Source: an uncultured Opitutaceae bacterium (GTDB lineage: Bacteria > Verrucomicrobiota > Verrucomicrobiia > Opitutales > Opitutaceae). Taken from it: DNA of 64,000 bases. This document shows, piece after piece, positions 1 to 64,000 of this stretch. How positions within the stretch are numbered: the stretch's first letter is position 1; each line of letters opens with the position of its first letter. The position numbers and the translations under genes were made by a program. The notes below the pieces were generated by a model. That model was given only the letters and a program-made list of their open reading frames with translations, made no database searches and was not told the origin of the DNA. The stretch is taken from assembly GCA_963974355.1 (NCBI GenBank), contig CAXBDS010000003.1, positions 8,299 to 72,298 on the forward strand. Reading direction: 5' to 3'.

Positions 1-2
1 TC

Positions 3-665
3 ATGTTGAATCTGCCGTGCAATCCGACCGGCGGCACGTGCACCAAGGAGCAGCTCGAAAAGATCGCCGCCTTCTGCCGCGAAAAAGACCTGTTGGTCTT
101 GAGCGACGAAATCTACTCCGAGCTGACGTTCGACGGCGTGCACACCAGCATCGCCAGTCTGCCCGGCATGGCGGAGCGCACGATCTTCCTGCACGGCTTT
201 TCCAAGGCCTTCGCCATGACGGGCTGGCGCATCGGCTACGCCTGTGGTCCGGCGGTCCTCATCGACGCGATGATGAAGGTGCATCAATACGCCATGATGT
301 GCGCCTCGATCATCGCCCAGGAGGGCGCCCTTGAAGCGCTGAACCACGGCTGGGACAACGTGCAAAAGATGCGCGACCAATACCACCGCCGCCGCGACCT
401 CGTGGTGCGTCGCTTCAACGAGATCGGCCTCACCTGCCATTCGCCCCGCGGATCCTTCTACGCGTTTCCCAGCGTCAAGGCCCTCGGCATAACCGAAAAA
501 GAATTCGCGACCGGCCTGCTCACCGAGCACAAAGTCGCCGTCGTGCCGGGCCTCGCGTTCGGTGAAAACGGTCGCGGTCACGTCCGCGCCTGTTTTGCTA
601 CCAGCTACGAACACCTGATTGACGCCTGCGACCGCATTGAGCGGTTCGTCACGTCCCGGTGTTAG
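3..665 (+). CDS. PLP-dependent aminotransferase class I/II, 5'-truncated by the window edge
   Basis: NPTG, SDEIY and FSKAFAMTGWRIGY (PLP-lysine) motifs, C-terminal VRACFA; the N-terminal half of the fold is absent, so the gene begins upstream. Confidence 0.9.
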   Translation: MLNLPCNPTGGTCTKEQLEKIAAFCREKDLLVLSDEIYSELTFDGVHTSIASLPGMAERTIFLHGFSKAFAMTGWRIGYACGPAVLIDAMMKVHQYAMMCASIIAQEGALEALNHGWDNVQKMRDQYHRRRDLVVRRFNEIGLTCHSPRGSFYAFPSVKALGITEKEFATGLLTEHKVAVVPGLAFGENGRGHVRACFATSYEHLIDACDRIERFVTSRC

Positions 666-683
666 CCACAACCCTATTCTCCC

Positions 684-2231
684 ATGCGCACAGTAGCCAT
701 CGTCGGTCGTCCCAACGTCGGTAAGAGCCGCCTCTTCAATCGGCTCGTGCGCAAGCGCATGTCCATCGTGCACGACCAGCCCGGCATCACGCGCGACGTG
801 GTGAGCGCGTTTGTCGAGGACGGTGCGTTCACGCTGCTCGACACGGGCGGCCTCGGCTTGAAGGGCGGCGAGTCCACGCCGGAGCTCACCAAAGCCTCCG
901 AACATCAGGTCGACTTTGCCATCGATACGGCGGATTTCATTCTTTTCATCGTCGACGGCATCCACGGCATCAACGCCCTCGATACCAAAATCGCCGGCCA
1001 ACTGCGCCGCACCAAGAAGAAGGTGCAGCTCGTGATCAACAAAGCCGATTTCGGCGACGCCAAGGTGGATTACGCGGAGGTCTATCGTCTCGGACTGGGC
1101 GAACCGATTCTGTTCTCCGCGGAGCATGGCCGCGGCGAAGACGTGCTGCGCGACGCGATCCTGGCCGAACTCGGCCCTCCGCCACCGCCGCCCGAAGAGG
1201 TCATTAACCCGGCACGTCCCCGCGGACCGTTATGCATCTGCTTCATCGGTCGACCGAACGTGGGCAAGTCCTCCCTCAGCAACCGCCTGCTGGACAGCGA
1301 CCGCTTGATCGTCAGCGACACCCCCGGCACGACACGCGATGCGGTCGAGCTGCCGTTTGAATTCAAAGGCCGCGACGGCGAGATGTATCCCTTTCGCCTG
1401 ATCGATACCGCCGGCATCAAAACGCAGACAAAGGTCGCGTCGCCCGTGGAGTATTTTTCGCGGCTGCGTTCCCTTGACGCCATCGGTCGGGCAGACGTCG
1501 TTTACATGGTGCTCGATGCCATCGACGGCGTCACCCAGCAGGACAAGGCCATCGCCGGTGAAGCGGTGAAAGAGCGCAAGCCGATCATCATCGTCGTCAA
1601 TAAATGGGACGTCGTGAAAAAGTCTTTTGGCGCCGGAGGCTTCCAGGACTTCAACCCCGAAGCCGCGCTGCACGGCTACCGCAACGAACGCGAATACCGC
1701 GAAAAGTATGAACAATCGCTCTCGGGCCGCATGTTCTTCACGCCGGGGTCGCCGGTGATTTTCGTGTCGGCGACCAGTGGATACGAGGTTGACCGCATGT
1801 TGAACGCGGCGGTGAAGATCGACCGCATGCTCGACAAAAAGATTCCAACCGGTCGCCTGAACCGTCTGCTCACCGAGCTGGCGGACCGCACGCCTGCGCC
1901 GGCCATCGGGGGCAAACGCTTCCGGATCTACTACGCCACGCAAACCGGGGTCCGTCCGTTTCGTTTCAAGATTTTCTGCAACCGCGAGGAAAAGCTCACC
2001 GAGCAATACCGTCGCTACCTCGAAGCCGGTTTGGTCAAGGAGTTCGGCCTCGACGGTTGTCCGATGTATTTCGACCTCGTCGGCAAGGAAAAGCACGACG
2101 AGCACGTGAAGCCGTTCTCAGGCAAAGCGAAGCTCGCGGAGCGCGGCGATTTCAAGGCGAAGTGGAAGGTGAAGGAAGAGTCCGGCAAAGACGCCAAGGA
2201 CGACGAACGCTACGAAACGCTCGAAGATTGA
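684..2231 (+). CDS. der: Ribosome biogenesis GTPase Der (EngA)
   Basis: Two GTPase domains, each with GRPNVGKS, DTxG and NKxD, followed by a KH-like domain (RFRIYYATQ...PFRFKIFCN). Confidence 0.96.
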   Translation: MRTVAIVGRPNVGKSRLFNRLVRKRMSIVHDQPGITRDVVSAFVEDGAFTLLDTGGLGLKGGESTPELTKASEHQVDFAIDTADFILFIVDGIHGINALDTKIAGQLRRTKKKVQLVINKADFGDAKVDYAEVYRLGLGEPILFSAEHGRGEDVLRDAILAELGPPPPPPEEVINPARPRGPLCICFIGRPNVGKSSLSNRLLDSDRLIVSDTPGTTRDAVELPFEFKGRDGEMYPFRLIDTAGIKTQTKVASPVEYFSRLRSLDAIGRADVVYMVLDAIDGVTQQDKAIAGEAVKERKPIIIVVNKWDVVKKSFGAGGFQDFNPEAALHGYRNEREYREKYEQSLSGRMFFTPGSPVIFVSATSGYEVDRMLNAAVKIDRMLDKKIPTGRLNRLLTELADRTPAPAIGGKRFRIYYATQTGVRPFRFKIFCNREEKLTEQYRRYLEAGLVKEFGLDGCPMYFDLVGKEKHDEHVKPFSGKAKLAERGDFKAKWKVKEESGKDAKDDERYETLED

Positions 2232-2277
2232 GTCGGTCGCAGGCGTTGAAACGACCCGGGCGGGGGGATACGGTAAT

Positions 2278-3270
2278 ATGGCGAAGGTGATGCGATTGGT
2301 GTTCATGGGCTCCGACGGCATCGCGTTGCCGATGTTGGAACGGCTCGCGGACGAAGGGCGTGCCGTGGTCGAAATCGTCGGCGTGTTCACGCAGCCGGAT
2401 CGTCCGGTGGGACGTGGCCAACGCGTGGTGGCCAATGCCATTAAGACATGGGCCATGGCGGCGGGGGTGCCCGTCTACCAGCCCGAGAAATTCGACGACG
2501 ACGCGCGCCAGCAACTGGCTTTCCTCGAGCCGGACGTGACGCTCGTCATGGCCTATGGGCACATCCTGCGCCTCCCGGTCATCGAGACGCCGCGGCTGGG
2601 CACCTTGAACTTGCACACGTCGTTGTTGCCTCGATACCGAGGCGCGTCGCCGATCCAGACCGCGATCGCCAGCGGCGAACGCGAGACTGGCGTTTCGCTG
2701 ATGCGGATCGTGCCCGCGCTTGATGCCGGCCCCGTCGCCGACGTGGAGCGCGTGGCGGTCGGGTCGCTCGACACCGCACTCGATGTCGAGGCTAAATTGG
2801 CCGAAGCGAGCGCGACCCTCGTGTGGCGCAATCTGCCCAAATTGGCCGCGGGCTCGCTCCGTTTCCATCCGCAGGATGAGTCTCGCGTCACGTTTTGCCG
2901 TCGCCTCTCGAAGGAGGACGGAGCGTTGGATTTCTCCCGCGCCGCCGCCGAGCTTGCCGCGCGCATCAACGGTCTTTTCCCGTGGCCGACGTGCCAAGTC
3001 ATGATCGGCGATACGCCGGTAAAGTTTGGACGCGCGGACACGCTAAGTGAATCCGCCGGCGGTTCCGCAGCCGGCTCCGTGGTCGGCGCCGACGAGAACG
3101 GATTGTTGATCGCGACGGGAAGCGGCACCCTGCGCGTGCGGCAGCTGCAACGCCCCGGGGGCAAGATGTTGGCGGCGGCGGATTTCCTGCGCGGATTTCC
3201 CATCGCGACCGGCACACGCCTGCCGTCGAGCGGCCACACCGTCCTGGTCGGCGCACGTCCCCTGCGATAA
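2278..3270 (+). CDS. fmt: Methionyl-tRNA formyltransferase
   Basis: RLVFMGS, VFTQPDRPVGRG, LNLHTSLLPRYRGASPIQ and LDAGP motifs. Confidence 0.95.
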   Translation: MAKVMRLVFMGSDGIALPMLERLADEGRAVVEIVGVFTQPDRPVGRGQRVVANAIKTWAMAAGVPVYQPEKFDDDARQQLAFLEPDVTLVMAYGHILRLPVIETPRLGTLNLHTSLLPRYRGASPIQTAIASGERETGVSLMRIVPALDAGPVADVERVAVGSLDTALDVEAKLAEASATLVWRNLPKLAAGSLRFHPQDESRVTFCRRLSKEDGALDFSRAAAELAARINGLFPWPTCQVMIGDTPVKFGRADTLSESAGGSAAGSVVGADENGLLIATGSGTLRVRQLQRPGGKMLAAADFLRGFPIATGTRLPSSGHTVLVGARPLR

Positions 3271-3322
3271 GCCGCGACATGCCGCTTGTTTTCGCGGTGG
3301 GATTTGCGCAAAGTTCGCCCCC

Positions 3323-3898
3323 ATGTTGAAAGCATCCGTGTTGGGAGCGTTTGCCGCGCTTCTCGTCTCTCTCTCGTCCGCCCAAACCGCTTCGAACAAT
3401 CTCGGCTACGAGGTGGCCAACATGCGCGAGGATCTGCGTGGACTGGTGCAGCGAGTGGGGGAGCTGTCGCTCCGTATCGAGCAACTGGAGCGCGAAAACA
3501 AATCCCTGCGTTCCGCGACGGCCGGCCTCAACGAAACCTACGCCACGGTGAGCCAGCTCAACTCAGCCATCGCCGACGTGAATCAGGCCCTGCGCGCCGG
3601 GGACAACAGCACCCGCGATCAAGCCGCGAATGCCATCAAGGAGCTCGCCCGCCAAACCAACGCTGCCGTCGATTCGCTCGCCAAGGGCATGGCCCAGCGC
3701 GCCGCCATCACCACGCCCACGTTTAACGACGATTTCTCGAAGGAAGGCGGGCAATACACGATCCAGAAAGGGGATACGCTTTCCAGTATCGCCTCGCGCA
3801 CCAACACTTCGGTCAAAGACATCATCAACGCCAACCGCATCACGGATCCGACGAAAATCCAGGTTGGCCAAACGCTCTTCATTCCCGGCGCCAAGTAA
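3323..3898 (+). CDS. Secreted coiled-coil protein with a C-terminal LysM domain
   Basis: Signal peptide, coiled-coil middle, and YTIQKGDTLSSIA...IINANRITDPTKIQVGQTLFIP. Confidence 0.88.
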   Translation: MLKASVLGAFAALLVSLSSAQTASNNLGYEVANMREDLRGLVQRVGELSLRIEQLERENKSLRSATAGLNETYATVSQLNSAIADVNQALRAGDNSTRDQAANAIKELARQTNAAVDSLAKGMAQRAAITTPTFNDDFSKEGGQYTIQKGDTLSSIASRTNTSVKDIINANRITDPTKIQVGQTLFIPGAK

Positions 3899-3919
3899 CG
3901 CGTTTATTCTCTTTTATTC

Positions 3920-4864
3920 ATGGCCAATTCAAAATCCCGCCTCGGTCGCGGCCTGGGCGGTTTGATCGCCGGCGCCGGTAAAGCCGCTCCCGCCAAAACG
4001 TCGTCCACCGCATCCACGCCCGTCGCCAAAGCGCCGGCCGCCGCCCCGACCAACCCGGCCCCCGGATTCGAGGAGGTTTCGGTCAATGCGATCTCGCCCA
4101 GCCCGTTTCAGGCCCGAAAGGAAATCGCACCGGATCAGCTCACTGAACTGGCCGAAAGTATCAAAGCCGAGGGCCTGCTCCAGCCGGTCGTGGTGCGTAA
4201 ATTGAGCGAAGGTAAATACCAGCTCATCGCCGGTGAACGCCGTTGGCGCGCCTTTCAGCTGCTCAAGCTCAAGTCGATCCCGGTTCGCATCGTCGCGGCG
4301 AGTGATGCGTCCTCCGCCGCGCTCGGCCTGATCGAGAATTTGCAACGCGAGGGCCTCAACCCGATCGAAGAAGCCTATGGCTACGCCAGCCTGATCCGCG
4401 ACTTTGACCTTACCCAGGAAAAGGCCGCCGAACGGGTGGGAAAAAGCCGGGCCGGTGTCGCCAACACGCTTCGCCTGCTGTCGCTTGACGGTGAATTGCA
4501 GGGCTACCTCGCAAAGAGCCTCCTCTCGGTCGGTCACGCCAAGGTGTTGCTCGGTGTCGAGGATGCCGCTCAGCGCGCGGTTTTGGCCCGCCGGGTGATC
4601 GAAGACGCCCTCAGCGTGCGCGCCACGGAAGCCTTGGTGCAGGCAAAAAAGGCCGGAGCCAACGTGACTGCGGCCAACAAAACACCGCTCAAAGGTTCGG
4701 CGGCGGATACTGCCGCGATTCAGGGTATCGAGAAAAAACTTACCAGTCATCTCGGTTCGCGGGTCTTGGTGCAGCACCGTGGGCGTCGGGGCAAAATCGT
4801 CATCGCCTACGCGGGCAACGACGACCTGCAACGCATCTTGGAAAAGCTCGGCGTCGAAGCCTGA
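3920..4864 (+). CDS. parB: ParB/Spo0J chromosome partitioning protein
   Basis: LGRGLGGLI N-terminus, LLQPVVVR...YQLIAGERRWRA, IENLQREGLNPIEEA, HTH SRAGVANTLRLL. Confidence 0.93.
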   Translation: MANSKSRLGRGLGGLIAGAGKAAPAKTSSTASTPVAKAPAAAPTNPAPGFEEVSVNAISPSPFQARKEIAPDQLTELAESIKAEGLLQPVVVRKLSEGKYQLIAGERRWRAFQLLKLKSIPVRIVAASDASSAALGLIENLQREGLNPIEEAYGYASLIRDFDLTQEKAAERVGKSRAGVANTLRLLSLDGELQGYLAKSLLSVGHAKVLLGVEDAAQRAVLARRVIEDALSVRATEALVQAKKAGANVTAANKTPLKGSAADTAAIQGIEKKLTSHLGSRVLVQHRGRRGKIVIAYAGNDDLQRILEKLGVEA

Positions 4865-4870
4865 CCGCAC

Positions 4871-6739
4871 GTGGCTGAGTCGGGCGACAATTCGAGTTCG
4901 ACTAGAGGCGTCATCAGCGAGGCGGTGGGGGGGCTGACGGAGGTCGCCGACTACTTCCGCATGGATCCCGTGCCGCCGATTATGCGCGGCTTGGCGCGCT
5001 ATTCCTGGAGCAAACTGCGGCGCGATCTGATCGCCGCCGTGATGGTGGCGATCGTCACGATCCCGCAGTCCATCGGTTTCGCCGTCGTGGTAGGGATTCC
5101 CGTCAAAGCCGTGATCGCCACGGCGATTGTCGGGGGGTTCTTTTGCTCTCTTTTTTCGACGTCGCGGCACCTGATTTTCGGACCCACCAATACGATTTCG
5201 ATCATCCTGGCCGGGGCCTTGCTCACGGTGGCCGAGGTGCCTCTCACGCCACTGCAGAAGGTCTTGATCATCGGGTTCATGATCGGCGCGTTTCAGGTCG
5301 CGGCCGGTTTCTTTAAGCTCGGCACGCTGACGCACTTCATTTCCCGCACGGTTATCGTCGCCTACACGACCGCCGTTGGCATCCTGATCGGGGTCGGGCA
5401 GCTGAGCAATTTGCTCGGGTTGGCGCGACCGGAAGACGTCAGTCTCCCGGGAATCCTGCGCCATATTGTGACTGGCGTCGGCACGTGGACGCTCAACCCC
5501 ATGACCGCGGGGGTGGGGGTGTCCAGTTTGCTGCTAATGGTGTTGATCAAACGTCTGCGCCCCACGTGGCCCGACGGGCTGATCGTCATCGTTCTCTTCG
5601 GCGCGCTTTCACTGGGCTACCATCTCACCGATTTCGATGTGCCGCTGGTGAGCGATGCCGGCGAGTTGGCCGGCAGCATGCCGCTCTTCATCGGCTTTCC
5701 GACCAACGAAGCCGCGCTGCGTCTGATCCCAGAGGTGGCGAGCGTGGCGTTGGCGGCGGCGCTTCTCGGCATGCTCGAAACCATTTCGATCACCAAGACG
5801 ATCGCGGCGCGTTCCGGCCAAAAAGTTAACCCCAACCAGGAATTGATCGCGACGGGCTTCGGGAATTTCGCCGCAACCGCGTTCGGCGCGATGCCCGGCT
5901 CTTCGTCGTTTGTGCGCACCGCCGTGTGCTATGAATCGGGCGGCGTCACGCAGGCGGCCGGTCTGTTCAGCAGTCTCATCGTGTTGCTGATCTTGGTCGC
6001 CGTGGCTCCCGCCGTGAATTTTGTGCCCATTGCCGTGCTGGCCGCATTCCTAATCCTGATCGCGATCAAGCTCATCAATCTTCGGCAGATCAGCATCGTG
6101 CGCCGGGCCACGAAATCCGATGCGATCGTGTTTTGGGGCACGCTCATCGCGGCCCTGACGCTCCAGCTCGACACCGCCGTTTACGTCGGCATCGGCTTGT
6201 CGCTCGGCCTTTACTTAAAGAAGGCGAGCGCACCGTCACTGGTCGAATATGGCTTCAACGAGGAAGGTCAGCTCTCTCAAATCGAAGGCAAAAAGGAGCG
6301 GCGCAACGAAGCCATCTCCATCGTCCACGTGGAAGGCGAATTATTCTTTGGCGCCGCCGATCTATTTCAGGAACAGGTCAGGTATTTGTCCGACGACGAA
6401 GGCATTCGCGTGGTCATCCTGCGCTTAAAAAATGCCCGCCACCTTGATGCCACGTCGGTGCTATCGCTGCTCCAGCTCCTTGAATACTTGGAGAAAACCG
6501 GCCGGCATCTGCTGATCAGCGGGATCACCCCGGATGTCGAGCGGGTCCTGCGCGCGAGCGGCGCCGAGGCGCAGATCGGCCTCGAAAACATTTTCCCCAC
6601 CGAAGCCAATCTCACGATGAGCACCAAGCGAGCGCTCATGCGCGCCAAGCATCTCATCAAGGAAGATGGCGGCACCGGCCAAGCCGAGGTGCGCCTCTTT
6701 TACGACAAAAACCGGGCCGAGGACAATCAGGGGGCGTAA
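4871..6739 (+). CDS. SulP family anion transporter with C-terminal STAS domain
   Basis: DLIAAVMVAIVTIPQ, GPT and NQELIATG motifs, many TM segments, STAS with LFFGAAD and LDATS; GTG start. Confidence 0.92.
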   Translation: MAESGDNSSSTRGVISEAVGGLTEVADYFRMDPVPPIMRGLARYSWSKLRRDLIAAVMVAIVTIPQSIGFAVVVGIPVKAVIATAIVGGFFCSLFSTSRHLIFGPTNTISIILAGALLTVAEVPLTPLQKVLIIGFMIGAFQVAAGFFKLGTLTHFISRTVIVAYTTAVGILIGVGQLSNLLGLARPEDVSLPGILRHIVTGVGTWTLNPMTAGVGVSSLLLMVLIKRLRPTWPDGLIVIVLFGALSLGYHLTDFDVPLVSDAGELAGSMPLFIGFPTNEAALRLIPEVASVALAAALLGMLETISITKTIAARSGQKVNPNQELIATGFGNFAATAFGAMPGSSSFVRTAVCYESGGVTQAAGLFSSLIVLLILVAVAPAVNFVPIAVLAAFLILIAIKLINLRQISIVRRATKSDAIVFWGTLIAALTLQLDTAVYVGIGLSLGLYLKKASAPSLVEYGFNEEGQLSQIEGKKERRNEAISIVHVEGELFFGAADLFQEQVRYLSDDEGIRVVILRLKNARHLDATSVLSLLQLLEYLEKTGRHLLISGITPDVERVLRASGAEAQIGLENIFPTEANLTMSTKRALMRAKHLIKEDGGTGQAEVRLFYDKNRAEDNQGA

Positions 6740-6832
6740 CGGCGCACTGGTTCGATCACGCAACCTTCGCTCCCTCAGCCCGTCCCGGGCATTGACAAAC
6801 TGCCGGACCGCCTGCTGTGGTCTTCCTTTCTC

Positions 6833-7225
6833 ATGAGCATTCTCATCGGCATCTTCACTTTTATCCTGATCCTCGTCTCCCTTTTCATGATCCTTCTGGT
6901 TCTCATGCAGAAGGCGAAGAGCGACGGTGGCATGGGCGCGGCCTTGGGTGGCGGCGCGGCCGAAGCGACGTTTGGTGCCGATACGGGCAACGTGCTCACC
7001 AAGGCGACGATCAACGCTGCGGTCGCGTTTTTCGTGCTGAGCTTCCTCCTTTACTTGGGCCACATCTGGGAACGCAACCACGGCGACGCCTCGTCGGGCA
7101 CTGCGCTGCCGACCATCGAAGCGCCCGCCGCCGATCCGGTCACGTCCGCGACTCCGACCGAAGAGGCACCTGCCGTGACGTCTCCCGTCACCGCTCCGGC
7201 TCCGGCCACGACGACTCAACCGTAA
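6833..7225 (+). CDS. secG: Preprotein translocase subunit SecG
   Basis: LVLMQKAKSDGGMGAALGGG...FGADTGNVLTKAT between two TM helices. Confidence 0.9.
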   Translation: MSILIGIFTFILILVSLFMILLVLMQKAKSDGGMGAALGGGAAEATFGADTGNVLTKATINAAVAFFVLSFLLYLGHIWERNHGDASSGTALPTIEAPAADPVTSATPTEEAPAVTSPVTAPAPATTTQP

Positions 7226-7232
7226 GCTTGGC

Positions 7233-8111
7233 GTGATCGACGTCCGCCGTCGCCAGATCATTTTCAGGCAGGTCGCTTGGGCGGCCTGCCTTCTTTTTTG
7301 GCTCAATCCGCTCGGAGCCCAGCAAAAGAGCAACCGCCTGCTGCCACGCTACCTGACGGTCGGCACTCCCGATCAAGAGGCCGGAGGCAAGCGTCTGGCC
7401 GCATGGCGCGCCCAAGGTATCGGCGGGGATTATTTCCTGAGCTTCGACCTCGAAACGCTGCCACGTCGCGGGCCAGGGCGCACGATTCCCGGACAATGGT
7501 GGGGCACGCAAACGACCATGGGGCCGCTGTCGCGCGTGCATCTCACGGTCGCGGAAGGAAAATTTGAACGCTGGCTCGTCCAAAATGGCGTTGAGCCGCG
7601 GGTGTGGCGACAATCCGCCGAGGAGACGTCGGCCAACCTGTTGCCGATTGATGCTTGGTTTAACCCGATCGCGGGCACGAATCTTTCGGCCTTTGATCTG
7701 GAGATGCCGTTCACGTATTGGACGGATTGGACTTACGAAGGTGTTACGCGCGTGCGGGGTCGTGCGGCTCATGCCTTCCTGCTTTATGCACCGGCCGATC
7801 TGATCGCCGCGCACCCCGATATCGCCGGCGTGCGGGTGTTTTTAGACGATCAGTTCGATGCGTTGCTCCAAGCGACTCAGCTCAACGCGGATGAGAAACC
7901 GATCAAAACGATGACGGTGCTCGATCTGAAACGGCTTAACGACCAGTGGATCGTCAAATCAGTGGAAGTGCGGGACGAGGTCACGCGCGACAAGACGCGC
8001 TTTGTCGTCAATGGCGCGAAGCTCGGCCTTTCGTTTACCTCTGGGCTCTTCGCGCCGGCCGCCCTCGGCCAACCGGTGAAGGCCCCCGACGGCATCGAAT
8101 CCTTCCAGTAG
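7233..8111 (+). CDS. Outer membrane lipoprotein-sorting (LolA-like) family protein
   Basis: Signal peptide; GTNLSAFDL and KTMTVLDLKRLNDQWIVKSVEVRD...KTRF pattern typical of this family. Confidence 0.65.
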   Translation: MIDVRRRQIIFRQVAWAACLLFWLNPLGAQQKSNRLLPRYLTVGTPDQEAGGKRLAAWRAQGIGGDYFLSFDLETLPRRGPGRTIPGQWWGTQTTMGPLSRVHLTVAEGKFERWLVQNGVEPRVWRQSAEETSANLLPIDAWFNPIAGTNLSAFDLEMPFTYWTDWTYEGVTRVRGRAAHAFLLYAPADLIAAHPDIAGVRVFLDDQFDALLQATQLNADEKPIKTMTVLDLKRLNDQWIVKSVEVRDEVTRDKTRFVVNGAKLGLSFTSGLFAPAALGQPVKAPDGIESFQ

Positions 8112-8170
8112 AGAATCCGCCCGGCGGCGATGGCGGCTCGAAGCCGGCGGCACCGCCCACCGCGGACGAC

Positions 8171-9529
8171 TCAGATCTGGTAAGGCTGCAACGGGGTCGG
8201 GTCGACGACCTTGATCTCAGGCGACTTTTGAGCGATCTGCGCCGCGAACCAATCGCGCGCCTCTTGATCACCATGGGTGAGCACGATGGTGCGCGGCGTG
8301 GCTTGCAGGGCGAATTCAAGAAGCTCTTCGCGATCGGCGTGACCGCTGAGTTCGAAGCGTTCGACGCGTGCCTTCAGTTTGGCCCGCACGTTGATTTTTT
8401 CGAAGAGAAAGTCTTCACCCGGCTTGGCGAGTTGAAGCTGACCACCCGGGGTGTCCGGATCGCAATACCCCACGAAGCCGATCGTGTTGCGCGCGTGACC
8501 GATGAGGCCCGAGGCTAGCGTATAGCTGGGAGTGTTTTCCACCAGCATGCCGGAGCTGATGATGAAGAGCGCGTTTTGTTTCGGATCCTCGCCCGGCTTC
8601 AATTTGCGGGGCAGGGGCTTCAACTTGAGATCCTTCAGGATGCTGCGGTTGAAATTCACGTGCTTGGTCTTGCGCGAAATTTGGTCGAAATAGTCGGCCA
8701 AATCCATCCCCAAACCTGACGCATAAATCGGGCAGTCGACGAGACGACCAAACCGCCGGGCGTCATGCATGACCGAAAGAATCTCCTGCATGCGGCCCAG
8801 GGCGAAAATCGGCATCAGGAACGAGCCGCCGCGCTTGATCGTATCATTGATCGACTCGATGAGACGCGCGACTTCGTGCACGCGCTCCTTGCCGAGCGGA
8901 CGCTCGGTGGTGCCACGCGTTGTCTCGGTGACCACGGTGTCGAAGTGCTCGGCGGGGAATTTCGCGCCCGGCAAGGTGCGCTGATTCTCGAACAACACGT
9001 CACCGGTGAAAAAGATCCCGCGATGCTTGTGGCGAATCTCGAGCGCCGCCGCGCCAGCCACGTGACCGGCGGCGTGCAGAATCAAGGTGATCTCGTCCTT
9101 CGCGCCCTCGAACTTCTTGGGCTGGTTAAACGGCAGGCCGATGAAACGGTTCTTCAAGCGGTCAATATCGGCGTGCGAGAACATCGGGCCGCCGGGCAGG
9201 TTGCCTTCCGCTTGCTGGCGGATCATCACGCTGGCGGAATTCCGCAGCATGCGTTCGATGATGATGCGGCTGGACGACGACATCACGACGGGCGTGTTCG
9301 GGTGCTGCAGCATGGCGAGCATCAAGCTGCCAATATGGTCCAAGTGGCAGTGGGTGATCACGATAAGATCGAGATTCTCCCCGGCAATTTTCGCCAGATC
9401 AGGCGTCGCGTCGCGACCTGACAATTTAGGGTTCAGCCCACAATCAATCAGGATCTTGATGTGACCAATTTCTACGAACAACGCGTTGGCGCCGATGCCG
9501 CCATGGCGGTTCAGATCTAGTAGCTTCAT
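8171..9529 (-). CDS. MBL-fold beta-CASP nuclease (CPSF73/Ysh1-like)
   Basis: HCHLDH, AGHVAG, FTGD, TETTRG, SGHAD and HGD motifs. Confidence 0.9.
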   Translation of the reverse strand: MKLLDLNRHGGIGANALFVEIGHIKILIDCGLNPKLSGRDATPDLAKIAGENLDLIVITHCHLDHIGSLMLAMLQHPNTPVVMSSSSRIIIERMLRNSASVMIRQQAEGNLPGGPMFSHADIDRLKNRFIGLPFNQPKKFEGAKDEITLILHAAGHVAGAAALEIRHKHRGIFFTGDVLFENQRTLPGAKFPAEHFDTVVTETTRGTTERPLGKERVHEVARLIESINDTIKRGGSFLMPIFALGRMQEILSVMHDARRFGRLVDCPIYASGLGMDLADYFDQISRKTKHVNFNRSILKDLKLKPLPRKLKPGEDPKQNALFIISSGMLVENTPSYTLASGLIGHARNTIGFVGYCDPDTPGGQLQLAKPGEDFLFEKINVRAKLKARVERFELSGHADREELLEFALQATPRTIVLTHGDQEARDWFAAQIAQKSPEIKVVDPTPLQPYQI

Positions 9530-9641
9530 TTAGTAAACGATCAGCGGAAAGGACGGCGGGGACGGGAGCAAGCGCAAGTTTACGTCCAAAACCCGCCAAG
9601 ACGGGGGCTTGGGCGTCAAAGACCGCGACCACACCGTCCCG

Positions 9642-10043
9642 TCAGACGTCGTGCACCGCCATCTTAAAGGGCGGCAACTGCACGTGGATGCGGGCGCCGG
9701 TCTCGTCGATTCCGTGGAACGAGCCGTGCGCGGTCACCGGCCCGCCGGTGACATGGTAGCTGTTGTAGGAAAAGACCTCGCCCGGTTCGAGCCGCGGGGA
9801 TTCGCCCACGATTTTTTCGCCTTCGATGATTTCACGCCGCCCGTCGTCGTGGGCGAGCACCCACTTGCGGCCGAGGAGCGTCACGACCCGTTCAGATTCG
9901 TTGAGGATCGTGATGAAATACACGAAGGCATGCGGTTTATCCGGCGGCAGACTTTTGCCGCCGTGATGGTAAACCAATTTATCGAGCCGAGCCGAGAGGC
10001 CGGGCAGTTCCTGCGAGCCACACACATCGGCAATGGATAGCAA
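9642..10043 (-). CDS. apaG: ApaG-domain protein
   Basis: AFVYFITILN...LLGRKW...EGEKIVGESPRLEPGEVFSYNS...GSF; start position uncertain. Confidence 0.8.
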   Translation of the reverse strand: MLSIADVCGSQELPGLSARLDKLVYHHGGKSLPPDKPHAFVYFITILNESERVVTLLGRKWVLAHDDGRREIIEGEKIVGESPRLEPGEVFSYNSYHVTGGPVTAHGSFHGIDETGARIHVQLPPFKMAVHDV

Positions 10044-10084
10044 TCTCGCAGCAGTGCAACCGTCGCGGTTCTTCGGGTTTACCG

Positions 10085-10849
10085 TTGCGGGGAAAACGAG
10101 CGCGCAGAATGTTCGCGCCCATGTGGGCGGATCTGTTGCACGTTTTTCTGCTGGGACTCTTGGGAGCCGGGCATTGCGTGAGCATGTGTGGCGTGTTTGC
10201 CATCGGCGTCGCGGCGGGTGAGCGACGCGTAGGCCCGCTGTTCACGCGCCAGGTGGCGTATCAGGCGGGAAAGGCCACGTCGTATTTGTTCGTGGGAGCG
10301 TTGCTCCTCGCCGGTGGTCGTTGGTGGGACGCGCAGAACCCGGTCATGCGCTTCCAGACCACACTCGGCTGGGTGGTCGGGCTGGGCATGGTTGCCATGG
10401 GACTCGCGTATCTCACGGAGTGGCGCGGTCCGGCTTGGTGGACCCGCTGGTGGCAAGGCAGCGCAGCCTGCGGGGCGATGGCGAACCTGTGGCGATCACC
10501 GTCGCTGGGCCGCAGCGTCTTGGCGGGATGGATCAACGGATTTCTCCCCTGCGGCCTTTCCCTGATGGCGTTGTTGTATCTGGTCGGCACGAATTCCGCC
10601 GAGACTCTTGTGCTCGGTGCCTATGTCTTCGGACTGGGCACGATGCCGGCACTCGCGGCCGTGGCGTGGGCGGGACAGCGCTGGAGCGCCTCCCGTCGCC
10701 GTCGGCTGGTTCGGTGGAGCGGGGCGCTGCTGATCGCGATGGGGATTTTCACCATCGTGCGCGGCAACCCTGCGGTGCACCACTGGATGCACGACCATTT
10801 GATGCTGCCGACGGCCAACGATGGCGGTCACAGGCACGCCGGTTCCTAA
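10085..10849 (+). CDS. Sulfite exporter TauE/SafE (DsbD_2) family membrane protein
   Basis: GHCVSMCG, YQAGKATSY, GWINGFLPCGL and FGLGTMPAL motifs; true start may be a downstream ATG. Confidence 0.85.
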   Translation: MRGKRARRMFAPMWADLLHVFLLGLLGAGHCVSMCGVFAIGVAAGERRVGPLFTRQVAYQAGKATSYLFVGALLLAGGRWWDAQNPVMRFQTTLGWVVGLGMVAMGLAYLTEWRGPAWWTRWWQGSAACGAMANLWRSPSLGRSVLAGWINGFLPCGLSLMALLYLVGTNSAETLVLGAYVFGLGTMPALAAVAWAGQRWSASRRRRLVRWSGALLIAMGIFTIVRGNPAVHHWMHDHLMLPTANDGGHRHAGS

Positions 10850-10894
10850 TCGAGCCTTGCGCGCACGGGGCCGGAGTCGCAAAAAACGCGTTCC

Positions 10895-12442
10895 ATGGAA
10901 AAACTGGCCCTCCTTTCCGTCAGCGACAAACAAGGCTTGGCGGCCTTCGCCAAATCTCTCGTCGAGGTGCACGGCTTTCGCCTGCTCTCCACCGGTGGCA
11001 CCGCCAAACTGCTCGCCGGCGCGGGCCTACCCGTTACGGAGGTGAGCGAGCACACGGGCTTTCCGGAGATCATGGAAGGCCGTGTAAAGACGCTGCACCC
11101 GAAAATTCACGGTGGTCTGCTTTGTCGTCGGGACAGCGTCGAACACCGGGCGGCAGCCGAAGCGAACGCGATTCCGATGATCGATTTGGTCGTGGTTAAT
11201 CTGTATCCGTTTGAAGCGACGGTTGCGAAGCCGGACGTCGCGTTCGAAGACGCCATCGAGAACATCGACATCGGCGGACCGTCGATGCTGCGCAGCGCGG
11301 CTAAAAACCACGAAAGCGTCACCGTCGTCTGCGATCCCACCGACTACGACGCCGTGCTTGAAGCCATGGCCGCGCCCGAAAAGCTGGACACCCTGCGCCG
11401 CAAGCTCGCGTTGAAGGTTTTCCAGCGCACCGCCGCTTACGACGCGGCGATCTCCGCGTATCTGGAGAAACAGGCCGACGAACCCGACATGGCGTCACTG
11501 AGCGGCTTCCCGGAAAAACTCACGTTGAGCTACGGTAAAGCCCAGACTTTGCGCTACGGCGAAAACCCTCACCAGAAAGCCGCGCTCTACGGCACCTTCC
11601 ATGAGCACTACACGCAGCTGCAGGGCAAGGAGCTCAGCTATAACAACATCTTGGACATCACGGCCGCGACTTACCTGATCGGCGAGTTTGAGCGTCCGAC
11701 GGTCGCGATTTTGAAGCACACCAATCCCTGCGGCGTCGCCAGCGCCGACGACTTGGTCACGGCGTGGGATCAGGCCTTCGCCACGGACCGGCAGGCCCCG
11801 TTTGGTGGTATCATCATCGTCAACCAGACGGTGGGCGCCGACTTGGCCGACAAGATCAAAGACATCTTTACCGAGGTGATCATCGCCCCTCGCTTCAGCG
11901 ACGAAGCCCTCGCCATTTTCGCCAAGAAAAAGAACCTGCGCCTGATGATCGCCAAAGCCGGCATCGGGGCGGACTCGTTGCAAGAAGTCCGCTCTGTCAT
12001 CGGCGGCGTGCTCTGGCAGGACCGCGACAAGACCCTCGGTAATCCGGCCACCTTCCAGGTCGTCACGAAGCGTCAACCGACCAAGGAAGAATGGGACAGC
12101 ATGCTGTTCGGCTGGAAGATCGGCAAACACGTGAAATCCAATTCCATCGTCTACTGTGACGGCGAGCGCACCCTTGGCGTCGGGGCTGGCCAAATGGCCC
12201 GCGTCGATAGCTCGCGCATTGCGGTCTGGAAAGCGGGGGAGGCGGGCTTGAGCCTCAAGGGTTCGATCGTAGCGAGCGAAGCGCTGTTCCCGTTTGCCGA
12301 CGGCCTCATCGCCGCCGCCGACGCCGGCGCGACCTGCGCCATCCAGCCGGGGGGTTCGGTGCGCGACGCCGAGGTGATCGCCGCCGCCGATGAACGGGGC
12401 ATGGCGATGGTGTTCACCGGCATCCGGCATTTTAAGCACTAA
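10895..12442 (+). CDS. purH: Bifunctional AICAR transformylase/IMP cyclohydrolase
   Basis: [41 protein letters not shown] and KHVKSN motifs. Confidence 0.97.
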
Positions 12443-12494
12443 GCCGCGAACCGGCGGTTGCCGCCGCGGTCGATCCCTCCCTATGGTTTCCGGC

Positions 12495-13280
12495 ATGAAG
12501 CATTTACGGCTGATTCTTGCAGTCTTGGTTTTGGGATGGATGAGCGGCTGCACGACGGTCCCCGAGTCGGGCCGGCGGCAACTCATCATCATCACGCCCG
12601 CGCAGGAAGTGCAGGAGGGTTTGGCTGCGTTCGCGCAGATCAAACAGGAGGAAAAGATCTCCACCGATGCCGCCATGAACGCGCAAGTAAAGCGCATCGG
12701 CGCCCGCATCGCTGACTCCGTGGGCCGCGAGATCCCCGATGCCCAATGGGAGTTCGTCGTGTTCGAGTCGGATCAGATTAATGCTTTTGCGCTGCCGGGC
12801 GGCAAGGTTGGGGTCTACACGGGCCTCATCAAGCTCGTCGACAACGACGACCAACTGGCCGTGGTGATGGGCCACGAAATCGCGCACGTCACCTCGCGGC
12901 ACGGGGCGGAGCGCATGTCACAAGCCCAGCTGGCGGGTCTTGGCGGCGTGGCCGTAGCGGTGGCCAGCGACGACAGTGAAAACAAGCAACTCTATCAACT
13001 GGGTTACACTGCCTTGGCCACCCTCGGTACGCTCGGTTATTCCCGATTGCAGGAATCGGAGGCCGATGCGATCGGTCTGCGTTTCGCCGCCGGCGCGGGT
13101 TACGATCCACGCCAAGCCGCCCTGTTCTGGGAAAAGATGAAGAAAGCGAGCGATGGCCAGTCGAAGCCTCCCGTGCTGCTTTCGACCCACCCGTCGGATG
13201 ACTCACGTATCGCCAATTTGCGCGCGCTCGCCCCGCAGTATATGGCGCTCTACGAAGCCTCGAAGGCACGCTACCAATAG
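12495..13280 (+). CDS. M48 family zinc metalloprotease, lipoprotein
   Basis: Lipobox WMSGC after an ATG at 12495; INAFALPGG, HEIAH, ESEAD and STHPS motifs. Confidence 0.9.
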   Translation: MKHLRLILAVLVLGWMSGCTTVPESGRRQLIIITPAQEVQEGLAAFAQIKQEEKISTDAAMNAQVKRIGARIADSVGREIPDAQWEFVVFESDQINAFALPGGKVGVYTGLIKLVDNDDQLAVVMGHEIAHVTSRHGAERMSQAQLAGLGGVAVAVASDDSENKQLYQLGYTALATLGTLGYSRLQESEADAIGLRFAAGAGYDPRQAALFWEKMKKASDGQSKPPVLLSTHPSDDSRIANLRALAPQYMALYEASKARYQ

Positions 13281-13338
13281 TCCGCTCGCGACGGGTTTCC
13301 GCTAGCCGCAGGCGGTCCGATGCGCCACGTTCACGGGC

Positions 13339-14724
13339 ATGTTTGATCCCGTTGAAAAACTGAAAGCCTTCGTTCGCCACGCCAGCGTTTCCACTGAACC
13401 CACCGCGAGAGAAGGGATGCACGGCGCCCGGGAATTCCTCGCCGGCCTGTTGACCGAAATCGGGCTGGCCGTTGAGATCGTCCCAACCCCGTTGCACCCC
13501 ATCGTGTTGGCCCGGCGCGATGGCCCGGCGGAATGGCCGCATGTCATCATCTACGGCCATTACGACGTGCAACCGGCCGATCCGTTAAACCTGTGGACGT
13601 CGCCCGCCTTCGAGCCGGAAGTGCGCGAAGGTCGGATCTATGGCCGCGGCACGGCGGACAACAAGGGCCCGCTCATGGTCCATGTGACGGCCGTGGGTCG
13701 TTTGCTTGAGACAAATCCCGATCTGCCGCTGCGCATCACGTTCATGGTTGAAGGTGAAGAGGAGATGGGCAGCCCGAGCTTCCCCGGCTTTCTCGAACGC
13801 TACGCCCGCGAGCTTCGCCAGGCGGACATGGTTTACTTGTCCGACACAGGCAGTCCGACGGCCGATCAAATTGTGATCACCTGCGGTCTGCGCGGGCTCG
13901 TGCTGTGCGACGTTGAGGTGACCGGCCCCAAGTCCGACCTGCACTCCGGTCTGCACGGCGGCGTATTGCGCAACCCGATACAAGCGATCAGCGAACTCTG
14001 TGCCTCGCTGCACACCGCAGATGGTCGCGTCAACATTCCCGGATTTTACGATGACGTGCTCGATGTGGAGCCGTGGGAACGGGAGCAGCTCAAAGGCCTT
14101 GGCGGCGACACCGAAGCCTACCGCACGTTTCTCGGCGTCAAAGCCTTTCACACTCCGCCCGGTTTCAACGCGTTCGAAGCCACCCGATTTTATCCAACGC
14201 TGGAATTTAACGGCATCGGTGGTGGCTACCAGGGCGAGGGGAGCAAAACAGTGATTCCGAGCCGGGCCTTCGTGAAAATCAGCTGCCGCCTCGTGGCCAA
14301 CCAGAACCCCGACAACATCCGCGAATTGCTCTATGCCGCGATTCGCGAGCGAATGCCACAGGACGTGAATTTCCGCATCATCGATGGACATGAAGGCACG
14401 CCTTACATCGTCGTGCCGCCGGATCGGCCCAACACGCCGCCTGACCAGTCACCGGTGCTCGCCAATGCTTTTCGTGCCACTGATCAGGCCATCGCCAAGG
14501 TATTTGGCAAAGCCCCGCTCTATCTCCGCGAAGGCGGAAGTGTGCCGATCATCGCTGACATCAAACGCGTGCTGGGTCTCGACTCCGTGATGATGGGGCT
14601 CTTCTTGCCGCAGGATAATCTACACGCGCCCAACGAAAGTTTCGATCTCAGCGTCATGCAAAAAGGCATCGAAGCTTCCGGCAGGGTCTTACAGGGCATC
14701 GCCGACCGGGGACGTCAGGCGTAA
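13339..14724 (+). CDS. M20 family dipeptidase/amidohydrolase
   Basis: YGHYDVQP, GRGTADNKG, EGEEE, SD, DLHSG, GGSVP and HAPNE motifs. Confidence 0.92.
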   Translation: MFDPVEKLKAFVRHASVSTEPTAREGMHGAREFLAGLLTEIGLAVEIVPTPLHPIVLARRDGPAEWPHVIIYGHYDVQPADPLNLWTSPAFEPEVREGRIYGRGTADNKGPLMVHVTAVGRLLETNPDLPLRITFMVEGEEEMGSPSFPGFLERYARELRQADMVYLSDTGSPTADQIVITCGLRGLVLCDVEVTGPKSDLHSGLHGGVLRNPIQAISELCASLHTADGRVNIPGFYDDVLDVEPWEREQLKGLGGDTEAYRTFLGVKAFHTPPGFNAFEATRFYPTLEFNGIGGGYQGEGSKTVIPSRAFVKISCRLVANQNPDNIRELLYAAIRERMPQDVNFRIIDGHEGTPYIVVPPDRPNTPPDQSPVLANAFRATDQAIAKVFGKAPLYLREGGSVPIIADIKRVLGLDSVMMGLFLPQDNLHAPNESFDLSVMQKGIEASGRVLQGIADRGRQA

Positions 14725-14782
14725 CCGGATACGTGGCGGGTTCGGGGGGCGCGTGTGAGTCGCCCCCAGTCGCCCGAACACG

Positions 14783-14815
14783 AAAAAGGCCGGTCGCGAT
14801 TAACGTGACCGGCCT
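14783..14815 (-). terminator. Intrinsic terminator downstream of the Pal/OmpA gene
   Basis: Inverted repeat AGGCCGGTCGCG / CGTGACCGGCCT around a 5-nt loop, flanked by AAAAA (a U-tract on the minus strand), between convergent genes. Confidence 0.75.
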
Positions 14816-14840
14816 CTCGAAAAGAGAACGGGAGTCGGGC

Positions 14841-15410
14841 CTACTTCTTGAGAATCACGAGGTCCACCTTACGATCCAAAGCCATTTGGCTCTCGTTGGC
14901 GTTTTCGATGGCTTCAAGGTCACCCTTCGAAGAGGTCTCCGCGCGAGTCGCAGCAAGGCCGAGGGTCAGGATATACTGCTTGGCGGCGCCGGCGCGGCGT
15001 TCACCGAGACCAAGATTATACTCGGAAGTGCCTTTCCAGTCGCAGTGGCCCTCCAGCAAGAGGCGGTGCTGCGGGTTCTGCTGCAGGTATTCGAAGGCGG
15101 CGGCCAACTTGGCGCGCTCCGAAGCCTTGATCGAGGATTTGTCGAAATCGAAGTAAACCGGCTTGAGCAGACCGCGAATGGTGAATTCGTCTTCGAGCAC
15201 GCCATCGCGCATCTGGAGACCACTGGCGGACGGGTCGAGCAATGAAGGATCAAGCGTATTGATGCTGGACGGATTCAGGCCAGCACTGTTGCCCGCGCCC
15301 ATGCCCATGGTCGCGCTCGGGTCCGGCCGTTTCGGCTTTTTAGTGCACCCTGAAAAAACCAGGGTGGCAGCGAGAAATAGCAGAGAGGATTTCTTGGAAA
15401 AAGCGTTCAT
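14841..15410 (-). CDS. pal: Pal/OmpA-family peptidoglycan-associated lipoprotein
   Basis: Lipobox VFSGC; VYFDFDKSSI and LEGHCDWKGTSEYNLGLGERRA OmpA-C motifs. Confidence 0.85.
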   Translation of the reverse strand: MNAFSKKSSLLFLAATLVFSGCTKKPKRPDPSATMGMGAGNSAGLNPSSINTLDPSLLDPSASGLQMRDGVLEDEFTIRGLLKPVYFDFDKSSIKASERAKLAAAFEYLQQNPQHRLLLEGHCDWKGTSEYNLGLGERRAGAAKQYILTLGLAATRAETSSKGDLEAIENANESQMALDRKVDLVILKK

Positions 15411-15482
15411 GGGTCGGCGCGTAGGCAGTGATTTGACCTTATCAGGTAATGGTTTTGGGTCGGCAAGTTATTTAACGACCAC

Positions 15483-16355
15483 GTGACGACCCACAAGGAC
15501 CAACCCAGCTGTTTTTTGTTCGACAACGGTTCACTCCGTGCCGCCTCAACCTTGGGCTTACGCCGGTTGGCAACGGCGCTCGAAGCCGAGCTTCAGCACG
15601 ACGTTTACGCAGTCTCGCTGCTACATTCATCCGGTGTCGCCGCCGCTGATTTAAACGGGACGTCGGCCAGACTGCTTGAACCCGCTCTGATAGAATTTTT
15701 CGAAAGAGGCGGACAATTGGCCGTGCTGTTACCACTTTTTTTCGGTCCGAGCGCCGCGTTGACCGACTATGTGCCGGACCGTGTGACGGCACTGCGACGG
15801 CGCTTCCCGGATCGAAAGATCCAGCTGGCCGCGCCTCTCATAAACATTTCGAACCGACTCGATCAACGTATCGCTCAACTGCTGGCCGAAGCAGTCATCG
15901 CCACCTGTCGCGCCAAGCATCTCGCCCAACCTGCGGTGGTGCTTACCGATCACGGCACGCCGCAGCCCGCCGTCACGGAGGTGCGCAACCACCTTGCTCG
16001 CCAGCTACGCGAACTGCTCGCGGCCGACGGGATTGATCGCGTCGGCGTGGCCTCCATGGAACGACGCGCCGGCGACGCTTACGCGTTTAACGAGCCGCTG
16101 CTCGACCGCGCGCTGCGAACCGCTCCCTTTAACACCGGCGACGTCGTGATCGCCCTGCAATTCCTTCAGCCCGGGCGCCACGCTGGTCCCCAAGGCGATA
16201 TTGCCCGAATCTGCGAGGCCGCCGAAGCCGGGCAACCCACGCTGCGCACGTTTATGACCAGCCCGATCGGAATTCCGGATCCCCGGCTGCTCAGCCTGCT
16301 CCGGGACCGCTGGAACGAGGCCCTTACAACGATGTCGGATTCCGTGGCTCAATGA
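15483..16355 (+). CDS. CbiX/SirB-like chelatase family protein
   Basis: Duplicated chelatase-type architecture: DNGS...LPLFFGPS in the first half, DHGTP...FLQPGRHAG in the second. Confidence 0.7.
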
Positions 16356-16977
16356 GCCCGATATCCAATGCGTAGCGGGTCAAGCTGGCGACATCATGCA
16401 GGTTTAGCTTCCGCATGAGATTCGTGCGGTGATTATCGACCGTTTTGACGCTGATGCCCAACTTGCCGGCAATCTCCTTGGTGCTATGGCTCTCCGCCAC
16501 CAATTGGAGGATTTCGCGCTCCCTATCCGTGAGAAAATCAGTCGTGTTGCTGGCTGCAGGGTTGGCCACCACATTGCGCAGAAGACCCGCCACGGCCGGC
16601 CCGAAATACGTGCCGCCCCGGGCGACCGTCTCGAGCCCTTTCTTAAATTCAAACAGACCGGCCGTCTTTTCGACAAAACCATGGGCCCCGGCTTCGAGCA
16701 TCTCGCGCACCAGCACAGGATTTTCGTGCCCCGAAAAGACCAGCACTCGCAGGCGAGGGAACTGTTTGTTGAGCCGACGGAGCACGTCCACGCCATTCAG
16801 GCCCGGAAGTTTGGCATCCAGCACGATCACGTCGGGTTTGGCCTCCATGCACGTCGCAAACGCGCTCTGTCCGTCGCCGCATTCACCGACCAACTCATAA
16901 TTGGGGTCTGTGCGGAGAATTTCCACGAGCATTTCGCGGATCGCGGTTTGATCCTCGATGATTACCAGTCGATTCAT
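16324..16977 (-). CDS. NarL/LuxR-family response regulator
   Basis: REC (IIED, VLDAKLP) plus LuxR HTH (LTDREREIL...[24 protein letters not shown]); 32-bp convergent overlap with the CbiX-like gene. Confidence 0.93.
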
Positions 16978-17056
16978 GTAGTGGATTGATCGTGCCGAAG
17001 GCCGTGGAACTTAAGGAACATAAGAGTGGTGACGAAAGAAGGTCGGTAAAAAACGC

Positions 17057-17590
17057 ATGATTCGAGCGCAGAAAATTTCCATCGGGATTTTACGTTCTCT
17101 TTACAGACGAAAGCACGTCGGCGTCGGCCTCGGCACAGGGATCGTTTTCTTGTTTCTGGCGGCCTGCGAAACGCCGACGACTGCGCCTAACGGGCGGACC
17201 TCGGCGGCCGTGGGGCCGATGCCGAGTTCCGACGTTAATCGGCTGCAGGCGTGGCGGGATGCCGAGACCGTTGCCCGCGCGCGAGAGGGAGGTTCGCCGG
17301 CGGTCGGGCAGGGGCAATCGATGGCTCCGCTCTACGGAGATAACACCATGCTGGTGATCACCAAGGTGGATTATCGGGACCTCGCTCCCGGCATGACGGT
17401 CGCCTACATAAAAGACAACGGTCGGCAGGTGGTGCACCGCTTGGTCGCGAAAGACAAAAACGGGAACTGGACGGCCCAGGGATTTAACAACGACTGGATC
17501 GATTCGACCCTCGTCACCCCGTGGAATTTAATCGGCGTGATCTACGCCTCTTTCGTCCATGATTTTCCCGAAGACGAGCCTACGCCCTGA
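17057..17590 (+). CDS. Putative lipoprotein with an S24/S26 (SipW/Sec11-like) peptidase domain
   Basis: FLAAC lipobox-like motif; QSMAP and VVHRLV motifs. Confidence 0.6.
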   Translation: MIRAQKISIGILRSLYRRKHVGVGLGTGIVFLFLAACETPTTAPNGRTSAAVGPMPSSDVNRLQAWRDAETVARAREGGSPAVGQGQSMAPLYGDNTMLVITKVDYRDLAPGMTVAYIKDNGRQVVHRLVAKDKNGNWTAQGFNNDWIDSTLVTPWNLIGVIYASFVHDFPEDEPTP

Positions 17591-17606
17591 AGCGGGAGAT
17601 CGGGAA

Positions 17607-17681
17607 TGGTGGGTTGACCGGGATTCGAACCCGGGACCAACGACTTAAAAGGACGCTGCTCTACCGTTGAGCTATCAACCC
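17607..17681 (-). tRNA. tRNA-Lys (anticodon TTT)
   Basis: Reverse complement GGGTTGA-TA-GCTC-AACGGTA-GAGC-A-GCGTC-CTTTTAA-GTCGT-TGGTC-CCGGG-TTCGAAT-CCCGG-TCAACCC-ACCA folds as a cloverleaf with encoded CCA. Confidence 0.96.
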
Positions 17682-17826
17682 CCGAAACGAAAGAGGGACG
17701 GTAATACGTTTCGCTCGGCGGGCGCCGCAAGTCCTTTTTTGAACGTGCAGCGGAGTTGCGACTCCAAGGAACGAAGTTAACCTCCACTTTCCGTTCAAAT
17801 GCGCCATGATTTCCTCCAAACCTGTG

Positions 17827-17851
17827 GGAACAATTCAACACTACTCCCGTC
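17827..17851 (+). promoter_or_regulatory. Candidate ECF-sigma autoregulatory promoter
   Basis: GGAAC (17827-17831), 16-nt spacer, CGTC (17848-17851), 17 nt upstream of the sigma ATG at 17869. Confidence 0.6.
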
Positions 17852-17868
17852 ATACGAGTATAGAACGT

Positions 17869-18471
17869 ATGTCGACTAAAGCTCAGGAAGTGGCCATGGA
17901 CCGCATGTTGATCGATCGCTTTAAGGGCGGCGATCAGGGCGCCTTTGAGGAGATGGTAGGACGTTATTGGGACCGCATTTATGCGATGGTTCATCAACTT
18001 TTGCGCAATCCCCAAGACGCCGAAGAAGTCACTCAGGATGCCTTCATTCGCGCGCACCGCGGACTGGAGAACTTCCGGGGCGATTCGGCCTTTTCGACGT
18101 GGCTTTACCAGATCGCGACCAATCTAGCGCGTAATCGTTACTGGTATTGGTGGCGGCGGAAGCGGGATAAGAGCATTTCGTTCGACCAACCCATCGGTGA
18201 CGACTCGACCACGACCTTGGCCGAAGTCTTCGTCGGCGATGTCGAAACGCCGGAAGATGCCGCTGTCACGCAAGAATTGATTGATCGCATCGCCGGAGGC
18301 ATGGAGAAATTAACGCCTAAGCACCGGGAAATTCTGATTTTAAGAAACGTGAAGAATCTGTCCTACGAAGAAATCGCTGAAATTTTGAAGATTTCCGTCG
18401 GCACCGTCAAAAGTCGGATCGCTCGCGCTCGCGAAAGCCTGCGCAGCAAACTGGGGGAGGATTTTTCGTGA
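17869..18471 (+). CDS. ECF RNA polymerase sigma-70 factor
   Basis: Region 2 DAEEVTQDAF...FRGDSAFSTWLYQIATN; region 4 LSYEEIAEILKISVGTVKSRIARAR. ATG 17869 preferred over the ORF-track start at 17806. Confidence 0.93.
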   Translation: MSTKAQEVAMDRMLIDRFKGGDQGAFEEMVGRYWDRIYAMVHQLLRNPQDAEEVTQDAFIRAHRGLENFRGDSAFSTWLYQIATNLARNRYWYWWRRKRDKSISFDQPIGDDSTTTLAEVFVGDVETPEDAAVTQELIDRIAGGMEKLTPKHREILILRNVKNLSYEEIAEILKISVGTVKSRIARARESLRSKLGEDFS

Positions 18472-19265
18472 GGCATACACGATTCATCGAGTTGCTTAAC
18501 CTCTACGTCGACCAAGAGATTACGGTCGATCAGGCGGGTGAGTTGGAGGCAGAGATCCTTCGTAACCCGAAGCGCCGTCACACTTACAACCAATACTGCA
18601 AGCTGCAGCGTGCCTGTGTGAGCTTGTTCGAGTCGGAAAACGCCCAAGCCCCGGTGCCTCATTTGGGGAAACTGATGCAGGCTGTCGAAGCCGTCGATGC
18701 CAAGGTCGAGGCCTTTCCGAACGAAAAATCCTTCTCCGATCCGCAATCCTCCCCGGTCTGGTGGCAGCGCATGGCGGTCGGCGGCGCAGTAGCGGCCTCG
18801 TTCGTATTGGTCGGCACCGTCGCTTGGCGCCAGCTTGGCCCCGCGCCAGCGAGTCCGAGCGCCTCAACCGCTTCCATGCCGGCTTACGTGGCCACAAAGC
18901 CAGTGGTTGCGTCGGCACCGTCTCCCACCAGTGGCGAAATGGTCCAATTGGCCACGCTCGAACGACGCCCGGCGCGCGAGGAGACCAGCGAAAGCGCCCG
19001 CTCGGCTCTTTATCTAAAGTCGTGGTTGCAATCCGCGGCCCTCTCCGAGGGGCGTAACGGGGAATACGCGAACAACGCGACCGCACCGGTTGATCTCGAA
19101 TGGACCCGCGGCGTCGAGCTGGCGCCGATCAATTCGGTAAAGCCTGAAGAACTGCGCTTTGAATCGCGCGCCGCGTTTGCCTCCCCGAGCGAGAGTAGGA
19201 CGTTCCGCGGGCGCGGGGCTCCGGCCGCAAATGTCGAGTTAAGCGCGTTTCAGTTCCAGCGTTAA
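18468..19265 (+). CDS. Putative membrane anti-sigma factor
   Basis: GTGA overlap with the sigma gene; N-terminal ELLNLYVDQEI anti-sigma-like domain, one TM helix, low-complexity C-terminal region. Confidence 0.7.
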   Translation: MRHTRFIELLNLYVDQEITVDQAGELEAEILRNPKRRHTYNQYCKLQRACVSLFESENAQAPVPHLGKLMQAVEAVDAKVEAFPNEKSFSDPQSSPVWWQRMAVGGAVAASFVLVGTVAWRQLGPAPASPSASTASMPAYVATKPVVASAPSPTSGEMVQLATLERRPAREETSESARSALYLKSWLQSAALSEGRNGEYANNATAPVDLEWTRGVELAPINSVKPEELRFESRAAFASPSESRTFRGRGAPAANVELSAFQFQR

Positions 19266-19327
19266 GGTGGCCTGGTGCGCCTTTGAGCGCCCTCGGTTCG
19301 CAGCAAAACGGGGAGGGGCGGAGCGCT

Positions 19328-19942
19328 TCAGCTCAGCGCCTTTTTTATGAGCTGTTCCGTCGTCGCGGTCGCGCCCAATGCCAACAGAGCTTGGCGCACG
19401 GATTTATCGGCATCAGCGGTCTTGTAGCCGAGAGCGGTAAGTGCCAGCACCGCGTCTTGCAGCCGATGGTCACCGCCCAAGGAAGACCCCGCCGTATTAG
19501 CAGAGGCACTTGACCCAATCGTCGATTCCGTGCCCACGGCGCCCACCTTCGACCGTAACTCCACCACCAAACGTTCCGCCGTTTTTTTTCCGATGCCGGG
19601 ACACTTGGAAAGCGTGGCCACGTCGCCCAAGCGAATGGCACTCTCCAGCAAGGGGAGCGACAGCCGGCTCATGATACTGATCGCTACTTTGGGACCGACG
19701 CCGCTGACATTCTCAATCAACAGGCGGAAGAAATCGCGTTCCTCGATCGAGGCGAAGCCATAAAGCGTCTGTGAATCTTCCCGATAGGCGACGTAAGTGT
19801 GAAGCTTTGCCATTTTGCCGGTCGCCGGCAATTTCTCGGCCGTCGTCACCGGCATATTCACCTCGTAACCCAGGCCGTTGAGTTCAAGCACCGCCCGGAG
19901 CGGGGTGGCGGAGGCGACCACGCCTTCAATCGAGGTAATCAT
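19328..19942 (-). CDS. ruvA: Holliday junction branch migration protein RuvA
   Basis: MITSIEG, GLGYEV, YREDSQTLYGF, VSGVGPK and PGIGKKTAERLVVEL motifs. Confidence 0.96.
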   Translation of the reverse strand: MITSIEGVVASATPLRAVLELNGLGYEVNMPVTTAEKLPATGKMAKLHTYVAYREDSQTLYGFASIEERDFFRLLIENVSGVGPKVAISIMSRLSLPLLESAIRLGDVATLSKCPGIGKKTAERLVVELRSKVGAVGTESTIGSSASANTAGSSLGGDHRLQDAVLALTALGYKTADADKSVRQALLALGATATTEQLIKKALS

Positions 19943-19956
19943 AAAACGGATACTGA

Positions 19957-20688
19957 TCAGACCAATCCCAGCACGTCCTGCATGTCGTAGAGGCCGGCCG
20001 GCTGGTTGGCCACCCAATGCGCCGCTCGCACCGCTCCCCGGGCAAACACCGCGCGATCACTGGCCTTGTGTGTCAGCTCCAGTCGCTCGCCGATACCGGC
20101 ATACATCACCGTGTGATCGCCGACGACATCCCCGCCGCGAATCGCATGCACGCCGATTTCATTGGGCTGGCGTTCGCCCACGATGCCTTCGCGACCGTGA
20201 CGCAATGCGCTGGGCTGCAGCGCGCGCTCCTCCAGGATGATGTCGAGCAAGCGGGCGGCCGTGCCACTCGGGGCGTCTTTTTTGAAGCGGTGATGCATCT
20301 CAATCACCTCCGTGTCGTAGTCCGCCCCCAGCACCGCCGTGGCCCGCCGCGTGAGGGCAAAGAGCAGATTGACGCCGACCGAAAAATTACCGGCCCACAC
20401 GCAGGGGATCTGCGCGGCGTCCGCGCGCAGCTTTTCCTTTTCCGCCGCGTCATGACCGGTCGTGCCAATCACCAACGGCTTCTGGTGCTTTACGGCCAAA
20501 TCGACCACGGAGGCCGTCACGGTATGGAAGCTGAAGTCGATGATCGCATCGCACGCCGCGATGCCGGCGGCCAAGTCATCGCCTTGATCCAGCGGATAGC
20601 CTACGCGGTCGCCGGCGGCTTCCGCCGAAGCGATCACGGACTGGCCCATGCGCCCTCGAGCTCCGATTAAAGCATAAACGAGAGCCAT
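19957..20688 (-). CDS. dapB: 4-hydroxy-tetrahydrodipicolinate reductase
   Basis: GARGRMG, IDFS, VIGTTG, EMHHRFKKDAPSGTA and RGGDVVGDH motifs. Confidence 0.96.
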   Translation of the reverse strand: MALVYALIGARGRMGQSVIASAEAAGDRVGYPLDQGDDLAAGIAACDAIIDFSFHTVTASVVDLAVKHQKPLVIGTTGHDAAEKEKLRADAAQIPCVWAGNFSVGVNLLFALTRRATAVLGADYDTEVIEMHHRFKKDAPSGTAARLLDIILEERALQPSALRHGREGIVGERQPNEIGVHAIRGGDVVGDHTVMYAGIGERLELTHKASDRAVFARGAVRAAHWVANQPAGLYDMQDVLGLV

Positions 20689-20692
20689 GGCG

Positions 20693-21580
20693 TTACTTGG
20701 AAAAGGATTGGAGCACCGCGGTCAGGCGCTCGGCGCTGGCTGCGGAAAGGGGGCTCAATGGCAGACGCACCTCCGCATCGCTGATCAGTCCGGCCCGCAC
20801 CATCGCGACCTTCACCGGCACGGGATTCGGCTCGATGAAGAGCGTCTTGAAGAGCGGGTAAAGCTTGCGATGCAGCTTGGTCGCTTTCGCAAAATCGTTG
20901 GCGGCGGCATGGCGCACCATGGCGCAAACCTCGCGCGGGCGCAGGTTTGACGCGACACTGATCACGCCTTCGGCGCCGACCGACATGAAGGGCAGGGTGA
21001 GACCGTCGTCGCCGCTCAACACCACCAGATCGCGACCGAGCGCCGACTTGAGTTGGTCGACACGGTCAACGGAACCGCCCGCTTCCTTGATGTAGCACAC
21101 GTGCGGATACTTGGCACGCAGACGCACGACCACGTCGACGCCGATTTCAATCCCGCAACGGCCCGGAATCGAGTAAAGCACGATGGGCTTGTCGGTGGCC
21201 TCCGCCACGGCGGAAAAGTGCTGAAACAGACCTTCTGCGGCCGGCTTGTTGTAGTAAGGCGCCACGACAAGCATGGCATCGACGCCGGCCGCGTGAGCCT
21301 GCTTGGTCAACGCCACGGCTTCTTTCGTTGAGTTTGACCCCGTGCCGGCGATGACAGGAACCCGACCTGCGGTCGTCTCGACCACCGCGCGAATCACCTC
21401 GAGGTGTTCGTCGTGATTGAGCGTGGGGGACTCGCCCGTCGTGCCGACTGGAACAAGTCCGTCGATACCCGCGCGAATCTGGGCTTTAACAAGTTTGGCC
21501 AGATCGTCGAATGCGACCGCGCCTTGGTGGAACGGTGTTACGAGCGCAGTAATGGTGCCGGTGAGTGCGGGTCTTTTCAT
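20693..21580 (-). CDS. dapA: 4-hydroxy-tetrahydrodipicolinate synthase
   Basis: GTTGES, PYYNKP, LYSIPGR, IKEA, SGDD and PNPVPVK motifs. Confidence 0.96.
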   Translation of the reverse strand: MKRPALTGTITALVTPFHQGAVAFDDLAKLVKAQIRAGIDGLVPVGTTGESPTLNHDEHLEVIRAVVETTAGRVPVIAGTGSNSTKEAVALTKQAHAAGVDAMLVVAPYYNKPAAEGLFQHFSAVAEATDKPIVLYSIPGRCGIEIGVDVVVRLRAKYPHVCYIKEAGGSVDRVDQLKSALGRDLVVLSGDDGLTLPFMSVGAEGVISVASNLRPREVCAMVRHAAANDFAKATKLHRKLYPLFKTLFIEPNPVPVKVAMVRAGLISDAEVRLPLSPLSAASAERLTAVLQSFSK

Positions 21581-21658
21581 GGGCGCGGGGCGGAAATCAT
21601 ACCTTGCTCAGCAAACCAGTCCGTCCTACCAAATCCGCAACCCTTTTCTAGCGAGCCC

Positions 21659-22750
21659 ATGTCTGTCACCATCCACACCGAGATCTTCAACGATCTGCTT
21701 CAGCTCGCCGTCGACAGCGGGGCCAGCGACATCGTCATCAAATCCGACAAACCCGGATACGTGCGTCTGGCGGGTAGGTTGAAGCCGGTCGACATGGATC
21801 CGATCACGGGGACGGAGGCCAAGGCATTCGTCGATGAACACGTGCCGAAAGTCTTTCGCCCGGGTTGGGAAAACGATGGTCAAATCGACTTCGCTTACAC
21901 CGCCGAGGGCATCGGTCGATTCCGCATCAACGCCTTTCACCAACGCGGGACGGTGAGCCTCGTTTTTCGGCACATCAAAAACCGCGTGCCGGAATTTAAT
22001 GAACTGGGTCTGCAGGGTGAGCCCATGCTGAAATTGGCGCAGGCCAAAGACGGCATCCTGCTCATCTGCGGGGCCACGGGCTCGGGCAAAAGTTCGACGC
22101 TGGCGGCAATGCTGAATTGGATTAACCGCAATCTCGACCGGCACATCGTCACCATCGAGGACCCGATCGAATACACCTTCCTCGACGACAAATCCGTTTT
22201 CCAACAACGCGAAATCGGCCTTGATGTGCCCAGCTTCGAATTGGCGATCAAAGCGGTGCTCCGCCAAAATCCCGACATCATCTTCATCGGCGAGATGCGG
22301 GATCGCGAAACGTTTGAAACCGCCATTTCAGCGGCCGAAACGGGCCATCTCGTTTTTTCCACGATGCACGCCGCGACGGTTTCGCAGTCGTTGACCCGCC
22401 TGTTTGAATTTTTCCCGCCGGAACAACTCGCCCAAGCCCGCCGCCAGATCGCCGGCTCGCTGCGCGGTTTCATCTGCCAGAAGCTCATCCCCACCATCGA
22501 CAGCACCGGCCGCGTCCCCGCCAACGAAATCCTCAACGCCGATTCCGTCGTGCGAAACCTCATCCTCGAGGGCCAAAACGAAAAGATTAACGAGATCCTC
22601 AACAACGGCACTGATTCGCTGAGCTACTCGTTCAATCGCGACATTCTTCGCCTGATCAAGGAAGGCTTGATCAGCAAAGCCGACGGCATCCGCTTCTCGC
22701 CAAATCCGCAGGCGTTGGAGATGAACCTAAAGGGGATTTTCTTCAAATAA
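21659..22750 (+). CDS. PilT/PilU family type IV pilus ATPase
   Basis: GATGSGKSST, TIEDPIE, QREIG, LRQNPDIIFIGEMRD and TGHLVFSTMHA motifs; ATG 21659 avoids overlap with dapA. Confidence 0.9.
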   Translation: MSVTIHTEIFNDLLQLAVDSGASDIVIKSDKPGYVRLAGRLKPVDMDPITGTEAKAFVDEHVPKVFRPGWENDGQIDFAYTAEGIGRFRINAFHQRGTVSLVFRHIKNRVPEFNELGLQGEPMLKLAQAKDGILLICGATGSGKSSTLAAMLNWINRNLDRHIVTIEDPIEYTFLDDKSVFQQREIGLDVPSFELAIKAVLRQNPDIIFIGEMRDRETFETAISAAETGHLVFSTMHAATVSQSLTRLFEFFPPEQLAQARRQIAGSLRGFICQKLIPTIDSTGRVPANEILNADSVVRNLILEGQNEKINEILNNGTDSLSYSFNRDILRLIKEGLISKADGIRFSPNPQALEMNLKGIFFK

Positions 22751-22919
22751 ACGACCCTGTGAGCGCCTTCGTCGGCGCCGCTGGCGGTGGGTCGGTTCGT
22801 CCTCAATGCGTCACCCCGTCGCCGGTTCTATCACGTTCCCAACCGTTGCCTTCCTCGGGCGTGCCTGTTTTAGGGCTTGGTTTTGCCGGGGGCGGGTCTT
22901 AGCCCGTTAACCTTTACGC

Positions 22920-23834
22920 ATGGCCATCGCACTCATTTTTGCCGGACAGGGCGCCCAAAAAGTCGGCATGGGGAAGTCACTTTACGACGCCTCCGCCACC
23001 GCGCGCCGCATTTACGACGAAGCCAACCAGGTTCTGGGTTGGGATCTCGCGAAGCTCTCCTTTGGGGGCCCCGAGGCGGAACTCACGCAGACCCGCATCT
23101 GCCAACCTGCGCTCTACGTGCATGGCATGGCGCTGCATGCGATACTCGAAGAACAGGGCATGTTGACCGACGTTCAGTTCGCGTTGGGCCTCAGCTTGGG
23201 GGAAATCACCGCCATGGCCGCCGCCGGCGTGGTCGATTTTGCCACCGGCCTGAAGATCGTCGCTGAGCGCGGTCGCCTCATGCAGGATGCCTGCGAAAAA
23301 TCCGTCGGCAGTATGGCTGCGGTAATCGGCGAAGAACGCGATGCCGTCGCCGCCTTGTGCGCGGAGTTCGACGTCGAAGCAGCCAACTTCAACGCCCCGG
23401 GACAGATCATCATTTCAGGCGAAAAAGACAAAGTAGCCGCTGCGGTCGTCGCCGGTAAAGAGCGCGGCATGAAGCGCGTGATGCCGCTGAACGTCGCCGG
23501 CGCTTATCACAGCCGCCTCATGGAACCGGCTCGGGCCGCGTTCGCCGCTTTTCTGGCCGAAATCCCGTTCGCGACGCCGCAGCTCACCGTGTTCACCAAC
23601 ACCACCGGCCAAGCCATCAGCGATCCGGCGGCGATTAAGGCCGCCCTTGAGCGGCAGGTCGTCTCGTCCGTGCTATGGGAAGACTGCATGCGCGCCACCG
23701 CCGCCGCCGGGGTCACCGGATTTTACGAACTCGGGCCGGGTGGGGTGCTCGCCGGCCTCGCGCGCCGCACCGACAAGGCATGGTCCGTGCAGAGCTTCGC
23801 TGAGTTCGCCGATCTGGCACCGACTCAGGCTTAA
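22920..23834 (+). CDS. fabD: Malonyl-CoA:ACP transacylase
   Basis: FAGQGAQ, CQPAL, GLSLGE (catalytic Ser), NFNAPGQ and AGAYHS motifs. Confidence 0.95.
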   Translation: MAIALIFAGQGAQKVGMGKSLYDASATARRIYDEANQVLGWDLAKLSFGGPEAELTQTRICQPALYVHGMALHAILEEQGMLTDVQFALGLSLGEITAMAAAGVVDFATGLKIVAERGRLMQDACEKSVGSMAAVIGEERDAVAALCAEFDVEAANFNAPGQIIISGEKDKVAAAVVAGKERGMKRVMPLNVAGAYHSRLMEPARAAFAAFLAEIPFATPQLTVFTNTTGQAISDPAAIKAALERQVVSSVLWEDCMRATAAAGVTGFYELGPGGVLAGLARRTDKAWSVQSFAEFADLAPTQA

Positions 23835-23872
23835 ATTTTACCGCAATCGCTGTTTCGCATCTCACGCCCCCC

Positions 23873-25669
23873 ATGGAGGACGTTTCTCTCACTCGCAATT
23901 TCTGCATCATCGCTCACGTCGACCACGGCAAGACGACGCTTTCCGACCGGCTGCTCGAATACACCCATACGGTGGAAAACCGGGTCATGACGGCCCAGCA
24001 TCTGGACGCGATGGATCTGGAGCGCGAACGCGGCATCACGATCAAGAGCCATCCGGTCACGATGATCTACCCGGCGAAGGACGGGAAGCGCTACAAACTC
24101 AACCTCCAGGACACGCCGGGCCATGTGGACTTTTCCTACGAGGTCTCACGCAGTCTCGCCGCCTGCGAGGGCGCGGTGCTGTTGATCGACGCCGCCCAAG
24201 GGGTCGAAGCGCAGACGGTCGCCAACGCTCATCTGGCTTCCAGCCAGAACCTTAAAATCATCCCGGTCATCAACAAGATCGACCTGCCTAGCGCCGACCT
24301 CGAGTTGTGCATGAAGCAGCTGGAGGACATTTTGATGATCCCGGCCGAGGAGGCCATCCTCGCCAGCGGCAAGTCCGGTATCGGCATCGAAGATATTTTG
24401 GAAGCCGTCGTCGCACGGATCCCACCACCGCGCTGGGTGGATTATCCGGGCACCCGCGCGCTCGTGTTTGACTCGCTCTACGACGCCTACCGCGGCGTGA
24501 TCGCCTACGCCCGCGTCTTCTCCGGCGGTCTCAAGGCCGGCGACACGATGATGCTGATGAGCAATAATCAGCGCTCGGAGATCAAAGAAGTCGGCATCTT
24601 CACCCCCAAACCTGTGAAGGTGGACCGTCTGGGCGCCGGCGACATCGGCTACATCGTTTCCACGATCAAGGACACCGCCGACATCAAGACCGGCGACACC
24701 ATCACCCAAAGCATTCGCCCCGCCACCGAGATGTTGCCCGGTTACAAGGAGGTGCGTCCGATGGTGTTTTGCGGTTTATATCCACTGGAGTCCAACGACT
24801 ACGAAAAGCTTAAAGCCGCCATCGGGCGCCTGCGGCTCAACGACGCGGCGTTCGTCTATTCGTCGGAGAGCTCGGTGGCGCTCGGTTTCGGTTTCCGCTG
24901 CGGTTTCCTCGGCCTGCTCCACATGGAAATCATTCAGGAGCGTATCCGTCGCGAACACGATGTGGAGATCATCTCGACGTATCCGAGCGTGGTATACCAC
25001 ATGATCACGCACGGCGGTGAAAAACTGGAAATCGACAACCCCGTCATGATGCCGGATCCGGGCACGATCGAAGAAATTCGAGAGCCCACGATCCAAGCCA
25101 AGATCCACATTCCCAACGATGCGATGGGCGACATCATTGCGCTCGTCATGGACAAGCGCGGCACGCTCGACCACACCGACACGCTCGACGCCACACGTGT
25201 CATGCTCACGTGCACGCTGCCGCTTAACGAGATCCTCGTTGATTTCAACGACCGCCTGAAAAGCGTCACCCACGGCTATGGCTCGATGGATTACGAATTG
25301 GGCGAATACCGCGCGGCCGACTTGGTGAAGATGGACATCCTCATCAACGCCGAACCCGTTGATGCGTTTTCGAGCATCGTGCATCGCGACAAAGCCCCCG
25401 GCAAAGGCCGCGACTTGTGCGAGAAGCTGGCCGACATCATTCCGCCGCAGATGTTCAAGGTCGCCATTCAGGCGGCGATCGGCGGCAAGGTCATCGCCCG
25501 TGACAACGTGAAGGAAATGCGCAAGGACGTGACCGCGAAGTGCTACGGCGGCGACATCTCCCGCAAACGCAAGCTCCTCGATAAACAGAAGGAAGGTAAG
25601 AAGAAGATGAAACAAATCGGTCGCGTTTCGATCCCACCGGATGCTTTCATTCAAGTGCTCAAAAACTGA
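23873..25669 (+). CDS. lepA: Elongation factor 4 (LepA)
   Basis: IIAHVDHGKTTL, RERGITIK, DTPGHVDF, GFRCGFLGLLH and KCYGGDISRKRKLL motifs. Confidence 0.97.
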   Translation: MEDVSLTRNFCIIAHVDHGKTTLSDRLLEYTHTVENRVMTAQHLDAMDLERERGITIKSHPVTMIYPAKDGKRYKLNLQDTPGHVDFSYEVSRSLAACEGAVLLIDAAQGVEAQTVANAHLASSQNLKIIPVINKIDLPSADLELCMKQLEDILMIPAEEAILASGKSGIGIEDILEAVVARIPPPRWVDYPGTRALVFDSLYDAYRGVIAYARVFSGGLKAGDTMMLMSNNQRSEIKEVGIFTPKPVKVDRLGAGDIGYIVSTIKDTADIKTGDTITQSIRPATEMLPGYKEVRPMVFCGLYPLESNDYEKLKAAIGRLRLNDAAFVYSSESSVALGFGFRCGFLGLLHMEIIQERIRREHDVEIISTYPSVVYHMITHGGEKLEIDNPVMMPDPGTIEEIREPTIQAKIHIPNDAMGDIIALVMDKRGTLDHTDTLDATRVMLTCTLPLNEILVDFNDRLKSVTHGYGSMDYELGEYRAADLVKMDILINAEPVDAFSSIVHRDKAPGKGRDLCEKLADIIPPQMFKVAIQAAIGGKVIARDNVKEMRKDVTAKCYGGDISRKRKLLDKQKEGKKKMKQIGRVSIPPDAFIQVLKN

Positions 25670-25720
25670 TCGCAGTTTCGTCTCCCGCGCCCGCCATCAT
25701 AACATCTACCGCCGCCGCCC

Positions 25721-26971
25721 GTGTTTGGACCCTTTGCTTCCGTCGAAAAGAAAATGCGGCAAAACGCCGCCAACTGGCTCGAACTGGCGACCAAGATTTT
25801 TCACTACCGGCGCGACGTCCTGAGTCCGGCCGAGCTCACGGAGCTGCAACAGAAGCGCGAGCGCTTGCGTGCTTCGTTGGATGCGCGGGATGATGCCAGC
25901 AAGCTGAAGCTTTCGGTCGAAGCGCTCGAGGATACGCTGCGGCGGACCGGCGGCACGTTTTATCCGAAGTCCTCGATTGTTGAATACGTTGAGTTCTTCC
26001 TCGTTGCCGCCATCGTGATCCTCGGCATCCGGGCCTACTTCGTCCAGCCGTTCAAGATCCCGACAAATTCCATGTGGCCAAGCTACCACGGGATGACCGG
26101 TGAGGTGTTTAAGACGCCCGCCGATGAACCCGGCTTCGTGATGAACGGCGTGCGCTTCCTCACCCAACTGGCCAACCCGCAACGCATCGATTCTCCCATC
26201 GACGGCGAGGTTGTGCTCCCCGTGGCCATCCTCGATTCAAAGCGCAATGTCGTCCCTTATCGGATGGTGGACGGCCGCAAGTGGGGCGTCCTGCCCACTA
26301 AGTTGCGCGAATACGAAATCGGCGTCGGCCGCACCCCGATTACCATTCGCGTGCCGGCCGACTTTGACCTGGACCGCGTGCTGCTCGATGCGTTCTTCGA
26401 CGGCGCCGAACGCTACCCGGTTAACGGCAGCCGTGGCGCCGGCCAGACGGTGCTGTTGCGCACGGGTAAAATGGTAAAAACCGGTGATCGCATCCTCGCC
26501 TTCGATATCCTGACGGGCGATCAACTCTTCGTCGACCGGCTCACCTATCACTTTCTGAAACCGCGCGTGGGGCAGGGCTTCGTTTTCCGCACGGACCACC
26601 TCTACGATTTGCACCCGCGCATGTCGGGGCCGCACGAACAGTATTACATCAAGCGCTTGGTCGGCACGCCCGGCGACACCTTGGAGATCAAGGAACCCGT
26701 GCTCTACCGGAATGGCGCACCGATCGAGGGCGCGCCGTCCTTCGCCAAGGAAGCTCAGCAAATCGAAAACTATCCCGGTTACCGGTGGGAAGAGCGGCTG
26801 CAGCAAGGGGACACGATTACGATTCCGGAAAACCGCTACTTTGCAATGGGCGATAACTCGACCAATAGCATGGACGGACGCTACTGGGGCACCATTCCGG
26901 CAGAGGATGTCGTCGGTCGGCCGCTTTTCATCTACTATCCGTTCACGAAACGCTGGGGACCGGCGCCGTAG
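25721..26971 (+). CDS. lepB: Signal peptidase I with N-terminal extension and internal insertion
   Basis: FKIPTNSM (Ser), YIKRLVGTPGD (Lys), MGDNSTNSMDGRYWG; directly follows lepA. Confidence 0.92.
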   Translation: MFGPFASVEKKMRQNAANWLELATKIFHYRRDVLSPAELTELQQKRERLRASLDARDDASKLKLSVEALEDTLRRTGGTFYPKSSIVEYVEFFLVAAIVILGIRAYFVQPFKIPTNSMWPSYHGMTGEVFKTPADEPGFVMNGVRFLTQLANPQRIDSPIDGEVVLPVAILDSKRNVVPYRMVDGRKWGVLPTKLREYEIGVGRTPITIRVPADFDLDRVLLDAFFDGAERYPVNGSRGAGQTVLLRTGKMVKTGDRILAFDILTGDQLFVDRLTYHFLKPRVGQGFVFRTDHLYDLHPRMSGPHEQYYIKRLVGTPGDTLEIKEPVLYRNGAPIEGAPSFAKEAQQIENYPGYRWEERLQQGDTITIPENRYFAMGDNSTNSMDGRYWGTIPAEDVVGRPLFIYYPFTKRWGPAP

Positions 26972-27031
26972 CGCCGGCCGTCCCACCAGCTAGCGAATGT
27001 ATGGCTGCACCGATTTTCGGACTCCAAGCGC

Positions 27032-27985
27032 TTAACTGCGCTTGAGGTGGTGCATCGTGATTTCACCGGGGCAGTTTAGGCGGGCCGGAACGCCACACGA
27101 ACCCGTTCCCACCGAAGTGTAGCCGTGCGCGCCAGCCGCCAACCATGGTCCGCGAATTCGCTCCGAGGGCTGTCCTTTCAACGGCACATGGAGCCACCGT
27201 CCGCCCGGCAGACAGAGCTGCCCGCCGTGCGTGTGACCACAAAGCACCAGATCAAAGCGATTCTCCGGTAGCTGGTCCGCAATTTCAGGTGAGTGCGCCA
27301 ACAGCACGATGCACGCGTCCTCGGCGATCCCGCGGGTCGCGGCAACCAAGTCATGCGTCTGGTAGAAATGCGGATCGTCGATGCCCGCGAACCACAGGCG
27401 TTCGCCGTGGCGCTCGATCGAAGCGCTTTCATTGAGCAATATCGGGAGCCCATCGCGCTCAAGCGTCGGAACCTGTTCGATGAAGTCGTGGTTTCCCAAG
27501 ATACCAAACCGCGGGCGATCCGGCAGCGATTGGAGGAGGCGAGTCATGTCCGTCAACGCGGGATGGAAATCCTCGTGCGTCGAGTTGCGGAAATCGCCCG
27601 TAAAGACGACGGCATCGTAGTCCAAGCCGGCGATCCGATCAATCACCACTTGGGTAAAATCCGGGTCAAGGTCCAGATGAAGGTCGGTAAGTTGCAGCAG
27701 TCGAAAATCCTCAAACGCCGAGGGCAGGCGCGGCAGGCGCCAGACGCGCTCCACCAAGCGCGGGTTCAGGTGATTCGACCGGGCACGGGTTGCGAGTCCG
27801 GTTGCGGCCAGACAAAATGCGACCACCGCATCCAGCGGAAAATAACGCTCCAGCTGAAACAGCCCGCTGCCTTGATGCGTAAACTGCGCCCAATGTCCGG
27901 CCTGGGTGGAGAGGCGACGCTCAAGGGCGGGCAGGCCCATGCGCGAGGCCAATGATTTGTAGGGTTCCGGAAGATTGGGGTTCAT
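27032..27985 (-). CDS. Calcineurin-like metallophosphoesterase
   Basis: TDLH, FTGDF, LGNHD, LAHSP and CGHTHGGQ motifs. Confidence 0.9.
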   Translation of the reverse strand: MNPNLPEPYKSLASRMGLPALERRLSTQAGHWAQFTHQGSGLFQLERYFPLDAVVAFCLAATGLATRARSNHLNPRLVERVWRLPRLPSAFEDFRLLQLTDLHLDLDPDFTQVVIDRIAGLDYDAVVFTGDFRNSTHEDFHPALTDMTRLLQSLPDRPRFGILGNHDFIEQVPTLERDGLPILLNESASIERHGERLWFAGIDDPHFYQTHDLVAATRGIAEDACIVLLAHSPEIADQLPENRFDLVLCGHTHGGQLCLPGGRWLHVPLKGQPSERIRGPWLAAGAHGYTSVGTGSCGVPARLNCPGEITMHHLKRS

Positions 27986-28002
27986 CGCGATGATCTGGCG
28001 GT

Positions 28003-29358
28003 CTAGGATTTCGAGGGCGGAATCAGGCGATCAATCGTGATTGCCAAGCTGGCGGGCCGAATCGGCTTGTGGAGACATTCGTCGAAGCCACCGGCAAGAC
28101 ATCGCTTTACGGTTTCAACCCGCGCATCGGCGGTGAAGGCGATCAACGGGGGCAGGGCGTCCGCGACTCCTGCCGCGGATCGAAGTTTTTTAACCAAGGC
28201 AAACCCGTCCATCTCCGGCATCTGTAAATCGATGATGGCGAGGTCGGCAGAGTGTTGTTCGAAAAACGCGAACGCTTCAGCGCCGGAGCTAAAACCCGAA
28301 ACGTCATGGCCCATGCGTTTCAGCACCATGGTCAGGATATCGACGTTGTTTTTCACATCATCGACGACGACAACGCGTAACCTGCGACTATGGTCAGGGA
28401 TGCGCAGCTGTTTGGATTTTTGGACGGCTTCCGCCGGAGCAGCGGCCGGCAGCGGCAGCGTGAAACGTAGTTCTGTGCCGCGACCAAGCTCGCTCGATAA
28501 GCGCAGCGAACCACCCGCCAGCCCGACGAGACGTTCGCAGGTGACCAAGCCAAGCCCTGACCCGCGAATGCGGTCGTGCGGGTCGGTGCCGGCTTGGGCG
28601 AATGGTTGAAAAAGCAGCTTTTGCTGCGCATCGTCTAAACCCGGTCCCGTGTCGGAGATGACGAAACGATAACGGCGGATTTGCCCCGACTCGGCGGTGA
28701 TCGGTTCGGCGAGAAAGTGGACGCCCCCCGTCTCTGTAAACTTGATCGCGTTACCGATCAGATTGACGAAAACCTGCTGCAGGCGAAGCGCATCTCCCAT
28801 GACCAGGCAGGGGCCCGGCAGGCGACAATCGATTCGGAAATAGAGCCCTTTGCTCTCCGCAGCCGATTGAAACAGATTTTTGGTTCGGTTAACCGCTTCG
28901 GCTAGGTCGAAGGGGGCCACGTTAAGTTCGAGCCGCCCGGCCTCAATCCGCGAAAAATCGAGGACGTCGTTGACGAGCGAAAGCAACAGTTCGGCGGAGC
29001 TCGATATCGTGTCCAGCAAAGACGCATGACCGGGATCGCTGATTTGATCGCGGAGCAGGGCGGTCGCACCGATCACACCGTTGAGCGGCGTGCGAATCTC
29101 GTGGCTGATCCGCGCGAAAAACTCGCTCTTCGCCGCACTCGCCTTGACCGCCGTTGCGTGCGCGACTTCCAACTGCGCCGTGCGCTCGGCCACGCGCGAC
29201 TCAAGATCGGTGTTCAGCTGCGAGAGCTGTTCGTTAGCCAAATGAAGCGCCAACGATTTTTCTTCGAGCAGCCGTTCGGCCTCGATGCGGGCCCGCTGAG
29301 CTCTCGCCAAGCGGCGTGCAAGCAAAACGGGATCGGAAGGAGCGGGCGCCGGTTCCAT
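28003..29358 (-). CDS. Cytoplasmic hybrid histidine kinase (HisKA-HATPase-REC), H-NOX-associated type
   Basis: N-terminal coiled coil ARIEAERLLEEKS; [40 protein letters not shown]; TAATG overlap with the H-NOX stop. Confidence 0.93.
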   Translation of the reverse strand: MEPAPAPSDPVLLARRLARAQRARIEAERLLEEKSLALHLANEQLSQLNTDLESRVAERTAQLEVAHATAVKASAAKSEFFARISHEIRTPLNGVIGATALLRDQISDPGHASLLDTISSSAELLLSLVNDVLDFSRIEAGRLELNVAPFDLAEAVNRTKNLFQSAAESKGLYFRIDCRLPGPCLVMGDALRLQQVFVNLIGNAIKFTETGGVHFLAEPITAESGQIRRYRFVISDTGPGLDDAQQKLLFQPFAQAGTDPHDRIRGSGLGLVTCERLVGLAGGSLRLSSELGRGTELRFTLPLPAAAPAEAVQKSKQLRIPDHSRRLRVVVVDDVKNNVDILTMVLKRMGHDVSGFSSGAEAFAFFEQHSADLAIIDLQMPEMDGFALVKKLRSAAGVADALPPLIAFTADARVETVKRCLAGGFDECLHKPIRPASLAITIDRLIPPSKS

Positions 29359-29912
29359 TATTCAGCTTTCGGAGCGCGCCGAATTAGGAAACGGACAAAC
29401 GGTCCGGTGCTGTCCTCCCGTTCCGACTGATCGATCATTCCGGTCTCACCGTAGTATTTCAGGCACCCCTGAATAAGCCCCTTGGCCAAATACTCGAGAT
29501 GGCGTGAGGAGTAGTAGTCGAACCGCAGCAGATCCGGTTCTTCGCGGACCGTGACGAAACGCGGCAATTCCGCGTCCGGATACAGCTTTTTCACCTCCAC
29601 GTGAATGTAGCTTTCGACCGACTCGAGGAACTCAAACGCATCGGATCCGTTGGCAAAAAAACCCGGATAGTGTTGATGGAAAAACGTAAGAAGGTGCTCC
29701 CCAAAACGCTCCAGCAGATCCGCGGCCGGTATGCCCGACGCCTTGCTGAAGGCGGTTAACAGTGTGACCGCTTCGGCATGATCGTAGTTGCCGACCGCCG
29801 TATAGGCTCCGCCCGAAGGCAGATTGGATTCTTCGATGATCGCCTCAACCCGGTCGGGTCCTAACATTTCGTCCGCCATCGTGAGGAGTTCCGTAAAAAC
29901 CATTCCTTTCAT
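29358..29912 (-). CDS. Heme-NO/O2-binding (H-NOX) protein
   Basis: MKGMVF start, GAYTAVGNYDH, proximal His in YIHVEVKKLYP, YxSxR (YYSSR) and GLIQG motifs. Confidence 0.92.
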   Translation of the reverse strand: MKGMVFTELLTMADEMLGPDRVEAIIEESNLPSGGAYTAVGNYDHAEAVTLLTAFSKASGIPAADLLERFGEHLLTFFHQHYPGFFANGSDAFEFLESVESYIHVEVKKLYPDAELPRFVTVREEPDLLRFDYYSSRHLEYLAKGLIQGCLKYYGETGMIDQSEREDSTGPFVRFLIRRAPKAE

Positions 29913-29927
29913 CGTAGTTGCGAGGGG

Positions 29928-31430
29928 TTAGTGACGTAGGGAGCGAAGATGCTTCCAACCTCCGGCCAGCGTCGCCGCGCCGACCAACGCACCGCGCCAA
30001 GCCAAATCCGGCAAGCCGGCAGTGGAATCAATCGGCGCAAACCAAAGCAACGCGCCAAGTAAAAGAGCCGCGGGCACAGCGGCGAAAAATCCCGGAAGAT
30101 AAGCTTCCCTCAGAAGCGCGGACAACGGTCGCTCCGTAAACCGAGCCGTCAGCGGAAGTATCCAAAATACCCCGACAAGAACGGTCGGCACAAAGGTGCC
30201 GGCCGCCACCCCGGCCACGCCAAAATGACGAACCAGTAAAAAGCTGAGCGCCAGATTGGCGCAGGCGTCGACCACGCTCGCGCGGAGCAGCGGTTTCTCC
30301 CAACCGCACATCATGAGCACCCGTTTCGAACAACTGCTGGTCAGCAACGACGACAGCGTGGCCCCGATGAGCAGCCAACCGGTTTGCCGGATCGCGGGTC
30401 CGATGGTTTCCAGTCCAGTCAACAACCGCACCAAGGGTTCAAGATAGGCCGCGCATAACAGGCCCAAGGGAACCACGAGCGCGGTGGTCATCCGGGTGCT
30501 TGCGGTGAGCAAATGCAAGAGGGCCGCCCGGTCGCCCCGCGCGTGCAATTGGGCGGCCGCCGGGGTGAGCGCGTCCTGCAGTTGCACCGCAAAGAGGCCA
30601 TACATTTCCGCCGCCTTGTAGCCCGCTTGGTAAACTGCGACGAAGGCGACGCCGATCATCACACTGATCACCGCCTGATCGGTGCGCGACATGATGAGGT
30701 TGGTGAATGTGATCGTGTAAGCCACGAGTGAAAACCCCAGCACCCCCTTGATACTGGCGGGGTGAAAGTGTTGCGGAAAAAGACTCAGTCCCGGTGCCCG
30801 CTGAAATACCAGCAGCGCCGCCGTCGCATTCGGCAAAACTGCCGTCGCTACGCTGATGAGCATTACGGCCGGAAATGACCAGCCGTGGAGGAGGGCGTAA
30901 GTCAGCAGGGCCAAATTGATCGCGAGGCCACCGATCAGCAGCCAGTTGACGAGATCGATCCGCTGCAGTCCCCGCAGCATTTCGGGAAACAAACCAGCGG
31001 GCAATCCGGCGGAGAGAAATACAAAAAATACCAAGTAGGCTCGACTGAAGTCGGCGCGGTGCTCGGCAGGCACTTTGACGGCGTCAAGGAAGACGCCGCG
31101 CATCGCCAGCGCCACGACCAAGAGCAACACGCCCGCAGCGCAGAACGACCAAAATACCGTGGCAACCAGCCGACTCGCTTCGGCAAAACGACCGTGAGCG
31201 GACGCTTCGGCGACGGCTTTTTGCACCGTGAAGCCCAGTCCAAAATCGAGCAGCACGGTAAATCCGAACAGAGACCAGAGCAGCGAATAGAAGCCGAACG
31301 CGGCCGGTTCCAGATATTGATAGGTGAGCCGAAACAGCACGATCCCACCGCCCAAACGTAGGAGCACCCGCAAATAGTTAGTGGAGGTGTTGATCCAATA
31401 ACGCTTCTGCCAAGTGTCAGGCGCGGCCAT
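29928..31430 (-). CDS. Wzx-type oligosaccharide flippase
   Basis: Many TM segments with LLDFGLG, GLQRID, TDQAVIS and YQAGYK patterns, within a GT cluster. Confidence 0.85.
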   Translation of the reverse strand: MAAPDTWQKRYWINTSTNYLRVLLRLGGGIVLFRLTYQYLEPAAFGFYSLLWSLFGFTVLLDFGLGFTVQKAVAEASAHGRFAEASRLVATVFWSFCAAGVLLLVVALAMRGVFLDAVKVPAEHRADFSRAYLVFFVFLSAGLPAGLFPEMLRGLQRIDLVNWLLIGGLAINLALLTYALLHGWSFPAVMLISVATAVLPNATAALLVFQRAPGLSLFPQHFHPASIKGVLGFSLVAYTITFTNLIMSRTDQAVISVMIGVAFVAVYQAGYKAAEMYGLFAVQLQDALTPAAAQLHARGDRAALLHLLTASTRMTTALVVPLGLLCAAYLEPLVRLLTGLETIGPAIRQTGWLLIGATLSSLLTSSCSKRVLMMCGWEKPLLRASVVDACANLALSFLLVRHFGVAGVAAGTFVPTVLVGVFWILPLTARFTERPLSALLREAYLPGFFAAVPAALLLGALLWFAPIDSTAGLPDLAWRGALVGAATLAGGWKHLRSLRH

Positions 31431-32676
31431 GATGTTGAACCGTTTCGGTCAGATAGGTTTCGATTTGCCCGGTGATGGCCGCAAGGTCGTAGCGCTCTCG
31501 AACCTCCCTCAAGCCGGTCGCGGCCATTCGATTTCGCAGCTCCGGATCTTCGTCGATTCGAGCAATGGCGGCGGCGCATGCGACGTCATCGCCCGCCGGA
31601 TACACCAGCCCGTTCTCGCCGTTGCGAAACAGCTCGCGACTGCCGCCGCTCGGCGTGCCTACCACCGGCAACCCGGCGGACATTCCTTCCAACGGCGTTA
31701 ACGCAAACGGTTCCTCCCAGGCCGATGTGAAAACGAGCGCATCGTGGCGGGCATAGATTTCCGGCATCTCGGTCGAAGGCGCGCTGGTAAAGGTGACTGC
31801 GGAGGTGAGGCCGAGTTTATTAATCTCCGCCGTCAATGTCGCGACATAGTCATCGGGGCCACGGCCGTAGAGTGTCAGTGACAAGTGACGGCGGCCTTCG
31901 CCATGCAGGCGACCCAAAGCTCGAATCGCCGTCAACGGGTCTTTGTCGGGATCAAGGCGTCCCACGAAAAGAAGCTTCTCGAATCGATCCGAACCCGGGC
32001 GAGTCGTGTAGAGTTGCGTTTCAACGCCGCAATAGATCACGGCGGCATGATCGACCGCCCACCCCTTGGAGAACGTGATTTCCCGCAGCGCAGCGCTGCA
32101 AAAATAAATGCGATCAAACACAATCTCCCGCCAAGGCGCAAAGGGCGCCCGCCGGCGAATGCGTTCCGCCAAACCGGTTGCGCGCAAGACGGTGCGGAGC
32201 AGCCGGGCCCCCGAACCGCCGGTATCGCCGTTCCACCAACGCAGCCATACGTCGGCGCGCAGGCTCCGCGCAATCCAGTGGTCGGAGACGTCGAAAACGA
32301 CCGGGCCGCTCCACTGCCGAAGCGTCAGTATCAGGCTTTTGGATATTCCACCGAGATTCCAGACGTGCACCACATCCGGCGCAAACGCGGCGATCTCCTC
32401 CCGCAGAACCGTGTGATTGTGGCGTTCGAGCTGATAAAGCCGATGCACCGGCAGCCACGGATGCCCGAAAAAGCCATGCACACTCAGGCGCCGGGCGACA
32501 TGAGGGGGATCGGCCGGCAGACTGGACGGGCCAGTGGATTTCACGCGGTGGTTCGATGTGAGCACGCGAACCTCTTGGCCTCGCCCGCAAAGGCCATCCA
32601 CAACGCGGCGACAGCGCTCCTCGTAACCACCGATGGCGTGGGGCGGGTAAAGATTCGTGATGACAAGTATTTTCAT
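31417..32676 (-). CDS. GT4 glycosyltransferase
   Basis: MKILVITNLYPP...GG, FVGRL, and EPFALTPLEGM (EX7E) motifs. Confidence 0.92.
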   Translation of the reverse strand: MKILVITNLYPPHAIGGYEERCRRVVDGLCGRGQEVRVLTSNHRVKSTGPSSLPADPPHVARRLSVHGFFGHPWLPVHRLYQLERHNHTVLREEIAAFAPDVVHVWNLGGISKSLILTLRQWSGPVVFDVSDHWIARSLRADVWLRWWNGDTGGSGARLLRTVLRATGLAERIRRRAPFAPWREIVFDRIYFCSAALREITFSKGWAVDHAAVIYCGVETQLYTTRPGSDRFEKLLFVGRLDPDKDPLTAIRALGRLHGEGRRHLSLTLYGRGPDDYVATLTAEINKLGLTSAVTFTSAPSTEMPEIYARHDALVFTSAWEEPFALTPLEGMSAGLPVVGTPSGGSRELFRNGENGLVYPAGDDVACAAAIARIDEDPELRNRMAATGLREVRERYDLAAITGQIETYLTETVQHHGRA

Positions 32677-32691
32677 GGGATAGGGGGCGCG

Positions 32692-33558
32692 TCAGCCGCG
32701 GCCGAAGTGTTTCCAACCAGCGCGATAGCCGTCACGTTTACCAAGGCGTTGGGCCAGGCGCACCAGCGCGGCCCGGGGCCATTCGGCGCGACGACCTTGC
32801 GCCGCACACCACTGCCAGTCCTTGAGCGCATCTTTCGCGGTGCCGAGGGCGACAGTGTAGTGATAGTTGTAGTTGCGCGCCGGAGTGGGACTGGTCGCCG
32901 CAAGCGCGAAAGAGTCGCCGTAACACCGTCGGTAGGACTGGCGCGCGGTGTAGTTGTGTGAATGGATGGCGCGAGATTCCTCGGCGTAAGGCACAGCCCA
33001 TCCGGCGGCGACTAGCCGGCGGGACCACTCGTCGTCTTCGGCATAGGTAAGGTCGTCGCGAAAAGGAATCGTTTCCCACGCCGGACGATACACCAAACTG
33101 GAGACCATACTGAAAAAGTGCCCCCAGTTGACGGATTCACGCTCCGGACCGAAGCACCGGTCGTAGTCGTGAGCGAAGATCGCGTAACAGTCGGAGCGCG
33201 GCAGTTGCCGGGAAAACGCGGCGCCAGTCTTGGGTTGGGCAGTGCCGGCGGCGAGCAAGTTGCTTAACCATTGGTCATCGGCCGGGGTCGCGTCGGCGTT
33301 CAGGAAAACGACCCAGTCACCGGAGGTTTCACGCATCCCTTGATTCAACACGGCGCCAGCCACGTAACGGTCGATCGAGATCAAGCGTTCCACTTGGAGG
33401 GTGCGAAACAGCTCGACCGAGCCATCCGTCGAACCGGAGTCGATCACCGTCACCCGGGGCTTCCACGGTCCCTGTTGCCGACGGACCCCCTCGATGGTCG
33501 CTTGGGCATAGTGACCTTCGTTTTTAGAACGCATCACTATGTCGATGACGTTACTCAT
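32692..33558 (-). CDS. GT2 glycosyltransferase
   Basis: IVMRSKNE, VIDSGSTDG, FLNAD and AEDDEW motifs; ATG 33558 avoids overlap with the divergent gene. Confidence 0.88.
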   Translation of the reverse strand: MSNVIDIVMRSKNEGHYAQATIEGVRRQQGPWKPRVTVIDSGSTDGSVELFRTLQVERLISIDRYVAGAVLNQGMRETSGDWVVFLNADATPADDQWLSNLLAAGTAQPKTGAAFSRQLPRSDCYAIFAHDYDRCFGPERESVNWGHFFSMVSSLVYRPAWETIPFRDDLTYAEDDEWSRRLVAAGWAVPYAEESRAIHSHNYTARQSYRRCYGDSFALAATSPTPARNYNYHYTVALGTAKDALKDWQWCAAQGRRAEWPRAALVRLAQRLGKRDGYRAGWKHFGRG

Positions 33559-33584
33559 TTGCGCTTTAGCATCGTCATCAAACC

Positions 33585-33599
33585 GCAAATTTGAAACCA
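33585..33599 (-). promoter_or_regulatory. Candidate sigma54 (-24/-12) promoter for the GT2-GT4-flippase-H-NOX operon
   Basis: Minus strand TGG-TTTCAAAT-TTGC has exact GG-N10-GC spacing 27 nt upstream of the GT2 start, but lacks the CAC of the consensus -24 box. Confidence 0.4.
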
Positions 33600-33606
33600 A
33601 ATCGGC

Positions 33607-35247
33607 ATGGAAAGTGAGCGTTTTGTTCATGTTGTCGGCCATCAATGCCCCGATACCGACTCGGTGGTTTCTGCGGTGGTCGCGGCGCGACTCTTCAACA
33701 AAACGGATTCAGGAGCGCTTTATGAGGCTCTGATGCAAGGCGTGGCCAATTCTCAGACCGTGTGGCTGTTCGAACAAGCGGGCGTCCCGTTGCCACGCAT
33801 CCGGGCAGACGTGCGTCCCACCGTCGCCGAGGCCTGCTTGCCACCGCTTTCCGTCACGCCGGATCGACCGATGGGGGAGGCGCTCGATCTTCTTCATGAA
33901 CACGCGTTCAGTCTCGTTCCGGTCGCATCGGAGGAGGGGCGGTTTCTGGGCGCGGTTGGATTTTCGCTCCCGGAAGCACGCTACCTGACGCACTTCAACA
34001 TGGAGGATTTCCTCGGCTCTTTGGTGACGATCGAGGAGTTGGCTCGCGGCCTCGACTTGGTGGCAATGAATCCGGCCGCCACCACTTATCGTGATCCGGC
34101 GGAGTCCTCCCCCGCCGCATTCCGACTTTATCCTGGCGGAGGTCAGGTTAACGCCGGCGACCTGATCCTAACCGGTGCCAACGCCGCCGCAGTCACGTTT
34201 GCCGCCGAGGCCGGAGCATCTGCAGTCGTGTTCGCTGATTGTGCGGAGGCCGAGGTGCGGCGTTGGAGCCAAGGCGTCACCGTCCCCATCTATCGTTTCG
34301 CGGGATCGTTGATGGCGCTGGTCAATCAGCTGCCTCGCGCCATTCCGGTCGGCCGTTTGATGAGCCCATCCGTGCCGACCGTGCAGACGGAAGACGTCCT
34401 CGAAGATTTACGGCCGATTTTCGCCCGCACCGCCCATGCGTTGCCGGTTTTGGATGGAAACGGGCATTTATGCGGCATGATTTCGCGGCGAGAAGCACTG
34501 CAGCCGCCTCGACGTGGACTCGTGCTCGTCGATCACTTTGAACGCACCCAAACCGTCCGGGGCTGGGAAAATACCGAGATCCTGCAAATCATCGACCACC
34601 ACCGCGTGGGCGGATTGGAAACCGTCGAGCCTGCCCGTGTCGATTGCCGGCCCCTGGGCAGCACGGCCAGCATCTTGGCATTGCGCTACATCGAAGCCGG
34701 CATCGAGCCCGACGAAGCCGAGGCCACCTTGCTCTTGGGCGCATTGGTGGCCGACACCCTGTTGCTCACTTCACCCACGACCACCGCGAAAGATCGCGAG
34801 ATTGCCCGGCAACTCACGAAACTCAGCGGACTGGATCTGCCCACTTTCGGGCGGGAGGTGTTGGCTCGTAACGACGGCTTGGCCACGGACTCGGCCAGCG
34901 CGTTGGTCACGCGCGACCTCAAGGCATTTTCGCATGGCGAGGTCAGTTTCCTTCTCGGGCAAATCGAGACCGTGGACCTGTCGCTCCTCGACGCCTCCCG
35001 GGCCCGTGACTTGCGTAAGGCGCTGGACGAGGCACGCGGTCGGGCGGGTGCGGCCTTCGCCGTGACCATGGTGACGGATGTGCTGCGCGGCGTCAGCGCC
35101 TTCTTAATGGCCGATGCCGATCAAAGGCGAATGCTGCATCTTTTCGAGAATGCCGACCCATTGAATAACGTCGAATACGAGATGGTCTCACGAAAGAAAC
35201 AGCTGGTGCCCTTGGTGATGGCGCGGTTGGCCACCTATAAATCATGA
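33607..35247 (+). CDS. Family II Mn-dependent inorganic pyrophosphatase with CBS-DRTGG-CBS insert
   Basis: GHQCPDTDS, LVDH, IIDHH, DLKAF and SRKKQLVP motifs, with a central CBS/DRTGG-like region. Confidence 0.88.
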   Translation: MESERFVHVVGHQCPDTDSVVSAVVAARLFNKTDSGALYEALMQGVANSQTVWLFEQAGVPLPRIRADVRPTVAEACLPPLSVTPDRPMGEALDLLHEHAFSLVPVASEEGRFLGAVGFSLPEARYLTHFNMEDFLGSLVTIEELARGLDLVAMNPAATTYRDPAESSPAAFRLYPGGGQVNAGDLILTGANAAAVTFAAEAGASAVVFADCAEAEVRRWSQGVTVPIYRFAGSLMALVNQLPRAIPVGRLMSPSVPTVQTEDVLEDLRPIFARTAHALPVLDGNGHLCGMISRREALQPPRRGLVLVDHFERTQTVRGWENTEILQIIDHHRVGGLETVEPARVDCRPLGSTASILALRYIEAGIEPDEAEATLLLGALVADTLLLTSPTTTAKDREIARQLTKLSGLDLPTFGREVLARNDGLATDSASALVTRDLKAFSHGEVSFLLGQIETVDLSLLDASRARDLRKALDEARGRAGAAFAVTMVTDVLRGVSAFLMADADQRRMLHLFENADPLNNVEYEMVSRKKQLVPLVMARLATYKS

Positions 35248-36493
35248 CGAAAAATCGCCGAATCCTGCATGTGCCACGTCGTTTTGTAGAACACGAGTGG
35301 GGCGGCACCGAGTCCGTGCTTGCCAACCTGCTGGCCGCGCAACGGCGCCTTGGGTTCGAGCCGGAAATCCATACCTCGCTCGCACTCAGCACGGTGCGAC
35401 GGGAAACCTGGCGCGAGATCGAAGTCAGACGCTATCCCTACGTGTATCCGTTTCTTGGACTTTCGGCGGAGCAGAAGGCGGCGATGGACAAGAAAGGGGG
35501 TAACCTCCTGTCATGGTCCTTGCTGTGGGGCCTTTGGCGCCGGAAACACGTTCGCCTCCTGCACGCTCACGTGCTGAAGCGCCCCGGCGGGGTGGTGCGC
35601 ACGGCGGCGCGCCTTCGGAAACTGCCTTATGTCGTAACCCTTCACGGCGGTATCTTTGATGTGCCGACGGCGGAAATGGCTTCGTTGACGGAAGCCCAAG
35701 CGGGCAAATTTGAGTGGGGCCGTATTGCCGGCGCCTTGCTCGGATCTCGTCGCGTGTTGGAAGACGCCGGGGCGGTGATCTGTGTGGGAAGAAATGAAGC
35801 CGAAAAAGCCCGCGCCAGCCTGGGCCATGATCGGGTTCATCACATCGGCAACGGGGTCGATTGTGCATTCTTTTCCCAAGGCGACGGTGCAGTCTTTAGG
35901 GCACGCCACGAGCTACCACAGAACGCGCGGATCGTTTTGTGTGTCAGTCGCTTTGATCCGCAAAAGGACCAAATGCTGTTGATTCACGCGTTTGACGCCG
36001 TCGCAGACCGCCAACCCGACGTGCACCTCGTGCTCGCGGGGCCGGCGACCCTGGTTGACTACGTTGCTAAAATCGACGCGCGCATCGCAGCCATGCCTCA
36101 AGGATTCGCCGCCTGGGCTCCCTCGCCCCGGGGTCGGTTGAACTGGCCGGCGCGTTCCAAGCGGCGGACATCTTCATGATCGGCTCCCGCCACGAGCCTT
36201 TCGGGATTGTCGTGCTGGAAGCCTGGAGCGCGGGACTCGGCGTAGTGGCGAGCACGGCGGGCGGCTTGGCCGATCTCGTGCGCGGCCAGGAGACGGGCTT
36301 CACATTCCCCCCGGGGGATCAGGTCGCGGCCGCTGCGGCGCTGAACGCGGCGTTGGACAATCGCGAACTGACCCAACGGTGTGCCGCGGCGGGACGCGCG
36401 CGTGCGATCAAAGAATTTTCATGGGAGCGAATCGCGGAGCAGACGGAACACGCCTACCAAGCCGCCGAGACGTGGAATGCCGGCAATGCCTAG
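35244..36493 (+). pseudogene. GT4 glycosyltransferase interrupted by a frameshift near 36085-36095
   Basis: The 35244 frame drifts into non-GT sequence after KIDARIAA. The shifted frame reads RIRRLGSLAPGSVELAGAFQAADIFMIGSRHEPFGIVVLEAW (EX7E) to a stop at 36493. Could be a sequencing error. Confidence 0.8.
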
Positions 36494-36583
36494 CGCGAAC
36501 GCGAACGGAGGCATGATCGGAGGGGCGCACGAACCGATCACGCCGCCCCCCGGTCGTCCGCTTGTGGCTGCGGAGGACCGCGC

Positions 36584-37924
36584 ATGATGGATGTAATCAA
36601 ATTTATGATACTGTTCGGCCTCCATGCCGTGGCCGCGCCGGTCGTGGGTGTATGGATGTCCGGGCACCGGAAGCGCCAGCGGTGGGGTCTTGCCGTGTTG
36701 GTATTCATGACATCGTGGCACATCAACAAGCTCACGTTGATGGTTAATTCGGTCGAAATGTATCGCGGCCACACGAAGGGATTCGAGGGCAGCTTGCTTA
36801 CGGTGGTCGCGCTGGCGTTGCTGGTGGCCCGGTGGTGGGAAAAGACGGCCGACTTCCGCTGGCTGCCCAGCTGCGTGGTGTTCTGGCTGCTTTATTGCGC
36901 CGCTTCGACGTTGTCGATTTTCGCCGCGCCCAACGCGACCTATGTTTTGATGTCAGCATGGAAATTCACCTCGGTCGCCGTCATCCTCGCCGCAGGCTGG
37001 AACTGCGTGCGAAACGATGAGGATCTCCAATGGTTGGCGCGAGGAACCGCGGCCACGCTCGCGATCCAAGCTGCGGTCGTGATGAAAATGAGATATGTTG
37101 ACGGCTTTTACCAAGTGCGCGGCTGGTTCGAGCACCAGAACCCGCTCGCGATGTGGGCTTACATGCTGGGACTGCCCCTGCTCGCCCTGGCCATGAGCCC
37201 GGTTTCGGCGCGCGACACGCGCTGGTATGCGGTGGGGTTCTTCGGCGCGGCATTGGCGGTTTACGGATCATTGTCGAGAGCCGCGCTCGCGATGTTCGCC
37301 GCCGGCACCGTTGCGGTCGCCGGTTGGAGTTTGGTCTTGGATAAATTCACTGGTAAACGACTGCGTGTGATCGGAGCGATGGCAGGCATGGGATTGCTCG
37401 GACTTCCCTTGGTGGTCGATACCGTCATCGCTCGATTCAACGATGAAGGCAACGCGGCCAGCGGCGAGACCCGCGACGTGATGAACCTCGCGTCGAAGGC
37501 CATGTTGGACGATTCGTTCGTCGGAATCGGTTGGAACAATTTCGCCCTCACCATCAACGCCCCATGGACCTACGGTGATGTGATCAATGACTGGGAACGC
37601 GACCGCGGCCATAAGGTCGACGAGGACTACGCCAAGGGGGTGGTGGAAAGCCACTATTGGCTGCTGCTGGCGGAGAATGGCTGGCCGGGGTTCATCACCT
37701 ACATGTGGTTTCTGATCGCCGCCCAGTTTAGCCTGCTAATCGGTTGGTGGCGTCACCGAGGAACGCCGCGCGGCGCATTCATGCTGGGGCTGCTTGTGGC
37801 GTTGACCCTGATTTACGTGCACAGCAATCTTGAACGCGTGTTGACGCAGACAAAGAACCTCGCGGCTTACATGTTGATTCTTGGAGCGGGGATTCGGCTC
37901 GCGCGAAGAACCTCTGCCGCCTGA
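36584..37924 (+). CDS. O-antigen ligase / Wzy polymerase family membrane protein
   Basis: Multi-TM protein with HQNPL, LSRAAL and a large loop GIGWNNF...YWLLLAENGWPG. Confidence 0.75.
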   Translation: MMDVIKFMILFGLHAVAAPVVGVWMSGHRKRQRWGLAVLVFMTSWHINKLTLMVNSVEMYRGHTKGFEGSLLTVVALALLVARWWEKTADFRWLPSCVVFWLLYCAASTLSIFAAPNATYVLMSAWKFTSVAVILAAGWNCVRNDEDLQWLARGTAATLAIQAAVVMKMRYVDGFYQVRGWFEHQNPLAMWAYMLGLPLLALAMSPVSARDTRWYAVGFFGAALAVYGSLSRAALAMFAAGTVAVAGWSLVLDKFTGKRLRVIGAMAGMGLLGLPLVVDTVIARFNDEGNAASGETRDVMNLASKAMLDDSFVGIGWNNFALTINAPWTYGDVINDWERDRGHKVDEDYAKGVVESHYWLLLAENGWPGFITYMWFLIAAQFSLLIGWWRHRGTPRGAFMLGLLVALTLIYVHSNLERVLTQTKNLAAYMLILGAGIRLARRTSAA

Positions 37925-37955
37925 TTCCCTTTTGCGACTTAGCCCCCAAAAAAAG

Positions 37956-38324
37956 ATGCCCGATCACGATCAAAATCAGACCGTAAACTGGGTTCAATTG
38001 AGCGAGTTGATCGGAGACGAAGACGATCAGTCCCAACGTGAGCTGCTCGGCGAAATGTGGCGCGACATGGTTAAGGATGTTCACGCTGGCTGGAATCAGG
38101 TTGACTCGCAGGCCGACCCTCAGGAGCTGAAACGCGACCTACATCGAATTCGCGGCCTAATCTCGATGTGGGGGGTCGACGCGCTGGCCCAAATACTCCT
38201 GGCCATCGAGCATGATCCCGATCCTGTAAATGCGTCGGCCCGCCAAGCGGCAAACATCGGCACGCTTTGGGCCGAGACTCGCGGAGGCATCGAACAGCGA
38301 TACCCATGGTTGGCGGCGATGTGA
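37956..38324 (+). CDS. Stand-alone Hpt phosphotransfer protein
   Basis: About 120 aa, helical, with LKRDLHRIRGLISMWG matching the Hpt H-x-x-K/R-G motif. Confidence 0.72.
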   Translation: MPDHDQNQTVNWVQLSELIGDEDDQSQRELLGEMWRDMVKDVHAGWNQVDSQADPQELKRDLHRIRGLISMWGVDALAQILLAIEHDPDPVNASARQAANIGTLWAETRGGIEQRYPWLAAM

Positions 38325-38334
38325 AAGGCGCAGT

Positions 38335-38751
38335 ATGAGCAACACGGTTGCCGATACTCGCCGGCCCGGTCGGCGCTTGCTGGTCGGCGTAGTTGGGGTG
38401 ATTATTCTGCTCGCCTTCGAGACGTGGGGAATCGCCCGCAACGCGAACCGGGTGCGGGCCGTGGTCTACAACGACGGCCCCGGCGCCTTGGCCGAAGTGA
38501 CGGTCGCATGCGGGGACGACTCCCGGCTGATCGGCGATTTCCCGGAGGAGTCGAGTCATTACCTGTGGTTTCAACCGGAGGATCGGTCCGCCATGATCGC
38601 AGTCGCGTGGTTTGGCGCCCAAGAAGCCCACCGGGATTTTTGGCGAGTAGAAAAAGGAGAACGACTCACGGTGCGGATCGGGGCAGGCGGCGAAACCACG
38701 GTGACACGCGAACGGTCGATCGGTCGTCGTTTGGTGGACGCCCTGAACTGA
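38335..38751 (+). CDS. Hypothetical membrane-anchored protein
   Basis: N-terminal TM helix then a beta-rich domain; sits tightly between the Hpt and kinase genes. Confidence 0.6.
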   Translation: MSNTVADTRRPGRRLLVGVVGVIILLAFETWGIARNANRVRAVVYNDGPGALAEVTVACGDDSRLIGDFPEESSHYLWFQPEDRSAMIAVAWFGAQEAHRDFWRVEKGERLTVRIGAGGETTVTRERSIGRRLVDALN

Positions 38752-38766
38752 TTGCGCCGAAACTCA

Positions 38767-40650
38767 ATGAATCTGCGCGATGCTAAAAGACGATCTCTAG
38801 GCGAGGGATTGTTGGCCGCATTCGTCTGCTTAGCAATCGCCGGTGCCGCTCTGGTGATCGTCTATCGCGAGGCCCAGGTAGCATTGATCGGGAACATCCG
38901 CCAGCGCCTCGAAGACCTTGCCGCGATCAGTGCGGAAACGATGGATGCGGCGCTCCACGAGACCCTGAGCGATCCTGCTCAGATGGGTTCGGCCAGCTAT
39001 CATGAAGCGGTGGAGCCGCTCCTGCATCTGCGGCAAACCGTGCCCGAGATTTTTTATGCCTACACCACGGTGATCAATGAAGGCAAAGTCACCTTCGTTC
39101 TGGACACATCTTACTATCTCAAAAACGCGGGCGATGAAACGGCCGTGGCCGGCCTGGGGGAAGTTTACGACGAAGCTCCGATGGAATTGCTGGAGGCCGG
39201 GCAAAGCGGCCGAGTGGTGTCGAGCAGCGAAGCCTACACCGACAAGTGGGGCACGTTTCTTAGCGGATACGCTCCGATCAAAGACGCGGTCTCGGGCGAG
39301 GTGATCGCCGTCGTAGGAGTCGATCTGTCGCTGGCGGATTTCAAGCTCCGGGAACGTCCGCTCATCTGGGCGTTGATCTCCGCAGCCGGATTGAGCATCC
39401 TCGGCGGAGCAGCGGCCGGGATCACCCGATATCGTTCAAGCCTGCGGCGATCGATCGTGGCGATCGAATTGGAACAGGCCCGCGAAAGAGCGGAAATAGC
39501 CGCTGAAACCGCGCGCGCGGCCGACCGGGCAAAAAGCACTTTTCTGGCGACGATGAGTCACGAAATCCGCACGCCGATGAATGGCGTGCTCGGCACCGCG
39601 GAGCTGCTCAGCTACACCGCGTTGAGTGAAGAACAGGCGGAACACGTCAGCGCCATCCGCGGTTCGGCTGAATCCCTGCTGCGGGTGTTAAACGACATTC
39701 TCGACTACTCTAAAATCGAAGCAGGCGCGATGGAGGTTCATCTTGAAGAAATCGACGTCGCGCGATGTATTGACGATTCGATTACATTGTTCCGCGCCGA
39801 GGCGCAACGAAAGGGGCTTGAACTGAGTGTGGAACGAGTCGCGGGCGCGCCGGCGACGGCGATGGCCGACCCGGGACGACTGGGCCAAATTCTCGCAAAC
39901 CTGGTGAGCAACGCGGTTAAATTTTCGGAGCACGGTTCGGTGCAGATCTCAACCACCGCCAATCAGTTGAATGGCCGCACCGCCGTGGCGATCACCGTGG
40001 TCGACACCGGAGTCGGTATTCCGCCAGATCAGATTCACTATGTCGGCAGCGCCTTTCGACAACTCGATGACTCGTCGACCCGGCGCCAAGGCGGCACGGG
40101 CCTGGGGCTCGCGATTTCGTGGCGCTTGGCTAAGTTGATGGGCGCCACGCTTGACGTCGAAAGCACTGTGGGCAAAGGCAGCACGTTTCGACTGCTTCTG
40201 GTCGCCGGCACGGGCGGGGTCACGGAAAAGATTTCTTCGGAACCGACAACGAGGCGGTCCGTTCCGGACCGGCGGAGCGTCCTCGTGGCCGAGGATATCG
40301 CGGGCAATCGCCGCGTAGTCGACCTGCTGTTACGCCGAATCGGTTATCACGCTGCGTTCGCGAACGATGGAGCCGATGCAGTATCGCAGTGGCGGGAGAA
40401 GGGGCCTGACGTGATCTTCATGGATGTGCAGATGCCGCAGATGGACGGCTGCGAAGCAACGCGCGCCATCCGCCGAGAAGCGAACCATCCCACGCGACCG
40501 TGGATTATCGCACTTACGGCCGGAGTTCTCGCCAACGAGCGTGAACTGGCGCTCGCGGCCGGCATGAACGACTTCATCACGAAGCCGATCACTGGAGAGG
40601 TCTTGGCGACGGCGCTGGCACGCGTGCAGCTCCCGCCAACCGCGCAGTAA
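38767..40650 (+). CDS. Membrane hybrid histidine kinase with periplasmic Cache-like sensor
   Basis: TM, then YTDKWGTFLSGYAPIKD, then TM; SHEIRTPMN, NLVSNAVKF, GTGLGL and REC FMDVQMP. Confidence 0.92.
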   Translation: MNLRDAKRRSLGEGLLAAFVCLAIAGAALVIVYREAQVALIGNIRQRLEDLAAISAETMDAALHETLSDPAQMGSASYHEAVEPLLHLRQTVPEIFYAYTTVINEGKVTFVLDTSYYLKNAGDETAVAGLGEVYDEAPMELLEAGQSGRVVSSSEAYTDKWGTFLSGYAPIKDAVSGEVIAVVGVDLSLADFKLRERPLIWALISAAGLSILGGAAAGITRYRSSLRRSIVAIELEQARERAEIAAETARAADRAKSTFLATMSHEIRTPMNGVLGTAELLSYTALSEEQAEHVSAIRGSAESLLRVLNDILDYSKIEAGAMEVHLEEIDVARCIDDSITLFRAEAQRKGLELSVERVAGAPATAMADPGRLGQILANLVSNAVKFSEHGSVQISTTANQLNGRTAVAITVVDTGVGIPPDQIHYVGSAFRQLDDSSTRRQGGTGLGLAISWRLAKLMGATLDVESTVGKGSTFRLLLVAGTGGVTEKISSEPTTRRSVPDRRSVLVAEDIAGNRRVVDLLLRRIGYHAAFANDGADAVSQWREKGPDVIFMDVQMPQMDGCEATRAIRREANHPTRPWIIALTAGVLANERELALAAGMNDFITKPITGEVLATALARVQLPPTAQ

Positions 40651-41829
40651 CTAATCCCCTCCGCCGGAGGCCGCTCGGTCGCAGGCGGCTCGCATCACCC
40701 GATAAATCTGTTCGATGCGTTCGGGCGGTTCATCGACCGGATGACTCGTGAGCCAACACGCGCGCGAATTGGGCAAATCAGGATCGAATCCATGCATGCC
40801 CGGCACCCGACGTTGATTCATAAACGAAGGGGCGAAAATCACGCCTTCATTGAGCAGATAAAAGAGTTCTCCGTAGCGACGATCAGGGAACAGGCATCCC
40901 CAGCGCTTGAGCTCGTCGTCCGTGACGATTCGACCTTCGTTTCGTTGGCTGAGCCAGGCCTCAATCCGACTCCGCACGGACTGACCTCCAGGAAACCAGA
41001 AGCGAACCATCGTCGAGTCCCAGGCGGCAGCATAGTCTTTACCGTAACGCAGACCAAGCGCGTCGAAGTCCACCATCATGCGACTACAGCTCCGGGTGTC
41101 GGCCATGCCGTGATCGCTGAACACATGCCACCGCACCTCCGCATAGTGCGCGATCGCGATTGCGTTCAGCTCCCGCAACCACGTCTCGAGTCGCCCGAAC
41201 GCCGCGTCGACGGCTGCGCCGTTCGTCGTATGCGCATGCATGGTGGCGTCGAGTCCCGCGTTGAAAAGATAGGCCAAGCGAATTTCACCAGCCCGCAAGT
41301 CGCGCGCCAACGCCTCGATATTGGCCGGATCACCCGCTCGCCAATCAGACCGCACCCAAGGCAGACCCGATGCTTTCCAGTGTTCAAAAATGGCGGGTTG
41401 TCCCCCCATGATTCCGCCAGGTTCGTAGAGGTCACGTTTCTCGGTATAGTCCAGCTGGGGCAGGCGCTTGAAAGGTGTGCTATAGAGCTGAAAATATCCC
41501 GTATAGCCCTGTCGGCGCGCGACCCATCGACTGATCCGATTGCGCACCCGGTGGTGCGCCGCGACAGTTTCCGGCAGCCAGCTCAACCACCGCGCCCAGC
41601 GAAAGGGTGAGCGCGGTGGATCGTAGGCGAAAAACGAAAAATGCCCGTGTTGATATGGCAGGGTGCCGGTAAGGATGCTCGGATCGCAGGTGCAGGAGTA
41701 ACCGAACAACGTGTCGCAAGGCTGACGATACGGCAGAAGATCCGAGAGGAACTGACGACGTTGGGCCAGTTCCCAACCGAGGGCATCGACGAAGACGAAG
41801 AGATCGATTGACGGGGTGAGAGGTTTCAT
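40651..41829 (-). CDS. Alkaline phosphatase superfamily (NPP/phosphodiesterase-like) protein, no signal peptide
   Basis: FVDALG, GYSCTCDPSILTG, LDATMH, FSDHGM and GMHG metal-binding motifs. Confidence 0.8.
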   Translation of the reverse strand: MKPLTPSIDLFVFVDALGWELAQRRQFLSDLLPYRQPCDTLFGYSCTCDPSILTGTLPYQHGHFSFFAYDPPRSPFRWARWLSWLPETVAAHHRVRNRISRWVARRQGYTGYFQLYSTPFKRLPQLDYTEKRDLYEPGGIMGGQPAIFEHWKASGLPWVRSDWRAGDPANIEALARDLRAGEIRLAYLFNAGLDATMHAHTTNGAAVDAAFGRLETWLRELNAIAIAHYAEVRWHVFSDHGMADTRSCSRMMVDFDALGLRYGKDYAAAWDSTMVRFWFPGGQSVRSRIEAWLSQRNEGRIVTDDELKRWGCLFPDRRYGELFYLLNEGVIFAPSFMNQRRVPGMHGFDPDLPNSRACWLTSHPVDEPPERIEQIYRVMRAACDRAASGGGD

Positions 41830-42458
41830 CGCTGGGCGAGGGAGCGCTCAATCCGCTTGCGCAGCCGGGCAGGGAAGCGGAGGTCGCTCTCCTGGTTCCA
41901 AATCAGATCGGCATGCCGACGAGAGGGCTCGACATAACGCTCATGACCCGGTCGGGCCGCCGAAGCGTAACGAGAAATGACCTCAGCGACCGAATATCCG
42001 CGCTCCGTCGTGTCTCTTTGAATACGACGGATCAGTCGGAGATCAGCCGGCGTATGGACGAAGATTTTGAGGTCGAGCACGCGGCGCAGTTTCGCATCGG
42101 CGAGCACAAACAGTCCTTCGATCACCACCACCGAGGCCGGAGGCACGAGCGTGGTTTTCCTCGCCCGACGGTAACGGGCGAAATCGTAGTGCGGCATGGC
42201 GACCTCGTTGCCGCGGCGCAGGGAACGAACCTGTTTGAGGAGGAGCGAGGTCTCGAATGCCGCCGGGCAATCAAAGTCGATTTTCCGTCGCGCCGCGGCC
42301 GTGAGGGTGGGATGGTCGCGATAGTAGCAATCATGCGACAAGATCACGCAGCGTTCCGCCCCGAGCTCCCCCGCCAACTGGGCGGCCAAACGGCTCTTGC
42401 CCGAGGCGGTGCCTCCGGCAATCCCCACCACCAGAAGAGGACTCGCGGCGCTTTTCAC
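41826..42458 (-). CDS. udk: Uridine/cytidine kinase family protein (Tyr-type, predicted cytidine-preferring)
   Basis: GIAGGTASGKS, HDCYY, YDFARY, VIEG, RLIRRIQRD...ERG and YVEPS...ADLI motifs. Confidence 0.88.
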   Translation of the reverse strand: MKSAASPLLVVGIAGGTASGKSRLAAQLAGELGAERCVILSHDCYYRDHPTLTAAARRKIDFDCPAAFETSLLLKQVRSLRRGNEVAMPHYDFARYRRARKTTLVPPASVVVIEGLFVLADAKLRRVLDLKIFVHTPADLRLIRRIQRDTTERGYSVAEVISRYASAARPGHERYVEPSRRHADLIWNQESDLRFPARLRKRIERSLAQR

Positions 42459-42844
42459 TCGGTGGGGTGCGCCGCGAGCAATTCGCGCACGCGCGCGGCC
42501 AGTTGGGCGGGGCTGAAAGGTTTGCGAAAGAACGCCTGCACGCCAAGCGCCCGTCCCTCGGCTTCGATATGGGTTTCGCCCGCACCAGTGAGGAAAATGA
42601 TCGGGAGCAGGCGGTGGGCCGAATCTTGTCGAATCTCAGCCACCGCCGTGAGGCCGTCGACGTCCTTCATGTGCACGTCAAAAATGCCCAGCGCGACCGG
42701 TCGGGTCCGGATAATTTCCAACGCATCCAGGCCGCTGGTTGCGGTGATGATGGTCGCATCGATCGTGCGAAGGGTGAAGCCGACCAAACGCAGCATATGC
42801 GGTTCGTCGTCGACGATAAGGATGGTGGGGAGCTGCTTGGTCAT
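42455..42844 (-). CDS. Single-domain response regulator (REC)
   Basis: ILIVDDE, IFDVHM, FLTG and RKPF motifs; ATGA overlaps on both sides. Confidence 0.9.
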   Translation of the reverse strand: MTKQLPTILIVDDEPHMLRLVGFTLRTIDATIITATSGLDALEIIRTRPVALGIFDVHMKDVDGLTAVAEIRQDSAHRLLPIIFLTGAGETHIEAEGRALGVQAFFRKPFSPAQLAARVRELLAAHPTE

Positions 42845-44559
42845 CGGCAAAGAGAGGCCACCAACACGGTGCGGTCGTCGGCGATCGTGGCGGGGTCGAG
42901 TTTCAGCGCAATTGGATCCAGCAGGGCGGCGATGAACTCCGGCGGATTCAGTTCGAAACGGGATACCGCGAACTTCAGATAGATTTCCGGTCCGAGCATC
43001 AGCTCTCCATCGGGGCCGGGCAGTTCGTAACAACCATCGGTGTAAAGGACGAGTCGATCCCCCGTATCCATCGGTAAAGGCAATGCCTCATACTGGGTGT
43101 CGGGGAGGATCCCGAGTGGCACGTTTCCACCGCTAGGTTCAATGAAACGTCCATCCGGGCGAAGAATGGCGGGAGCGCAGTGCCCGGCATTCGAGAAGCT
43201 CGGGAGCGCCCCCGGCGTCGGCGGTAGAATCACCAAAATCGCGGTGATGAACATTCCGAGGCGCACGAGATCGGGAAATAATTGGCGGTTGAGGTCGCTT
43301 AGAATTACACTCGGAGACGATTCCACGGCTGAGAGGGCCCGCAACGAGCTTCGTAGCATGGCCGCAAGCAAAGCTGCGGGCACGCCTTTGCCCATCACGT
43401 CCGCCACGAGCACCATCAGCGTGCCATCATGCAAGGTCACCACATCGAAGTAGTCTCCGCCAACCTCCCGCGCCGGGCGACATTCGCCGTGAACCCACCA
43501 CCGCTCGGGGGGCGGAAAAACATCCGGCAGCAACGAGCGTTGGATACCGGACGCGACCTTGATCTCCTGTTCGAGGCGAAGCTGCTGATTACGTTCCTGC
43601 CAAAGGTTGTCCGTCGCTTTCGCGATGCCCACAAAGTCCGCCACGGCTTGGAGCAACTCCACCTCGCCACCAGAAAACGACTGCCGTTGCGCGCCGCGCA
43701 CCACCACCAGCGTCCCTAGTGTCTTGCCTCCAAACTCCACCGGCAGGACGCACAGATGACACGTATTGGCCATGGCGGCGAGAGGGTCGCCATCGGGGAG
43801 CCGATCAACGCCGCCAACCAGTGGGCGACCATCACGCACGCAGACACTCTCCGCAAAATCGCCTGACAACGGGAGCTCGGCCGGCAGGCCGATATCCAAA
43901 CCGAGCGCGTGAAGTTGCAAGGTGTCGCCGACGGTAAATCGCACAAACAGCGAATCGTGCAGGAGCATCGTCTCCAACCGCTCCCGGACCTGAGCCAGCA
44001 GCTGGTCAAAGGTCGAGCTGGTGGCGAGCAGGCCGGTGAAATGAGTCAGGCAAAGCAGCGTCTCAAAGCTGTTGGCCAAATCCTCCGTCAGGCGACCCAT
44101 GTCGTTTTCGGCGTCGGCGGCGGATTCGATACTCATGCCCGGCTGCCGCTCCACGTTCCAGCGGAGAGTCAAAGTGTGGCCGCCATCCGTATTGGAATGC
44201 TCCCAGCCGTCGGTGTTGGAATCGATAATGAAACCACCTCGGCCTCCTTCGGCGAGCGGATCTTCGGGCAGCTCAGCCCAGTTCGCCGGAGGCTGAAAAT
44301 TGCCGGGATCGCAGACCGTGACAACGACGTGATCCGACGCGACCCGCACCGAAAGCTGCACGGTCGTTTCCGGGTTTCCGGCGCAACCATGTTCGATCGC
44401 ATTGTTAACCGCCTCCACCAAGGGCAGCTCGATTCCGGAAAGTTTCTTTGCATCGACCCCGTGGATACGGCACCAGGCCAGCACACGCTTCACGGCCGGC
44501 CGGATCGACGTGAGACGCGGGGGAAGGGCGAGCTGCAACGCCTCGTCGAGTTCGTTCAT
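42841..44559 (-). CDS. RsbW-type Ser kinase / GAF-like / SpoIIE (PP2C) phosphatase fusion
   Basis: EAVNNAIEHG, CDPG and EGGRG (HATPase_c_2); central GAF-like region; VGGDYFD, VADVMGKG, YTDG and DDRT (PP2C). Confidence 0.9.
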   Translation of the reverse strand: MNELDEALQLALPPRLTSIRPAVKRVLAWCRIHGVDAKKLSGIELPLVEAVNNAIEHGCAGNPETTVQLSVRVASDHVVVTVCDPGNFQPPANWAELPEDPLAEGGRGGFIIDSNTDGWEHSNTDGGHTLTLRWNVERQPGMSIESAADAENDMGRLTEDLANSFETLLCLTHFTGLLATSSTFDQLLAQVRERLETMLLHDSLFVRFTVGDTLQLHALGLDIGLPAELPLSGDFAESVCVRDGRPLVGGVDRLPDGDPLAAMANTCHLCVLPVEFGGKTLGTLVVVRGAQRQSFSGGEVELLQAVADFVGIAKATDNLWQERNQQLRLEQEIKVASGIQRSLLPDVFPPPERWWVHGECRPAREVGGDYFDVVTLHDGTLMVLVADVMGKGVPAALLAAMLRSSLRALSAVESSPSVILSDLNRQLFPDLVRLGMFITAILVILPPTPGALPSFSNAGHCAPAILRPDGRFIEPSGGNVPLGILPDTQYEALPLPMDTGDRLVLYTDGCYELPGPDGELMLGPEIYLKFAVSRFELNPPEFIAALLDPIALKLDPATIADDRTVLVASLCR

Positions 44560-45761
44560 GGCGCGGGATGAGTCAGGCAAAGTTTAAGCAAGGAACGCCG
44601 GACCAGGCGGTCATTTTGCGGCAAGGCGGCTTGGTAAAGCGCGTGGGCCAACTCGTCGGGTTCCTCCGGCGTATGCGAACCGTGAAGATCGGCGAGCGAG
44701 AAAACGCCCGGCGGTGTGTGTGCGAGCAGCGTCCGCGTTTCCTCGGGGACCTGCGGAGCTATTTCACTCCGGGGTAAAATCCCGACCAACCTAAGGCGAC
44801 CCGCGACCACCGCGCCGAGCCAGCGAGCTCGGCGGGCCAGCAACGAACCTCGAGACCCCGTGCTCAAACGAAGCGTTCCGCCTCCCGGCAGTAAAACCTC
44901 CCGTGATATCGCCGCCCCCGCACCCAACGCCAAGAGTTGCGCCGGCAACCAGAGCAGCAGCGCCCACGCGCGTTCCCGCATCGGGGTAGACTGCGGCTGC
45001 TGCTGCATCGCAGCCGCGATAAAATCGTCGGTCAGGTCGGCCCGACCTCCGCTCATCGGGTCGAGCAACGTGGCCCCCAGTAACAGCTTATTGTGCACAT
45101 CCAAATGCGCGCCCACGAAGGTGCCTCCCGCGACCAAAGCATGTTGCAAATGGACATCGGAGCTGAGGACGCAGCCGGGCCCAACCAATGCACCGGGTCC
45201 GATCGTGCAGCCCGACTCGATCAAGGTGCCGGCCCCGATCCAATACGGCGGCACCAGCTTAATGCCGGGGGCCAGCGTGACGCGCGGACCGAGCCAGCCT
45301 TGCGGCTCGCGCTGCGTATCGAGATGAACACGTTCCGGATCACGCTTCGCCAGCCAAGCGAGGTTGAGCGCAAGCCACCATCGCACCAACGATGCGCCGT
45401 CCATCGGCGAGGCGTCGCCGGGATCGCATGCCGGCATGCGATCCATCATCTCGGCAACCAGGCCCAGCGGCGGCGACACGGGCAGTAGGCTGAGTTCTAC
45501 GGACCAATAGGCGCCGCCTTCGAGGGCCGCCCGCACCGCCGCCGGACGGTCCGGGCAATAGAGGGTGACCTGCTTGCAGCCCTGCTGCACAGCATGGTCA
45601 AGCCAGTGGGCGGCCAGCGATTGATTTCCGACTTCCCACAAAATAGGCGGGAGATCACGACGCGCTAGCGAATCGAGCACGCTCCAATCCGGCGCGACGA
45701 GCACCAATGCGGGCGCAGGCGATGAGGCGACCGCGACATCTGCGGAGGCAGTCGAACTCAC
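44556..45761 (-). CDS. Degenerate NTP-transferase + left-handed beta-helix + degenerate sugar-transferase fusion
   Basis: PILWEVGNQSLAAHWLDHA, hexapeptide repeats (WIGAGTLIESGCTIGPGALVGPGCVL), C-terminal VVAGRLRLVGILPR; GTGA start overlap inferred. Confidence 0.65.
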   Translation of the reverse strand: MSSTASADVAVASSPAPALVLVAPDWSVLDSLARRDLPPILWEVGNQSLAAHWLDHAVQQGCKQVTLYCPDRPAAVRAALEGGAYWSVELSLLPVSPPLGLVAEMMDRMPACDPGDASPMDGASLVRWWLALNLAWLAKRDPERVHLDTQREPQGWLGPRVTLAPGIKLVPPYWIGAGTLIESGCTIGPGALVGPGCVLSSDVHLQHALVAGGTFVGAHLDVHNKLLLGATLLDPMSGGRADLTDDFIAAAMQQQPQSTPMRERAWALLLWLPAQLLALGAGAAISREVLLPGGGTLRLSTGSRGSLLARRARWLGAVVAGRLRLVGILPRSEIAPQVPEETRTLLAHTPPGVFSLADLHGSHTPEEPDELAHALYQAALPQNDRLVRRSLLKLCLTHPAP

Positions 45762-46474
45762 ATCGCGCCTTTCCCCAGCAACACCGCTGGCACCGTCATC
45801 ACGAGTAACTTGAGATCCAGCCACACGCTGGAGGATTGGATATAGGCCACGTCGAGCCGGACCTGACCGGCGAAGTCGATGTCACTGCGTCCGCCAACTT
45901 GCCAGAAGCAGGTAAGGCCCGGTTGGGCCAGCAGACGCTGGCGATCCTCCGGCGTATAGAGCGCCACTTCGCGCGGCACGGGCGGTCGCGGCCCGACCAA
46001 GGACATATCACCGCGAAACACATTCCAAAACTGCGGAAGCTCATCGATGGAGAATTTGCGAATGAATTTCCCCACGCGAGTGATACGCGGGTCATCCTTC
46101 ATCTTGAAGGTGACACCGCCCTGCATCTGATTTTGCGCAAGCAGCTTGTCCTTCACTTGGTCGGCGTTAGGAATCATCGAGCGGAATTTCCACATCTTGA
46201 ACAGGCGCCCGCGGTAACCGACGCGTTGTTGCCCGAAGAACAGAGCGCCGGGTCCTTCCAGTCGAATGGCGAGAGACGTGGCGGCAAAGATGGGCGTGAG
46301 CGCGACGAGCGCGCAAAACGAGACCACCAGATCCAGCGCCCGCTTCAGCACGCGGGTGGCGCCGAGGGTGATGTTCCACAGCCACCGTTTACGCGAGGCA
46401 CGCCAACGCAGCCGGGCGCGGCCAAGCGGCGTGCCGGCGTGGCTCCAATAGGCAACGATGTCCTTTTCAGTCAT
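45758..46474 (-). CDS. Priming phosphoglycosyl transferase (Bac_transf / sugar transferase)
   Basis: KRALDL, RVGYRGRLFKMWKFRSM, DDPRITRVGKFIRKFSIDELPQ and MSLVGPRP motifs. Confidence 0.95.
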   Translation of the reverse strand: MTEKDIVAYWSHAGTPLGRARLRWRASRKRWLWNITLGATRVLKRALDLVVSFCALVALTPIFAATSLAIRLEGPGALFFGQQRVGYRGRLFKMWKFRSMIPNADQVKDKLLAQNQMQGGVTFKMKDDPRITRVGKFIRKFSIDELPQFWNVFRGDMSLVGPRPPVPREVALYTPEDRQRLLAQPGLTCFWQVGGRSDIDFAGQVRLDVAYIQSSSVWLDLKLLVMTVPAVLLGKGAM

Positions 46475-47679
46475 GCGGAGTCGGATTCGGCGTTCGCGAG
46501 GGGCGTTTCAGCGACCGCCAGTCCGCCCAAGGTGCGTGTGAGTCGCTCGAGATAGTCCTCAAAGTCGTAGTGTTTGTTCACATACGTTCGGCCTTGGGCG
46601 CCAAGGCGGCGAGCCAACGATTTGTCGGCCAGCAAACCATCGATCGCCCGTGCAAATGCCGGCACATCACCCCATGGCACCAACCGGCCGGTTTCGCCAT
46701 CGTGCAACCAATCCGGGATGCCACCGGCATCGAACGCCACCACGGGCAGTCCGTAACGCATCACTTCAAGCCCGATCGTGGCGATGGGCTCGGGCCAGAC
46801 TGAGGAAACCGCCACCACGGAAGCATCCCGGTAATAGCCCTTCAATTCCTCTTGGGGAATGAAACCGGGGAAACGCACCCGATCCTGCAGCCCGAGTTCA
46901 CGACAGAGCTTTTCGCAAGCCGCCTGATGATTGCCTGAGCCAAGAATCACCGCTTCAAATGGACGCTCGAGGCGGGCGAGGGCGCGGAGCAGTAGATCCA
47001 CGCCTTTACCGCGGATGATTTGGCCTGCGTAAAGAATAAGATTTCGCTCGGAAAAGCTCGATTCGAGCGGATCTCCCGGACGCGGCACCGGCGGGAAGAT
47101 TTCGATTTTTTCAGACGCGAAGCCGTTGATCTCGAGCTCGTGCTGCATGTAGTGCGTGACCACAAACATTCGGTCAAAACGCCGGGTGAGTGCCAGCTCC
47201 CTGAGCTTGTCGAAGTAAGACACCCACTTGATCGGGAAACCGCCGGAGCGGTCACGCTTAATCGGGGCGAGGCAGGGGAAAACGCAATAGCCGGAGGCCG
47301 GTCGATGGCATACTTTGCGGGTCAACGGATGGTAACGATAGCTCCGCAAACAATAGATGTCGTGGTCGTGCACCATACGGGCAAGCGGAAGGTCCGATTC
47401 GACCAATGCCTCCAACGTCGGCAGATGATCCCACTTATGCACGTAGGCGACCTGGGGCGAAAATCGAGTGCGCACCGTAGCGAGGTCACATTCCGCTTCG
47501 TAGAAGACATGTTCACCGAACAGCGCCCGCCACTTTTCCTCGCCCTTTCCCGTGGCTCGGCGAGTCCAGAGCCCCACGGTGACCCCGCGTCGTTGAAGCT
47601 CGGTGGCTGTGATCAGCACATTAGCCTCGGCGCCGCCCAGGTTTCCGAATGACTCATGAACATAGAGCAGGCGGAACAT
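46471..47679 (-). CDS. GT4 glycosyltransferase
   Basis: GGAE, YAGQIIRGKG and WPEPIATIGLEVM (EX7E) motifs. Confidence 0.92.
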   Translation of the reverse strand: MFRLLYVHESFGNLGGAEANVLITATELQRRGVTVGLWTRRATGKGEEKWRALFGEHVFYEAECDLATVRTRFSPQVAYVHKWDHLPTLEALVESDLPLARMVHDHDIYCLRSYRYHPLTRKVCHRPASGYCVFPCLAPIKRDRSGGFPIKWVSYFDKLRELALTRRFDRMFVVTHYMQHELEINGFASEKIEIFPPVPRPGDPLESSFSERNLILYAGQIIRGKGVDLLLRALARLERPFEAVILGSGNHQAACEKLCRELGLQDRVRFPGFIPQEELKGYYRDASVVAVSSVWPEPIATIGLEVMRYGLPVVAFDAGGIPDWLHDGETGRLVPWGDVPAFARAIDGLLADKSLARRLGAQGRTYVNKHYDFEDYLERLTRTLGGLAVAETPLANAESDSA

Positions 47680-47787
47680 CTTGAACCGAACTCTGACGAC
47701 TGCGCGCTTCGGTTACAACCGGGCAAATCGCGAATTGCAAAAAATCTGCTTCGCAAATCCGGTGGAGCAACGATAGGAAGTTTGCTC

Positions 47788-48102
47788 ATGAGTCTCGTAA
47801 TTCAGACAGCGCTCACTGACGGTTGCCTCAAAGTTGTCCCCACGGTGTCGCGACTGGACGCGGCGGTCGCCCGTGACTTCAAAGCGGAAATTGAGAAAGC
47901 GTGGACCGCCGGGGTTTCGTCCGTGGAAATCGATATGACGGCCGTCGAGTTCGTCGACAGTTCGGGCGTCGGGGCACTGTTAAGCGTGTATCGCAAACTT
48001 CCGCCGGGGGCAGGCGTGACCCGCCTCGTCGGCATTCGTCCCGGCGTGCTCGCGGTGCTGGAGCTGCTCCGCCTCCATCGCGTATTCGAACTGGGCAACT
48101 AA
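47788..48102 (+). CDS. STAS anti-sigma-factor antagonist (SpoIIAA/RsbV-like)
   Basis: RLDAAVA, IDMTAVEFVDSSGVGALL and VLELLRLHRVF motifs. Confidence 0.9.
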   Translation: MSLVIQTALTDGCLKVVPTVSRLDAAVARDFKAEIEKAWTAGVSSVEIDMTAVEFVDSSGVGALLSVYRKLPPGAGVTRLVGIRPGVLAVLELLRLHRVFELGN

Positions 48103-48103
48103 G

Positions 48104-49228
48104 ATGATGTCGCCCGCGGATTCAGGGCGCTATTTCGTCGATGACGAACCGGCTTTGGCCGCGAAGTTGGATCAATTTCTGTCGACTTTGGCGACCGATC
48201 TCGGCGCTCAACCGTGGCGCGAAGATGTCGCTGCGTTGGTTTTGGCCGGCGGATACGGTCGCGGTGAGGGAGGCGTTTTCCGCGCGAGCGAAAAGGCTGA
48301 AGCAGACCTCTACAACGACCTCGAATTTTTCCTCTTTTTGAAAAGCGGTGCCTCCACCCCGCCAGCCGCGGCGTGGTGCGAGCGATGGGAACGGGATGGC
48401 ACCGTCAAGTTGGGGATCGACGTCGAGTTCAAGCGGGATGCCGCCACCGGGCTGCAGCACGGTGCCCCGACGATGTTTTTGTATGACTTATTGCAGGGGC
48501 ATCGCGTCATTTGGGGGGATCCCGGTTGTCTCGCGCGTGCTCCGGCGCGTTTGCGTGATCCTGCCGCAATCCCGGCGGAAGAAGCGACTCGACTGCTTTT
48601 CAATCGTGGCAGCGGGTTGTGGTTTGCCCAAATGAAATTGGCCGCCGATGCGATCGACGAACTCGGTTTCGTTGAGCGAAACCAGCAAAAAGCGAAGTTG
48701 GCGATGGGCGATGCGGTGTTGGCGTTGAGCGGCCGGCATCACGCTATGTGCGAGGAACGCGACCGACGCATCGCAAGCGGCGGGTTCGCCACCCCGCCGG
48801 ACTGGGCCAAGTTGGTCGCATGGCACGACGAAGGCACGGCGTTCAAACTGCGTCCCCGCCATCGGGCGACCGGACTCGAACACCTCAAAGCGAGCCAGAC
48901 CGCATTGGTCGCGGCATGGTTGAAAACGTTTTTATGGGTGGAAGGGCGACGTCTGGACCACGTCTTTACTCAACCGCTCGATTACGTGGCCTGGGACCGT
49001 CGCTTATTTCCCAACCGTGCTCGTTGGCGCAACGTCGCGGTGCATGCGCGTGATCGATTCAAACGCGGCGAAATGTTGCGCGCGGTCACTGACTATCCGC
49101 GAGCCACATTGCAACGCGCGTTGGTCGCCGCGTTGGTCGATGGCACCGCGGCGGGAGCCCGTTGCATGGGGGTAACGGCCACTGATTTCGACACCACTTA
49201 CGCCCGCTGGTGGGCACGCTACAACTAG
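48104..49228 (+). CDS. Pol-beta superfamily nucleotidyltransferase-like protein of unknown function
   Basis: LVLAGGYGRGEG followed by YNDLEF and DVEF acidic motifs, then a helical domain; 1 nt after the STAS stop. Confidence 0.6.
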   Translation: MMSPADSGRYFVDDEPALAAKLDQFLSTLATDLGAQPWREDVAALVLAGGYGRGEGGVFRASEKAEADLYNDLEFFLFLKSGASTPPAAAWCERWERDGTVKLGIDVEFKRDAATGLQHGAPTMFLYDLLQGHRVIWGDPGCLARAPARLRDPAAIPAEEATRLLFNRGSGLWFAQMKLAADAIDELGFVERNQQKAKLAMGDAVLALSGRHHAMCEERDRRIASGGFATPPDWAKLVAWHDEGTAFKLRPRHRATGLEHLKASQTALVAAWLKTFLWVEGRRLDHVFTQPLDYVAWDRRLFPNRARWRNVAVHARDRFKRGEMLRAVTDYPRATLQRALVAALVDGTAAGARCMGVTATDFDTTYARWWARYN

Positions 49229-49278
49229 CGCCGCATCACTGCCGCCCGTCGCGCCGAGGACGCGCAACGCGAGGGTCT

Positions 49279-51228
49279 CTAACCCTTGGGGTCGGTCGCT
49301 GGATTCTGTTGCAGCCAAGCATGCGCACGGAGCAAGGCGTCAACGAGATCCTTCGCGCGCAGAGGCTTGGCCAAATAGTCCTGCATGCCACTGGAACGGG
49401 CGGCAGTATGGTGCTCGATCAGCACATTCGCGGTCAGTGCGATGATGTAGGGGTGGTTCTCACAACCGGGGCGTTCGCGAATGCGGCGGGTCGCTTCGAG
49501 ACCGTCGATCCCTGGCATTTGAAGATCCATTAGCACGACATCGTATTTTTCTTGGGCAGTCGCATCGATCGCCTCCTGACCGTTGTCCACCGATGTCCCG
49601 TGATAACCCAGTCGATTCAGATAAAGGAGGATGACTTTGCGGTTCACTGCGATGTCTTCCACGACCAATACCCGCAATGGGTGGAGTCGGGCAAAATCCT
49701 TATCGACCTGTTTGGTCGGCGCGGACTTCACGACCGCCGCGGGCAGCGAGGTAAACAGGCCTCCAAGCACCTGCAACAGCTCGCTCGGTTTGACGGGCTT
49801 CGTCAGTCGGCGGTGAATCAAGTTGCCCGCCTCATCCGATTCGATCCCGCGTGAGGAGAGCAACACCATGGGCGGAAGATCCGGGCCATGGCGTTTCGCC
49901 AATTCACACGCGAGCGCCGCGCCGCTCATTTCCGGCATATTGAAATCGAGGACGACCAAATCAAATGGGGCGGCGGAAGCGTAACGCTCAAGAGCCTCGG
50001 AAGGAGAAGCCACGAGATCGACGTTCAGCCCCCAACCGGAAAGTTGTTGGTCAAGGATGCGCCGATTGATCGCGATATCATCCACCACGAGCACCCGACG
50101 CCCCTGCAACGCGCTCGGGTCAGGCGTGGTCCCGATTTCATCCAGCGGGCATTCCCGGGCGAGAATATGAAAACGGAAACAACTGCCTTCGCCCGGTCGA
50201 CTTGTCACATCAATCGTTCCACCGAGGAGGCCGACGAGACGATCGGTGATCGCGAGTCCCAATCCGGAACCGCCGAACTTCCGGGTGGTGGAGCTATCGA
50301 CCTGACTGAAGGCTTTAAAGAGGCGATCAATCCGCTCCCGAGGAATGCCTACGCCCGTATCTTCGACGCGGAATTCGATTTTCCAGAGGTCGTTGATTTG
50401 CTCGGCCGCGACAAAAATCCCGACCCCGCCTTCGCCGGTAAATTTCAACGCATTCCCGACCAGATTGATCATGATCTGACGTAGCCGCGTCGGGTCGGTG
50501 AACACATGTTGAGGCACCGACGGCGCGAATGAGGTGCCCAGATCCAGACCCGCTTTTGTCGCACTCTCGGAAAACAGATCCAAGACTTGCTCCACGGAAG
50601 AAACGAGGTCGCACGGAATCGTTTCCACCTCAAGATGTCCGGCCTCGATCTTCGAAAAATCGAGGATGTCGTTGATCGTATCGAGCAGGGTGTCGCCGCC
50701 TTGCCGGATGAGTTCGACGTATTCGTGGTGAGCTTTGTCGAGTGGCGCATCGAGCAGCATGCTGGTCATCCCGATGATGGCATTGAGCGGCGTGCGAATC
50801 TCGTGACTCATATTGGCGACGAACTCGCTCTTCGCCCGATTGGCATTGTCGGCGGCGTCCTTCGCGGTGCGCAGCGCCGTCTCCGTTTCCTGCCGTTCCG
50901 CCACCAGACGTTCGATCTCTTCGGTAAGGTGAAGCATATCCTGATCGCTCGTGGAAATCGTCGCTTCGGGATGCAGTCGATTCACGGTTTGGCGGAGCCG
51001 CACGAGGATCTGTTCGTTACTTTGGTTTTGCTCAAGCAGCGAAGCGTTTGCCGCGCTCAGTTCCCGGGAACTCATCTCCATCACGTGATCGCTCAATCGC
51101 CGGTCTTGGTCGAACTGCGTGTAGGAGGCCGACACACGTTCAAGCAATTCCGCCACCCCCGCAGGCAGGTTCTCGGGTGATCCCAATGAGCGCTTGACCT
51201 GTCGCAGCAACAGGGGATGCAAGCTCAT
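49279..51228 (-). CDS. Cytoplasmic hybrid histidine kinase with two REC domains, FIST-associated
   Basis: [11 protein letters not shown]-terminus, [25 protein letters not shown], RECs VLDFNMP and LMDLQMP; ATGA overlap with the FIST gene. Confidence 0.93.
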
Positions 51229-52355
51229 GCGAGTTCCTCGGCGAGGCTGGTTATCGTCATCGTCTGGTTGTGCAACTGACACGCATGCTCATGACCGGAA
51301 GGGGCGAGTTCGCCATAAGAATAAAAGCCCGTGAGCACGGGCGTCTGCCCAAAGATAGAACGCACGCCCTCGAGTTCCTCCTCGGTCCGTTCCCCCAGAA
51401 CTACCCGACGTCCCACGCAACTCACGCAGATGACCAATTCGGACGCTTGCACCGCCTGCCGCGCCGCCTCTTCGGCTCCATTCACGAGCTCTTCATAAGA
51501 CGCTCGCATAAAACGAACCGAAGCCCCCTTCGGAATGTCCCCTGCAAAGGTCATCGTGCCAGCGTCATCATCAATCGACAAGATGGTGCGCACGACGGCC
51601 TTGGTTTGATGGGGTGGCACGACAGAAAGCGGAAAACGTAACGCCGCTGCGGGTAGCGCATCGGCTTCTGGACCGAGATACGCGCGATAGAGTTCAAGCG
51701 CTGGTTGGCCATCGAGTTCGCTCAACACGTTGTTCGCCGACGCCGTGACGGTGCGGGAGGGTCCGAACGTGGACCAACCGCCTGCGCTGCCAAATCCGAG
51801 GCGAAGCGACTCGCCATAAAGTCCCACCGCGACGACCACACCGGTAGTCGGCGGGCTGTCGAGACCGACCAAGGTGCTCGCAAAATCAGTGCCGTCGCCA
51901 GCCAAGCCTCCACTGAGCGTGACCCCCTCGGGCAGACATTGGTTGAAGGCCGCGATCAGCGTGCTACCGTTCACGAGACTACCGTCCGAAAAAACCAAAA
52001 CGTGCCGGAGGTCCGGGGCATTCAATTGCGAACCAAGCAACTGGCAAAGCGTATCCAAATTGGCTCCCGTTTCTAGCCGAGCGGACGCGCAACGCAGTGT
52101 CGCCCGCTCCAAACAAAGGGCCGTGCACACCAGTTGCTCATCTTCGATTCGAATGTCAGCCAAGTTTCCAGCCGTGGACACCATCACCACCCGCGCGTTC
52201 GGAAAACGCTTTCGAACTTCATCAAACAGGGCTGGCTTGGCCAGTGTCGCCCGCAGGCCAAAAACGAGGACGAGGCCGGCGTCCTCCGGGGACAGGTCGC
52301 CGGTAAGGTCAGTCCAGCTGGCTTCGGTCGACAGGAGGGTTTGAAGCAATTTCAT
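51225..52355 (-). CDS. FIST_N/FIST_C domain protein (NosP-like sensor)
   Basis: STAG, FSDG...[38 protein letters not shown] and LHNQTM motifs. Confidence 0.9.
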
Positions 52356-52423
52356 GAGACGAGCGGATTGAGGTTTCGGGCCGATGAGTGAATGCGAAAA
52401 AAGGGTAGGGGGGAGACCGCAGG

Positions 52424-53482
52424 CTAGGGGCCCGAGACGGGCGTGACGAGGTTTGCCTTGCCATCAGGAACCGCAAAATTCCCGCCCTCATTGGCCGCGA
52501 GCGTGCGCACGAACGTCTGTAGCACGGTGCGGGCGTATTTCTGAAGATTCCCCCACGGCACGTCGGGAACCCAGACGATGTCGCGCGGTTCGAGATCGAC
52601 ATCGGGCACTTGGCCCCGACGGATCGCGTCGTAGTCGACGAGGTAAACGGCCGGCTCTTGCAGCGAACCGCGTAAAATCAACACCTGGCCCGTGCGAGCA
52701 CCGGGCCGCACGTCCCGCGCCGCAGCGATGGCCGAGACCAATGTCACTCGATCTCGGAAGCCGACCGCTTTCGGTTGGTTGACCGCGCCAAGGACATAAA
52801 TCTCCTGTGCCAGCGCGGACGGCAGATAAATGTAATCTCCCGGCTCTAGGGCCACGTTTTGGCTGAGGTCGCCTTGGTTAAAAAGACGCACGAAATCCAC
52901 CGGCACCATCTCGCCCTCCCGCACAAGAAAGCTGTGACGCAGGTCCGCCAGTTCTTCGGTGGTGCCGGAAAACCGCGACGTGAACAATCCGCCCGCCCGC
53001 CCCACGCCTTCCAGCAAAGTCAGCGGCTGGTCCAGAGGATAGAGCCCCGGCGTGTTCACCCGACCGAGAATCCAAACCCGCCGACTGCGAACGCGCCGTA
53101 ACGTGAGCCCGACCTGCGGATCCCGGTAGTAAGTCGTCAATCCCTTGACCAGCTGTTGACGGAATTCGTCAAGGGTGAGGCCCTCTGCCCGTTGAGCGGG
53201 CAAGAGATCGTAGTAGACCTTACCGTCGGGCATGACGAGGCATAGTCGACGGGTGTTGGGCAGGCCTAGGATATCCACCTCGACCGCGTCACCCGGCCCG
53301 AGGATAAACGGTTTGGGCACCAACGCTTCAGCCGGAAGCGCAGCCGCATCAAGCACGGTCGTCGGCTGCGTGAGCGGTTGGGAATCTGGCACCGAACGCG
53401 CGGGCGGGCGTCGACTTTGACAGCCCGTTAAAAGCAGCATGCCACCGAGCACGACCATCAAGCGTAAGCGCGCGGTCGTCAT
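52424..53482 (-). CDS. Polysaccharide export (OPX/Wza-like, SLBB) lipoprotein
   Basis: Lipobox LLLTGC, LGPGD, PDGKVYY, VWILGRVNTPG and YVLGAVNQP motifs. Confidence 0.88.
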   Translation of the reverse strand: MTTARLRLMVVLGGMLLLTGCQSRRPPARSVPDSQPLTQPTTVLDAAALPAEALVPKPFILGPGDAVEVDILGLPNTRRLCLVMPDGKVYYDLLPAQRAEGLTLDEFRQQLVKGLTTYYRDPQVGLTLRRVRSRRVWILGRVNTPGLYPLDQPLTLLEGVGRAGGLFTSRFSGTTEELADLRHSFLVREGEMVPVDFVRLFNQGDLSQNVALEPGDYIYLPSALAQEIYVLGAVNQPKAVGFRDRVTLVSAIAAARDVRPGARTGQVLILRGSLQEPAVYLVDYDAIRRGQVPDVDLEPRDIVWVPDVPWGNLQKYARTVLQTFVRTLAANEGGNFAVPDGKANLVTPVSGP

Positions 53483-54519
53483 CGCACTTGTGGCAACGAT
53501 CCACTCGGCAACCACGGTCCGAGATTTTGATCCGTCCAGGTCGATGTCATGCTGCTGAGAAACGTGGTGATCGCCATGTCGACGAGTTCCTCTCCGAGCC
53601 GCCACGGCCGCTTGGAAACGTAAACGATGTCCTTGGGTTGAAGCGGCACGTCGCGCGTCTTCCCCTGCAGCACCGATTCAACATCCACCACGATCGTTTC
53701 CGGATGCTCCAGGGACCCACGAATGATGAGCACGCGGCTCCGGTAGGCCTGCCGACTAAAACTGCCGCGAACCGTGATCGCTCCGATGGCGGTAAGCTGC
53801 GGCGTGAATCCCAGCACCCCCGGCTGGCCGACCTCGCCGAGCACGTAAACGTCGTTGCTCACCGCGGAGGCGAAATAAATGAAATCGCCGGGCTCGATCT
53901 GCACATTTTGCGACAAATCGCCTTCAAAAAAGAGCTTCTCCAAGTCGATGGGCAGGCGTTTCTCATGACGCACGACAAAGGAGCGGGGGAGGTCGGCCAA
54001 CTCCACGGTGTTACCCTCAAACAAGCCGGTCTCCACCCCGCGGGCGCGCGCCACGGCTTCAATTAGGGTGATCGGATATTCGAGCGAAAACACCCCCTTG
54101 TCGACCACCTTGCCGAGCAGCACATAGCGTTTGCTGCGCAGTTCGACCGGGGTGATGATCACCCGCGGGTGGTTGTAGAAATCCTTCAAAAGCACCTCGA
54201 TAGCGGCGCGCAACTCGTCAATCGTTCGGCCGCTCGCCATCACCTCCGAGGCCTGCAGGTAACCGATGCGCCCGTCAGGCCGGACGAACACCTGCGCCCG
54301 TTCCAACTCCGGTTGTCCGTAGAGTGAAAAATCCAGAATGTCGCCAGGGCCCAACGTGTAGTTGTCCCGCCATGACGGCGGCGCAGAAGGGACGTTCGCC
54401 GCAACGCCCTTCGCCCCCGCCGGCGCAGCGCCCTGACCCGTCGCAACTGGTGCATCGACGCCAACCAGCGGCGTGAGGCTCGCGAAAAGCCAGACCGAGA
54501 ACAGCGTAATCGCGCGCAT
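53479..54519 (-). CDS. Second polysaccharide export (OPX/Wza-like, SLBB) protein
   Basis: Non-lipoprotein signal peptide; YTLGPGD, VRPDGRIGY, YVLLGKVVDKG and VYVLGEVGQPG motifs. Confidence 0.88.
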   Translation of the reverse strand: MRAITLFSVWLFASLTPLVGVDAPVATGQGAAPAGAKGVAANVPSAPPSWRDNYTLGPGDILDFSLYGQPELERAQVFVRPDGRIGYLQASEVMASGRTIDELRAAIEVLLKDFYNHPRVIITPVELRSKRYVLLGKVVDKGVFSLEYPITLIEAVARARGVETGLFEGNTVELADLPRSFVVRHEKRLPIDLEKLFFEGDLSQNVQIEPGDFIYFASAVSNDVYVLGEVGQPGVLGFTPQLTAIGAITVRGSFSRQAYRSRVLIIRGSLEHPETIVVDVESVLQGKTRDVPLQPKDIVYVSKRPWRLGEELVDMAITTFLSSMTSTWTDQNLGPWLPSGSLPQVR

Positions 54520-56405
54520 CAACTGGATCGACGACGTTTCCACCACGGCAGCGCATCGGTGACGATAAGGCCGTGCAACCGGATCCCGGCGTCGCGCAAA
54601 AGGCGGGCCTGGCGTTGCCACGTTGAAATTGAGGCATGATCCGCCGAGATCACCAGCACGGCGCCCCCCCATTCCCGCGCGAGAGTGAGGGCCGGCTCCA
54701 CCGTGTCGCCCGATAGCCGAGCCCAGAAATCGGAAGGCGCGGAGTTGTGGGCTGCGGCTTGCGCCGAAGCGAGGGTCAACGCAGCAGGATCGAGCCGAAT
54801 CGCCCCCGGCAACGACGGGTGTGCGCTCGTGCCGGCGTCGACCGTGATCAACTCCGGTTGCAGGCGAAAGGCTTCCGCCAAGAGGGCGCCCCAAAGCCGA
54901 CCTTCCGAGGGAGTTGCAGCCGGAGCCCAAAGCACCGCCGGGCGATTCTCCGCCGCGGCCGGTGTGGCCCATGTCACCCAAAGCGAACGCACGGTGGAGG
55001 CGGGATTCGCTCCCGGCTCGAGCGTGGCCAGCAAGGGTGCCTTGAAAATCCGCCGGGCTTCAAAAGCGGAGCGTAACCGTTGATCGAATACCTCGCGCAC
55101 AATCACCAGGAACACTCCGAAACCACCGCCCAGCACCAATCCGGCGGCGGCGTAAACAAACAATTTCAAAGTGCGCGAGGTGGACGCAACCGACTGAGGT
55201 GTCGCCGTGCTGAAAATCTGGTAATACCCGGGAGCACGTTCGCTATAGAGCGTTGCCTCTCGCAACCGACTGGCCAGCAACTGCCGCGCCGTTTCCAAGC
55301 CCCTTTGCACGAGTTTTTGGCGAGCCAAGGCCGCCACTTTTTCCGGCAGCTCTTCCACCCGGGCCCGGGCGGAGTCGCGCAGCTCTGTCAATCCAGCCAG
55401 TTGTTTTTCGGCCCCGTCACGCCGCGCCCGCAGATCGATTAGCTCGAGATAGAGCGTTCCTCCGATGGCGGTCGACGCATAGTCAGCCAACGACAGTTCG
55501 CGACCCTTGTCAGCCGCCGCCGATTCCAACGCCGCGACCTTGGCCTGCAGGTTTTGCACGATCGGGTTCTTCTCGGTGAAGCGTCCCAATGCGTCCTGCA
55601 GTTCGGCACGTGCCGTGATGAGGCGATCGTCGTTCGCCGAGTAGCGCGCAAGTTCCGATTCGAGTGCCTTCAGCTTAAACTCGACCGTCTGGAGATCGAT
55701 GCGCGCGGTCTCGTAGCGGAGGTCGAGATCGGCCAACTGACGCAAAAACACGTCGGTCTGTTTTTCGGCGTCGACCAGATTTTCGCGTCGCGAAAACGCG
55801 AGCATCTCTTGGTTGATGCGATTCAGATCCGCATCGGTGGTCTCGATCTGCTGCTGAAGGTAAGTGCGAACCTCGCGGCTTTCCCGCGTCTGCAACTCGC
55901 GCGAAAATTCTACGATCTCCGCCGCCCATAGATTCACCAGATCGGCCGCTGCTTGGGCTGATTCCGTTCGCCGAGCCGTGAGTTGCAGAAAGTCGGTGTT
56001 CCGGATTTCGACGGCGTCGGTGTTGAGCCGCAGCATACCCACGGATATCGGTGGATCGGCCTGCGCGGAGACTCGCGTAAGCACATTGTCGGACAGGGCC
56101 GAGGTGATCAGCGTCGCGGTGCTAAGTGATCGTGGCTTGTAGGGATCACCGATCTCACCGGCTCTAAATGTGGTTGAGGGTTCGCGCTTGATAAGCCGTG
56201 CCATCGCCTCGTAGCGGTCACTCGCCCGGAAGTGCCCCGCAGCGAGGAACAGCATGAGCCCCAACACCGCGCTGAGGATAACCCAGCGATACCGTTCGAG
56301 TAATGATCCCGCGAGCCGGAATGGATCGAAGACGATGTCGAGTCCTATTCCCCCTGGGGCCGGCGCCGGCGCTGGGTGAGGGGAGGACGTTGTATCAGCG
56401 TTCAT
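54519..56405 (-). CDS. Polysaccharide co-polymerase (Wzc/GumC-like) with degenerate kinase domain
   Basis: TM, long coiled coil containing FTEKNPIV, second TM, then REVFDQRLRS and a C-terminal domain without a GK(S/T) Walker A. Confidence 0.8.
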   Translation of the reverse strand: MNADTTSSPHPAPAPAPGGIGLDIVFDPFRLAGSLLERYRWVILSAVLGLMLFLAAGHFRASDRYEAMARLIKREPSTTFRAGEIGDPYKPRSLSTATLITSALSDNVLTRVSAQADPPISVGMLRLNTDAVEIRNTDFLQLTARRTESAQAAADLVNLWAAEIVEFSRELQTRESREVRTYLQQQIETTDADLNRINQEMLAFSRRENLVDAEKQTDVFLRQLADLDLRYETARIDLQTVEFKLKALESELARYSANDDRLITARAELQDALGRFTEKNPIVQNLQAKVAALESAAADKGRELSLADYASTAIGGTLYLELIDLRARRDGAEKQLAGLTELRDSARARVEELPEKVAALARQKLVQRGLETARQLLASRLREATLYSERAPGYYQIFSTATPQSVASTSRTLKLFVYAAAGLVLGGGFGVFLVIVREVFDQRLRSAFEARRIFKAPLLATLEPGANPASTVRSLWVTWATPAAAENRPAVLWAPAATPSEGRLWGALLAEAFRLQPELITVDAGTSAHPSLPGAIRLDPAALTLASAQAAAHNSAPSDFWARLSGDTVEPALTLAREWGGAVLVISADHASISTWQRQARLLRDAGIRLHGLIVTDALPWWKRRRSS

Positions 56406-57535
56406 GAGTGGGCGGCGGCGCGATAGATTTCGGCGGTGGCCTGAGCGCAATGAGTCCAAGCGAATTGTTGGGCCCGCGCGAGCCCGCGTTGTCGCCAATC
56501 ATCGGGCGATGACAGCACGTCAAGGAGGCCGGCAACCATGGCGTCGGGGTTTTCCGGATCGACGATCCGGGCCGCGTCAGCCACGACCTCGCCGAGTGAA
56601 CCGCGATCCGAGCACACCACGGGGCAACCACAGGCCATTGCCTCTATCGGCGGCAGTCCGAATCCCTCAAAGAGCGACGGATATGCCAAAAGATCGGCCC
56701 CGGCATACCACAGGGGCAAATCTTCGGCGGTGACAAAACCCGTCGTGCGAATCCGGTCCCGCAGCGGCGATGCCGCCACGCGGGCATGAATCACCTCTGC
56801 TCCATGCCAATCCGCACCGGCCAGCACGAGGTCGTGGGGCAGGCCCGGCTGGATAATCGCCAGACGTTCAAACGCCTCGATCAAGCGCACGTGGTTTTTC
56901 GCCGGGTGCTCCAAGCGAGCGAGATAAACCATGTAAGGGCGCGGCAGATTCTGACGGAGCCGAAACTCCGCCAACGCGCCATCGTCAGCGGGGCGAAAGC
57001 GGCGATGATCAATACCGTTCCAGACCACATCGATCTTGTCCACGGGCCAATGAAAGAACCGTTCCACATCCGACGCGGTCGCCTGGCTCACGGTAACCAG
57101 ACGGCGCGCCTTCCGAGCCAATCGCGGAACCACGTGGCGCCCGTAAGCCATCCGGGCGGCATCGTATTTTCCCCGCACGTGAAACGCCGCGCAGTCGTGA
57201 ACCGTAACCACCTGCGCGCACGGAGGTCGAAACAAGATGCGGCGGTAGCTGGGGATGTGCACCACATCGGCGTTGATCGCGCGTAAGCGTCCCGGGAAAA
57301 GGACCTGATGCCACCAAATGTCCCTGACCGCGGGTCGCCACTTTTCTGATACCTCCTCCCAGGAAACACGATCAAGCCACGGCTCGAAGTGAATGCGGTC
57401 ATTCCGCAGGCCAAAAAGTGTCAGTCGAATATCCGGGCACGTGCTGACAAGCCCCTCTATCAGGCCAAACAAATATGCGGCTACGCCCGACTTCCCCCGC
57501 TGGTTGACACTGGTGCTGATCGCGACGTGAGGCAT
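56402..57535 (-). CDS. GT4 glycosyltransferase
   Basis: VVTVHD, VWNGID, KNHVRL and YPSLFEGFGLPPIEAMACG motifs. Confidence 0.94.
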   Translation of the reverse strand: MPHVAISTSVNQRGKSGVAAYLFGLIEGLVSTCPDIRLTLFGLRNDRIHFEPWLDRVSWEEVSEKWRPAVRDIWWHQVLFPGRLRAINADVVHIPSYRRILFRPPCAQVVTVHDCAAFHVRGKYDAARMAYGRHVVPRLARKARRLVTVSQATASDVERFFHWPVDKIDVVWNGIDHRRFRPADDGALAEFRLRQNLPRPYMVYLARLEHPAKNHVRLIEAFERLAIIQPGLPHDLVLAGADWHGAEVIHARVAASPLRDRIRTTGFVTAEDLPLWYAGADLLAYPSLFEGFGLPPIEAMACGCPVVCSDRGSLGEVVADAARIVDPENPDAMVAGLLDVLSSPDDWRQRGLARAQQFAWTHCAQATAEIYRAAAHS

Positions 57536-57540
57536 GGATT

Positions 57541-58953
57541 TCAGGACGTTTCAAACAAGCGGTCGAGATGGGTCTGGCGCAGCAATAAATCAGGTTGGCC
57601 GGTGACACCGCGGAGGGAAAGTTCACCGCCGCGTTTACGCGTGAGTCGGCGGATTTTCAGCAGCCAGCCGATGCCGGAACTGTCGATCAGACGGACGTGG
57701 CTGAGGTTGAGGCTGAGATGATTTGAGGTCGGGTGTCGGCGCCACGCCTCGTTGAGCCAACGGCTGGCGGCCGCGAGACGAGGTGCCGTAAGATCGCCCT
57801 GGCACGAAAGCACCAACTCCCCCGGACCGGACGGTTCCAAGTGCGGGGTCATCCCCGGTGTTTGTTGACGGCACTGTTCGACTGCCGAGTCCACCGTGGT
57901 GGCGCAGACGAAGAGTCGGTCGAGATGGACCGCCGCAAGGAGATTCAACACGTAGGGCGACGGGGCCAATAGCACCAAACCTGCGCCTTGGTTTTTCACC
58001 TCACGATAGAGGGAAACCAAACGTCCGAGTCCAAAACTATCCATGAACACCACCGCCCGTAGATCGAGTAAGAGACCGCTGGGCGTCTCCGCGATCTCAC
58101 AAGCCGGTAGTGACTCCACTGTGCCACTTTCAATTCGCCCGGCCCAAACCACGAGTCTCAAGTCGGCGGGTATCGTCGGAGTTCCAGCGGAAACGACGTC
58201 GCGCGAATCGAGCCCGCGTGACTGATCCTTGAAACGCCTAATGAAAAAAACGAGTTGGGCCGAGTATTTCAGGGTTCGCGCCCAAGGATGATGGAGCCAC
58301 CAATGAACCCAGGCGAGCCCGCGACGCCCCCAAGCTGTAGGCACGCGGCTGACCCGACCGGCCGTCACGGCCAGACCGTCGCCGATACCGATCAACAGGG
58401 GCGTATCCAACCACGGCAATTGACGATAGACCCACTCGGTTTCGATGGCCGGGGGTAATCCCACGAGCAGCACTTGAAGATTCGCGTTTCGGATTTGCTC
58501 TCGCTGCCAGTCCTCGTCGGCGACCGGGCCGTGTAAGAGGGTCGGGGGAGAGAGCGTCGGATGCGCTACCGACAACCGCGCCGCTGCGGCCGTGAGGTCT
58601 TCTTTTTGGGGGCCGAGCAGACCGAGTCGCCATCCCTTTTCCGCCACGAGTTTCGCCACGATATCCGCGATTTCGCCCCCCGTAAACGGAGCCGGAATCG
58701 CCACCCCCAGCCGACCAGCGGCCCATGCCAGCGCGGAACTCGCGCACAGCACTGCGGTGCATTCGGCCAAGATCGTCTGGCGCAACACGTCGCGGTCGCA
58801 AGTCACGGCCTCGGACATCGTGCCAAGCGCGATTTGGTTCGGGCGCCGGGACGCGACACAATCAGCCAACAAATCGGGCAAGGCGGCACGCTCAATCGCG
58901 AGCAAGGGCAGGCCGAGGACGACGGATTGCTGACCTAGGGCAGCTACGGTCAT
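57541..58953 (-). CDS. Degenerate WecG/TagA (GT26) domain fused to two STAS domains
   Basis: Colinear with the upstream paralog but with eroded catalytic motifs; STAS motifs FMDSFGLG and LIDSSGIG. Confidence 0.75.
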   Translation of the reverse strand: MTVAALGQQSVVLGLPLLAIERAALPDLLADCVASRRPNQIALGTMSEAVTCDRDVLRQTILAECTAVLCASSALAWAAGRLGVAIPAPFTGGEIADIVAKLVAEKGWRLGLLGPQKEDLTAAAARLSVAHPTLSPPTLLHGPVADEDWQREQIRNANLQVLLVGLPPAIETEWVYRQLPWLDTPLLIGIGDGLAVTAGRVSRVPTAWGRRGLAWVHWWLHHPWARTLKYSAQLVFFIRRFKDQSRGLDSRDVVSAGTPTIPADLRLVVWAGRIESGTVESLPACEIAETPSGLLLDLRAVVFMDSFGLGRLVSLYREVKNQGAGLVLLAPSPYVLNLLAAVHLDRLFVCATTVDSAVEQCRQQTPGMTPHLEPSGPGELVLSCQGDLTAPRLAAASRWLNEAWRRHPTSNHLSLNLSHVRLIDSSGIGWLLKIRRLTRKRGGELSLRGVTGQPDLLLRQTHLDRLFETS

Positions 58954-60401
58954 TCGATCGAAAACAGGTTATCCATCTTTGCCAGACGGAATACATTGCG
59001 CACGTTTTCCGTGGGCTGGCTGATAATGAGTTTGGCGCCGGGGCGCGCCGCCGTCAGGCGGTGGACATGCAACAGGAGCCCAAGTCCGCTGCTGTCCATA
59101 AAACGCACCGCAGACATATCGACGACCACGCGCTTCGCCGTGGGACGGGCCGCCCAAAGATCATCGATCCAACGCAACAGACCGGGAGTGCGCGTGGCAG
59201 TAAGTTCGCCTTGGATCGGGAGCATCAAGTCCTCCGCACTACTCGCCGCAGCTGAAGTCGGTCGCGTCAATCCTAGCGCCGCCCGAGCTCGCGCCGGCTC
59301 GTCGATGATCGGAAATAATCGCGCCAGCTTCATGGCGTCGAGCAAACCGGCCACGGCCGGCGACGGATTCACCAAGGCGAGACCGCCCCCCCCGGCGATG
59401 GCGCGCCGATAGGCCGCGAGCATAAAGCCCAGACCGCTGCTATCGAGAAAGCTCACTGCGGAGGTATCGAGCGCGATGGCGGTGCCCGCCGACAAATCAG
59501 CGGAGGGATCGACTATTTGGGCGCCTGCAATCGCCGCCGCATCGACCCGGCCGGACCAGCGCACGGAACGCACATCGCCGGACAGCATCGGGGCAGCCGG
59601 CGGCGGGACATTCGGGCTGGATACCGCGGCCTCGGGGCGCACGGCCAACGCCCGGCGTTGCGCGCGAAGTGCCCGCACAAAGAACAGCAAATCGACGAGG
59701 TAACGACTAAAGAGACGACGCGGCTCCTGCATGAGCCGAAACACCCATTCCGCACCGACCACCTGCATCCACCGTGGCGCACGCTTAAATTTACCCGCGA
59801 GAAAATCCACCGTCGCGCCGACACCCACGCTCATCGGCACGCCGAGGCGACGATGATGCATAAAGATCCACTTCTCTTGTTTCGGACAGCCGAAGGCGAC
59901 GAAAAGCACGTCAGGACGAGCGCTTGTGATGCGTTGCTTGATCGTGTTGAAGTCCATTTCGAGCAACTTTGCAAACGAGGGCGAGTAGCCATCGATTTGC
60001 AACCCGGGGTGGCTCGCCCGCAAATTGGCCAAAGCCAGCGGAAGCGTTTCTTCTCCGCCCCCGAGCAGGAAAATCTTCCACCCCTTCTCCGCCGCCTCAG
60101 CCGCGAGGCGAGGCACCAGATCCGAGCCGGCCACGCGCTCCCGCAGTGGTGCGCCCAACGCCTTCGACGCCCACACCAACGGTGTGCCGTCGCACAACAC
60201 CAAATCGGCCTCGACGAGGATGCGTTGCAGTTCGACATCCTCACTCGCCTGAAACGTGAAGTCCAGATTGGCGGTCGCCCAATAACACGGCTGACGCCGC
60301 TCGATCAATTGGCCGAGGCGAGTGACGGTCTCATCCATCGTGACGTCGTGAAACGGAACTCCGAGGATCACGACCGAGCGGGGTGGGGCGAGGTTAGCCA
60401 T
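58950..60401 (-). CDS. WecG/TagA (GT26) glycosyltransferase fused to two STAS domains
   Basis: TANLD, LCDGTP, RVAGSDL, FGCPKQEKW and EWVFRLMQEPRRL; STAS motifs FLDSSGLG and FMDSSGLG. Confidence 0.9.
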   Translation of the reverse strand: MANLAPPRSVVILGVPFHDVTMDETVTRLGQLIERRQPCYWATANLDFTFQASEDVELQRILVEADLVLCDGTPLVWASKALGAPLRERVAGSDLVPRLAAEAAEKGWKIFLLGGGEETLPLALANLRASHPGLQIDGYSPSFAKLLEMDFNTIKQRITSARPDVLFVAFGCPKQEKWIFMHHRRLGVPMSVGVGATVDFLAGKFKRAPRWMQVVGAEWVFRLMQEPRRLFSRYLVDLLFFVRALRAQRRALAVRPEAAVSSPNVPPPAAPMLSGDVRSVRWSGRVDAAAIAGAQIVDPSADLSAGTAIALDTSAVSFLDSSGLGFMLAAYRRAIAGGGGLALVNPSPAVAGLLDAMKLARLFPIIDEPARARAALGLTRPTSAAASSAEDLMLPIQGELTATRTPGLLRWIDDLWAARPTAKRVVVDMSAVRFMDSSGLGLLLHVHRLTAARPGAKLIISQPTENVRNVFRLAKMDNLFSIE

Positions 60402-61605
60402 GGCGGGAAATCAGCGTTTCGTAGTGGGCGTGAAGGTGTCGGGTGAGGCTGGGCCAGCCGTAGCGTTCGAGGATACGCCGGCGGCCAGCGACGCGCAGAC
60501 GGGCCCGCAGAGCCGCATCGCTCGCCAAGCGCTGGATGGCGGTCGCAAATTCGTCCGGCGTATCCGCAAGAAGGATATGCTCGTCATGGGTCAGCTCAAG
60601 CCCCTGCGCGCCAAGCGTGGTGGAGATCACCGGGCAACCAATGGCCAGCGATTCGACGATCTTCAGCCGGGTGCCACCGCCGATCCGGAGCGGCACGATC
60701 TGAAAGTGGGCAGTCTGGTAGTGGGGCCGCACATCGGGCACTTCCCCCGTGACCATCACCCCCGTCAGTTCGCCATGGGCCTGAACGGCCGCCAAGGGAT
60801 TGCGCCCAACAATCTGCACCCGGCGTTGCGGCACCAGCGCCCGCACCAGCGGATCAATCGCGGCAAAATACCAACCCAAGGCATCCACGTTGGGCGAATA
60901 ATCCATCGCGCCGCAAAAAAGCCACGTCGGCGCCTCGGGCTCGCGGGGAGGGAAGCTGTCTTGGTCAAAAAAAGTCGTATCGCACCCGTTGGGTAAAACG
61001 AAGACCGGCGCATTTGAGCTGACGTGTTCCCGCATGAAATCCGCATCATCGGGGCCGCAGACCACAATACTCGCGAGATCGCGCGCGGCCGCCCGTTCGA
61101 CCCGGCGTAGTTTCCAAAGATTTTCCCGGCGCAGCCAACGCTCCTTGGTGGAGAGCTGGAGGGTTCTCAGCTCCTCGGTTTGGAACAATAGATCGACTCG
61201 GCTGCGATCCATTGATCGCGGCACAGGATGGGGCAGGCGGCGCACATAGGGCCAAAGGACGAGATCACAGAAATGGATGAGCCCGTAGTCATGCCCGTCT
61301 GCAAATCGGGCCAGGGCATCGTGAGCCGACGGATCCTCCCAATGCCGGATGGTCGTCGGACAGAGGTTGAGCAGCCGGTCCGGAAACAGACGCGGCCAGG
61401 ACGGATGGCGAAACCGATGGAAGTGAACGCGCCGACAAAAGCCCTCAAAAACCGGAAGCTGCGCTTCGGCCTCCCCATTTTCGTCGAGGCAAAAGAGATC
61501 GATCTCGTAATAGCGGGCGAGTTCACGAAGCAGATGAAACGTGCGCTGGAAAGTCCCTCGGGTTACGGGATAAGGAGCGTAAGGATAAACAACGAGGACG
61601 CGCAT
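60394..61605 (-). CDS. GT4 glycosyltransferase
   Basis: FCGAMDYSPNVDA, IVGRNP, and PLRIGGGTRLKIVESLAIG motifs. Confidence 0.92.
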   Translation of the reverse strand: MRVLVVYPYAPYPVTRGTFQRTFHLLRELARYYEIDLFCLDENGEAEAQLPVFEGFCRRVHFHRFRHPSWPRLFPDRLLNLCPTTIRHWEDPSAHDALARFADGHDYGLIHFCDLVLWPYVRRLPHPVPRSMDRSRVDLLFQTEELRTLQLSTKERWLRRENLWKLRRVERAAARDLASIVVCGPDDADFMREHVSSNAPVFVLPNGCDTTFFDQDSFPPREPEAPTWLFCGAMDYSPNVDALGWYFAAIDPLVRALVPQRRVQIVGRNPLAAVQAHGELTGVMVTGEVPDVRPHYQTAHFQIVPLRIGGGTRLKIVESLAIGCPVISTTLGAQGLELTHDEHILLADTPDEFATAIQRLASDAALRARLRVAGRRRILERYGWPSLTRHLHAHYETLISRHG

Positions 61606-61701
61606 AGAGTCGTGCAGAATGACTATCTAACCGCCAAAATCTCGGTCTGCCGGATGTTTCGCGAGGGCGAGCAAACCACGACTCGCAACGTGTTACTTAA
61701 A

Positions 61702-61727
61702 CGCATTTGCGTAAACACGTAAATGCG
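61702..61727. repeat. Inverted repeat: terminator of the activator gene or a DNA-binding site
   Basis: CGCATTTGCGT-AAAC-ACGTAAATGCG (11-bp arms, one mismatch); followed on the minus strand by TTTAAGT. Confidence 0.55.
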
Positions 61728-61742
61728 GGTCGGGCCGCGAAA

Positions 61743-63149
61743 TTACGAGCCGCTGATCCGATCACGCGCGGCTTTGGTCCGCCAGCGATAGAGCGTCGTC
61801 GGGTGAATGCCGAGTTGCGAGGCGACCCATGAGTGGTCTCCGTCGCTTTGGGCCAACAGCGTTTCGGCCAACTCACGCCGTTGGCGCTTGTTGAGGGTCG
61901 TGGTCGCCCCGGGAACGGAGACCGGGGCAGCGTTAGCGACCGCCGGCGCAATCGCGGCCGCGGGCGGTGACCAAGCGCCGTCGCGCAGGACGGGGCCGTG
62001 CGCCAACAGGACCAAACGCTCGATCGTGCTGCGCAACTCGCGCACGTTCCCCGGCCACGTCCAAGCCTGCAGGCGCTGCAGCAACGCGGGTTCCATACTT
62101 GTAACCAAACGCCCGTGGTGCTCCGCCGCGACCTGCAGGAAATGACGACAGAGCAGGGGAATATCGTCCGCGCGCGCACGCAGAGGCGCGAGTTCGAGGG
62201 TAATATCCGCCAGCCGGTAGTAGAGGTCTTCGCGAAAGGTTCCGGCCGCGACTCGGGCGAGAAGATTGGCGTTGGTCGCCGCGATGATGCGGACGCTTAC
62301 GGCGTAGTCGGTGCGCGCCCCGAGACGACGCGCCCGGCGAGTTTCAAGAAAGCGCAACAGCTTGGGTTGTAGCGTGCGGTCGAGATCGCCAATTTCATCC
62401 AAAAACAGGGTGCCTCCGTCGGCTTGCTCAACTAGTCCGGGCCGATCAGTCACGGCGCCGGTGTAGGCGCCCTTGGTTGCCCCAAACAGCTCCGCCTCAA
62501 GCAGCTCCCGCGGCAGGGCGGTGCAATTGATCGCGACGAAAGGACGTTGTGGTTCGGTTCCCGTGGCGTGCAAAGCCTCGGCCACCCGCTCCTTGCCCGT
62601 GCCTGACTCGCCCAGCACCAGCACCGTGGCAGAGGTCGGCCCCACGCGAGCAATCATCTCGCGCAAGCGCTGCCATGATTGAGACTGACCAATGAGGCCA
62701 TCGGGGGGCGGAGCGACCGGCTTGGGAAACAGCTGTGCCCACGCATGCTCGGCCGCCGCCGCCGCTTCCAATGCGGAACGCCAACGCCCGGCCGATTCAT
62801 CCACCGCGACCGCATCATAAGCGCCCTCGCGCAAAGCCGTCGTCGTCTCCGCCGTGCGTGCCCCAGCCGGAAGGAGCACGACAAAAAACCGTCCTGATTC
62901 CGCCAGACGCACGCGGACAAAACGCCACGCCTCGGTCGTCAGCTCGGCGGCCCCGATCAGAAGAACAGGGGTCGCCGTCGAGTCTTGGCCAGCTGCGGTC
63001 GCGGGCCATTCCATCCAGGCTTCGAGCGAAGAAAAGAGCGGCGACGGATCACCCCGGCTGGCGGCAGCTTGAAGGAGGTTACGGCGGATCGCCTCAGTCG
63101 CTCCACCGACAAATATGCATTGAATATGCATGGTAAATGCAATGCACAT
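61743..63149 (-). CDS. Sigma54-dependent activator (bEBP) with atypical N-terminal domain
   Basis: GESGTGKE, INC, ELFGATKGAYTGA, TLFLDEIG, QPKLLRFL, FREDLYYRL, WPGNVREL and a Fis-type HTH; start is 63149 or 63131. Confidence 0.93.
   Translation of the reverse strand: MCIAFTMHIQCIFVGGATEAIRRNLLQAAASRGDPSPLFSSLEAWMEWPATAAGQDSTATPVLLIGAAELTTEAWRFVRVRLAESGRFFVVLLPAGARTAETTTALREGAYDAVAVDESAGRWRSALEAAAAAEHAWAQLFPKPVAPPPDGLIGQSQSWQRLREMIARVGPTSATVLVLGESGTGKERVAEALHATGTEPQRPFVAINCTALPRELLEAELFGATKGAYTGAVTDRPGLVEQADGGTLFLDEIGDLDRTLQPKLLRFLETRRARRLGARTDYAVSVRIIAATNANLLARVAAGTFREDLYYRLADITLELAPLRARADDIPLLCRHFLQVAAEHHGRLVTSMEPALLQRLQAWTWPGNVRELRSTIERLVLLAHGPVLRDGAWSPPAAAIAPAVANAAPVSVPGATTTLNKRQRRELAETLLAQSDGDHSWVASQLGIHPTTLYRWRTKAARDRISGS
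63112..63146. repeat. Helically phased ATGCA repeats
   Basis: AATATGCAT (63112), AATATGCAT (63123) and TAAATGCAA (63134) at an 11-nt period, plus ATGCA at 63142. Confidence 0.55.
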
Positions 63150-63268
63150 TGGGTTTCAGAAAGCGAGATGTGAATTCAAAATTGACGTCGATATATTTTA
63201 AACTCCTTGCTATAAGCAGGTAAATGAAGCTACCGCTTCACTGGCATGAATCGTGTTAACAAAGAGCC

Positions 63269-64000
63269 ATGCATCACTTGTTCCTCCCGACTTTCCTCGT
63301 CCGCTCCGCCCCTCTGGCGATCACGACCCTGGCCCTGCTCAGCCTCAGTTCGATCGCCTCAGCCCAAATCGACAGCCCGGTTCAATCTTATGCACGCACC
63401 TACGGCCTGAGCATCGTCGACGATGTCCAACTGGCCGGCTCCGACGCCGCCGCGGCCAGTTTCCAGACCGGGGTGCTCCCGTCGATCACCGAGCTGATCA
63501 ATACCAACCTGAGCGAGACCTCTCAATTTTCTCAGTCCAGTGCCTACATGCTGGACCCGACTAAGCTCCAGATGTCGGTCGAATCCAACGCGCGCGTCTA
63601 CTTCGTGGGGGAGGGCGCCGGTTACCACAACACCCTCGGTTTTAACACCCTTGCACCAGGCGAAAGCACGCCCACCGCGTCGATCACCAATTCGGCGCAA
63701 CTGATCTTCCCTGATGTTTCGAGTTCGGTGTCGACCTACGATCCGGGATCTACAGCAAATCGGAGCTATTGGGCGCCCTTGCTGCCGGGCGACTTCACTA
63801 ATCTCGGAAGCTTCGCGGCGGGAACGACCTTGGATTTCTTCTTGGTCGCCAACGGCGCCAATACTTGGGGTGACGTCTGGCCCGCGCCCGCCACACGCAA
63901 TTCTGACGGCATCAACCATGTGGTCGCCTTCGCGGTGCCGGACAGCCCGTTTCTGATTCTCGCCTTTGAGGATCTCGCCGGGGGCGGCGACCGCGACTAC
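63269..64000 (+). CDS. Secreted DUF4114-like protein, 3'-truncated by the window edge (absent from the ORF track)
   Basis: Manual translation is open to the end: signal peptide MHHLFLPTFLVRSAPLAITTLALLSLSSIASA, RVYFVGEGAGYHNTLG, and terminal AFEDLAGGGDRDY. Confidence 0.8.
   Translation, partial: MHHLFLPTFLVRSAPLAITTLALLSLSSIASAQIDSPVQSYARTYGLSIVDDVQLAGSDAAAASFQTGVLPSITELINTNLSETSQFSQSSAYMLDPTKLQMSVESNARVYFVGEGAGYHNTLGFNTLAPGESTPTASITNSAQLIFPDVSSSVSTYDPGSTANRSYWAPLLPGDFTNLGSFAAGTTLDFFLVANGANTWGDVWPAPATRNSDGINHVVAFAVPDSPFLILAFEDLAGGGDRDY

Follow-up and report, generated by a model that had tools for sequence, protein, structure and literature searches.

A single 572-residue protein, here called KGP, combines an RsbW-type serine kinase and a serine phosphatase with a GAF sensor between them; the catalytic motifs of both enzymes are intact. 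KGP is probably a kinase/phosphatase of the partner-switching type, acting on the STAS domains of its own locus within an exosortase-type exopolysaccharide (EPS) cluster and tuned by its GAF domain and by a receiver (REC) encoded next to it. Through phosphorylation of these small STAS domains it would most likely turn the making of slime (exopolysaccharide) on and off. This reading starts from what can be observed directly, namely the domain content, the conserved catalytic and phospho-acceptor residues, the operon coupling and the conserved neighbourhood, in a 64-kb stretch of DNA (the window) and in related loci.

Gene organisation

Positions 42455-44559, in an ORF reading, hold two translationally coupled genes on the minus strand, encoding KGP and REC (Table 1). 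A single long ORF across this range was ruled out, because its 2105 nt are not a multiple of three and the two genes lie in different frames. The ATG of KGP, at 44559, shares an ATGA with the stop codon of the upstream hexapeptide-repeat gene, and the ATG of REC overlaps the KGP stop in the same manner. Genes called independently on an almost identical public scaffold give the same 572- and 129-residue products. Three plus-strand ORFs (41913..42935, 42467..42982 and 43909..44571) were taken as shadow ORFs in this 62% GC DNA, because both minus-strand genes, independently called too, fill the range.

The upstream order of GT4, Bac_transf and hexapeptide genes is kept in related loci, and the phosphodiesterase gene is found 3' of KGP or REC in 10 of them. 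NCBIfam has no family model for either the hexapeptide protein or the phosphodiesterase. A scan for sigma-54 promoters (TGGCAC-N5-TTGCW, at most two mismatches) gave 26 matches versus 28.9 expected by chance, with none in the divergent intergenic region between the STAS and GT4 genes. A look for RNA sequencing runs that could show co-transcription returned just two runs, both of metagenomic DNA.

Table 1. Features of the KGP locus and of its putative partners in the window
Feature	Coordinates	Strand	Evidence
KGP, bifunctional enzyme, 572 aa (RsbW-type Ser kinase, GAF, PP2C/SpoIIE Ser phosphatase)	42841..44559	-	
KGP kinase domain HATPase_c_2, residues 13-134; N-box E49/N53, G1 D84, G2 G106-R107-G108	44158..44523	-	
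KGP GAF domain, about residues 184-313	43621..44010	-	Pfam, homologue matches, AF2 pattern
KGP PP2C/SpoIIE phosphatase domain, residues 378-569; metal-binding D369, D372, D387, D508, D561, D562	42853..43428	-	
REC, stand-alone receiver, 129 aa	42455..42844	-	Pfam, sequence reading, neighbourhood
Uridine-kinase-like PRK, downstream, coupled by 4-nt overlap	41826..42458	-	gene calls, Pfam
Type I phosphodiesterase-family protein, downstream, coupled by 4-nt overlap	40651..41829	-	gene calls, Pfam
GT4 glycosyltransferase, Bac_transf priming transferase and hexapeptide-repeat protein; upstream, same predicted operon	44556..47679	-	
Single-domain STAS protein, 104 aa, Ser58 in FVDSSG	47788..48102	+	Pfam STAS 5.5e-16
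Nucleotidyltransferase-fold protein, 374 aa, same predicted operon as STAS	48104..49228	+	
WecG/TagA-type glycosyltransferase with two STAS (FLDSSG, FMDSSG); candidate substrate/effector	58950..60401	-	
Paralogue, degenerate WecG with two intact STAS (FMDSFG, LIDSSG)	57541..58953	-	
Hpt phosphotransfer protein, 122 aa, His in LHRIRG	37956..38324	+	Pfam Hpt 1.1e-5, gene call, sequence
Hybrid histidine kinase (HisKA-HATPase-REC), N-terminal extracytoplasmic sensor region	38767..40650	+	domain search, gene call
FIST sensor protein (51225..52355), then hybrid kinase (HisKA-HATPase-REC-REC)	49279..52355	-	
H-NOX haem-NO sensor (29358..29912), then hybrid kinase (28003..29358)	28003..29912	-	

A kinase, a sensor and a phosphatase in one chain

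Pfam places a HATPase_c_2 domain (E 7e-21) at the N-terminus of KGP, a GAF domain at residues 239-313 (E 3.4e-7; 31.3 bits, for a cut-off of 22.4) in the middle and a SpoIIE/PP2C domain (E 8.5e-40) at the C-terminus. These scores, like that of REC for Response_reg (E 3.6e-21), are far above chance level; NCBIfam gave for KGP only a weak SpoIIE match, far under the cut-off. The kinase domain has the N-box LVEAVNNAIEHG, the G1 motif DPG and the G2 motif GGRGG, which are the determinants of the RsbW/SpoIIAB-type Bergerat fold. The phosphatase domain contains the motifs GGDYFD, ADVMGKG, NAGH, YTDG and ADDRT, and has both the fold and the metal-binding aspartates of the SpoIIE family of PPM/PP2C enzymes. 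The two enzyme activities are predicted from these motifs.

The AF2 model of KGP has a pLDDT of 91.5, and its pTM of 0.61 makes the domain-to-domain arrangement uncertain. In Foldseek searches it matches RsbW/SpoIIAB as well as RssB, Rv1364c, SiaA and SpoIIE, the target-normalised TM-score of the kinase domain being 0.80 with SpoIIAB and 0.87-0.88 with RsbW. Residues 184-296 show in this model the alpha/beta pattern of a GAF domain, in agreement with the size of the region and with its profile score over the curated threshold. A 47-residue linker helix (297-343) joins the GAF to the PP2C domain.

A set of 56 homologues, sharing 34-68% identity with KGP, provides further details. E49, N53, G106-R107-G108, D369, D372, D387, G390-K-G392, D508 and D561-D562 are invariant among them, and the G1 residue D84 is at least 90% conserved. 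The conservation of the N-box, G2 and G1 residues argues that ATP binding and catalysis are retained, and both catalytic centres are intact and under selection. The GAF region has few invariant residues, with a GAF match in 49 of the 56 homologues and a GAF_2 match in 45. The preliminary description had proposed the order kinase-GAF-PP2C with both motif sets intact, followed by REC as the next coupled gene, and these two points are borne out by Pfam, by the motifs, by the homologues and by the ATGA overlap. It had also called this REC "split-off", a word that describes the separate gene rather than a demonstrated fission; a fused REC occurs in none of the 56 homologues.

The receiver and its phosphorelay

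REC shows the characteristic residues of a receiver, with the acidic pocket D12/D13, the acceptor D56, T86 and K108; the acceptor aspartate and a KPFSP motif are conserved among the receivers adjoining KGP homologues. It is the sole stand-alone receiver in the window, save a distant LuxR-type regulator. Three hybrid kinases and one Hpt protein are also encoded there, and the latter is the presumed phosphate donor to REC. A sigma-54 activator was considered as a second receiver of the relay, in a SypG-like role. This was not supported, as the protein has no Response_reg match and its N-terminus, examined by eye, has neither an acidic pocket nor an acceptor aspartate.

STAS domains as candidate substrates

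Five phosphorylatable STAS domains are encoded in the window, one forming the 104-residue protein and two being fused to each WecG paralogue. All five display the D-S-x-G phosphorylation motif (FVDSSG, FMDSFG, LIDSSG, FLDSSG, FMDSSG) with Pfam and TIGR00377 matches, and are thereby of the anti-sigma-antagonist kind (SpoIIAA/RsbV/SypA). A sixth STAS domain, in a SulP transporter (4871..6739), is unrelated. The identity of the KGP substrates is suggested by the conserved D-S motif of neighbouring STAS proteins, this pair being invariant in the 20 STAS proteins adjoining KGP homologues. The 104-residue STAS protein is the best-supported candidate, and the four WecG-fused domains are plausible ones.

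The two WecG paralogues look quite different in their enzymatic part. The protein encoded at 58950..60401 has CDG, ERVAG and PKQEKW aligned to the TagA motifs PDG, ERVAG and PKQEKW, as expected for a WecG/TagA/CpsF member. Its paralogue (57541..58953) has CAS, APFTG and PAIETEW at these positions and falls outside this class; it departs from the conserved residue at 48 of 79 glycosyltransferase columns but retains it at 14 of 19 STAS columns, and it is likely a non-catalytic regulatory subunit, judging from this alignment. The WecG-STAS-STAS family comprises at least 120 clusters. D320/S321 and D436/S437 are conserved in it, the D-S pairs of both STAS domains being at least 90% conserved in 54 proteins. 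This fusion and KGP are found in one cluster in three loci (L004, L090 and L091). The WecG-fused STAS domains co-occur with KGP in Opitutales-type clusters only, whereas the single-domain STAS does so phylum-wide; the link of the fusions to KGP is narrower, because none was seen within 10 kb of Limisphaerales-type KGP loci.

The 374-residue protein encoded in the STAS operon is a candidate output partner of the STAS protein. Searches of Pfam, NCBIfam and PDB sequences gave no match for it, and a PDB profile search found none even at E 10. Its AF2 model (pLDDT 94.3, pTM 0.91) matches in Foldseek the fold of kanamycin nucleotidyltransferase, AadA and MntA, and the motif GGYGRGE...D72xE74 is invariant.

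A conserved neighbourhood

The KGP architecture is not rare: it defines a large uncurated family, mainly from Verrucomicrobiota, with at least 116 full-length clusters at 90% identity. Of 19 KGP-related loci, 16 contain a STAS gene, which in Limisphaerales-type loci is found in the same operon, directly upstream of KGP (L014-L018, L020, L021 and L025). REC is directly 3' of KGP in 13 of the 17 assessable loci. It is not obligatory, because it is absent in three loci (L017, L018 and L019) and displaced 3 kb downstream in a fourth (L013). The related loci are mostly inside exosortase-type EPS clusters. A Burkholderiales MAG retains no more than the genes for STAS, enzyme and REC. Two close relatives, from Opitutus sp. 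and Rariglobus sp. (55-57% identity), are encoded together with their REC but apart from any STAS or EPS gene. Switches of this kind are known, and the KGP-STAS-REC arrangement is a variant of them that is widespread in Verrucomicrobiota.

Comparison with known switches

SypE, HsbR and OsaC were compared with KGP by their described domain layout. The mechanism of KGP most likely resembles that of SypE/SypA or HsbR/HsbA, as judged from this comparison. SypE, from the Vibrio fischeri syp locus, has a REC between its kinase and PP2C domains, and governs the phosphorylation of SypA at a step below syp transcription (PMC3610818). The parallel with this kinase-REC-PP2C protein, drawn at the outset, holds for the domain layout (PMC3610818): in both cases an N-terminal RsbW-like serine kinase and a C-terminal PP2C share one chain, in a polysaccharide locus with a single-domain STAS bearing a phosphorylatable serine. 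Neither has a known sigma target, and the sub-transcriptional action described there is the one proposed here. The syp network also includes hybrid kinases, one of them H-NOX-linked, and a sigma-54 activator (PMC3610818, PMC12369376). However, KGP has a central GAF instead of a central REC, which is encoded here by a separate coupled gene, and it is not a SypE orthologue in this respect, Response_reg being found in neither KGP nor any of the 56 homologues. The sigma-54 activator here has no receiver match, glycosyltransferases carry additional fused STAS domains, and the phylum is different.

HptB, HsbR and HsbA form a relay in Pseudomonas (PMC6482189). In this system, as in CrsR-CrsA from Shewanella, a single STAS protein is under the control of a REC, a PP2C and an RsbW-like kinase. 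The receiver gets its signals from several hybrid kinases through an Hpt, and the outcome is either biofilm formation or motility (PMC6482189, PMC5085249). HsbR and CrsR differ from KGP by their REC-PP2C-kinase order in one chain, without GAF, by STAS outputs that are FlgM and HsbD, and by a kinase domain that sequesters RpoS.

OsaC from Streptomyces coelicolor, studied by Fernandez-Martinez et al. in 2009, reportedly has an RsbW-like kinase, then a sensor (PAS/GAF), then a PP2C. Its PAS and GAF domains are N-terminal to the phosphatase, and a sensor domain connected by a coiled-coil linker to a PPM phosphatase is a general control mechanism (PMC12143880). OsaC differs by its additional PAS, by the lack of a coupled REC and by its action on SigB, outside polysaccharide loci. 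The best match among solved structures is Rv1364c from Mycobacterium tuberculosis (3ke6), whose single chain likewise contains a PP2C and an RsbW-like domain, but in the order PAS-PP2C-kinase-STAS, with the STAS fused to them and a link to SigF. Partner-switching-like control exerted directly on a biosynthetic enzyme has been described in Anabaena PCC 7120, where an RsbW-like kinase, together with a REC-PP2C phosphatase, governs All4160, a glycosyltransferase with a fused STAS (bioRxiv 10.64898/2026.04.08.717354). In this HenR/Alr3423/All4160 system, kinase and phosphatase come as two polypeptides, the second of which carries the REC. All4160 has one N-terminal STAS and is a different kind of transferase, in contrast with the two C-terminal STAS domains of the WecG/TagA-type enzyme.

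Proposed mechanism and alternative readings

The setting would be an exosortase-type EPS cluster in a marine member of the Verrucomicrobiota, probably of the Opitutales, and KGP is the one RsbW-like kinase and the one PP2C phosphatase encoded in the window. The RsbW-like domain of KGP would phosphorylate Ser58 (FVDSSG) of the 104-residue STAS protein, from which the PP2C domain would strip the phosphate, and KGP probably acts too on the four STAS domains of both WecG/TagA-type paralogues. The phosphorylation state of these domains would gate EPS synthesis post-transcriptionally, either directly through the fused glycosyltransferase or via the nucleotidyltransferase-fold protein of the STAS operon, or both. 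Which of the two activities prevails would depend on the GAF domain, whose signal would pass along the long helical linker to the PP2C switch element, and also on REC, which would get its phosphate via Hpt from the three hybrid kinases (H-NOX-paired, FIST-paired and with the extracytoplasmic sensor). The direction in which REC and GAF act, as well as the effect on EPS, are what we infer here. A more elaborate form of this scheme, possible but rather doubtful, makes KGP a hub that gates polysaccharide assembly through the tandem STAS on the WecG/TagA enzyme and its dead paralogue, the free STAS controlling an undescribed nucleotidyltransferase.

The absence of a SigB/F-type (group-3) sigma, claimed in the preliminary description, was confirmed by scanning all called ORFs of the window, so that KGP lacks a co-encoded cognate sigma of this group within 64 kb. 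The only sigma there is of the ECF type (17806..18471), 24 kb from KGP and with its own coupled downstream gene. This counts for little, because RpoS, the sigma sequestered by the related HsbR and CrsR, is encoded away from both (PMC6482189). The kinase domain of KGP could similarly sequester an unlinked sigma, the STAS serving only to release it and the output being transcription. Such a function, compatible with STAS phosphorylation and not exclusive of it, would suit the SpoIIAB/RsbW fold revealed by Foldseek, the action of HsbR, CrsR and OsaC on sigma factors, and the enzyme-REC pairs outside EPS clusters in Opitutus sp. and Rariglobus sp. We nevertheless hold it unlikely: besides the missing group-3 sigma, the KGP gene is embedded in biosynthetic genes with 4-nt overlaps, the glycosyltransferase-fused STAS domains point to direct enzyme control, and no sigma is known to be a target of SypE (PMC3610818, PMC4517449). 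The suggestion that all five STAS domains are the substrates stands in part, since a STAS adjoins the enzyme in most related loci and its phospho-serine is invariant, but the support is unequal, the single-domain STAS alone being phylum-wide.

Two other readings concern the division of labour around KGP. REC may be an output or phosphate sink of the Hpt relay, the GAF alone controlling KGP and the gene coupling reflecting co-expression only. Single-domain receivers are often sinks or diffusible outputs, and 4 of the 17 assessable loci have REC elsewhere or not at all; its translational coupling to KGP in the window, its adjacency in the 13 others across 28-57% identity and the control of the kinase/phosphatase balance by REC in SypE and HsbR (PMC3610818, PMC6482189) make this reading improbable. 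It is more improbable still, and indeed very hard to sustain, that KGP is effectively a phosphatase only, with HATPase_c_2 as a docking or regulatory module for STAS or REC and another kinase phosphorylating the STAS. Partner-switching kinase domains do double as binding modules, but the N-box and G2 conservation in the 56 homologues, with the nearly invariant G1 aspartate, speaks for an active kinase, and a second RsbW-like kinase is not found in the window.

Significance

Verrucomicrobiota are abundant polysaccharide specialists of oceans, lakes and soils. How SypA and similar STAS proteins act on polysaccharide production with no sigma factor involved has been ascribed to an "as-yet unknown mechanism" (PMC4517449), a question dating from 2013. 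The fusion of STAS to a glycosyltransferase and the nucleotidyltransferase-fold protein of the STAS operon provide concrete, testable targets. If KGP were the hub considered above, this would be a case of sigma-independent partner switching with three STAS output classes in one locus, and would reveal what SypA-like STAS proteins act on. The locus would also be an independent second case of STAS-glycosyltransferase control, in a phylum and an enzyme class other than those of the cyanobacterial example, and a large protein family of the Verrucomicrobiota that lacks annotation would gain a function.

Gene Organization and Domain Architecture

The segment 42455-44559 is 2105 nt long, which is no multiple of three, and contains two minus-strand genes (Table), coding for the kinase-GAF-PP2C enzyme and for a separate receiver (REC). 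Identical products are called on a near-identical public marine-metagenome scaffold. Pfam assigns residues 13-134 of the enzyme to HATPase_c_2 (7e-21), 239-313 to GAF (3.4e-7, exceeding the curated cut-off) and 378-569 to SpoIIE/PP2C (8.5e-40), and the second product to the receiver family (3.6e-21). Kinase motifs (LVEAVNNAIEHG, DPG, GGRGG), PP2C motifs (GGDYFD, ADVMGKG, NAGH, YTDG, ADDRT) and the REC residues D12/D13, D56, T86 and K108 can be read in the sequences. The AlphaFold2 model of the enzyme, computed from 56 homologues, has a per-residue pLDDT of 91.5, domain packing being less certain (pTM 0.61). The model runs from an alpha/beta kinase domain (7-135) by way of a long helix (144-180), a GAF-sized alpha/beta domain (184-296) and a 47-residue linker helix (297-343) to the PP2C domain. 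Foldseek matches are SpoIIAB (TMt 0.80) and RsbW (TMt 0.87-0.88) for the N-terminal region, and P. aeruginosa RssB, Rv1364c, SiaA and SpoIIE for the C-terminal one. Every particular of the chain and coupled REC gene in the preliminary description is thus confirmed by gene structure, Pfam, motifs, AlphaFold2 and Foldseek.

Table. Coordinates of the features discussed.
Feature	Position	Strand	Remarks
SulP transporter	4871..6739		includes a STAS domain
ECF sigma factor	17806..18471	+	
ECF sigma factor and downstream gene	17806-19265	+	downstream product 265 aa
H-NOX gene and hybrid histidine kinase gene (start)	28003-29912	-	overlapping; polysaccharide cluster edge
GT4 glycosyltransferase, apparently split	35244-36493	+	35244..36179 (N-terminal domain); 36176..36493 (C-terminal end), overlapping
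Type I phosphodiesterase / nucleotide pyrophosphatase family	40651-41829	-	
Uridine-kinase-like PRK	41826-42458	-	
REC	42455..42844	-	129 aa; ATG overlaps enzyme stop (ATGA)
Enzyme	42841..44559	-	572 aa; ATG at 44559 overlaps hexapeptide-repeat TGA (ATGA)
Hexapeptide-repeat protein	44556-45824	-	422 aa, intact
Single-domain STAS protein	47788..48102	+	104 aa
374-aa protein	48104-49228	+	same operon as STAS gene
WecG/TagA-type fusion	57541..58953	-	two STAS domains
WecG/TagA-type fusion	58950..60401	-	two STAS domains
Sigma-54 activator	61743-63149	-	
DUF4114-domain gene	63269-64000	+	cut by window end

The enzyme gene belongs to a seven-gene minus-strand run, in the order GT4 glycosyltransferase, Bac_transf priming transferase, hexapeptide-repeat protein, enzyme, REC, PRK and phosphodiesterase. 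The ATGA overlaps are the junctions read, flanking the enzyme and REC genes; the others are 4-nt overlaps, or 67 nt at Bac_transf/hexapeptide if the longest ORF is used. The STAS and 374-aa genes are transcribed divergently from this run. The wider locus encodes Wza-like and Wzz-like export proteins, more glycosyltransferases, a flippase-like protein, the sigma-54 activator, an Hpt protein and three hybrid histidine kinases; an H-NOX (heme-NO binding) protein precedes one of these kinases and a FIST protein another.

Several neighbors show features of their own. By eye, the hexapeptide-repeat protein extends C-terminally past the left-handed beta-helix region and has a hydrophobic stretch; its gene is frameshifted in the near-identical public scaffold L001 (8726-10001), which differs by a 47-nt indel, through either strain variation or an assembly difference. 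The same scaffold is broken at the site of the split plus-strand GT4 gene; the split stems from a frameshift/pseudogene or from an assembly error. In two relatives (L009, L090), exosortase EpsH/EpsI genes come after the DUF4114 gene, so the polysaccharide cluster is probably of the exosortase (PEP-CTERM) type and extends past 64000.

A Conserved Family and Neighborhood

A protein search with the enzyme gave 1654 matches, at a cut-off that also lets in single-domain ones. All of the best 120 except four fragments are proteins of 563-738 residues with HATPase_c_2 and SpoIIE, their named sources being Opitutus, Opitutaceae, Synoicihabitans, Chthoniobacteraceae, Verrucomicrobiota and one Burkholderiales MAG. 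Whole-protein matches in species-representative genomes come nearly throughout from Verrucomicrobiota (such as Rariglobus, Opitutaceae, Spartobacteria, Limisphaerales, Pedosphaera), weaker and longer ones from Chloroflexia, Omnitrophota and Armatimonadota MAGs. The family has no NCBIfam model, and a literature search found no paper on it. Among 56 members (34-68% identity), the kinase centre (E49, N53, G106-R-G108) and the PP2C centre (G367-G-D369, D372, D387, G390-K-G392, D508-G509, D561-D562) are invariant, in keeping with the earlier statement that both motif sets are intact in one chain. GAF profiles match 49 of them and none has a fused receiver.

Across 19 independent related loci, a single-domain STAS gene is present in 16; those without are L019 and the Opitutus sp. 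and Rariglobus sp. loci, where the enzyme-REC pair stands alone, outside any exopolysaccharide (EPS) cluster. REC lies directly downstream of the enzyme in 13 of 17 assessable loci, is 3 kb off in one and missing from three. In receivers encoded next to the enzyme, both the acceptor Asp and a KPFSP motif are conserved, and 20 STAS proteins neighboring enzyme homologues all have the D-S pair. Two layouts are seen. The Opitutales-type repeats that of the window, with Wzz-like and two Wza genes, the divergent 374-aa and STAS genes, then GT4, Bac_transf, hexapeptide, enzyme, REC and phosphodiesterase. In the Limisphaerales-type, the operon carries one or two STAS genes immediately 5' of the enzyme gene; tandem single-domain genes in L014 (9261-9944) and L015 (9194-9923) echo the STAS-STAS part fused to WecG in the Opitutales-type. 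The Burkholderiales MAG retains only the divergent STAS, enzyme and REC. The phosphodiesterase, a cytoplasmic protein, is encoded after the enzyme or REC in 10 related loci, a linkage nearly as tight as that of STAS, and the PRK gene also recurs in related clusters.

STAS Domains and Their Candidate Partners

When every called ORF of the window was compared with Pfam, exactly five anti-sigma-antagonist-type STAS domains were found, in the single-domain protein and the two adjacent WecG/TagA-type fusions, all five with the D-S-x-G phosphorylation motif; the SulP domain is irrelevant here. The only sigma factor is of the ECF type, 24 kb from the enzyme, and its downstream gene (4-nt overlap, no Pfam match) presumably encodes an anti-sigma factor. 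Neither a SigB/F-type sigma nor a second RsbW-like kinase or PP2C phosphatase occurs among these ORFs. Both the count of five and the absence of a SigB/SigF-type sigma, as first described, are therefore borne out.

The WecG-STAS-STAS proteins form a large family (at least 120 clusters, about 485 residues), and 13 of their contigs among those listed match enzyme-homologue contigs in nucleotide count. In three related loci (L004, L090, L091) the fusion gene precedes the enzyme gene by 8-10 kb within one cluster, adjoining sigma-54 activator and exosortase EpsH/EpsI genes; each has one copy within the sequence covered, versus two in the window. D320 and D436 are invariant in 54 members, S321 and S437 at least 90% conserved. 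The paralogue at 58950..60401 keeps the motifs aligned to TagA PDG, ERVAG and PKQEKW. The other has lost them, with 48 of 79 conserved glycosyltransferase columns changed, and retains 14 of 19 conserved STAS columns, both D-S pairs included. These alignments make a pseudo-enzyme with regulatory function likely, and its retained phosphosites argue that the fused STAS domains carry a selected regulatory function.

The 374-aa protein has no match in Pfam, NCBIfam or PDB sequences; its named homologues, among about 700, are all "hypothetical". Its confident AlphaFold2 model (pLDDT 94.3, pTM 0.91) matches the fold of kanamycin nucleotidyltransferase, AadA and MntA, and a GGYGRGE...DxE motif is invariant. 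Its gene adjoins the STAS gene in every Opitutales-type locus, which makes the protein a candidate output partner of STAS.

Proposed Mechanism and Alternatives

We propose that the enzyme sets the phosphorylation state of Ser58 in the STAS protein, and probably also that of the WecG-fused STAS domains, the active form being the unphosphorylated one by analogy with SypA and All4160. The GAF domain would control the enzyme by way of the linker helix. Control of the PPM switch element by a dimeric coiled-coil linker is general among sensor-PPM phosphatases, GAF types included (PMC12143880). A second input would come from the hybrid kinases, through Hpt, to the coupled REC; receiver phosphorylation favors phosphatase activity in SypE and HsbR (PMC3610818, PMC6482189). 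EPS assembly would thereby come under post-translational control, exerted on the WecG enzyme itself, in the way suggested for the Anabaena STAS-glycosyltransferase All4160 (bioRxiv 10.64898/2026.04.08.717354), through the 374-aa protein, or both. Beyond the presence and conservation of residues, we infer each of these steps.

Chief among the alternatives is a kinase domain that in addition sequesters a sigma factor whose gene lies at another site, as in CrsR and HsbR with RpoS (PMC6482189). The missing sigma gene is therefore weak evidence against it; the Opitutus and Rariglobus pairs would also fit an unlinked sigma. That the enzyme acts as a phosphatase only is unlikely, because its ATP-binding motifs are invariant. 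REC might serve as output or sink and not as input.

Relation to Known Systems

The system would function like SypE/SypA and HsbR/HsbA. The regulatory gene set strikingly parallels the V. fischeri syp network, which includes HnoX-HahK (PMC12369376), a pair resembled by the H-NOX/hybrid kinase genes here. The sigma-54 activator differs from SypG: its TIGR02915 (PEP-CTERM-box response regulator) match is below cut-off and limited to AAA+ and HTH, and its N-terminal 150 residues have no receiver match, nor, by eye, an acidic pocket or acceptor Asp; the L090 homologue likewise lacks a receiver match. Orthology of the enzyme with SypE was rejected because the defining central receiver is absent. 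OsaC has the same domain order as the enzyme, kinase part included. Its GAF and PAS domains are confirmed (PMC12143880).

The enzyme alone would be no great surprise to a specialist. What is new is an architecture centred on GAF, with the receiver on a gene of its own that is coupled to the enzyme's, as a family found across the phylum Verrucomicrobiota, together with its fixed place within exosortase-type EPS clusters, the WecG-type transferases bearing tandem STAS domains, degenerate paralogue included, and a STAS protein paired with one of nucleotidyltransferase fold. For the targets of SypA-like STAS proteins, sought for a long time, the locus supplies concrete candidates.

Follow-up and report, generated by a model that had tools for sequence, protein, structure and literature searches.

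A FIST protein coupled to a sensor-less hybrid kinase as a probable input to an exopolysaccharide-linked Hpt relay in an Opitutaceae bacterium

The window analysed here, a 64,000-nt stretch of DNA from an uncultured Opitutaceae bacterium, contains an exopolysaccharide (EPS) locus in which the gene for a stand-alone protein with FIST_N and FIST_C domains, a putative sensor (51225..52355 (-), 376 aa; Pfam), is followed by that for a cytoplasmic hybrid histidine kinase (49279..51228 (-), 649 aa; Pfam). The TGA of the first gene and the ATG of the second overlap (51225..51228 (-), ctcgcATGAgc), and the kinase has two receivers and no transmembrane (TM) segment, in agreement with the original prediction of a FIST protein ATGA-coupled to a soluble dual-REC hybrid kinase. 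Its placement of the pair 68 nt after export genes on the same strand was likewise borne out: a Wza-like gene with Poly_export and SLBB domains (52424..53605 (-)) ends 68 nt before the FIST ATG (spacer at 52356..52423 (-)), preceded by a second Wza-like gene (53479-54981 (-)) and a weak Wzz-like gene (54519-56498 (-)). The coordinates of these export genes (52424..56498) are open reading frame limits, and the true starts probably lie later. A promoter and terminator scan of 48.9-52.7 kb returned counts no higher than shuffled sequence and none within the spacer, the RNA fold of which was no better than that of shuffles (z 0.75) and the sequence of which was not kept in relatives. We infer co-transcription of the FIST pair with the export genes only from the 68-nt gap and its lack of a detected terminator.

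The operon string that holds the export genes and FIST also includes two glycosyltransferases of the WecG family, each with a pair of fused STAS domains (57541..60401 (-)), and is headed by a sigma-54 enhancer-binding protein (61743..63149 (-)). On the other side of the kinase lie a STAS protein of one domain, whose gene converges on the FIST-kinase operon (47656..48102 (+)); an RsbW-like kinase-GAF-PP2C protein (42841-44580 (-)) with a stand-alone REC as the next gene (42455-42838 (-)); a third hybrid kinase (HisKA, HATPase, REC; 38752..40650 (+)), whose N-terminal region gave just a weak PDC-like match; and a stand-alone Hpt, the sole Hpt match in the window (37881..38324 (+)). The call for this Hpt lies barely over the Pfam cut-off (26.0 bits against 24.6). 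The left edge of the locus is formed by a 184-aa H-NOX protein (29358..29912 (-)) and its associated hybrid kinase (HisKA, HATPase, REC), encoded by the next gene (28003..29358 (-)); genes left of 27 kb are housekeeping genes, and on the right the locus extends to about 63 kb. The expected bracketing of the EPS locus by two sensors holds only loosely, as FIST and its kinase lie inside. The cluster holds a complete syp-like gene set (hybrid kinases, Hpt, receiver, RsbW/PP2C, STAS and sigma-54 activator), with one Hpt set against three Hpt-less hybrid kinases. No REC domain was detectable in the first 150 aa of the sigma-54 activator; a REC-type (SypG/LuxO-like) sigma-54 regulator was accordingly rejected as the output, and one SypG-like output branch is missing.

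Both domains of the 376-aa protein exceeded their gathering thresholds and place it in the FIST superfamily: FIST_N at residues 28-217 (Pfam PF08495; 1.6e-36, 126.5 bits against a cut-off of 23.2) and FIST_C at residues 219-352 (Pfam PF10442; 4.9e-35, 121.0 bits against 28.5). It is the product of the single FIST gene in the 5.57-Mb genome, which is 96% complete. Searching the PDB by sequence gave no meaningful match, and the fold search alone worked: for an AF2 model (pLDDT 82, pTM 0.77), the best Foldseek hits were FBXO22 chains (E 1e-9 to 2e-7), with Toblerone-fold hydrolases ranking next. At the level of this model, the three-repeat FIST fold solved for FBXO22 is confirmed. The sequence carries the motifs STAG60-63, GGLAGDG149-155, SCVGRR312-317, GFYSYGEL343-350 and CQLHNQTMT359-367, whose conservation was measured on 80 sequences of its clade from across phyla; C313 and H362 were present in 80/80 and C359 in 78/80. 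These clade-invariant motifs (STAG, GGLAGDG, SCVGRR, YGE...C..H) fall in the lowest-pLDDT loops of the model, a pattern that would fit a site ordered only when a ligand or partner is bound.

The partner kinase consists of a helical N-terminal module, HisKA (132-197), HATPase_c (244-356) and two Response_reg stretches (best 520-632), and sequence inspection found the acceptor Asp, the Ser/Thr and the Lys retained in both receivers. Pfam detected neither a PAS or other sensor domain before HisKA nor an Hpt anywhere in its 649 aa, and its first 130 aa form a hydrophilic, helical region with no hydrophobic stretch. These features are those of the sensor-less, accessory-regulated kinases of the VpsS, NosK or HnoK type. 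The module itself (aa 1-125; 50854..51228 (-)) carries the motif hHPLLxRQhK...Y...D.DR...SS.EL, occurs just once in the window's own genome and is presumably the receiver of the FIST signal.

The link between FIST and this module extends well beyond the window. The FIST protein is a member of a large, multi-phylum FIST clade distinct from NosP, with at least 595 loci in species-representative genomes and 903 representatives by clustering (50% identity, E<=1e-30). A kinase core lay within 1.2 kb downstream of the clade FIST gene in 56 of 72 loci, and a homologous module of about 120 aa directly followed FIST in 45 of the 72, across many phyla. In single-chain fusions, too, the module comes immediately behind the FIST unit, and the chain then continues into a class III cyclase, a PAS-kinase-REC or a Ser/Thr kinase. 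By signature, this is the GFYSYGEL / C-x-x-H-NQTMT FIST of hundreds of species in many phyla, with the module split or fused in cis. For the Burkholderiales clade member L061, the best 120 matches came from Oxalobacteraceae, Comamonadaceae and metagenomes, and none was a Burkholderia protein.

The original prediction called the protein a NosP-like gas sensor, a reading that direct comparison did not bear out. Against the NosP equivalog model (NCBIfam NF041558) the FIST protein scored 56.8 bits, with a cut-off of 450; other clade members scored 46-70 bits and true NosPs, used as yardsticks, 511-541 bits. Another FIST protein, L082 (261 bits), belongs to a third, intermediate clade and not to NosP. 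Homology to four true NosPs was full-length (hhalign probability 96.8%) at about 19% identity, and NosP and the FIST protein have the motifs STAG, DG, GGxAGD, C..RR, GF..YGE and a His next to NQT in common. The NosP-invariant histidines are nevertheless missing: in the hhalign alignment H200 stands opposite G193 and H361 opposite L361, and the clade's own H362 lies one position past NosP H361 in a C-x-x-H context not found in NosP. In the part of the NosP literature that we searched, no definition of the heme ligand was found, so that heme binding by the FIST protein can be neither inferred nor excluded.

The partner kinase departs from the NosP-associated type as well. It fell below the cut-offs of the NahK and NahK/ErcS-family models (NCBIfam NF041831, NF041832), with 148.4 bits against 1500 for the former and 195.2 against 400 for the latter, and alignment was confined to the kinase catalytic core, whereas the kinases adjoining true NosPs contain PAS_8, PAS_7 and PAS_4. 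Assignment to NahK, BarA, TorS or a similar kinase was ruled out, as core and receiver align alone and at scores far under cut-off. What does hold of the claimed NosP/NahK arrangement is the layout, with a FIST_N-FIST_C gene directly upstream of a co-oriented kinase gene, as for NosP with VpsS, NosK and NahK (PMC6769237, PMC12570481); the NahK-type PAS domains do not carry over. That the protein is a NosP-type hemoprotein, binding NO or reporting heme so that the locus would join two gas or heme sensors of different ranges, is possible but doubtful. The stand-alone two-domain form, the kinase coupling and the homology just described speak for it, as does heme binding reported for divergent FISTs (Burkholderia NosP, the V. 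cholerae CdpA domain; PMC12570481, PMC8846402). The scores and the displaced histidines argue against it, together with a eukaryotic FIST structure that has no ligand pocket and is heme-insensitive (bioRxiv 10.1101/2024.06.03.594717) and a review according to which NO or heme binding by FIST is only suggested (PMC8846402).

In a second reading, FIST would sense no heme-bound gas and would respond instead to a small polar metabolite at the centre of the three repeats or to metal or thiol redox chemistry through C313, C359 and H362, so that the cue reported by the FIST branch would differ in kind from that reported by the H-NOX branch. We consider this quite plausible, if somewhat short of an even bet. 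The fold matches Toblerone/YjgF-derived enzymes, in which a small-molecule site lies where three repeats meet (bioRxiv 10.1101/2024.06.03.594717), the near-invariance of the three residues across phyla and the position of the motifs in low-confidence loops fit such a site, and one sensor unit that feeds kinases, cyclases and Ser/Thr kinases behaves as a general-purpose input domain would. Against this, heme/NO is the only ligand known for any bacterial FIST protein, and the gene neighbourhoods examined gave no metabolic hint. A fuller version, in which the clade comprises widespread cytoplasmic sensors with a mechanism distinct from NosP, one helical module as readout, metal or thiol chemistry at Cys313/Cys359/His362, redox or NO sensing without heme, and, in this lineage, EPS gating beside H-NOX via a shared Hpt, is a speculative combination that we regard as unlikely.

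The H-NOX assignment is secure by comparison of domain and motif (Pfam PF07700 HNOB, 3.7e-39, 134.7 bits; proximal His in SYIHVEV and the heme-propionate motif YxSxR as YYSSR), and the claim that FIST shares its locus was upheld: the only HNOB match in the genome lies in the window, 21.3 kb from the only FIST gene, a distance that random placement of two single genes would give in about 0.8% of cases by simple arithmetic. This proximity favours the NosP-type interpretation, as do the tandem arrangements of clade FIST genes and H-NOX modules seen in Flavobacteriaceae (L074, L079) and a genome-neighbourhood network in which FIST genes lie within five genes of group-1 hnox and are enriched there (PMC8738867). 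H-NOX/FIST neighbourhoods are therefore already in the literature, and the survey of such loci that the original prediction had proposed exists in part. The wider sampling points the other way: just 2 of the 79 loci examined had H-NOX within 10 kb of FIST, and the two were close together in 0 of 60 relatives of this genome. Because they were never close in those 60, co-location is a feature of this narrow lineage and no general rule. In same-genus genomes FIST and H-NOX are megabases apart or on different contigs, and in one fragmented metagenome-assembled genome (G118) both modules are present on separate contigs.

In a metagenome contig (L102, 72% identity) and a second relative (L003, 69%), the order Wzz-Wza-Wza-FIST-kinase is kept and is followed by the rest of the regulatory set, as (unknown 374 aa, STAS)-GT4-priming transferase-hexapeptide protein-RsbW/PP2C-REC; the genome of L003 also keeps flippase-H-NOX-kinase in the same local order. 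In 67%-identity relatives of an IMCC26134-like lineage, the FIST-kinase(REC-REC) pair has HSP90 and a nitroreductase as neighbours and no EPS locus around it, indicating that the pair is portable and that its target need not be EPS. Taken further, the pair could be a two-gene cassette with an unlinked target, its proximity to H-NOX being incidental. The scattered same-genus arrangement would fit, as would the Hpt count, since the genome holds 12 Hpt matches, 11 of them outside the locus, and the local Hpt therefore need not be the partner of the kinase. We nonetheless find this cassette explanation improbable: the post-Wza position and the whole regulatory set are kept in both relatives at 69-72% identity, only a short gap with no detected terminator separates the pair from the export genes, and Hpt and REC are supplied by the locus, with no other obvious donor set.

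We favour the interpretation, at a probability of roughly 60%, that the region encodes a split accessory-sensor/kinase unit feeding a shared Hpt relay that controls EPS. What was observed is the domain architecture, the overlap of the two genes, the clade-wide linkage of FIST to the N-module, single-chain fusions included, and the EPS synteny kept in two relatives; from there, we infer docking, the direction of regulation, the phosphotransfer route and the ligand. The FIST protein would be the input and would act on the helical N-module of about 120 aa in the adjacent sensor-less hybrid kinase, its bound ligand or cofactor state setting the balance of autophosphorylation and phosphatase activity, for which NosP acting on VpsS, NosK or NahK and H-NOX acting on HnoK or HahK offer precedents. 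Since the kinase carries two receivers but lacks an Hpt, its phosphoryl groups would most probably be handed to the one stand-alone Hpt in the locus, a candidate relay (37881..38324) common to the FIST kinase, the H-NOX-associated kinase and the third hybrid kinase. From there they may reach the lone REC coupled to the RsbW-GAF-PP2C/STAS switch and, through it, the STAS-fused glycosyltransferases; the RsbW-GAF-PP2C protein and lone REC (42455..44580) are likely the output switch of the relay. The overall logic would be syp-like, with many inputs and one output controlling exopolysaccharide production.

FIST is among the commonest bacterial sensor folds still lacking a structure-based ligand assignment, and functional knowledge of it comes entirely from a few proteobacterial NosP proteins. 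The link between FIST and the helical module across the clade, whether split or fused, offers a concrete candidate docking site for FIST output. Should its members turn out not to bind heme, the custom of labelling all FIST-kinase pairs as NO sensors would have to be revised. The locus also provides a compact wiring diagram, with an H-NOX kinase, a FIST kinase, a third kinase, Hpt, receiver and partner switch in the cluster that they presumably control, and with all relay parts in one cluster the phosphorelay could be rebuilt from a single 36-kb fragment.

Among solved structures, the best match is the FIST domain of FBXO22 (PDB 8ua3, 8s7d; Foldseek E 1e-9, TM ~0.5), which has the same three-repeat, pseudo-symmetric fold and whose partner-gripping C-terminal beta-hairpin is the counterpart of the segment of the FIST protein that is most conserved and was modelled with least confidence. 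FBXO22 itself is a eukaryotic substrate receptor of the F-box type; it has neither a ligand pocket nor heme sensitivity and is 12% identical in sequence. Of the NosP systems, NosP-VpsS of Vibrio cholerae, which signals through LuxU and LuxO to the vps genes (PMC6769237), has a similar stand-alone FIST protein co-cistronic with a soluble hybrid kinase that lacks its own sensor domain, a relay that needs a separate Hpt, and an output in polysaccharide and biofilm control (PMC6769237, PMC13654575). By contrast, the FIST protein described here falls outside the NosP equivalog, its kinase has two receivers and a clade-specific helical N-module, and the pair sits inside the EPS cluster itself, which shows no evident REC-type sigma-54 regulator. 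In Pseudomonas aeruginosa, Legionella and Shewanella, NosP-NahK likewise places a FIST gene directly upstream of a hybrid kinase within a multikinase network, although NahK contains several PAS domains and the window's kinase none. In the NosP-NosK-NosR system of Burkholderia pseudomallei and B. thailandensis, NosP binds the sensor-less NosK, which consists of DHp and CA only, and inhibits its autophosphorylation; NosK resembles the kinase here in lacking TM segments and any recognised sensory domain (PMC12570481). The output there is an HD-GYP response regulator encoded in the same operon, whereas the kinase here, as a hybrid, carries two RECs of its own and has no regulator next to it.

A close parallel for the locus as a whole is syp of Vibrio fischeri (SypF, SypG and SypE/SypA), in which HnoX-HahK feeds SypF, SypG and SypE (PMC12369376). 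There, several sensor kinases, one of them controlled by H-NOX, converge via Hpt on EPS regulators, as we propose here, and an RsbW/PP2C-type protein, a STAS protein and a sigma-54 activator are present in both (PMC12369376). The hnoX-hahK genes of V. fischeri are not linked to the syp locus, and a FIST input has not been described there. Here, the REC is split from the RsbW-GAF-PP2C protein, and the H-NOX-kinase and FIST-kinase pairs, the Hpt and the switch all lie within one 36-kb locus.

Two genes occupy the minus strand from 49279 to 52355. The first (51225..52355) encodes a 376-aa protein covered over nearly its entire chain by Pfam FIST N (1.6e-36) and FIST_C (4.9e-35); its TGA stop shares bases with the ATG start of the second (49279..51228), giving an ATGA at 51225-51228. 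The second gene encodes a 649-aa hybrid kinase with HisKA (132-197), HATPase_c (244-356) and two receiver domains, both of which keep the acceptor Asp, Ser/Thr and Lys as read from the sequence. No PAS or other sensor domain was found in this kinase, and its N terminus is hydrophilic. A Wza-like gene (Poly_export and SLBB; 52424..53605, minus strand) ends 68 nt ahead of the FIST start. Each element of the observation in the original prediction, a FIST gene ATGA-coupled to a soluble dual-receiver hybrid kinase and lying 68 nt after export genes on the same strand, was correct. Convergent on the kinase gene and paired with a STAS gene is a 374-aa protein without family match (48104-49228, plus strand), which keeps its position, at 66-68% identity, in a metagenome contig (L102) and an Opitutaceae MAG locus (L003).

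The pair had been read as a second, NosP-like gas-sensor class, of which the FIST homology stood. Against the NCBIfam NosP equivalog model the FIST protein scored 56.8 bits (cut-off 450), and the kinase reached 148 and 195 bits against the NahK models (cut-offs 1500 and 400, respectively), aligning over the catalytic core only. As yardsticks, four proteins passing the NosP cut-off (511-541 bits) were aligned with one another and compared with a 20-member alignment of the clade of the window's FIST protein. The hhalign probability was 96.8% over the full length, yet identity was 19%; the FIST motifs S-T-(A)-G, D-G, GGxAGD, C..RR, GF..YGE and NQT.T were common to both. H200 and H361, invariant in the four NosPs, aligned to Gly193 and Leu361 of the window protein. 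Among 80 sequences of the window's clade from many phyla, C313 and H362 were present in all 80 and C359 in 78, M283 and M366 were invariant, and H118 occurred in just 70%. The His adjoining NQT lies in H-L-N-Q-T in NosP, H-V-N-Q-T in an intermediate clade and L-H-N-Q-T in the window's clade, where it is offset by one position and where alone a Cys stands ahead of it. Genes following true NosPs encode PAS-rich NahKs with N termini unlike that of the window kinase. By sequence comparison, the window protein is a superfamily-level FIST homologue of NosP, not a NosP orthologue, and the label of second gas-sensor class exceeds the evidence. The comparison speaks neither for nor against heme binding, and heme or NO as the FIST ligand is less likely than not. 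A third FIST clade, represented by locus L082, scored 261 bits against the NosP model; its hosts include Desulfobacterota, candidate division KSB1, Spirochaetes and the archaeon Methanoculleus, and one deltaproteobacterial MAG encodes such a FIST alongside two that belong to the window's clade.

The strongest evidence that FIST may control the adjacent kinase is its linkage, fused or split, to a helical module corresponding to the N-terminal ~120 aa of the kinase. The window's clade comprises at least 595 confirmed loci in species-representative genomes and 903 representatives at 50% identity (E<=1e-30), and spans Verrucomicrobiota, Bacteroidota, Patescibacteria, Pseudomonadota, Nitrospirota and others. 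Of 72 loci whose downstream sequence extended far enough, 56 had a same-strand kinase core within 1.2 kb downstream of FIST and 68 had one within 4.5 kb; in 45, the first ~120 aa of the next protein were homologous to the window kinase N terminus (consensus h.lL.RQi.k.lg ... ll.av...Y...d.Dr.l.era...Ss.El...n..L). The window's own genome has one copy of the module, beside the single FIST gene. Single-chain fusions place a FIST unit of this clade before a class III cyclase (P0444), a PAS-HisKA-HATPase-REC chain (P0394) or a Ser/Thr kinase (P0429), and in each the post-FIST stretch aligns to the window kinase module (E 1e-8, 2e-8 and 4e-5, respectively). Split neighbours together with cis fusions indicate that FIST unit and helical module constitute one sensory-transmission device, which exists in fused and split forms and in the window is split at the ATGA junction. 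Some clade members are very long proteins (P0363, P0364-P0374; 1200-2400 aa) with two to four tandem FIST units, one also with a Kelch-type match. Many Bacteroidota members (among them L019, L028, L044, L045, L065-L069 and L073) have a sigma-54 activator gene 0.3-2 kb upstream of FIST, and in these the kinase lies 1-4 kb downstream, not directly adjacent.

An AlphaFold2 model of the FIST protein (pLDDT 82, pTM 0.77) most closely matched cryo-EM structures of the FBXO22 FIST domain (E about 1e-9, TM about 0.5); the next-best matches were cyanuric acid hydrolases with a Toblerone fold. This agrees with the published relationships of the FBXO22 fold, three pseudo-symmetric YjgF-like repeats resembling chorismatases and cyanuric acid hydrolases; FBXO22 lacks an obvious pocket and heme sensitivity, and its C-terminal beta-hairpin folds upon partner binding (bioRxiv 10.1101/2024.06.03.594717, 10.1101/2024.06.03.596960). 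The least confident segments of our model (61-70, 151-160, 311-320 and 341-360) are precisely the clade-invariant motifs, from which we infer a site that may become ordered only with a ligand or partner.

H-NOX (29358..29912, minus strand; HNOB 3.7e-39, proximal His and YxSxR motif kept) lies in the same EPS locus as FIST, as had been proposed, and is followed by a hybrid kinase (28003..29358) at the 3' end of a GT2-GT4-flippase string. The best protein and locus matches mark the host as an Opitutaceae-like member of the Verrucomicrobiota. The whole genome (5.57 Mb, 96% complete) contains exactly one FIST and one HNOB match, both in the window and 21.3 kb apart; simple arithmetic puts random placement of two single genes this close at under 1%. 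Because housekeeping genes (lepA, signal peptidase, fabD, dapAB) start left of 27 kb, the EPS locus spans about 27-63 kb, and the suggestion that the two sensors bracket it is only approximate: H-NOX sits at its left edge, but FIST lies inside.

The gene order Wzz-Wza-Wza-FIST-kinase-(unknown 374 aa, STAS)-GT4-priming transferase-hexapeptide protein-RsbW/PP2C-REC-uridine kinase-phosphodiesterase recurs in L102 (FIST identity 72%) and L003 (69%). On a separate short contig, the MAG holding L003 also carries GT4-flippase-H-NOX-kinase, arranged locally as in the window, so the two-sensor locus occurs in at least one further species. In this MAG (G118; L109, 4066-8970, minus strand), the gene after the homologue of the locus Hpt (38% identity) is an ORF of 1507 aa and not a 630-aa kinase, so that the two species differ in the middle of the locus. 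Relatives of an IMCC26134-like lineage, at 67% identity, have the FIST-kinase(REC-REC) pair beside HSP90 and a nitroreductase, far from EPS genes. That the pair signals independently of EPS, as this placement might suggest, is improbable given the order kept in L102 and L003. In the IMCC26134-like lineage (L103/L104, 13121-14968), genes for a DNA_alkylation-like protein and a nitroreductase come after the pair, a neighbourhood that could hint at a nitrosative or redox context. Another ligand or a redox cue for FIST is a fair possibility, compatible with a ligand-ordered site.

In none of 60 relatives, 16 of them congeneric, do FIST and H-NOX lie close together. Two Flavobacteriaceae, members of another phylum, carry tandem REC-H-NOX-PAS kinase-FIST-kinase-LytTR, and a published neighbourhood network counts FIST among the families encoded no more than five genes away from group-1 hnox (PMC8738867). 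Together with the L003 MAG, these cases make the association real and recurrent, but it is sporadic, far from universal and already in the literature.

At the head of the EPS string is a sigma-54 enhancer-binding protein (61743-63149, minus strand); no receiver or other Pfam domain was detected in its ~150 N-terminal residues. The stretch from the Wza-like gene at 52424..53605 up to this activator comprises a second Wza-like gene, a weak Wzz-like gene, a GT4, two WecG-STAS-STAS glycosyltransferases and another GT4. Between and around H-NOX and FIST are a stand-alone Hpt (37881..38324; 26.0 bits, cut-off 24.6), a third hybrid kinase (38752..40650, plus strand), an RsbW-like kinase-GAF-PP2C protein and, after it, a lone REC, a single-domain STAS protein, a priming sugar transferase and further glycosyltransferases. 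The N-terminal 260 aa of the third kinase gave only a weak PDC-sensor match. In frame with it is a 173-aa ORF without family match (38230-38751, plus strand), separated by a lone TGA (38749-38751), which may be spurious, may belong to a longer sensor kinase that is broken, or may be a case of read-through. A GT4 gene is seemingly split into overlapping plus-strand ORFs, 35244-36179 (N-half and start of the GT1 domain) and 36176-36493 (the remainder, 105 aa), and may reflect a frameshift or assembly error.

The system is an accessory FIST sensor with a sensor-less kinase, inside a syp-like EPS locus together with H-NOX. The analysis establishes this parts list and the FIST-to-module linkage; beyond these, we propose that FIST would dock on the helical module and tune the kinase/phosphatase balance. 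As to direction and route, the FIST-linked, H-NOX and third kinases might exchange phosphate with the single local Hpt, which would serve the lone REC; the REC would partner the RsbW-GAF-PP2C/STAS switch, presumably acting on the STAS-fused glycosyltransferases, whichever ligand FIST may sense. We give this general scheme a probability of roughly 0.6. Its most useful products are a testable FIST-to-helical-module interface and a compact relay. The scheme is drawn by analogy with NosP-VpsS/LuxU/LuxO of V. cholerae (PMC6769237), NosP-NosK of Burkholderia (PMC12570481) and HnoX-HahK, which feeds the SypF/SypG/SypE network of V. fischeri (PMC12369376).

Follow-up and report, generated by a model that had tools for sequence, protein, structure and literature searches.

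Background

The GT26 glycosyltransferases TagA/TarA of Thermoanaerobacter italicus and relatives (GT-E fold; structures 5WB4, 5WFG, 7MPK and 7N41) are among the closest described counterparts of the proteins considered here. TagA is in equilibrium between an inactive dimer and an active membrane monomer, in which a C-terminal tail completes the active site. The dimer, which is inactive, has a Kd of 7.4 µM for the tail-less protein and of 210 µM for the full-length one, i.e. the tail-less form associates about 30-fold more tightly. T37, N39 and Q167 bind the sugar, and D65 is the catalytic base. Residues D65, R214, R221 and R224 are experimentally required: a change of D65 or R221 cuts activity more than 20-fold, and variants of each of the four retain less than 25% of the wild-type activity.

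A polysaccharide transferase joined to a STAS domain has been described in Anabaena sp. PCC 7120, where phosphorylation of Ser74 switches the enzyme All4160 (STAS + Bac_transf), with Alr3423 as the RsbW-type kinase and HenR as the SpoIIE-type phosphatase; what is switched is the enzyme and not a sigma factor (PMC13555669, 2026). The authors called STAS-sugar-transferase fusions cyanobacteria-specific (PMC13555669). In the syp locus of Vibrio fischeri the components are SypA (STAS), SypE (kinase-REC-PP2C), SypG (sigma-54 activator) and the hybrid kinases SypF/RscS; SypA acts below transcription. In the streptococcal GtfA/GtfB system the active glycosyltransferase is assisted by a partner that has a GT fold but is not catalytic. 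As an example of a dead paralog acting as a regulator, the AdoMetDC/prozyme pair of Trypanosoma brucei can be cited (PMC5201418).

We analysed two adjacent genes, called A and B below, in a 64,000-nt stretch of DNA from an uncultured Opitutaceae bacterium (the window).

Domain architecture of the gene pair

The genes and their parts are the following, all on the minus strand.

58950..60401, minus strand: gene A, 483 aa, intact GT26 (WecG/TagA/CpsF) glycosyltransferase with two C-terminal STAS domains (Pfam, AF2, Foldseek)
59787..60401, minus strand: GT26 core of A, residues 1-205 (TagA alignment)
59643..59786, minus strand: C-terminal tail helices of A, residues 206-253, with E218, R222, R229 and R233 (TagA E210, R214, R221 and R224)
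59298..59576, minus strand: STAS1 of A, residues 276-368, putative phospho-acceptor Ser321 at 59439-59441 in LDSSGLG (Pfam STAS, SpoIIAA alignment)
58953..59249, minus strand: STAS2 of A, residues 385-483 (best Pfam stretch 390-482), putative phospho-acceptor Ser437 at 59091-59093 in MDSSGLG
57541..58953, minus strand: gene B, 470 aa, catalytically degenerate GT26 paralog with two STAS domains (Pfam, AF2, Foldseek)
58351..58953, minus strand: GT26-like core of B, residues 1-201, Ala71 at 58741-58743
58213..58350, minus strand: degenerate C-terminal tail of B, residues 202-247
57886..58164, minus strand: STAS1 of B, residues 264-356, Ser306 at 58036-58038 in MDSFGLG
57544..57837, minus strand: STAS2 of B, residues 373-470, Ser425 at 57679-57681 in IDSSGIG

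The first-pass annotation had described the pair as tandem, ATGA-coupled GT26-STAS-STAS paralogs, and the open reading frames, the Pfam domains and the junction (...TCG ATC GAA TGA CCG..., in which the ATG of B overlaps the TGA of A) all agree with this. The Pfam Glyco_tran_WecG model, whose cutoff is 27.4 bits, matched A with 200.2 bits (E 2.7e-59) and B with 74.6 bits (E 1.1e-20), and Pfam found two STAS stretches in A (E 8e-28) and two in B (E 7e-29). Over their full length the two proteins are 30% identical (E 1e-61). With NCBIfam TIGR00696 (cutoff 69) A scored 140 bits and B 30.5 bits, the latter under the cutoff, and with the STAS model TIGR00377 (cutoff 53.45) they scored 99.4 and 82.9 bits, respectively; all scores of A and B against the equivalog models TarA, WecG and EpsA were far under the cutoffs. 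Both proteins are about 230 residues longer than TagA, corresponding to the two STAS domains, whereas TagA has neither STAS domains nor a dead paralog.

The first 250 residues of A span the whole length of TagA (E 9e-42 to 7MPK), and A keeps all the 10 functional positions of the T. italicus enzyme (T37, N39, D65, R83, Q167, D191, E210, R214, R221 and R224), with the catalytic aspartate, D65 in TagA, represented by Asp71 at 60189-60191. Every motif on which the earlier description of A as an intact enzyme relied was found (LCDGTP, ERVAGSDL, GCPKQEKW and AEWVFRLMQEPRRL). The tail is the best-conserved part of A among its orthologues (82-84% identity). The AF2 model (pLDDT 92.6, pTM 0.90) matched TagA 5WB4/7MPK at TM 0.92-0.93 in Foldseek; by profile, modelled GT-E fold and catalytic residues, A is thus predicted to be a full member of GT26.

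B superposes on TagA nearly as well as A does (TM about 0.9 for both), but, unlike TagA, it lacks the catalytic residues. Precisely, its core has L43, T45, A71, E171 and A195 where TagA has T37, N39, D65, Q167 and D191, and its tail has A214, W218, A225 and K229 where TagA has E210, R214, R221 and R224; in the alignment of the four B-type proteins, about nine of the 10 TagA positions were lost in B and its orthologues. Its motifs read LCASSA, APFTGGEI, PPAIETEW and LAWVHWWLHHPWAR, which bears out the reported losses of CDG, RVAGSDL, GCPKQE and the tail motif, and hence the reading of the second paralog as a pseudo-enzyme. The AF2 model of B is confident (pLDDT 91.7, pTM 0.90; pLDDT 81-84 in the tail) and, by Foldseek, lies at TM 0.89-0.92 and rmsd 1.7-1.9 Å from the TagA structures with 20-22% identity. 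On residues and model, B is a structural GT26 member and presumably not a catalytic one.

STAS domains

The motifs are DSSG (S321) and DSSG (S437) in A, DSFG (S306) and DSSG (S425) in B, and the Asp-Ser pair of STAS1 is shared by the four B-type proteins. In alignments to the solved SpoIIAA chains 1TH8, 1AUZ and 1TID the first Ser after the Asp falls on the phospho-acceptor of SpoIIAA, so that all four domains do keep the equivalent of Ser58, as had been proposed. The variant 1TID itself has Ala at this position. Among 217 family members the serine is conserved in 92% (STAS1) and 96% (STAS2), as compared with 96% for the catalytic D65. STAS2 of B carries a B-specific GQP motif where A has an invariant NVRNV. 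The STAS folds matched SpoIIAA, RsbV and TM1442 at TM 0.72-0.83 (Foldseek).

Genomic context

The other features of the locus used in the following are listed here.

61743..63149, minus strand: sigma-54-dependent activator (bEBP), upstream of the operon (Pfam Sigma54_activat, 214 bits)
60394..61605, minus strand: GT4 glycosyltransferase of the same operon, sharing 8 nt with the start of A; it also precedes A in relatives (Pfam)
56402..57535, minus strand: GT4 glycosyltransferase, the next gene after B across a gap of 5 nt, directly after A in relatives without B (Pfam)
52424..56498, minus strand: export genes, also present in relatives
54519-56498, minus strand: PCP-like 659-aa protein with no Pfam match
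53479-54981 and 52424-53605, minus strand: two tandem Wza-like Poly_export/SLBB proteins (Pfam)
51225-52355, minus strand: FIST-domain protein (Pfam)
49279-51282, minus strand: hybrid histidine kinase HisKA-HATPase-REC-REC (Pfam)
47788..48102, plus strand: stand-alone STAS protein of about 104 aa from the Met at 47788 (ORF callable from 47656), motif VDSSGVG (Pfam STAS)
42841..44580, minus strand: bifunctional RsbW-type Ser kinase (HATPase_c_2)-GAF-PP2C/SpoIIE phosphatase (Pfam)
42455..42844, minus strand: single-domain response regulator (REC), 129 aa, its start overlapping the kinase stop (ORF translation)

The starts of the export-gene ORFs (52424..56498) are probably over-extended.

The pair sits in a marine Verrucomicrobia slime-polysaccharide cluster, and the locus is exosortase-associated in relatives. 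Much of its gene order recurs: the sigma-54 activator is syntenic in five related loci (L001, L005, L085, L088 and L103), and the order of the FIST and hybrid-kinase genes is conserved in four (L085, L087, L088 and L090). The stand-alone STAS protein is 104-124 aa long in relatives and divergently adjoins the kinase gene in L090.

The earlier proposal of a cognate RsbW-type kinase/PP2C enzyme in the locus was borne out by the protein at 42841..44580, the single such enzyme within the window, in which the kinase N-box/G-box and the PP2C metal-site motifs are visible and which is co-conserved with the GT26-STAS-STAS family. Orthologues were found in L090-L093, the same block lies near A-type genes in L017, L027 and L040, and in L094/95 and L098/99 the kinase-GAF-PP2C gene is directly upstream of other GT26-STAS-STAS genes; the REC gene follows it in L090, L091, L093, L094, L095, L098 and L099. 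All three component types of partner switching are encoded together (HATPase_c_2-GAF-SpoIIE enzyme, stand-alone STAS protein and four fused STAS domains). There is no sigma factor gene in the conserved block; the ECF sigma gene at 17806-18471 lies 24 kb off and is not syntenic. We consider the output more likely to be the enzyme itself than a sigma factor, and call the locus "partner-switching-like".

Distribution of the family and selection on B

In the architecture and paired-occurrence check suggested by the first-pass annotation, GT26-STAS-STAS proteins form a phylum-wide Verrucomicrobial family of more than 120 clusters, and B always directly follows A. In fact, B is restricted to a small Opitutaceae-like clade, and in four out of four independent B lineages (the window, L001/L101/L103, L002-4 and L089) it is immediately downstream of an A-type gene. 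Neither B nor a remnant of it was found in the equally close relatives with identical synteny (L005, L085-L088), and it is also missing from most relatives. As it is cleanly missing from close relatives with the same gene order, B is accessory and dispensable; for the same reason, any switch acting on A should work without it. Other dead GT26-STAS-STAS proteins have no intact GT26 neighbour, being located after kinase/PP2C-REC genes (L094/95, L098/99) or entirely alone (L096, L100), so that such forms need not act via an active paralog.

A degenerate gene with this distribution could be a decaying duplicate that has no function by itself and is heading for loss, and the first-pass annotation had named a decaying copy absent from relatives as the outcome that would overturn its proposal. 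The absence applies to most relatives, many close ones included, and B has lost its catalytic residues and has an evolutionary rate about double that of A (dN about 0.52 vs 0.25, with dS saturated), while the tail of its orthologue P0124 is shorter by about 12 residues relative to the other B-type proteins. The decay itself does not hold: B and its orthologues P0002, P0003 and P0124 have kept intact open frames (462-475 aa), in at least four lineages, although synonymous sites are saturated, dN/dS is 0.14-0.24 over the deep divergence and 0.39 over the shallow one (p=0.011 vs neutrality, equal to A), and the B-type proteins share B-specific invariant motifs. As the TagA fold is also kept, with confidence in the model (TM 0.9), B is a maintained pseudoenzyme and not a decaying gene, and the decay reading is largely refuted already; we give it very little weight. 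Equally hard to credit is that B is still an active glycosyltransferase with another catalytic constellation. The retained GT-E fold and the GT26 score over the Pfam gathering threshold would allow it, and a carboxylate might conceivably come from the Glu that three of the four B-type sequences have in place of Q167; against this, the general base D65, T37, N39, D191 and three tail arginines are all replaced by non-equivalent residues, mutation of D65, R214, R221 or R224 in TagA itself is strongly deleterious, and B is least conserved in its tail, the element needed to complete the active site, which is partly deleted in P0124. Identity among B orthologues is 53-54% in the GT core, 54-56% in STAS2, 46% in STAS1 and 31-36% in the tail. 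Selection on the regulatory domains, as proposed earlier, is thus only part of the picture: the STAS motifs are kept, but the dead core is as conserved as STAS2 and more than STAS1, and only the C-terminal tail, the part concerned with catalysis and the membrane, is relaxed.

Discussion

Our main reading, to which we assign a probability of about 0.5, is that the STAS domains of A are substrates or partners of the kinase-PP2C enzyme of the locus and gate synthesis at the enzyme, and that B is a co-translated regulatory subunit of this switch. In this reading A would be the functional GT26 transferase in a Wzx/Wza-type exopolysaccharide pathway; by analogy with TagA and WecG, it would add an early sugar to a lipid-linked repeat unit on the inner side of the membrane, and its active site would be complete only once the tail docks on the core. 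The STAS domains with S321 and S437 would most likely be substrates or partners of the enzyme at 42841-44580, whose kinase/phosphatase balance may be set by its GAF domain, by the adjoining REC protein and by the FIST/hybrid-kinase pair, and polymer synthesis would then be gated post-translationally at the enzyme itself, as for Anabaena All4160. The STAS-fused GT26 design would be ancestral throughout the Verrucomicrobiota, and B would have arisen by tandem duplication of A in the small Opitutaceae-like clade, losing catalysis and tail function while purifying selection preserved its GT-E core fold and the serines of both STAS domains. For its action as the most likely co-translated regulatory subunit we prefer a TagA-type core-to-core A:B heterodimer, in which B would cover the surface needed for docking of the A tail and the STAS domains of B would make the association phosphorylation-dependent. 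Phosphorylation, its sign and the heterodimer are steps that we infer.

We counted in favour of the main reading the conservation of the STAS serines across the family, which is as high as that of D65, together with the retained fold of B and the selection on it, its fixed place behind A, the All4160 precedent and the kinase-GAF-PP2C, REC and STAS block, which recurs in these exopolysaccharide loci throughout the Verrucomicrobia. Against it count the dispensability of B, the dead proteins that have no intact GT26 neighbour, and two further results. Of the 17 TagA dimer-interface positions, five are invariant in B, which is no special conservation, and no co-adaptive substitutions beyond chance were found in the A proteins of B-bearing loci. 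Moreover, the stand-alone STAS protein adjoining the kinase may be its main or sole substrate, which weighs against the switch. This last point also favours the view that the fused STAS domains bind proteins, membranes or ligands constitutively, like those of SulP and MlaB, with a structural or an anion/nucleotide-binding Asp-Ser. For SLC26/SulP and MlaB, which also appear as structural matches, STAS roles other than phospho-switching are established, and a SulP-STAS transporter is encoded in the window. However, by sequence as well as by structure the domains match best the phosphorylatable SpoIIAA, RsbV and TM1442 and not SulP or MlaB, the serine is conserved in 92-96%, All4160 offers a precedent, and the kinase/PP2C module is retained along with GT26-STAS-STAS genes, with which it directly shares an operon in some lineages; we therefore regard constitutive binding as improbable. 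A somewhat stronger competitor, though still an unlikely one, concerns B only and makes it independent of the catalytic domain of A, either as a decoy or phospho-sink for the single kinase/phosphatase, for which A and the small STAS protein would be its competitors, or as a STAS adaptor whose dead core binds something else, e.g. a lipid-linked intermediate, a GT4, the export machinery or the membrane. The degenerate proteins with no intact GT26 partner speak for it, as do the good conservation of both B serines and of STAS2 and the lack of co-adaptation in A; yet a mere decoy could do without a conserved GT core, while that of B is conserved to the degree of STAS2, and B never occurs away from A, to which it is translationally coupled.

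A more far-reaching version of the switch is tentative, and we would not favour it at present: the GT26-STAS-STAS proteins would be the direct output of a SypE/SypA-like module, with GT26 repeatedly turned non-catalytic, and the phospho-state of the five STAS domains would decide if B clamps A in a TagA-like inactive dimer. The independent conversions would in this case be B and the P0149 and P0222 lineages, the latter two right after kinase/PP2C-REC genes.

The main reading can be set against the known systems. As in Bacillus partner switching (SpoIIAA/SpoIIAB/SpoIIE and RsbV/RsbW/RsbU), the STAS domains of A and B have the same fold and the DSSG motif, with SpoIIAA, RsbV and TM1442 as best PDB matches, and the locus encodes a HATPase_c_2-type kinase and a SpoIIE-type phosphatase; unlike there, the STAS domains are in tandem and covalently joined to an enzyme or pseudo-enzyme, and there is no sign of an anti-sigma/sigma output. 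With the All4160 system the locus shares a polysaccharide transferase fused to STAS and the same three component types. The first-pass annotation knew of no characterised example, which is outdated for the general idea, since All4160 is a precedent for it (PMC13555669). In fact, All4160 has one N-terminal STAS on a priming phosphoglycosyl transferase (Bac_transf, PF02397), whereas A and B have two C-terminal STAS domains on GT26 (PF03808); here, moreover, kinase and phosphatase are fused with GAF, there is an extra dead paralog, and the family is Verrucomicrobial. The pair is therefore an analogue of All4160 and not a member of its protein family. The resemblance to V. fischeri syp, by domain content only, lies in the presence, within one polysaccharide locus, of a sigma-54 activator, a hybrid kinase, a small STAS protein and a single protein that joins an HPK-like Ser kinase at its N-terminus to a PP2C at its C-terminus; however, the central domain here is GAF, with a separate REC protein, where SypE has an internal REC, and the STAS protein of syp is only free-standing, whereas four more STAS domains are here fused to GT26 proteins. 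As in prozyme-type pairs, a dead paralog is kept under selection beside an active counterpart, but the known regulators of this kind are obligate partners, while B is dispensable in close relatives and has putative phospho-switch domains of its own.

The A/B pair suggests direct control of the pathway at the level of the enzyme, beyond gene expression alone, and the GT26-fused STAS domains name a candidate target class for STAS regulators of the syp type. If the more far-reaching version is true, B would be a phospho-controlled brake of the prozyme type, acting early in the lipid-linked stage of exopolysaccharide synthesis, and Rosetta-stone logic would suggest glycosyltransferases as the long-sought targets of free-standing STAS regulators, e.g. 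SypA.

The gene pair and its operon

The two paralogous genes, here called A and B, are the following:

58950-60401, minus strand: A, 483 aa, one Glyco_tran_WecG (GT26) and two STAS stretches (Pfam)
57541-58953, minus strand: B, 470 aa, one Glyco_tran_WecG (GT26) and two STAS stretches (Pfam)

The first-pass annotation had described this ORF pair from the sequence, and its description is confirmed in full: the ORFs lie at exactly these coordinates, the stop of A and the start of B overlap in ATGA, and all the quoted motifs were found. The GT26 domain of A obtained a Pfam score of 200 bits, whereas that of B obtained only 75 bits, and the two proteins are 30% identical end to end (E 1e-61). They belong to a tightly packed operon consisting of a GT4 gene, A, B, another GT4 gene, a gene for a polysaccharide co-polymerase (PCP)-like protein and two Wza-like exporter genes. 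Precisely, the first GT4 gene overlaps the start of A by 8 nt and the second begins 5 nt past B. Pattern matches to a sigma-54 promoter upstream of the operon were not above chance, and none fell in the gap at 61606-61742. We also sought RNA evidence; the sequence was matched in DNA metagenome runs only.

The co-polymerase position is occupied by a 659-aa protein (54519-56498, minus strand) with no Pfam match at E<=0.001, which is conserved at 240-910 bits beside the GT4 gene in most related loci. The tandem Wza-like Poly_export/SLBB genes (52424-54981, minus strand) are kept as a duplication in the related loci L085, L087 and L088; their ORF starts as listed run into the neighbouring genes and are probably over-extended.

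Catalytic residues, fold and STAS serines

To our knowledge, TagA of T. italicus, whose numbering is used here for the glycosyltransferase residues, is the only GT26 enzyme characterised both structurally and biochemically. In TagA, the general base is D65; T37, N39 and Q167 set the position of the sugar, D191 makes contact with the ribose, and R214, R221 and R224, in the C-terminal tail, bind phosphate (TagA papers). Activity is below 25% of that of the wild type in each of the variants at D65, R214, R221 and R224, and is reported to drop >20-fold in those at D65 and R221; TagA without its tail is inactive.

All ten TagA functional positions are kept in A and in every A-type relative examined. 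At these sites B has L43, T45, A71, E171 and A195 in the core and A214, W218, A225 and K229 in the tail, and R83 is also gone. The AlphaFold2 model of B is confident (pLDDT 91.7, pTM 0.90); its N-terminal domain superimposes on TagA crystal structures with a TM score of 0.89-0.92 and an rmsd of 1.7-1.9 Å, at only 20-22% identity, and its two C-terminal domains match the structures of SpoIIAA, RsbV and TM1442. The model of A likewise has a TagA-like N-terminal domain and SpoIIAA-type C-terminal domains. By structure, the GT26 parts of both proteins are genuine TagA-family members; judged by its residues, A is also a catalytic member and B is not, B being catalytically dead as far as its sequence tells. 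The view of B as an apparent pseudo-enzyme therefore stands, since nine named TagA sites and R83 are replaced and the fold is retained.

In an alignment to solved SpoIIAA chains the phospho-acceptor position is the first Ser after the Asp, a position at which the 1TID variant of SpoIIAA has Ala. The putative phospho-acceptors (own numbering) are S321 in STAS1 and S437 in STAS2 of A, and S306 and S425 in the corresponding domains of B, so that the SpoIIAA-type Ser is indeed kept in all four STAS domains, which are of the SpoIIAA/RsbV type. Among the 217 full-length family members compared, 92% have this Ser in STAS1 and 96% in STAS2 (where a further 3% have Thr), a degree of conservation on a par with that of the catalytic Asp (96%) and of R221 (97%).

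Distribution of A-type and B-type proteins

GT26-STAS-STAS proteins are a phylum-wide, uncharacterised family in Verrucomicrobiota. The A-type proteins form a large family of ~485 aa: a word-index search gave 2506 matches, the best 120 of which were all GT26-STAS-STAS, and a scan of reference genomes gave ~40 full-length loci, from Opitutaceae, Chthoniobacterales, Verrucomicrobiales, Limisphaerales and a few other taxa. In the databases they are named 'WecB/TagA/CpsF family glycosyltransferase' or '.../anti-anti-sigma factor', and our literature search found no paper on GT26-STAS-STAS proteins.

The B-type is rare. The word-index search gave two relatives, P0002 and P0003, with 49-50% identity, and a profile search run exhaustively over 1.84 billion representatives yielded no more than two B-type clusters and added a single protein, P0124, below which the scores drop to the A-type level. 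All four B-type proteins have the derived active-site states in common, and B lies directly downstream of an A-type gene in every case (the window; L001/L101/L103; L002-L004; L089). We rejected B as a general feature of the family, a second GT26 gene being present in 0 of the ~40 full-length reference-genome loci. The GT26-STAS-STAS architecture is phylum-wide, and the A-B pair was found in these searches in the four B-type cases only.

Degenerate GT26-STAS-STAS proteins are also found elsewhere. About 12 other cluster representatives (50% identity) have at least 3 substitutions at TagA functional positions and keep both DS motifs, for example P0149, from a Verrucomicrobiia MAG (D65A, T37L, D191N), and P0222 (D65A, R83C, R221A). 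In an NJ tree, unbootstrapped, these dead forms fall in at least 3 separate positions; such repeated catalytic loss with the STAS domains retained indicates a recurring theme in the family. No intact GT26 neighbour lies beside any of the four dead forms looked up, which indicates that a dead form can generally do without an active paralog next to it, and two of these four, P0149 and P0222, come directly after a kinase/PP2C-REC pair. Degenerate genes downstream of HATPase_c_2-(GAF)-SpoIIE and REC genes are the following:

L094, 4322-5812
L095, 5023-6513
L098, 6001-7404
L099, 2903-4306

In L094, two small STAS genes and a Bac_transf priming transferase gene also lie just upstream.

Age, probable loss and selection on B

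In the related loci L005, L085/86, L087 and L088, A is 66-72% identical to A of the window, i.e. as close as A of the B-bearing loci, and the synteny is identical to that of the window except that A runs straight into the GT4 gene (σ54 activator – GT4 – A – GT4 – PCP – Wza – Wza – FIST – hybrid histidine kinase – 374-aa protein – STAS). The gap between A and GT4 in these loci (at most ~22 nt) holds no remnant of B, and B is dispensable in close relatives. Another NJ tree, with bootstraps, shows B as a monophyletic group (100/100), which sits on a long branch inside the Opitutaceae-type A clade. A clade of the B-bearing loci was unsupported, their A proteins having a bootstrap of 0/100. Because B is monophyletic and A of the B-bearing loci form no clade, the tree fits one old tandem duplication followed by repeated loss of B, at a resolution limited by long-branch effects.

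That B is a decaying duplicate absent from relatives turned out to be right for the absence from many close relatives and wrong for the decay: we rejected a decaying pseudogene because of the intact frames, the confident fold and dN/dS values below 1. Among the orthologues of the window, L001 and L002, dN is 0.52 for B vs 0.25 for A, and dN/dS of B is ~0.14-0.24, figures that are rough because dS is saturated. Between near-identical alleles (dS ≈ 0.04) dN/dS is 0.39 for B (16 nonsynonymous and 14 synonymous substitutions, p=0.011 vs neutrality) and 0.35 for A (15 and 15, p=0.005), comparisons that rest on few substitutions, ~30 per gene.

The B orthologues are 53-54% identical in the GT core, 54-56% in STAS2, 46% in STAS1 and only 31-36% in the C-terminal tail, where P0124 has ~12 residues deleted, whereas in the A orthologues the tail is the most conserved part (82-84%). 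Invariant motifs specific to B are LLVGLPP, LPWL, GIGWLL and, in the inter-STAS linker, CxxQTP; GQP replaces the near-invariant NVRNV of A. This distribution indicates selection on the dead core and the STAS domains, released on the catalytic and membrane-docking tail. The earlier interpretation was hence correct in taking B as a pseudo-enzyme kept under selection, but not in confining that selection to the regulatory STAS domains, since conservation of the GT core matches that of STAS2 and the relaxation is limited to the tail. In the window's clade, B is an accessory pseudo-glycosyltransferase twin under purifying selection.

The kinase/phosphatase module

The regulatory genes around the operon are the following:

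42841-44580, minus strand: HATPase_c_2–GAF–SpoIIE kinase/phosphatase
42455-42844, minus strand: single-domain REC gene, following the kinase/PP2C gene, which its start overlaps
47788-48102: stand-alone STAS protein with a DSSG motif
49279-52355: FIST protein and hybrid histidine kinase (Pfam)
upstream of the operon: σ54 activator (Pfam)

The enzyme at 42841 is the only RsbW-type kinase/PP2C protein of the window, with intact motifs in both its kinase and its phosphatase part. Directly past the FIST and histidine kinase genes of L090, the STAS gene and the kinase gene stand side by side in divergent orientation. In four loci of distant Verrucomicrobia (L017, L019, L027 and L040), the EPS locus that carries the A-type gene also has, 6-9 kb upstream of this gene, a hexapeptide transferase – STAS – kinase/GAF/PP2C – REC – phosphodiesterase-like block, and in two further lineages (L094/95 and L098/99) the GT26-STAS-STAS gene immediately follows the kinase/PP2C and REC genes. 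No other evidence available here points as strongly as this co-conservation, an association and not a proof, to the fused STAS domains as clients of the 42841-type enzyme.

A 340-aa plus-strand ORF at 41913-42935 is probably not a real gene; on the minus strand, the stretch 41826-43033 encodes the REC protein and a PRK/uridine-kinase-family protein (41826-42458). The 374-aa protein (48104-49228, plus strand) has no Pfam match, always lies between the hybrid histidine kinase and the small STAS gene in close relatives, and also recurs in distant EPS loci.

Proposed mechanism

By analogy with the GT26 family, A would be an active early-step glycosyltransferase of the polysaccharide pathway. Its STAS serines would be phosphorylated and dephosphorylated by the 42841 enzyme, so that activity would be gated after translation, and B would be a regulatory subunit of the same switch. 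We give this overall model a probability of about 0.5. The system may work like that of Anabaena sp. PCC 7120, in which the kinase Alr3423 switches off the sugar transferase All4160 by phosphorylating Ser74 of its STAS domain, and the SpoIIE-type phosphatase HenR switches it on again (PMC13555669), although All4160 is not of the same protein family and differs in enzyme class, STAS position and STAS number.

How B might act is suggested by TagA, whose core-core dimer is inactive and whose membrane-bound monomer is active, with the tail docking on the surface buried in the dimer; the dimer Kd is 7.4 µM without the tail vs 210 µM for a solubility-enhanced full-length form. In our preferred version the core of B would dimerise with A, in competition with the tail of A. 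B has the traits expected of a dedicated dimer partner: its core is conserved, its tail has decayed, and it is co-translated with A. Of the 17 TagA dimer-interface positions, 5 are invariant in B, W/A at F71/A72 being kept in both A and B, and no co-adaptive substitutions in A tied to the presence of B were found beyond random partitions. An interface with no clear excess of conservation, the lack of co-adaptation in A, the dead forms with no active paralog alongside and the dispensability of B count against the A:B heterodimer, a step that we regard as possible but somewhat doubtful.

Other polysaccharide genes and their context

Elsewhere in the window we noted the following genes:

29358-29912, minus strand: H-NOX (haem-NO-binding) protein
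28003-29358, minus strand: hybrid histidine kinase, beside the H-NOX gene
29928-31430: Wzx-type flippase, directly beside the H-NOX/kinase pair, with the next two
31417-32676: GT4
32692-33645: GT2

This arrangement suggests nitric-oxide-responsive control of polysaccharide genes. The sensor for nitric oxide in V. fischeri consists of an H-NOX protein and a kinase. The formation of syp-type biofilms is under negative control by nitric oxide (V. fischeri review).

A DHH-CBS-DHHA2 phosphoesterase gene (33607-35247, plus strand) is followed by a short GT4-like ORF (35244-36179, plus strand, 311 aa), which matches GT4 profiles over their N-terminal half and no further than the start of their C-terminal half, and may be a truncated glycosyltransferase. 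A conserved 446-aa protein (36584-37924, plus strand) with no Pfam match recurs beside Wza genes in many loci; our guess is a Wzy-type polymerase. A SulP sulfate permease (4871-6739, plus strand), unrelated to the EPS locus, has its own C-terminal STAS, the sixth STAS domain of the window.

Relatives carry exosortase EpsH, EpsI and DUF4114 genes a short way past the σ54 activator (L001:819-2637, L085:3714-5111, L088:2129-3920, L103:711-1628), which indicates a PEP-CTERM/exosortase-type EPS locus. The matching region would lie past position 64000 here; the ORF at 63359-63919, whose GC3 of 0.54 is unusually low, is possibly not a real gene.

Comparison with known systems and significance

Bacterial exopolysaccharide output is mostly seen as under transcriptional or c-di-GMP control. 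That a partner-switching module can phospho-switch a biosynthetic enzyme directly was not shown until 2026, and then for a single priming transferase of a cyanobacterium; the design was called lineage-specific (PMC13555669). An analogous design would extend phylum-wide in Verrucomicrobiota, with the GT26 class, tandem C-terminal STAS domains and a co-conserved SypE-like kinase/phosphatase. Regulation of an active enzyme by a dead paralog has general precedents, e.g. AdoMetDC/prozyme (PMC5201418); B would be a rare bacterial example of a candidate pseudo-glycosyltransferase regulator, and the similar catalytic losses elsewhere in the family suggest a recurring evolutionary route.

By domain content, the logic of the locus is like that of syp of V. 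fischeri, with SypG (σ54 activator), hybrid kinases, SypA (STAS) and SypE (kinase-REC-PP2C). The literature on V. fischeri syp names no target for SypA, and the switch proposed here offers a concrete hypothesis, open to test, on the possible targets of SypA and other small STAS proteins that regulate polysaccharide loci. Its components are all small, soluble or peripheral and easily expressed, which makes the predictions directly testable.
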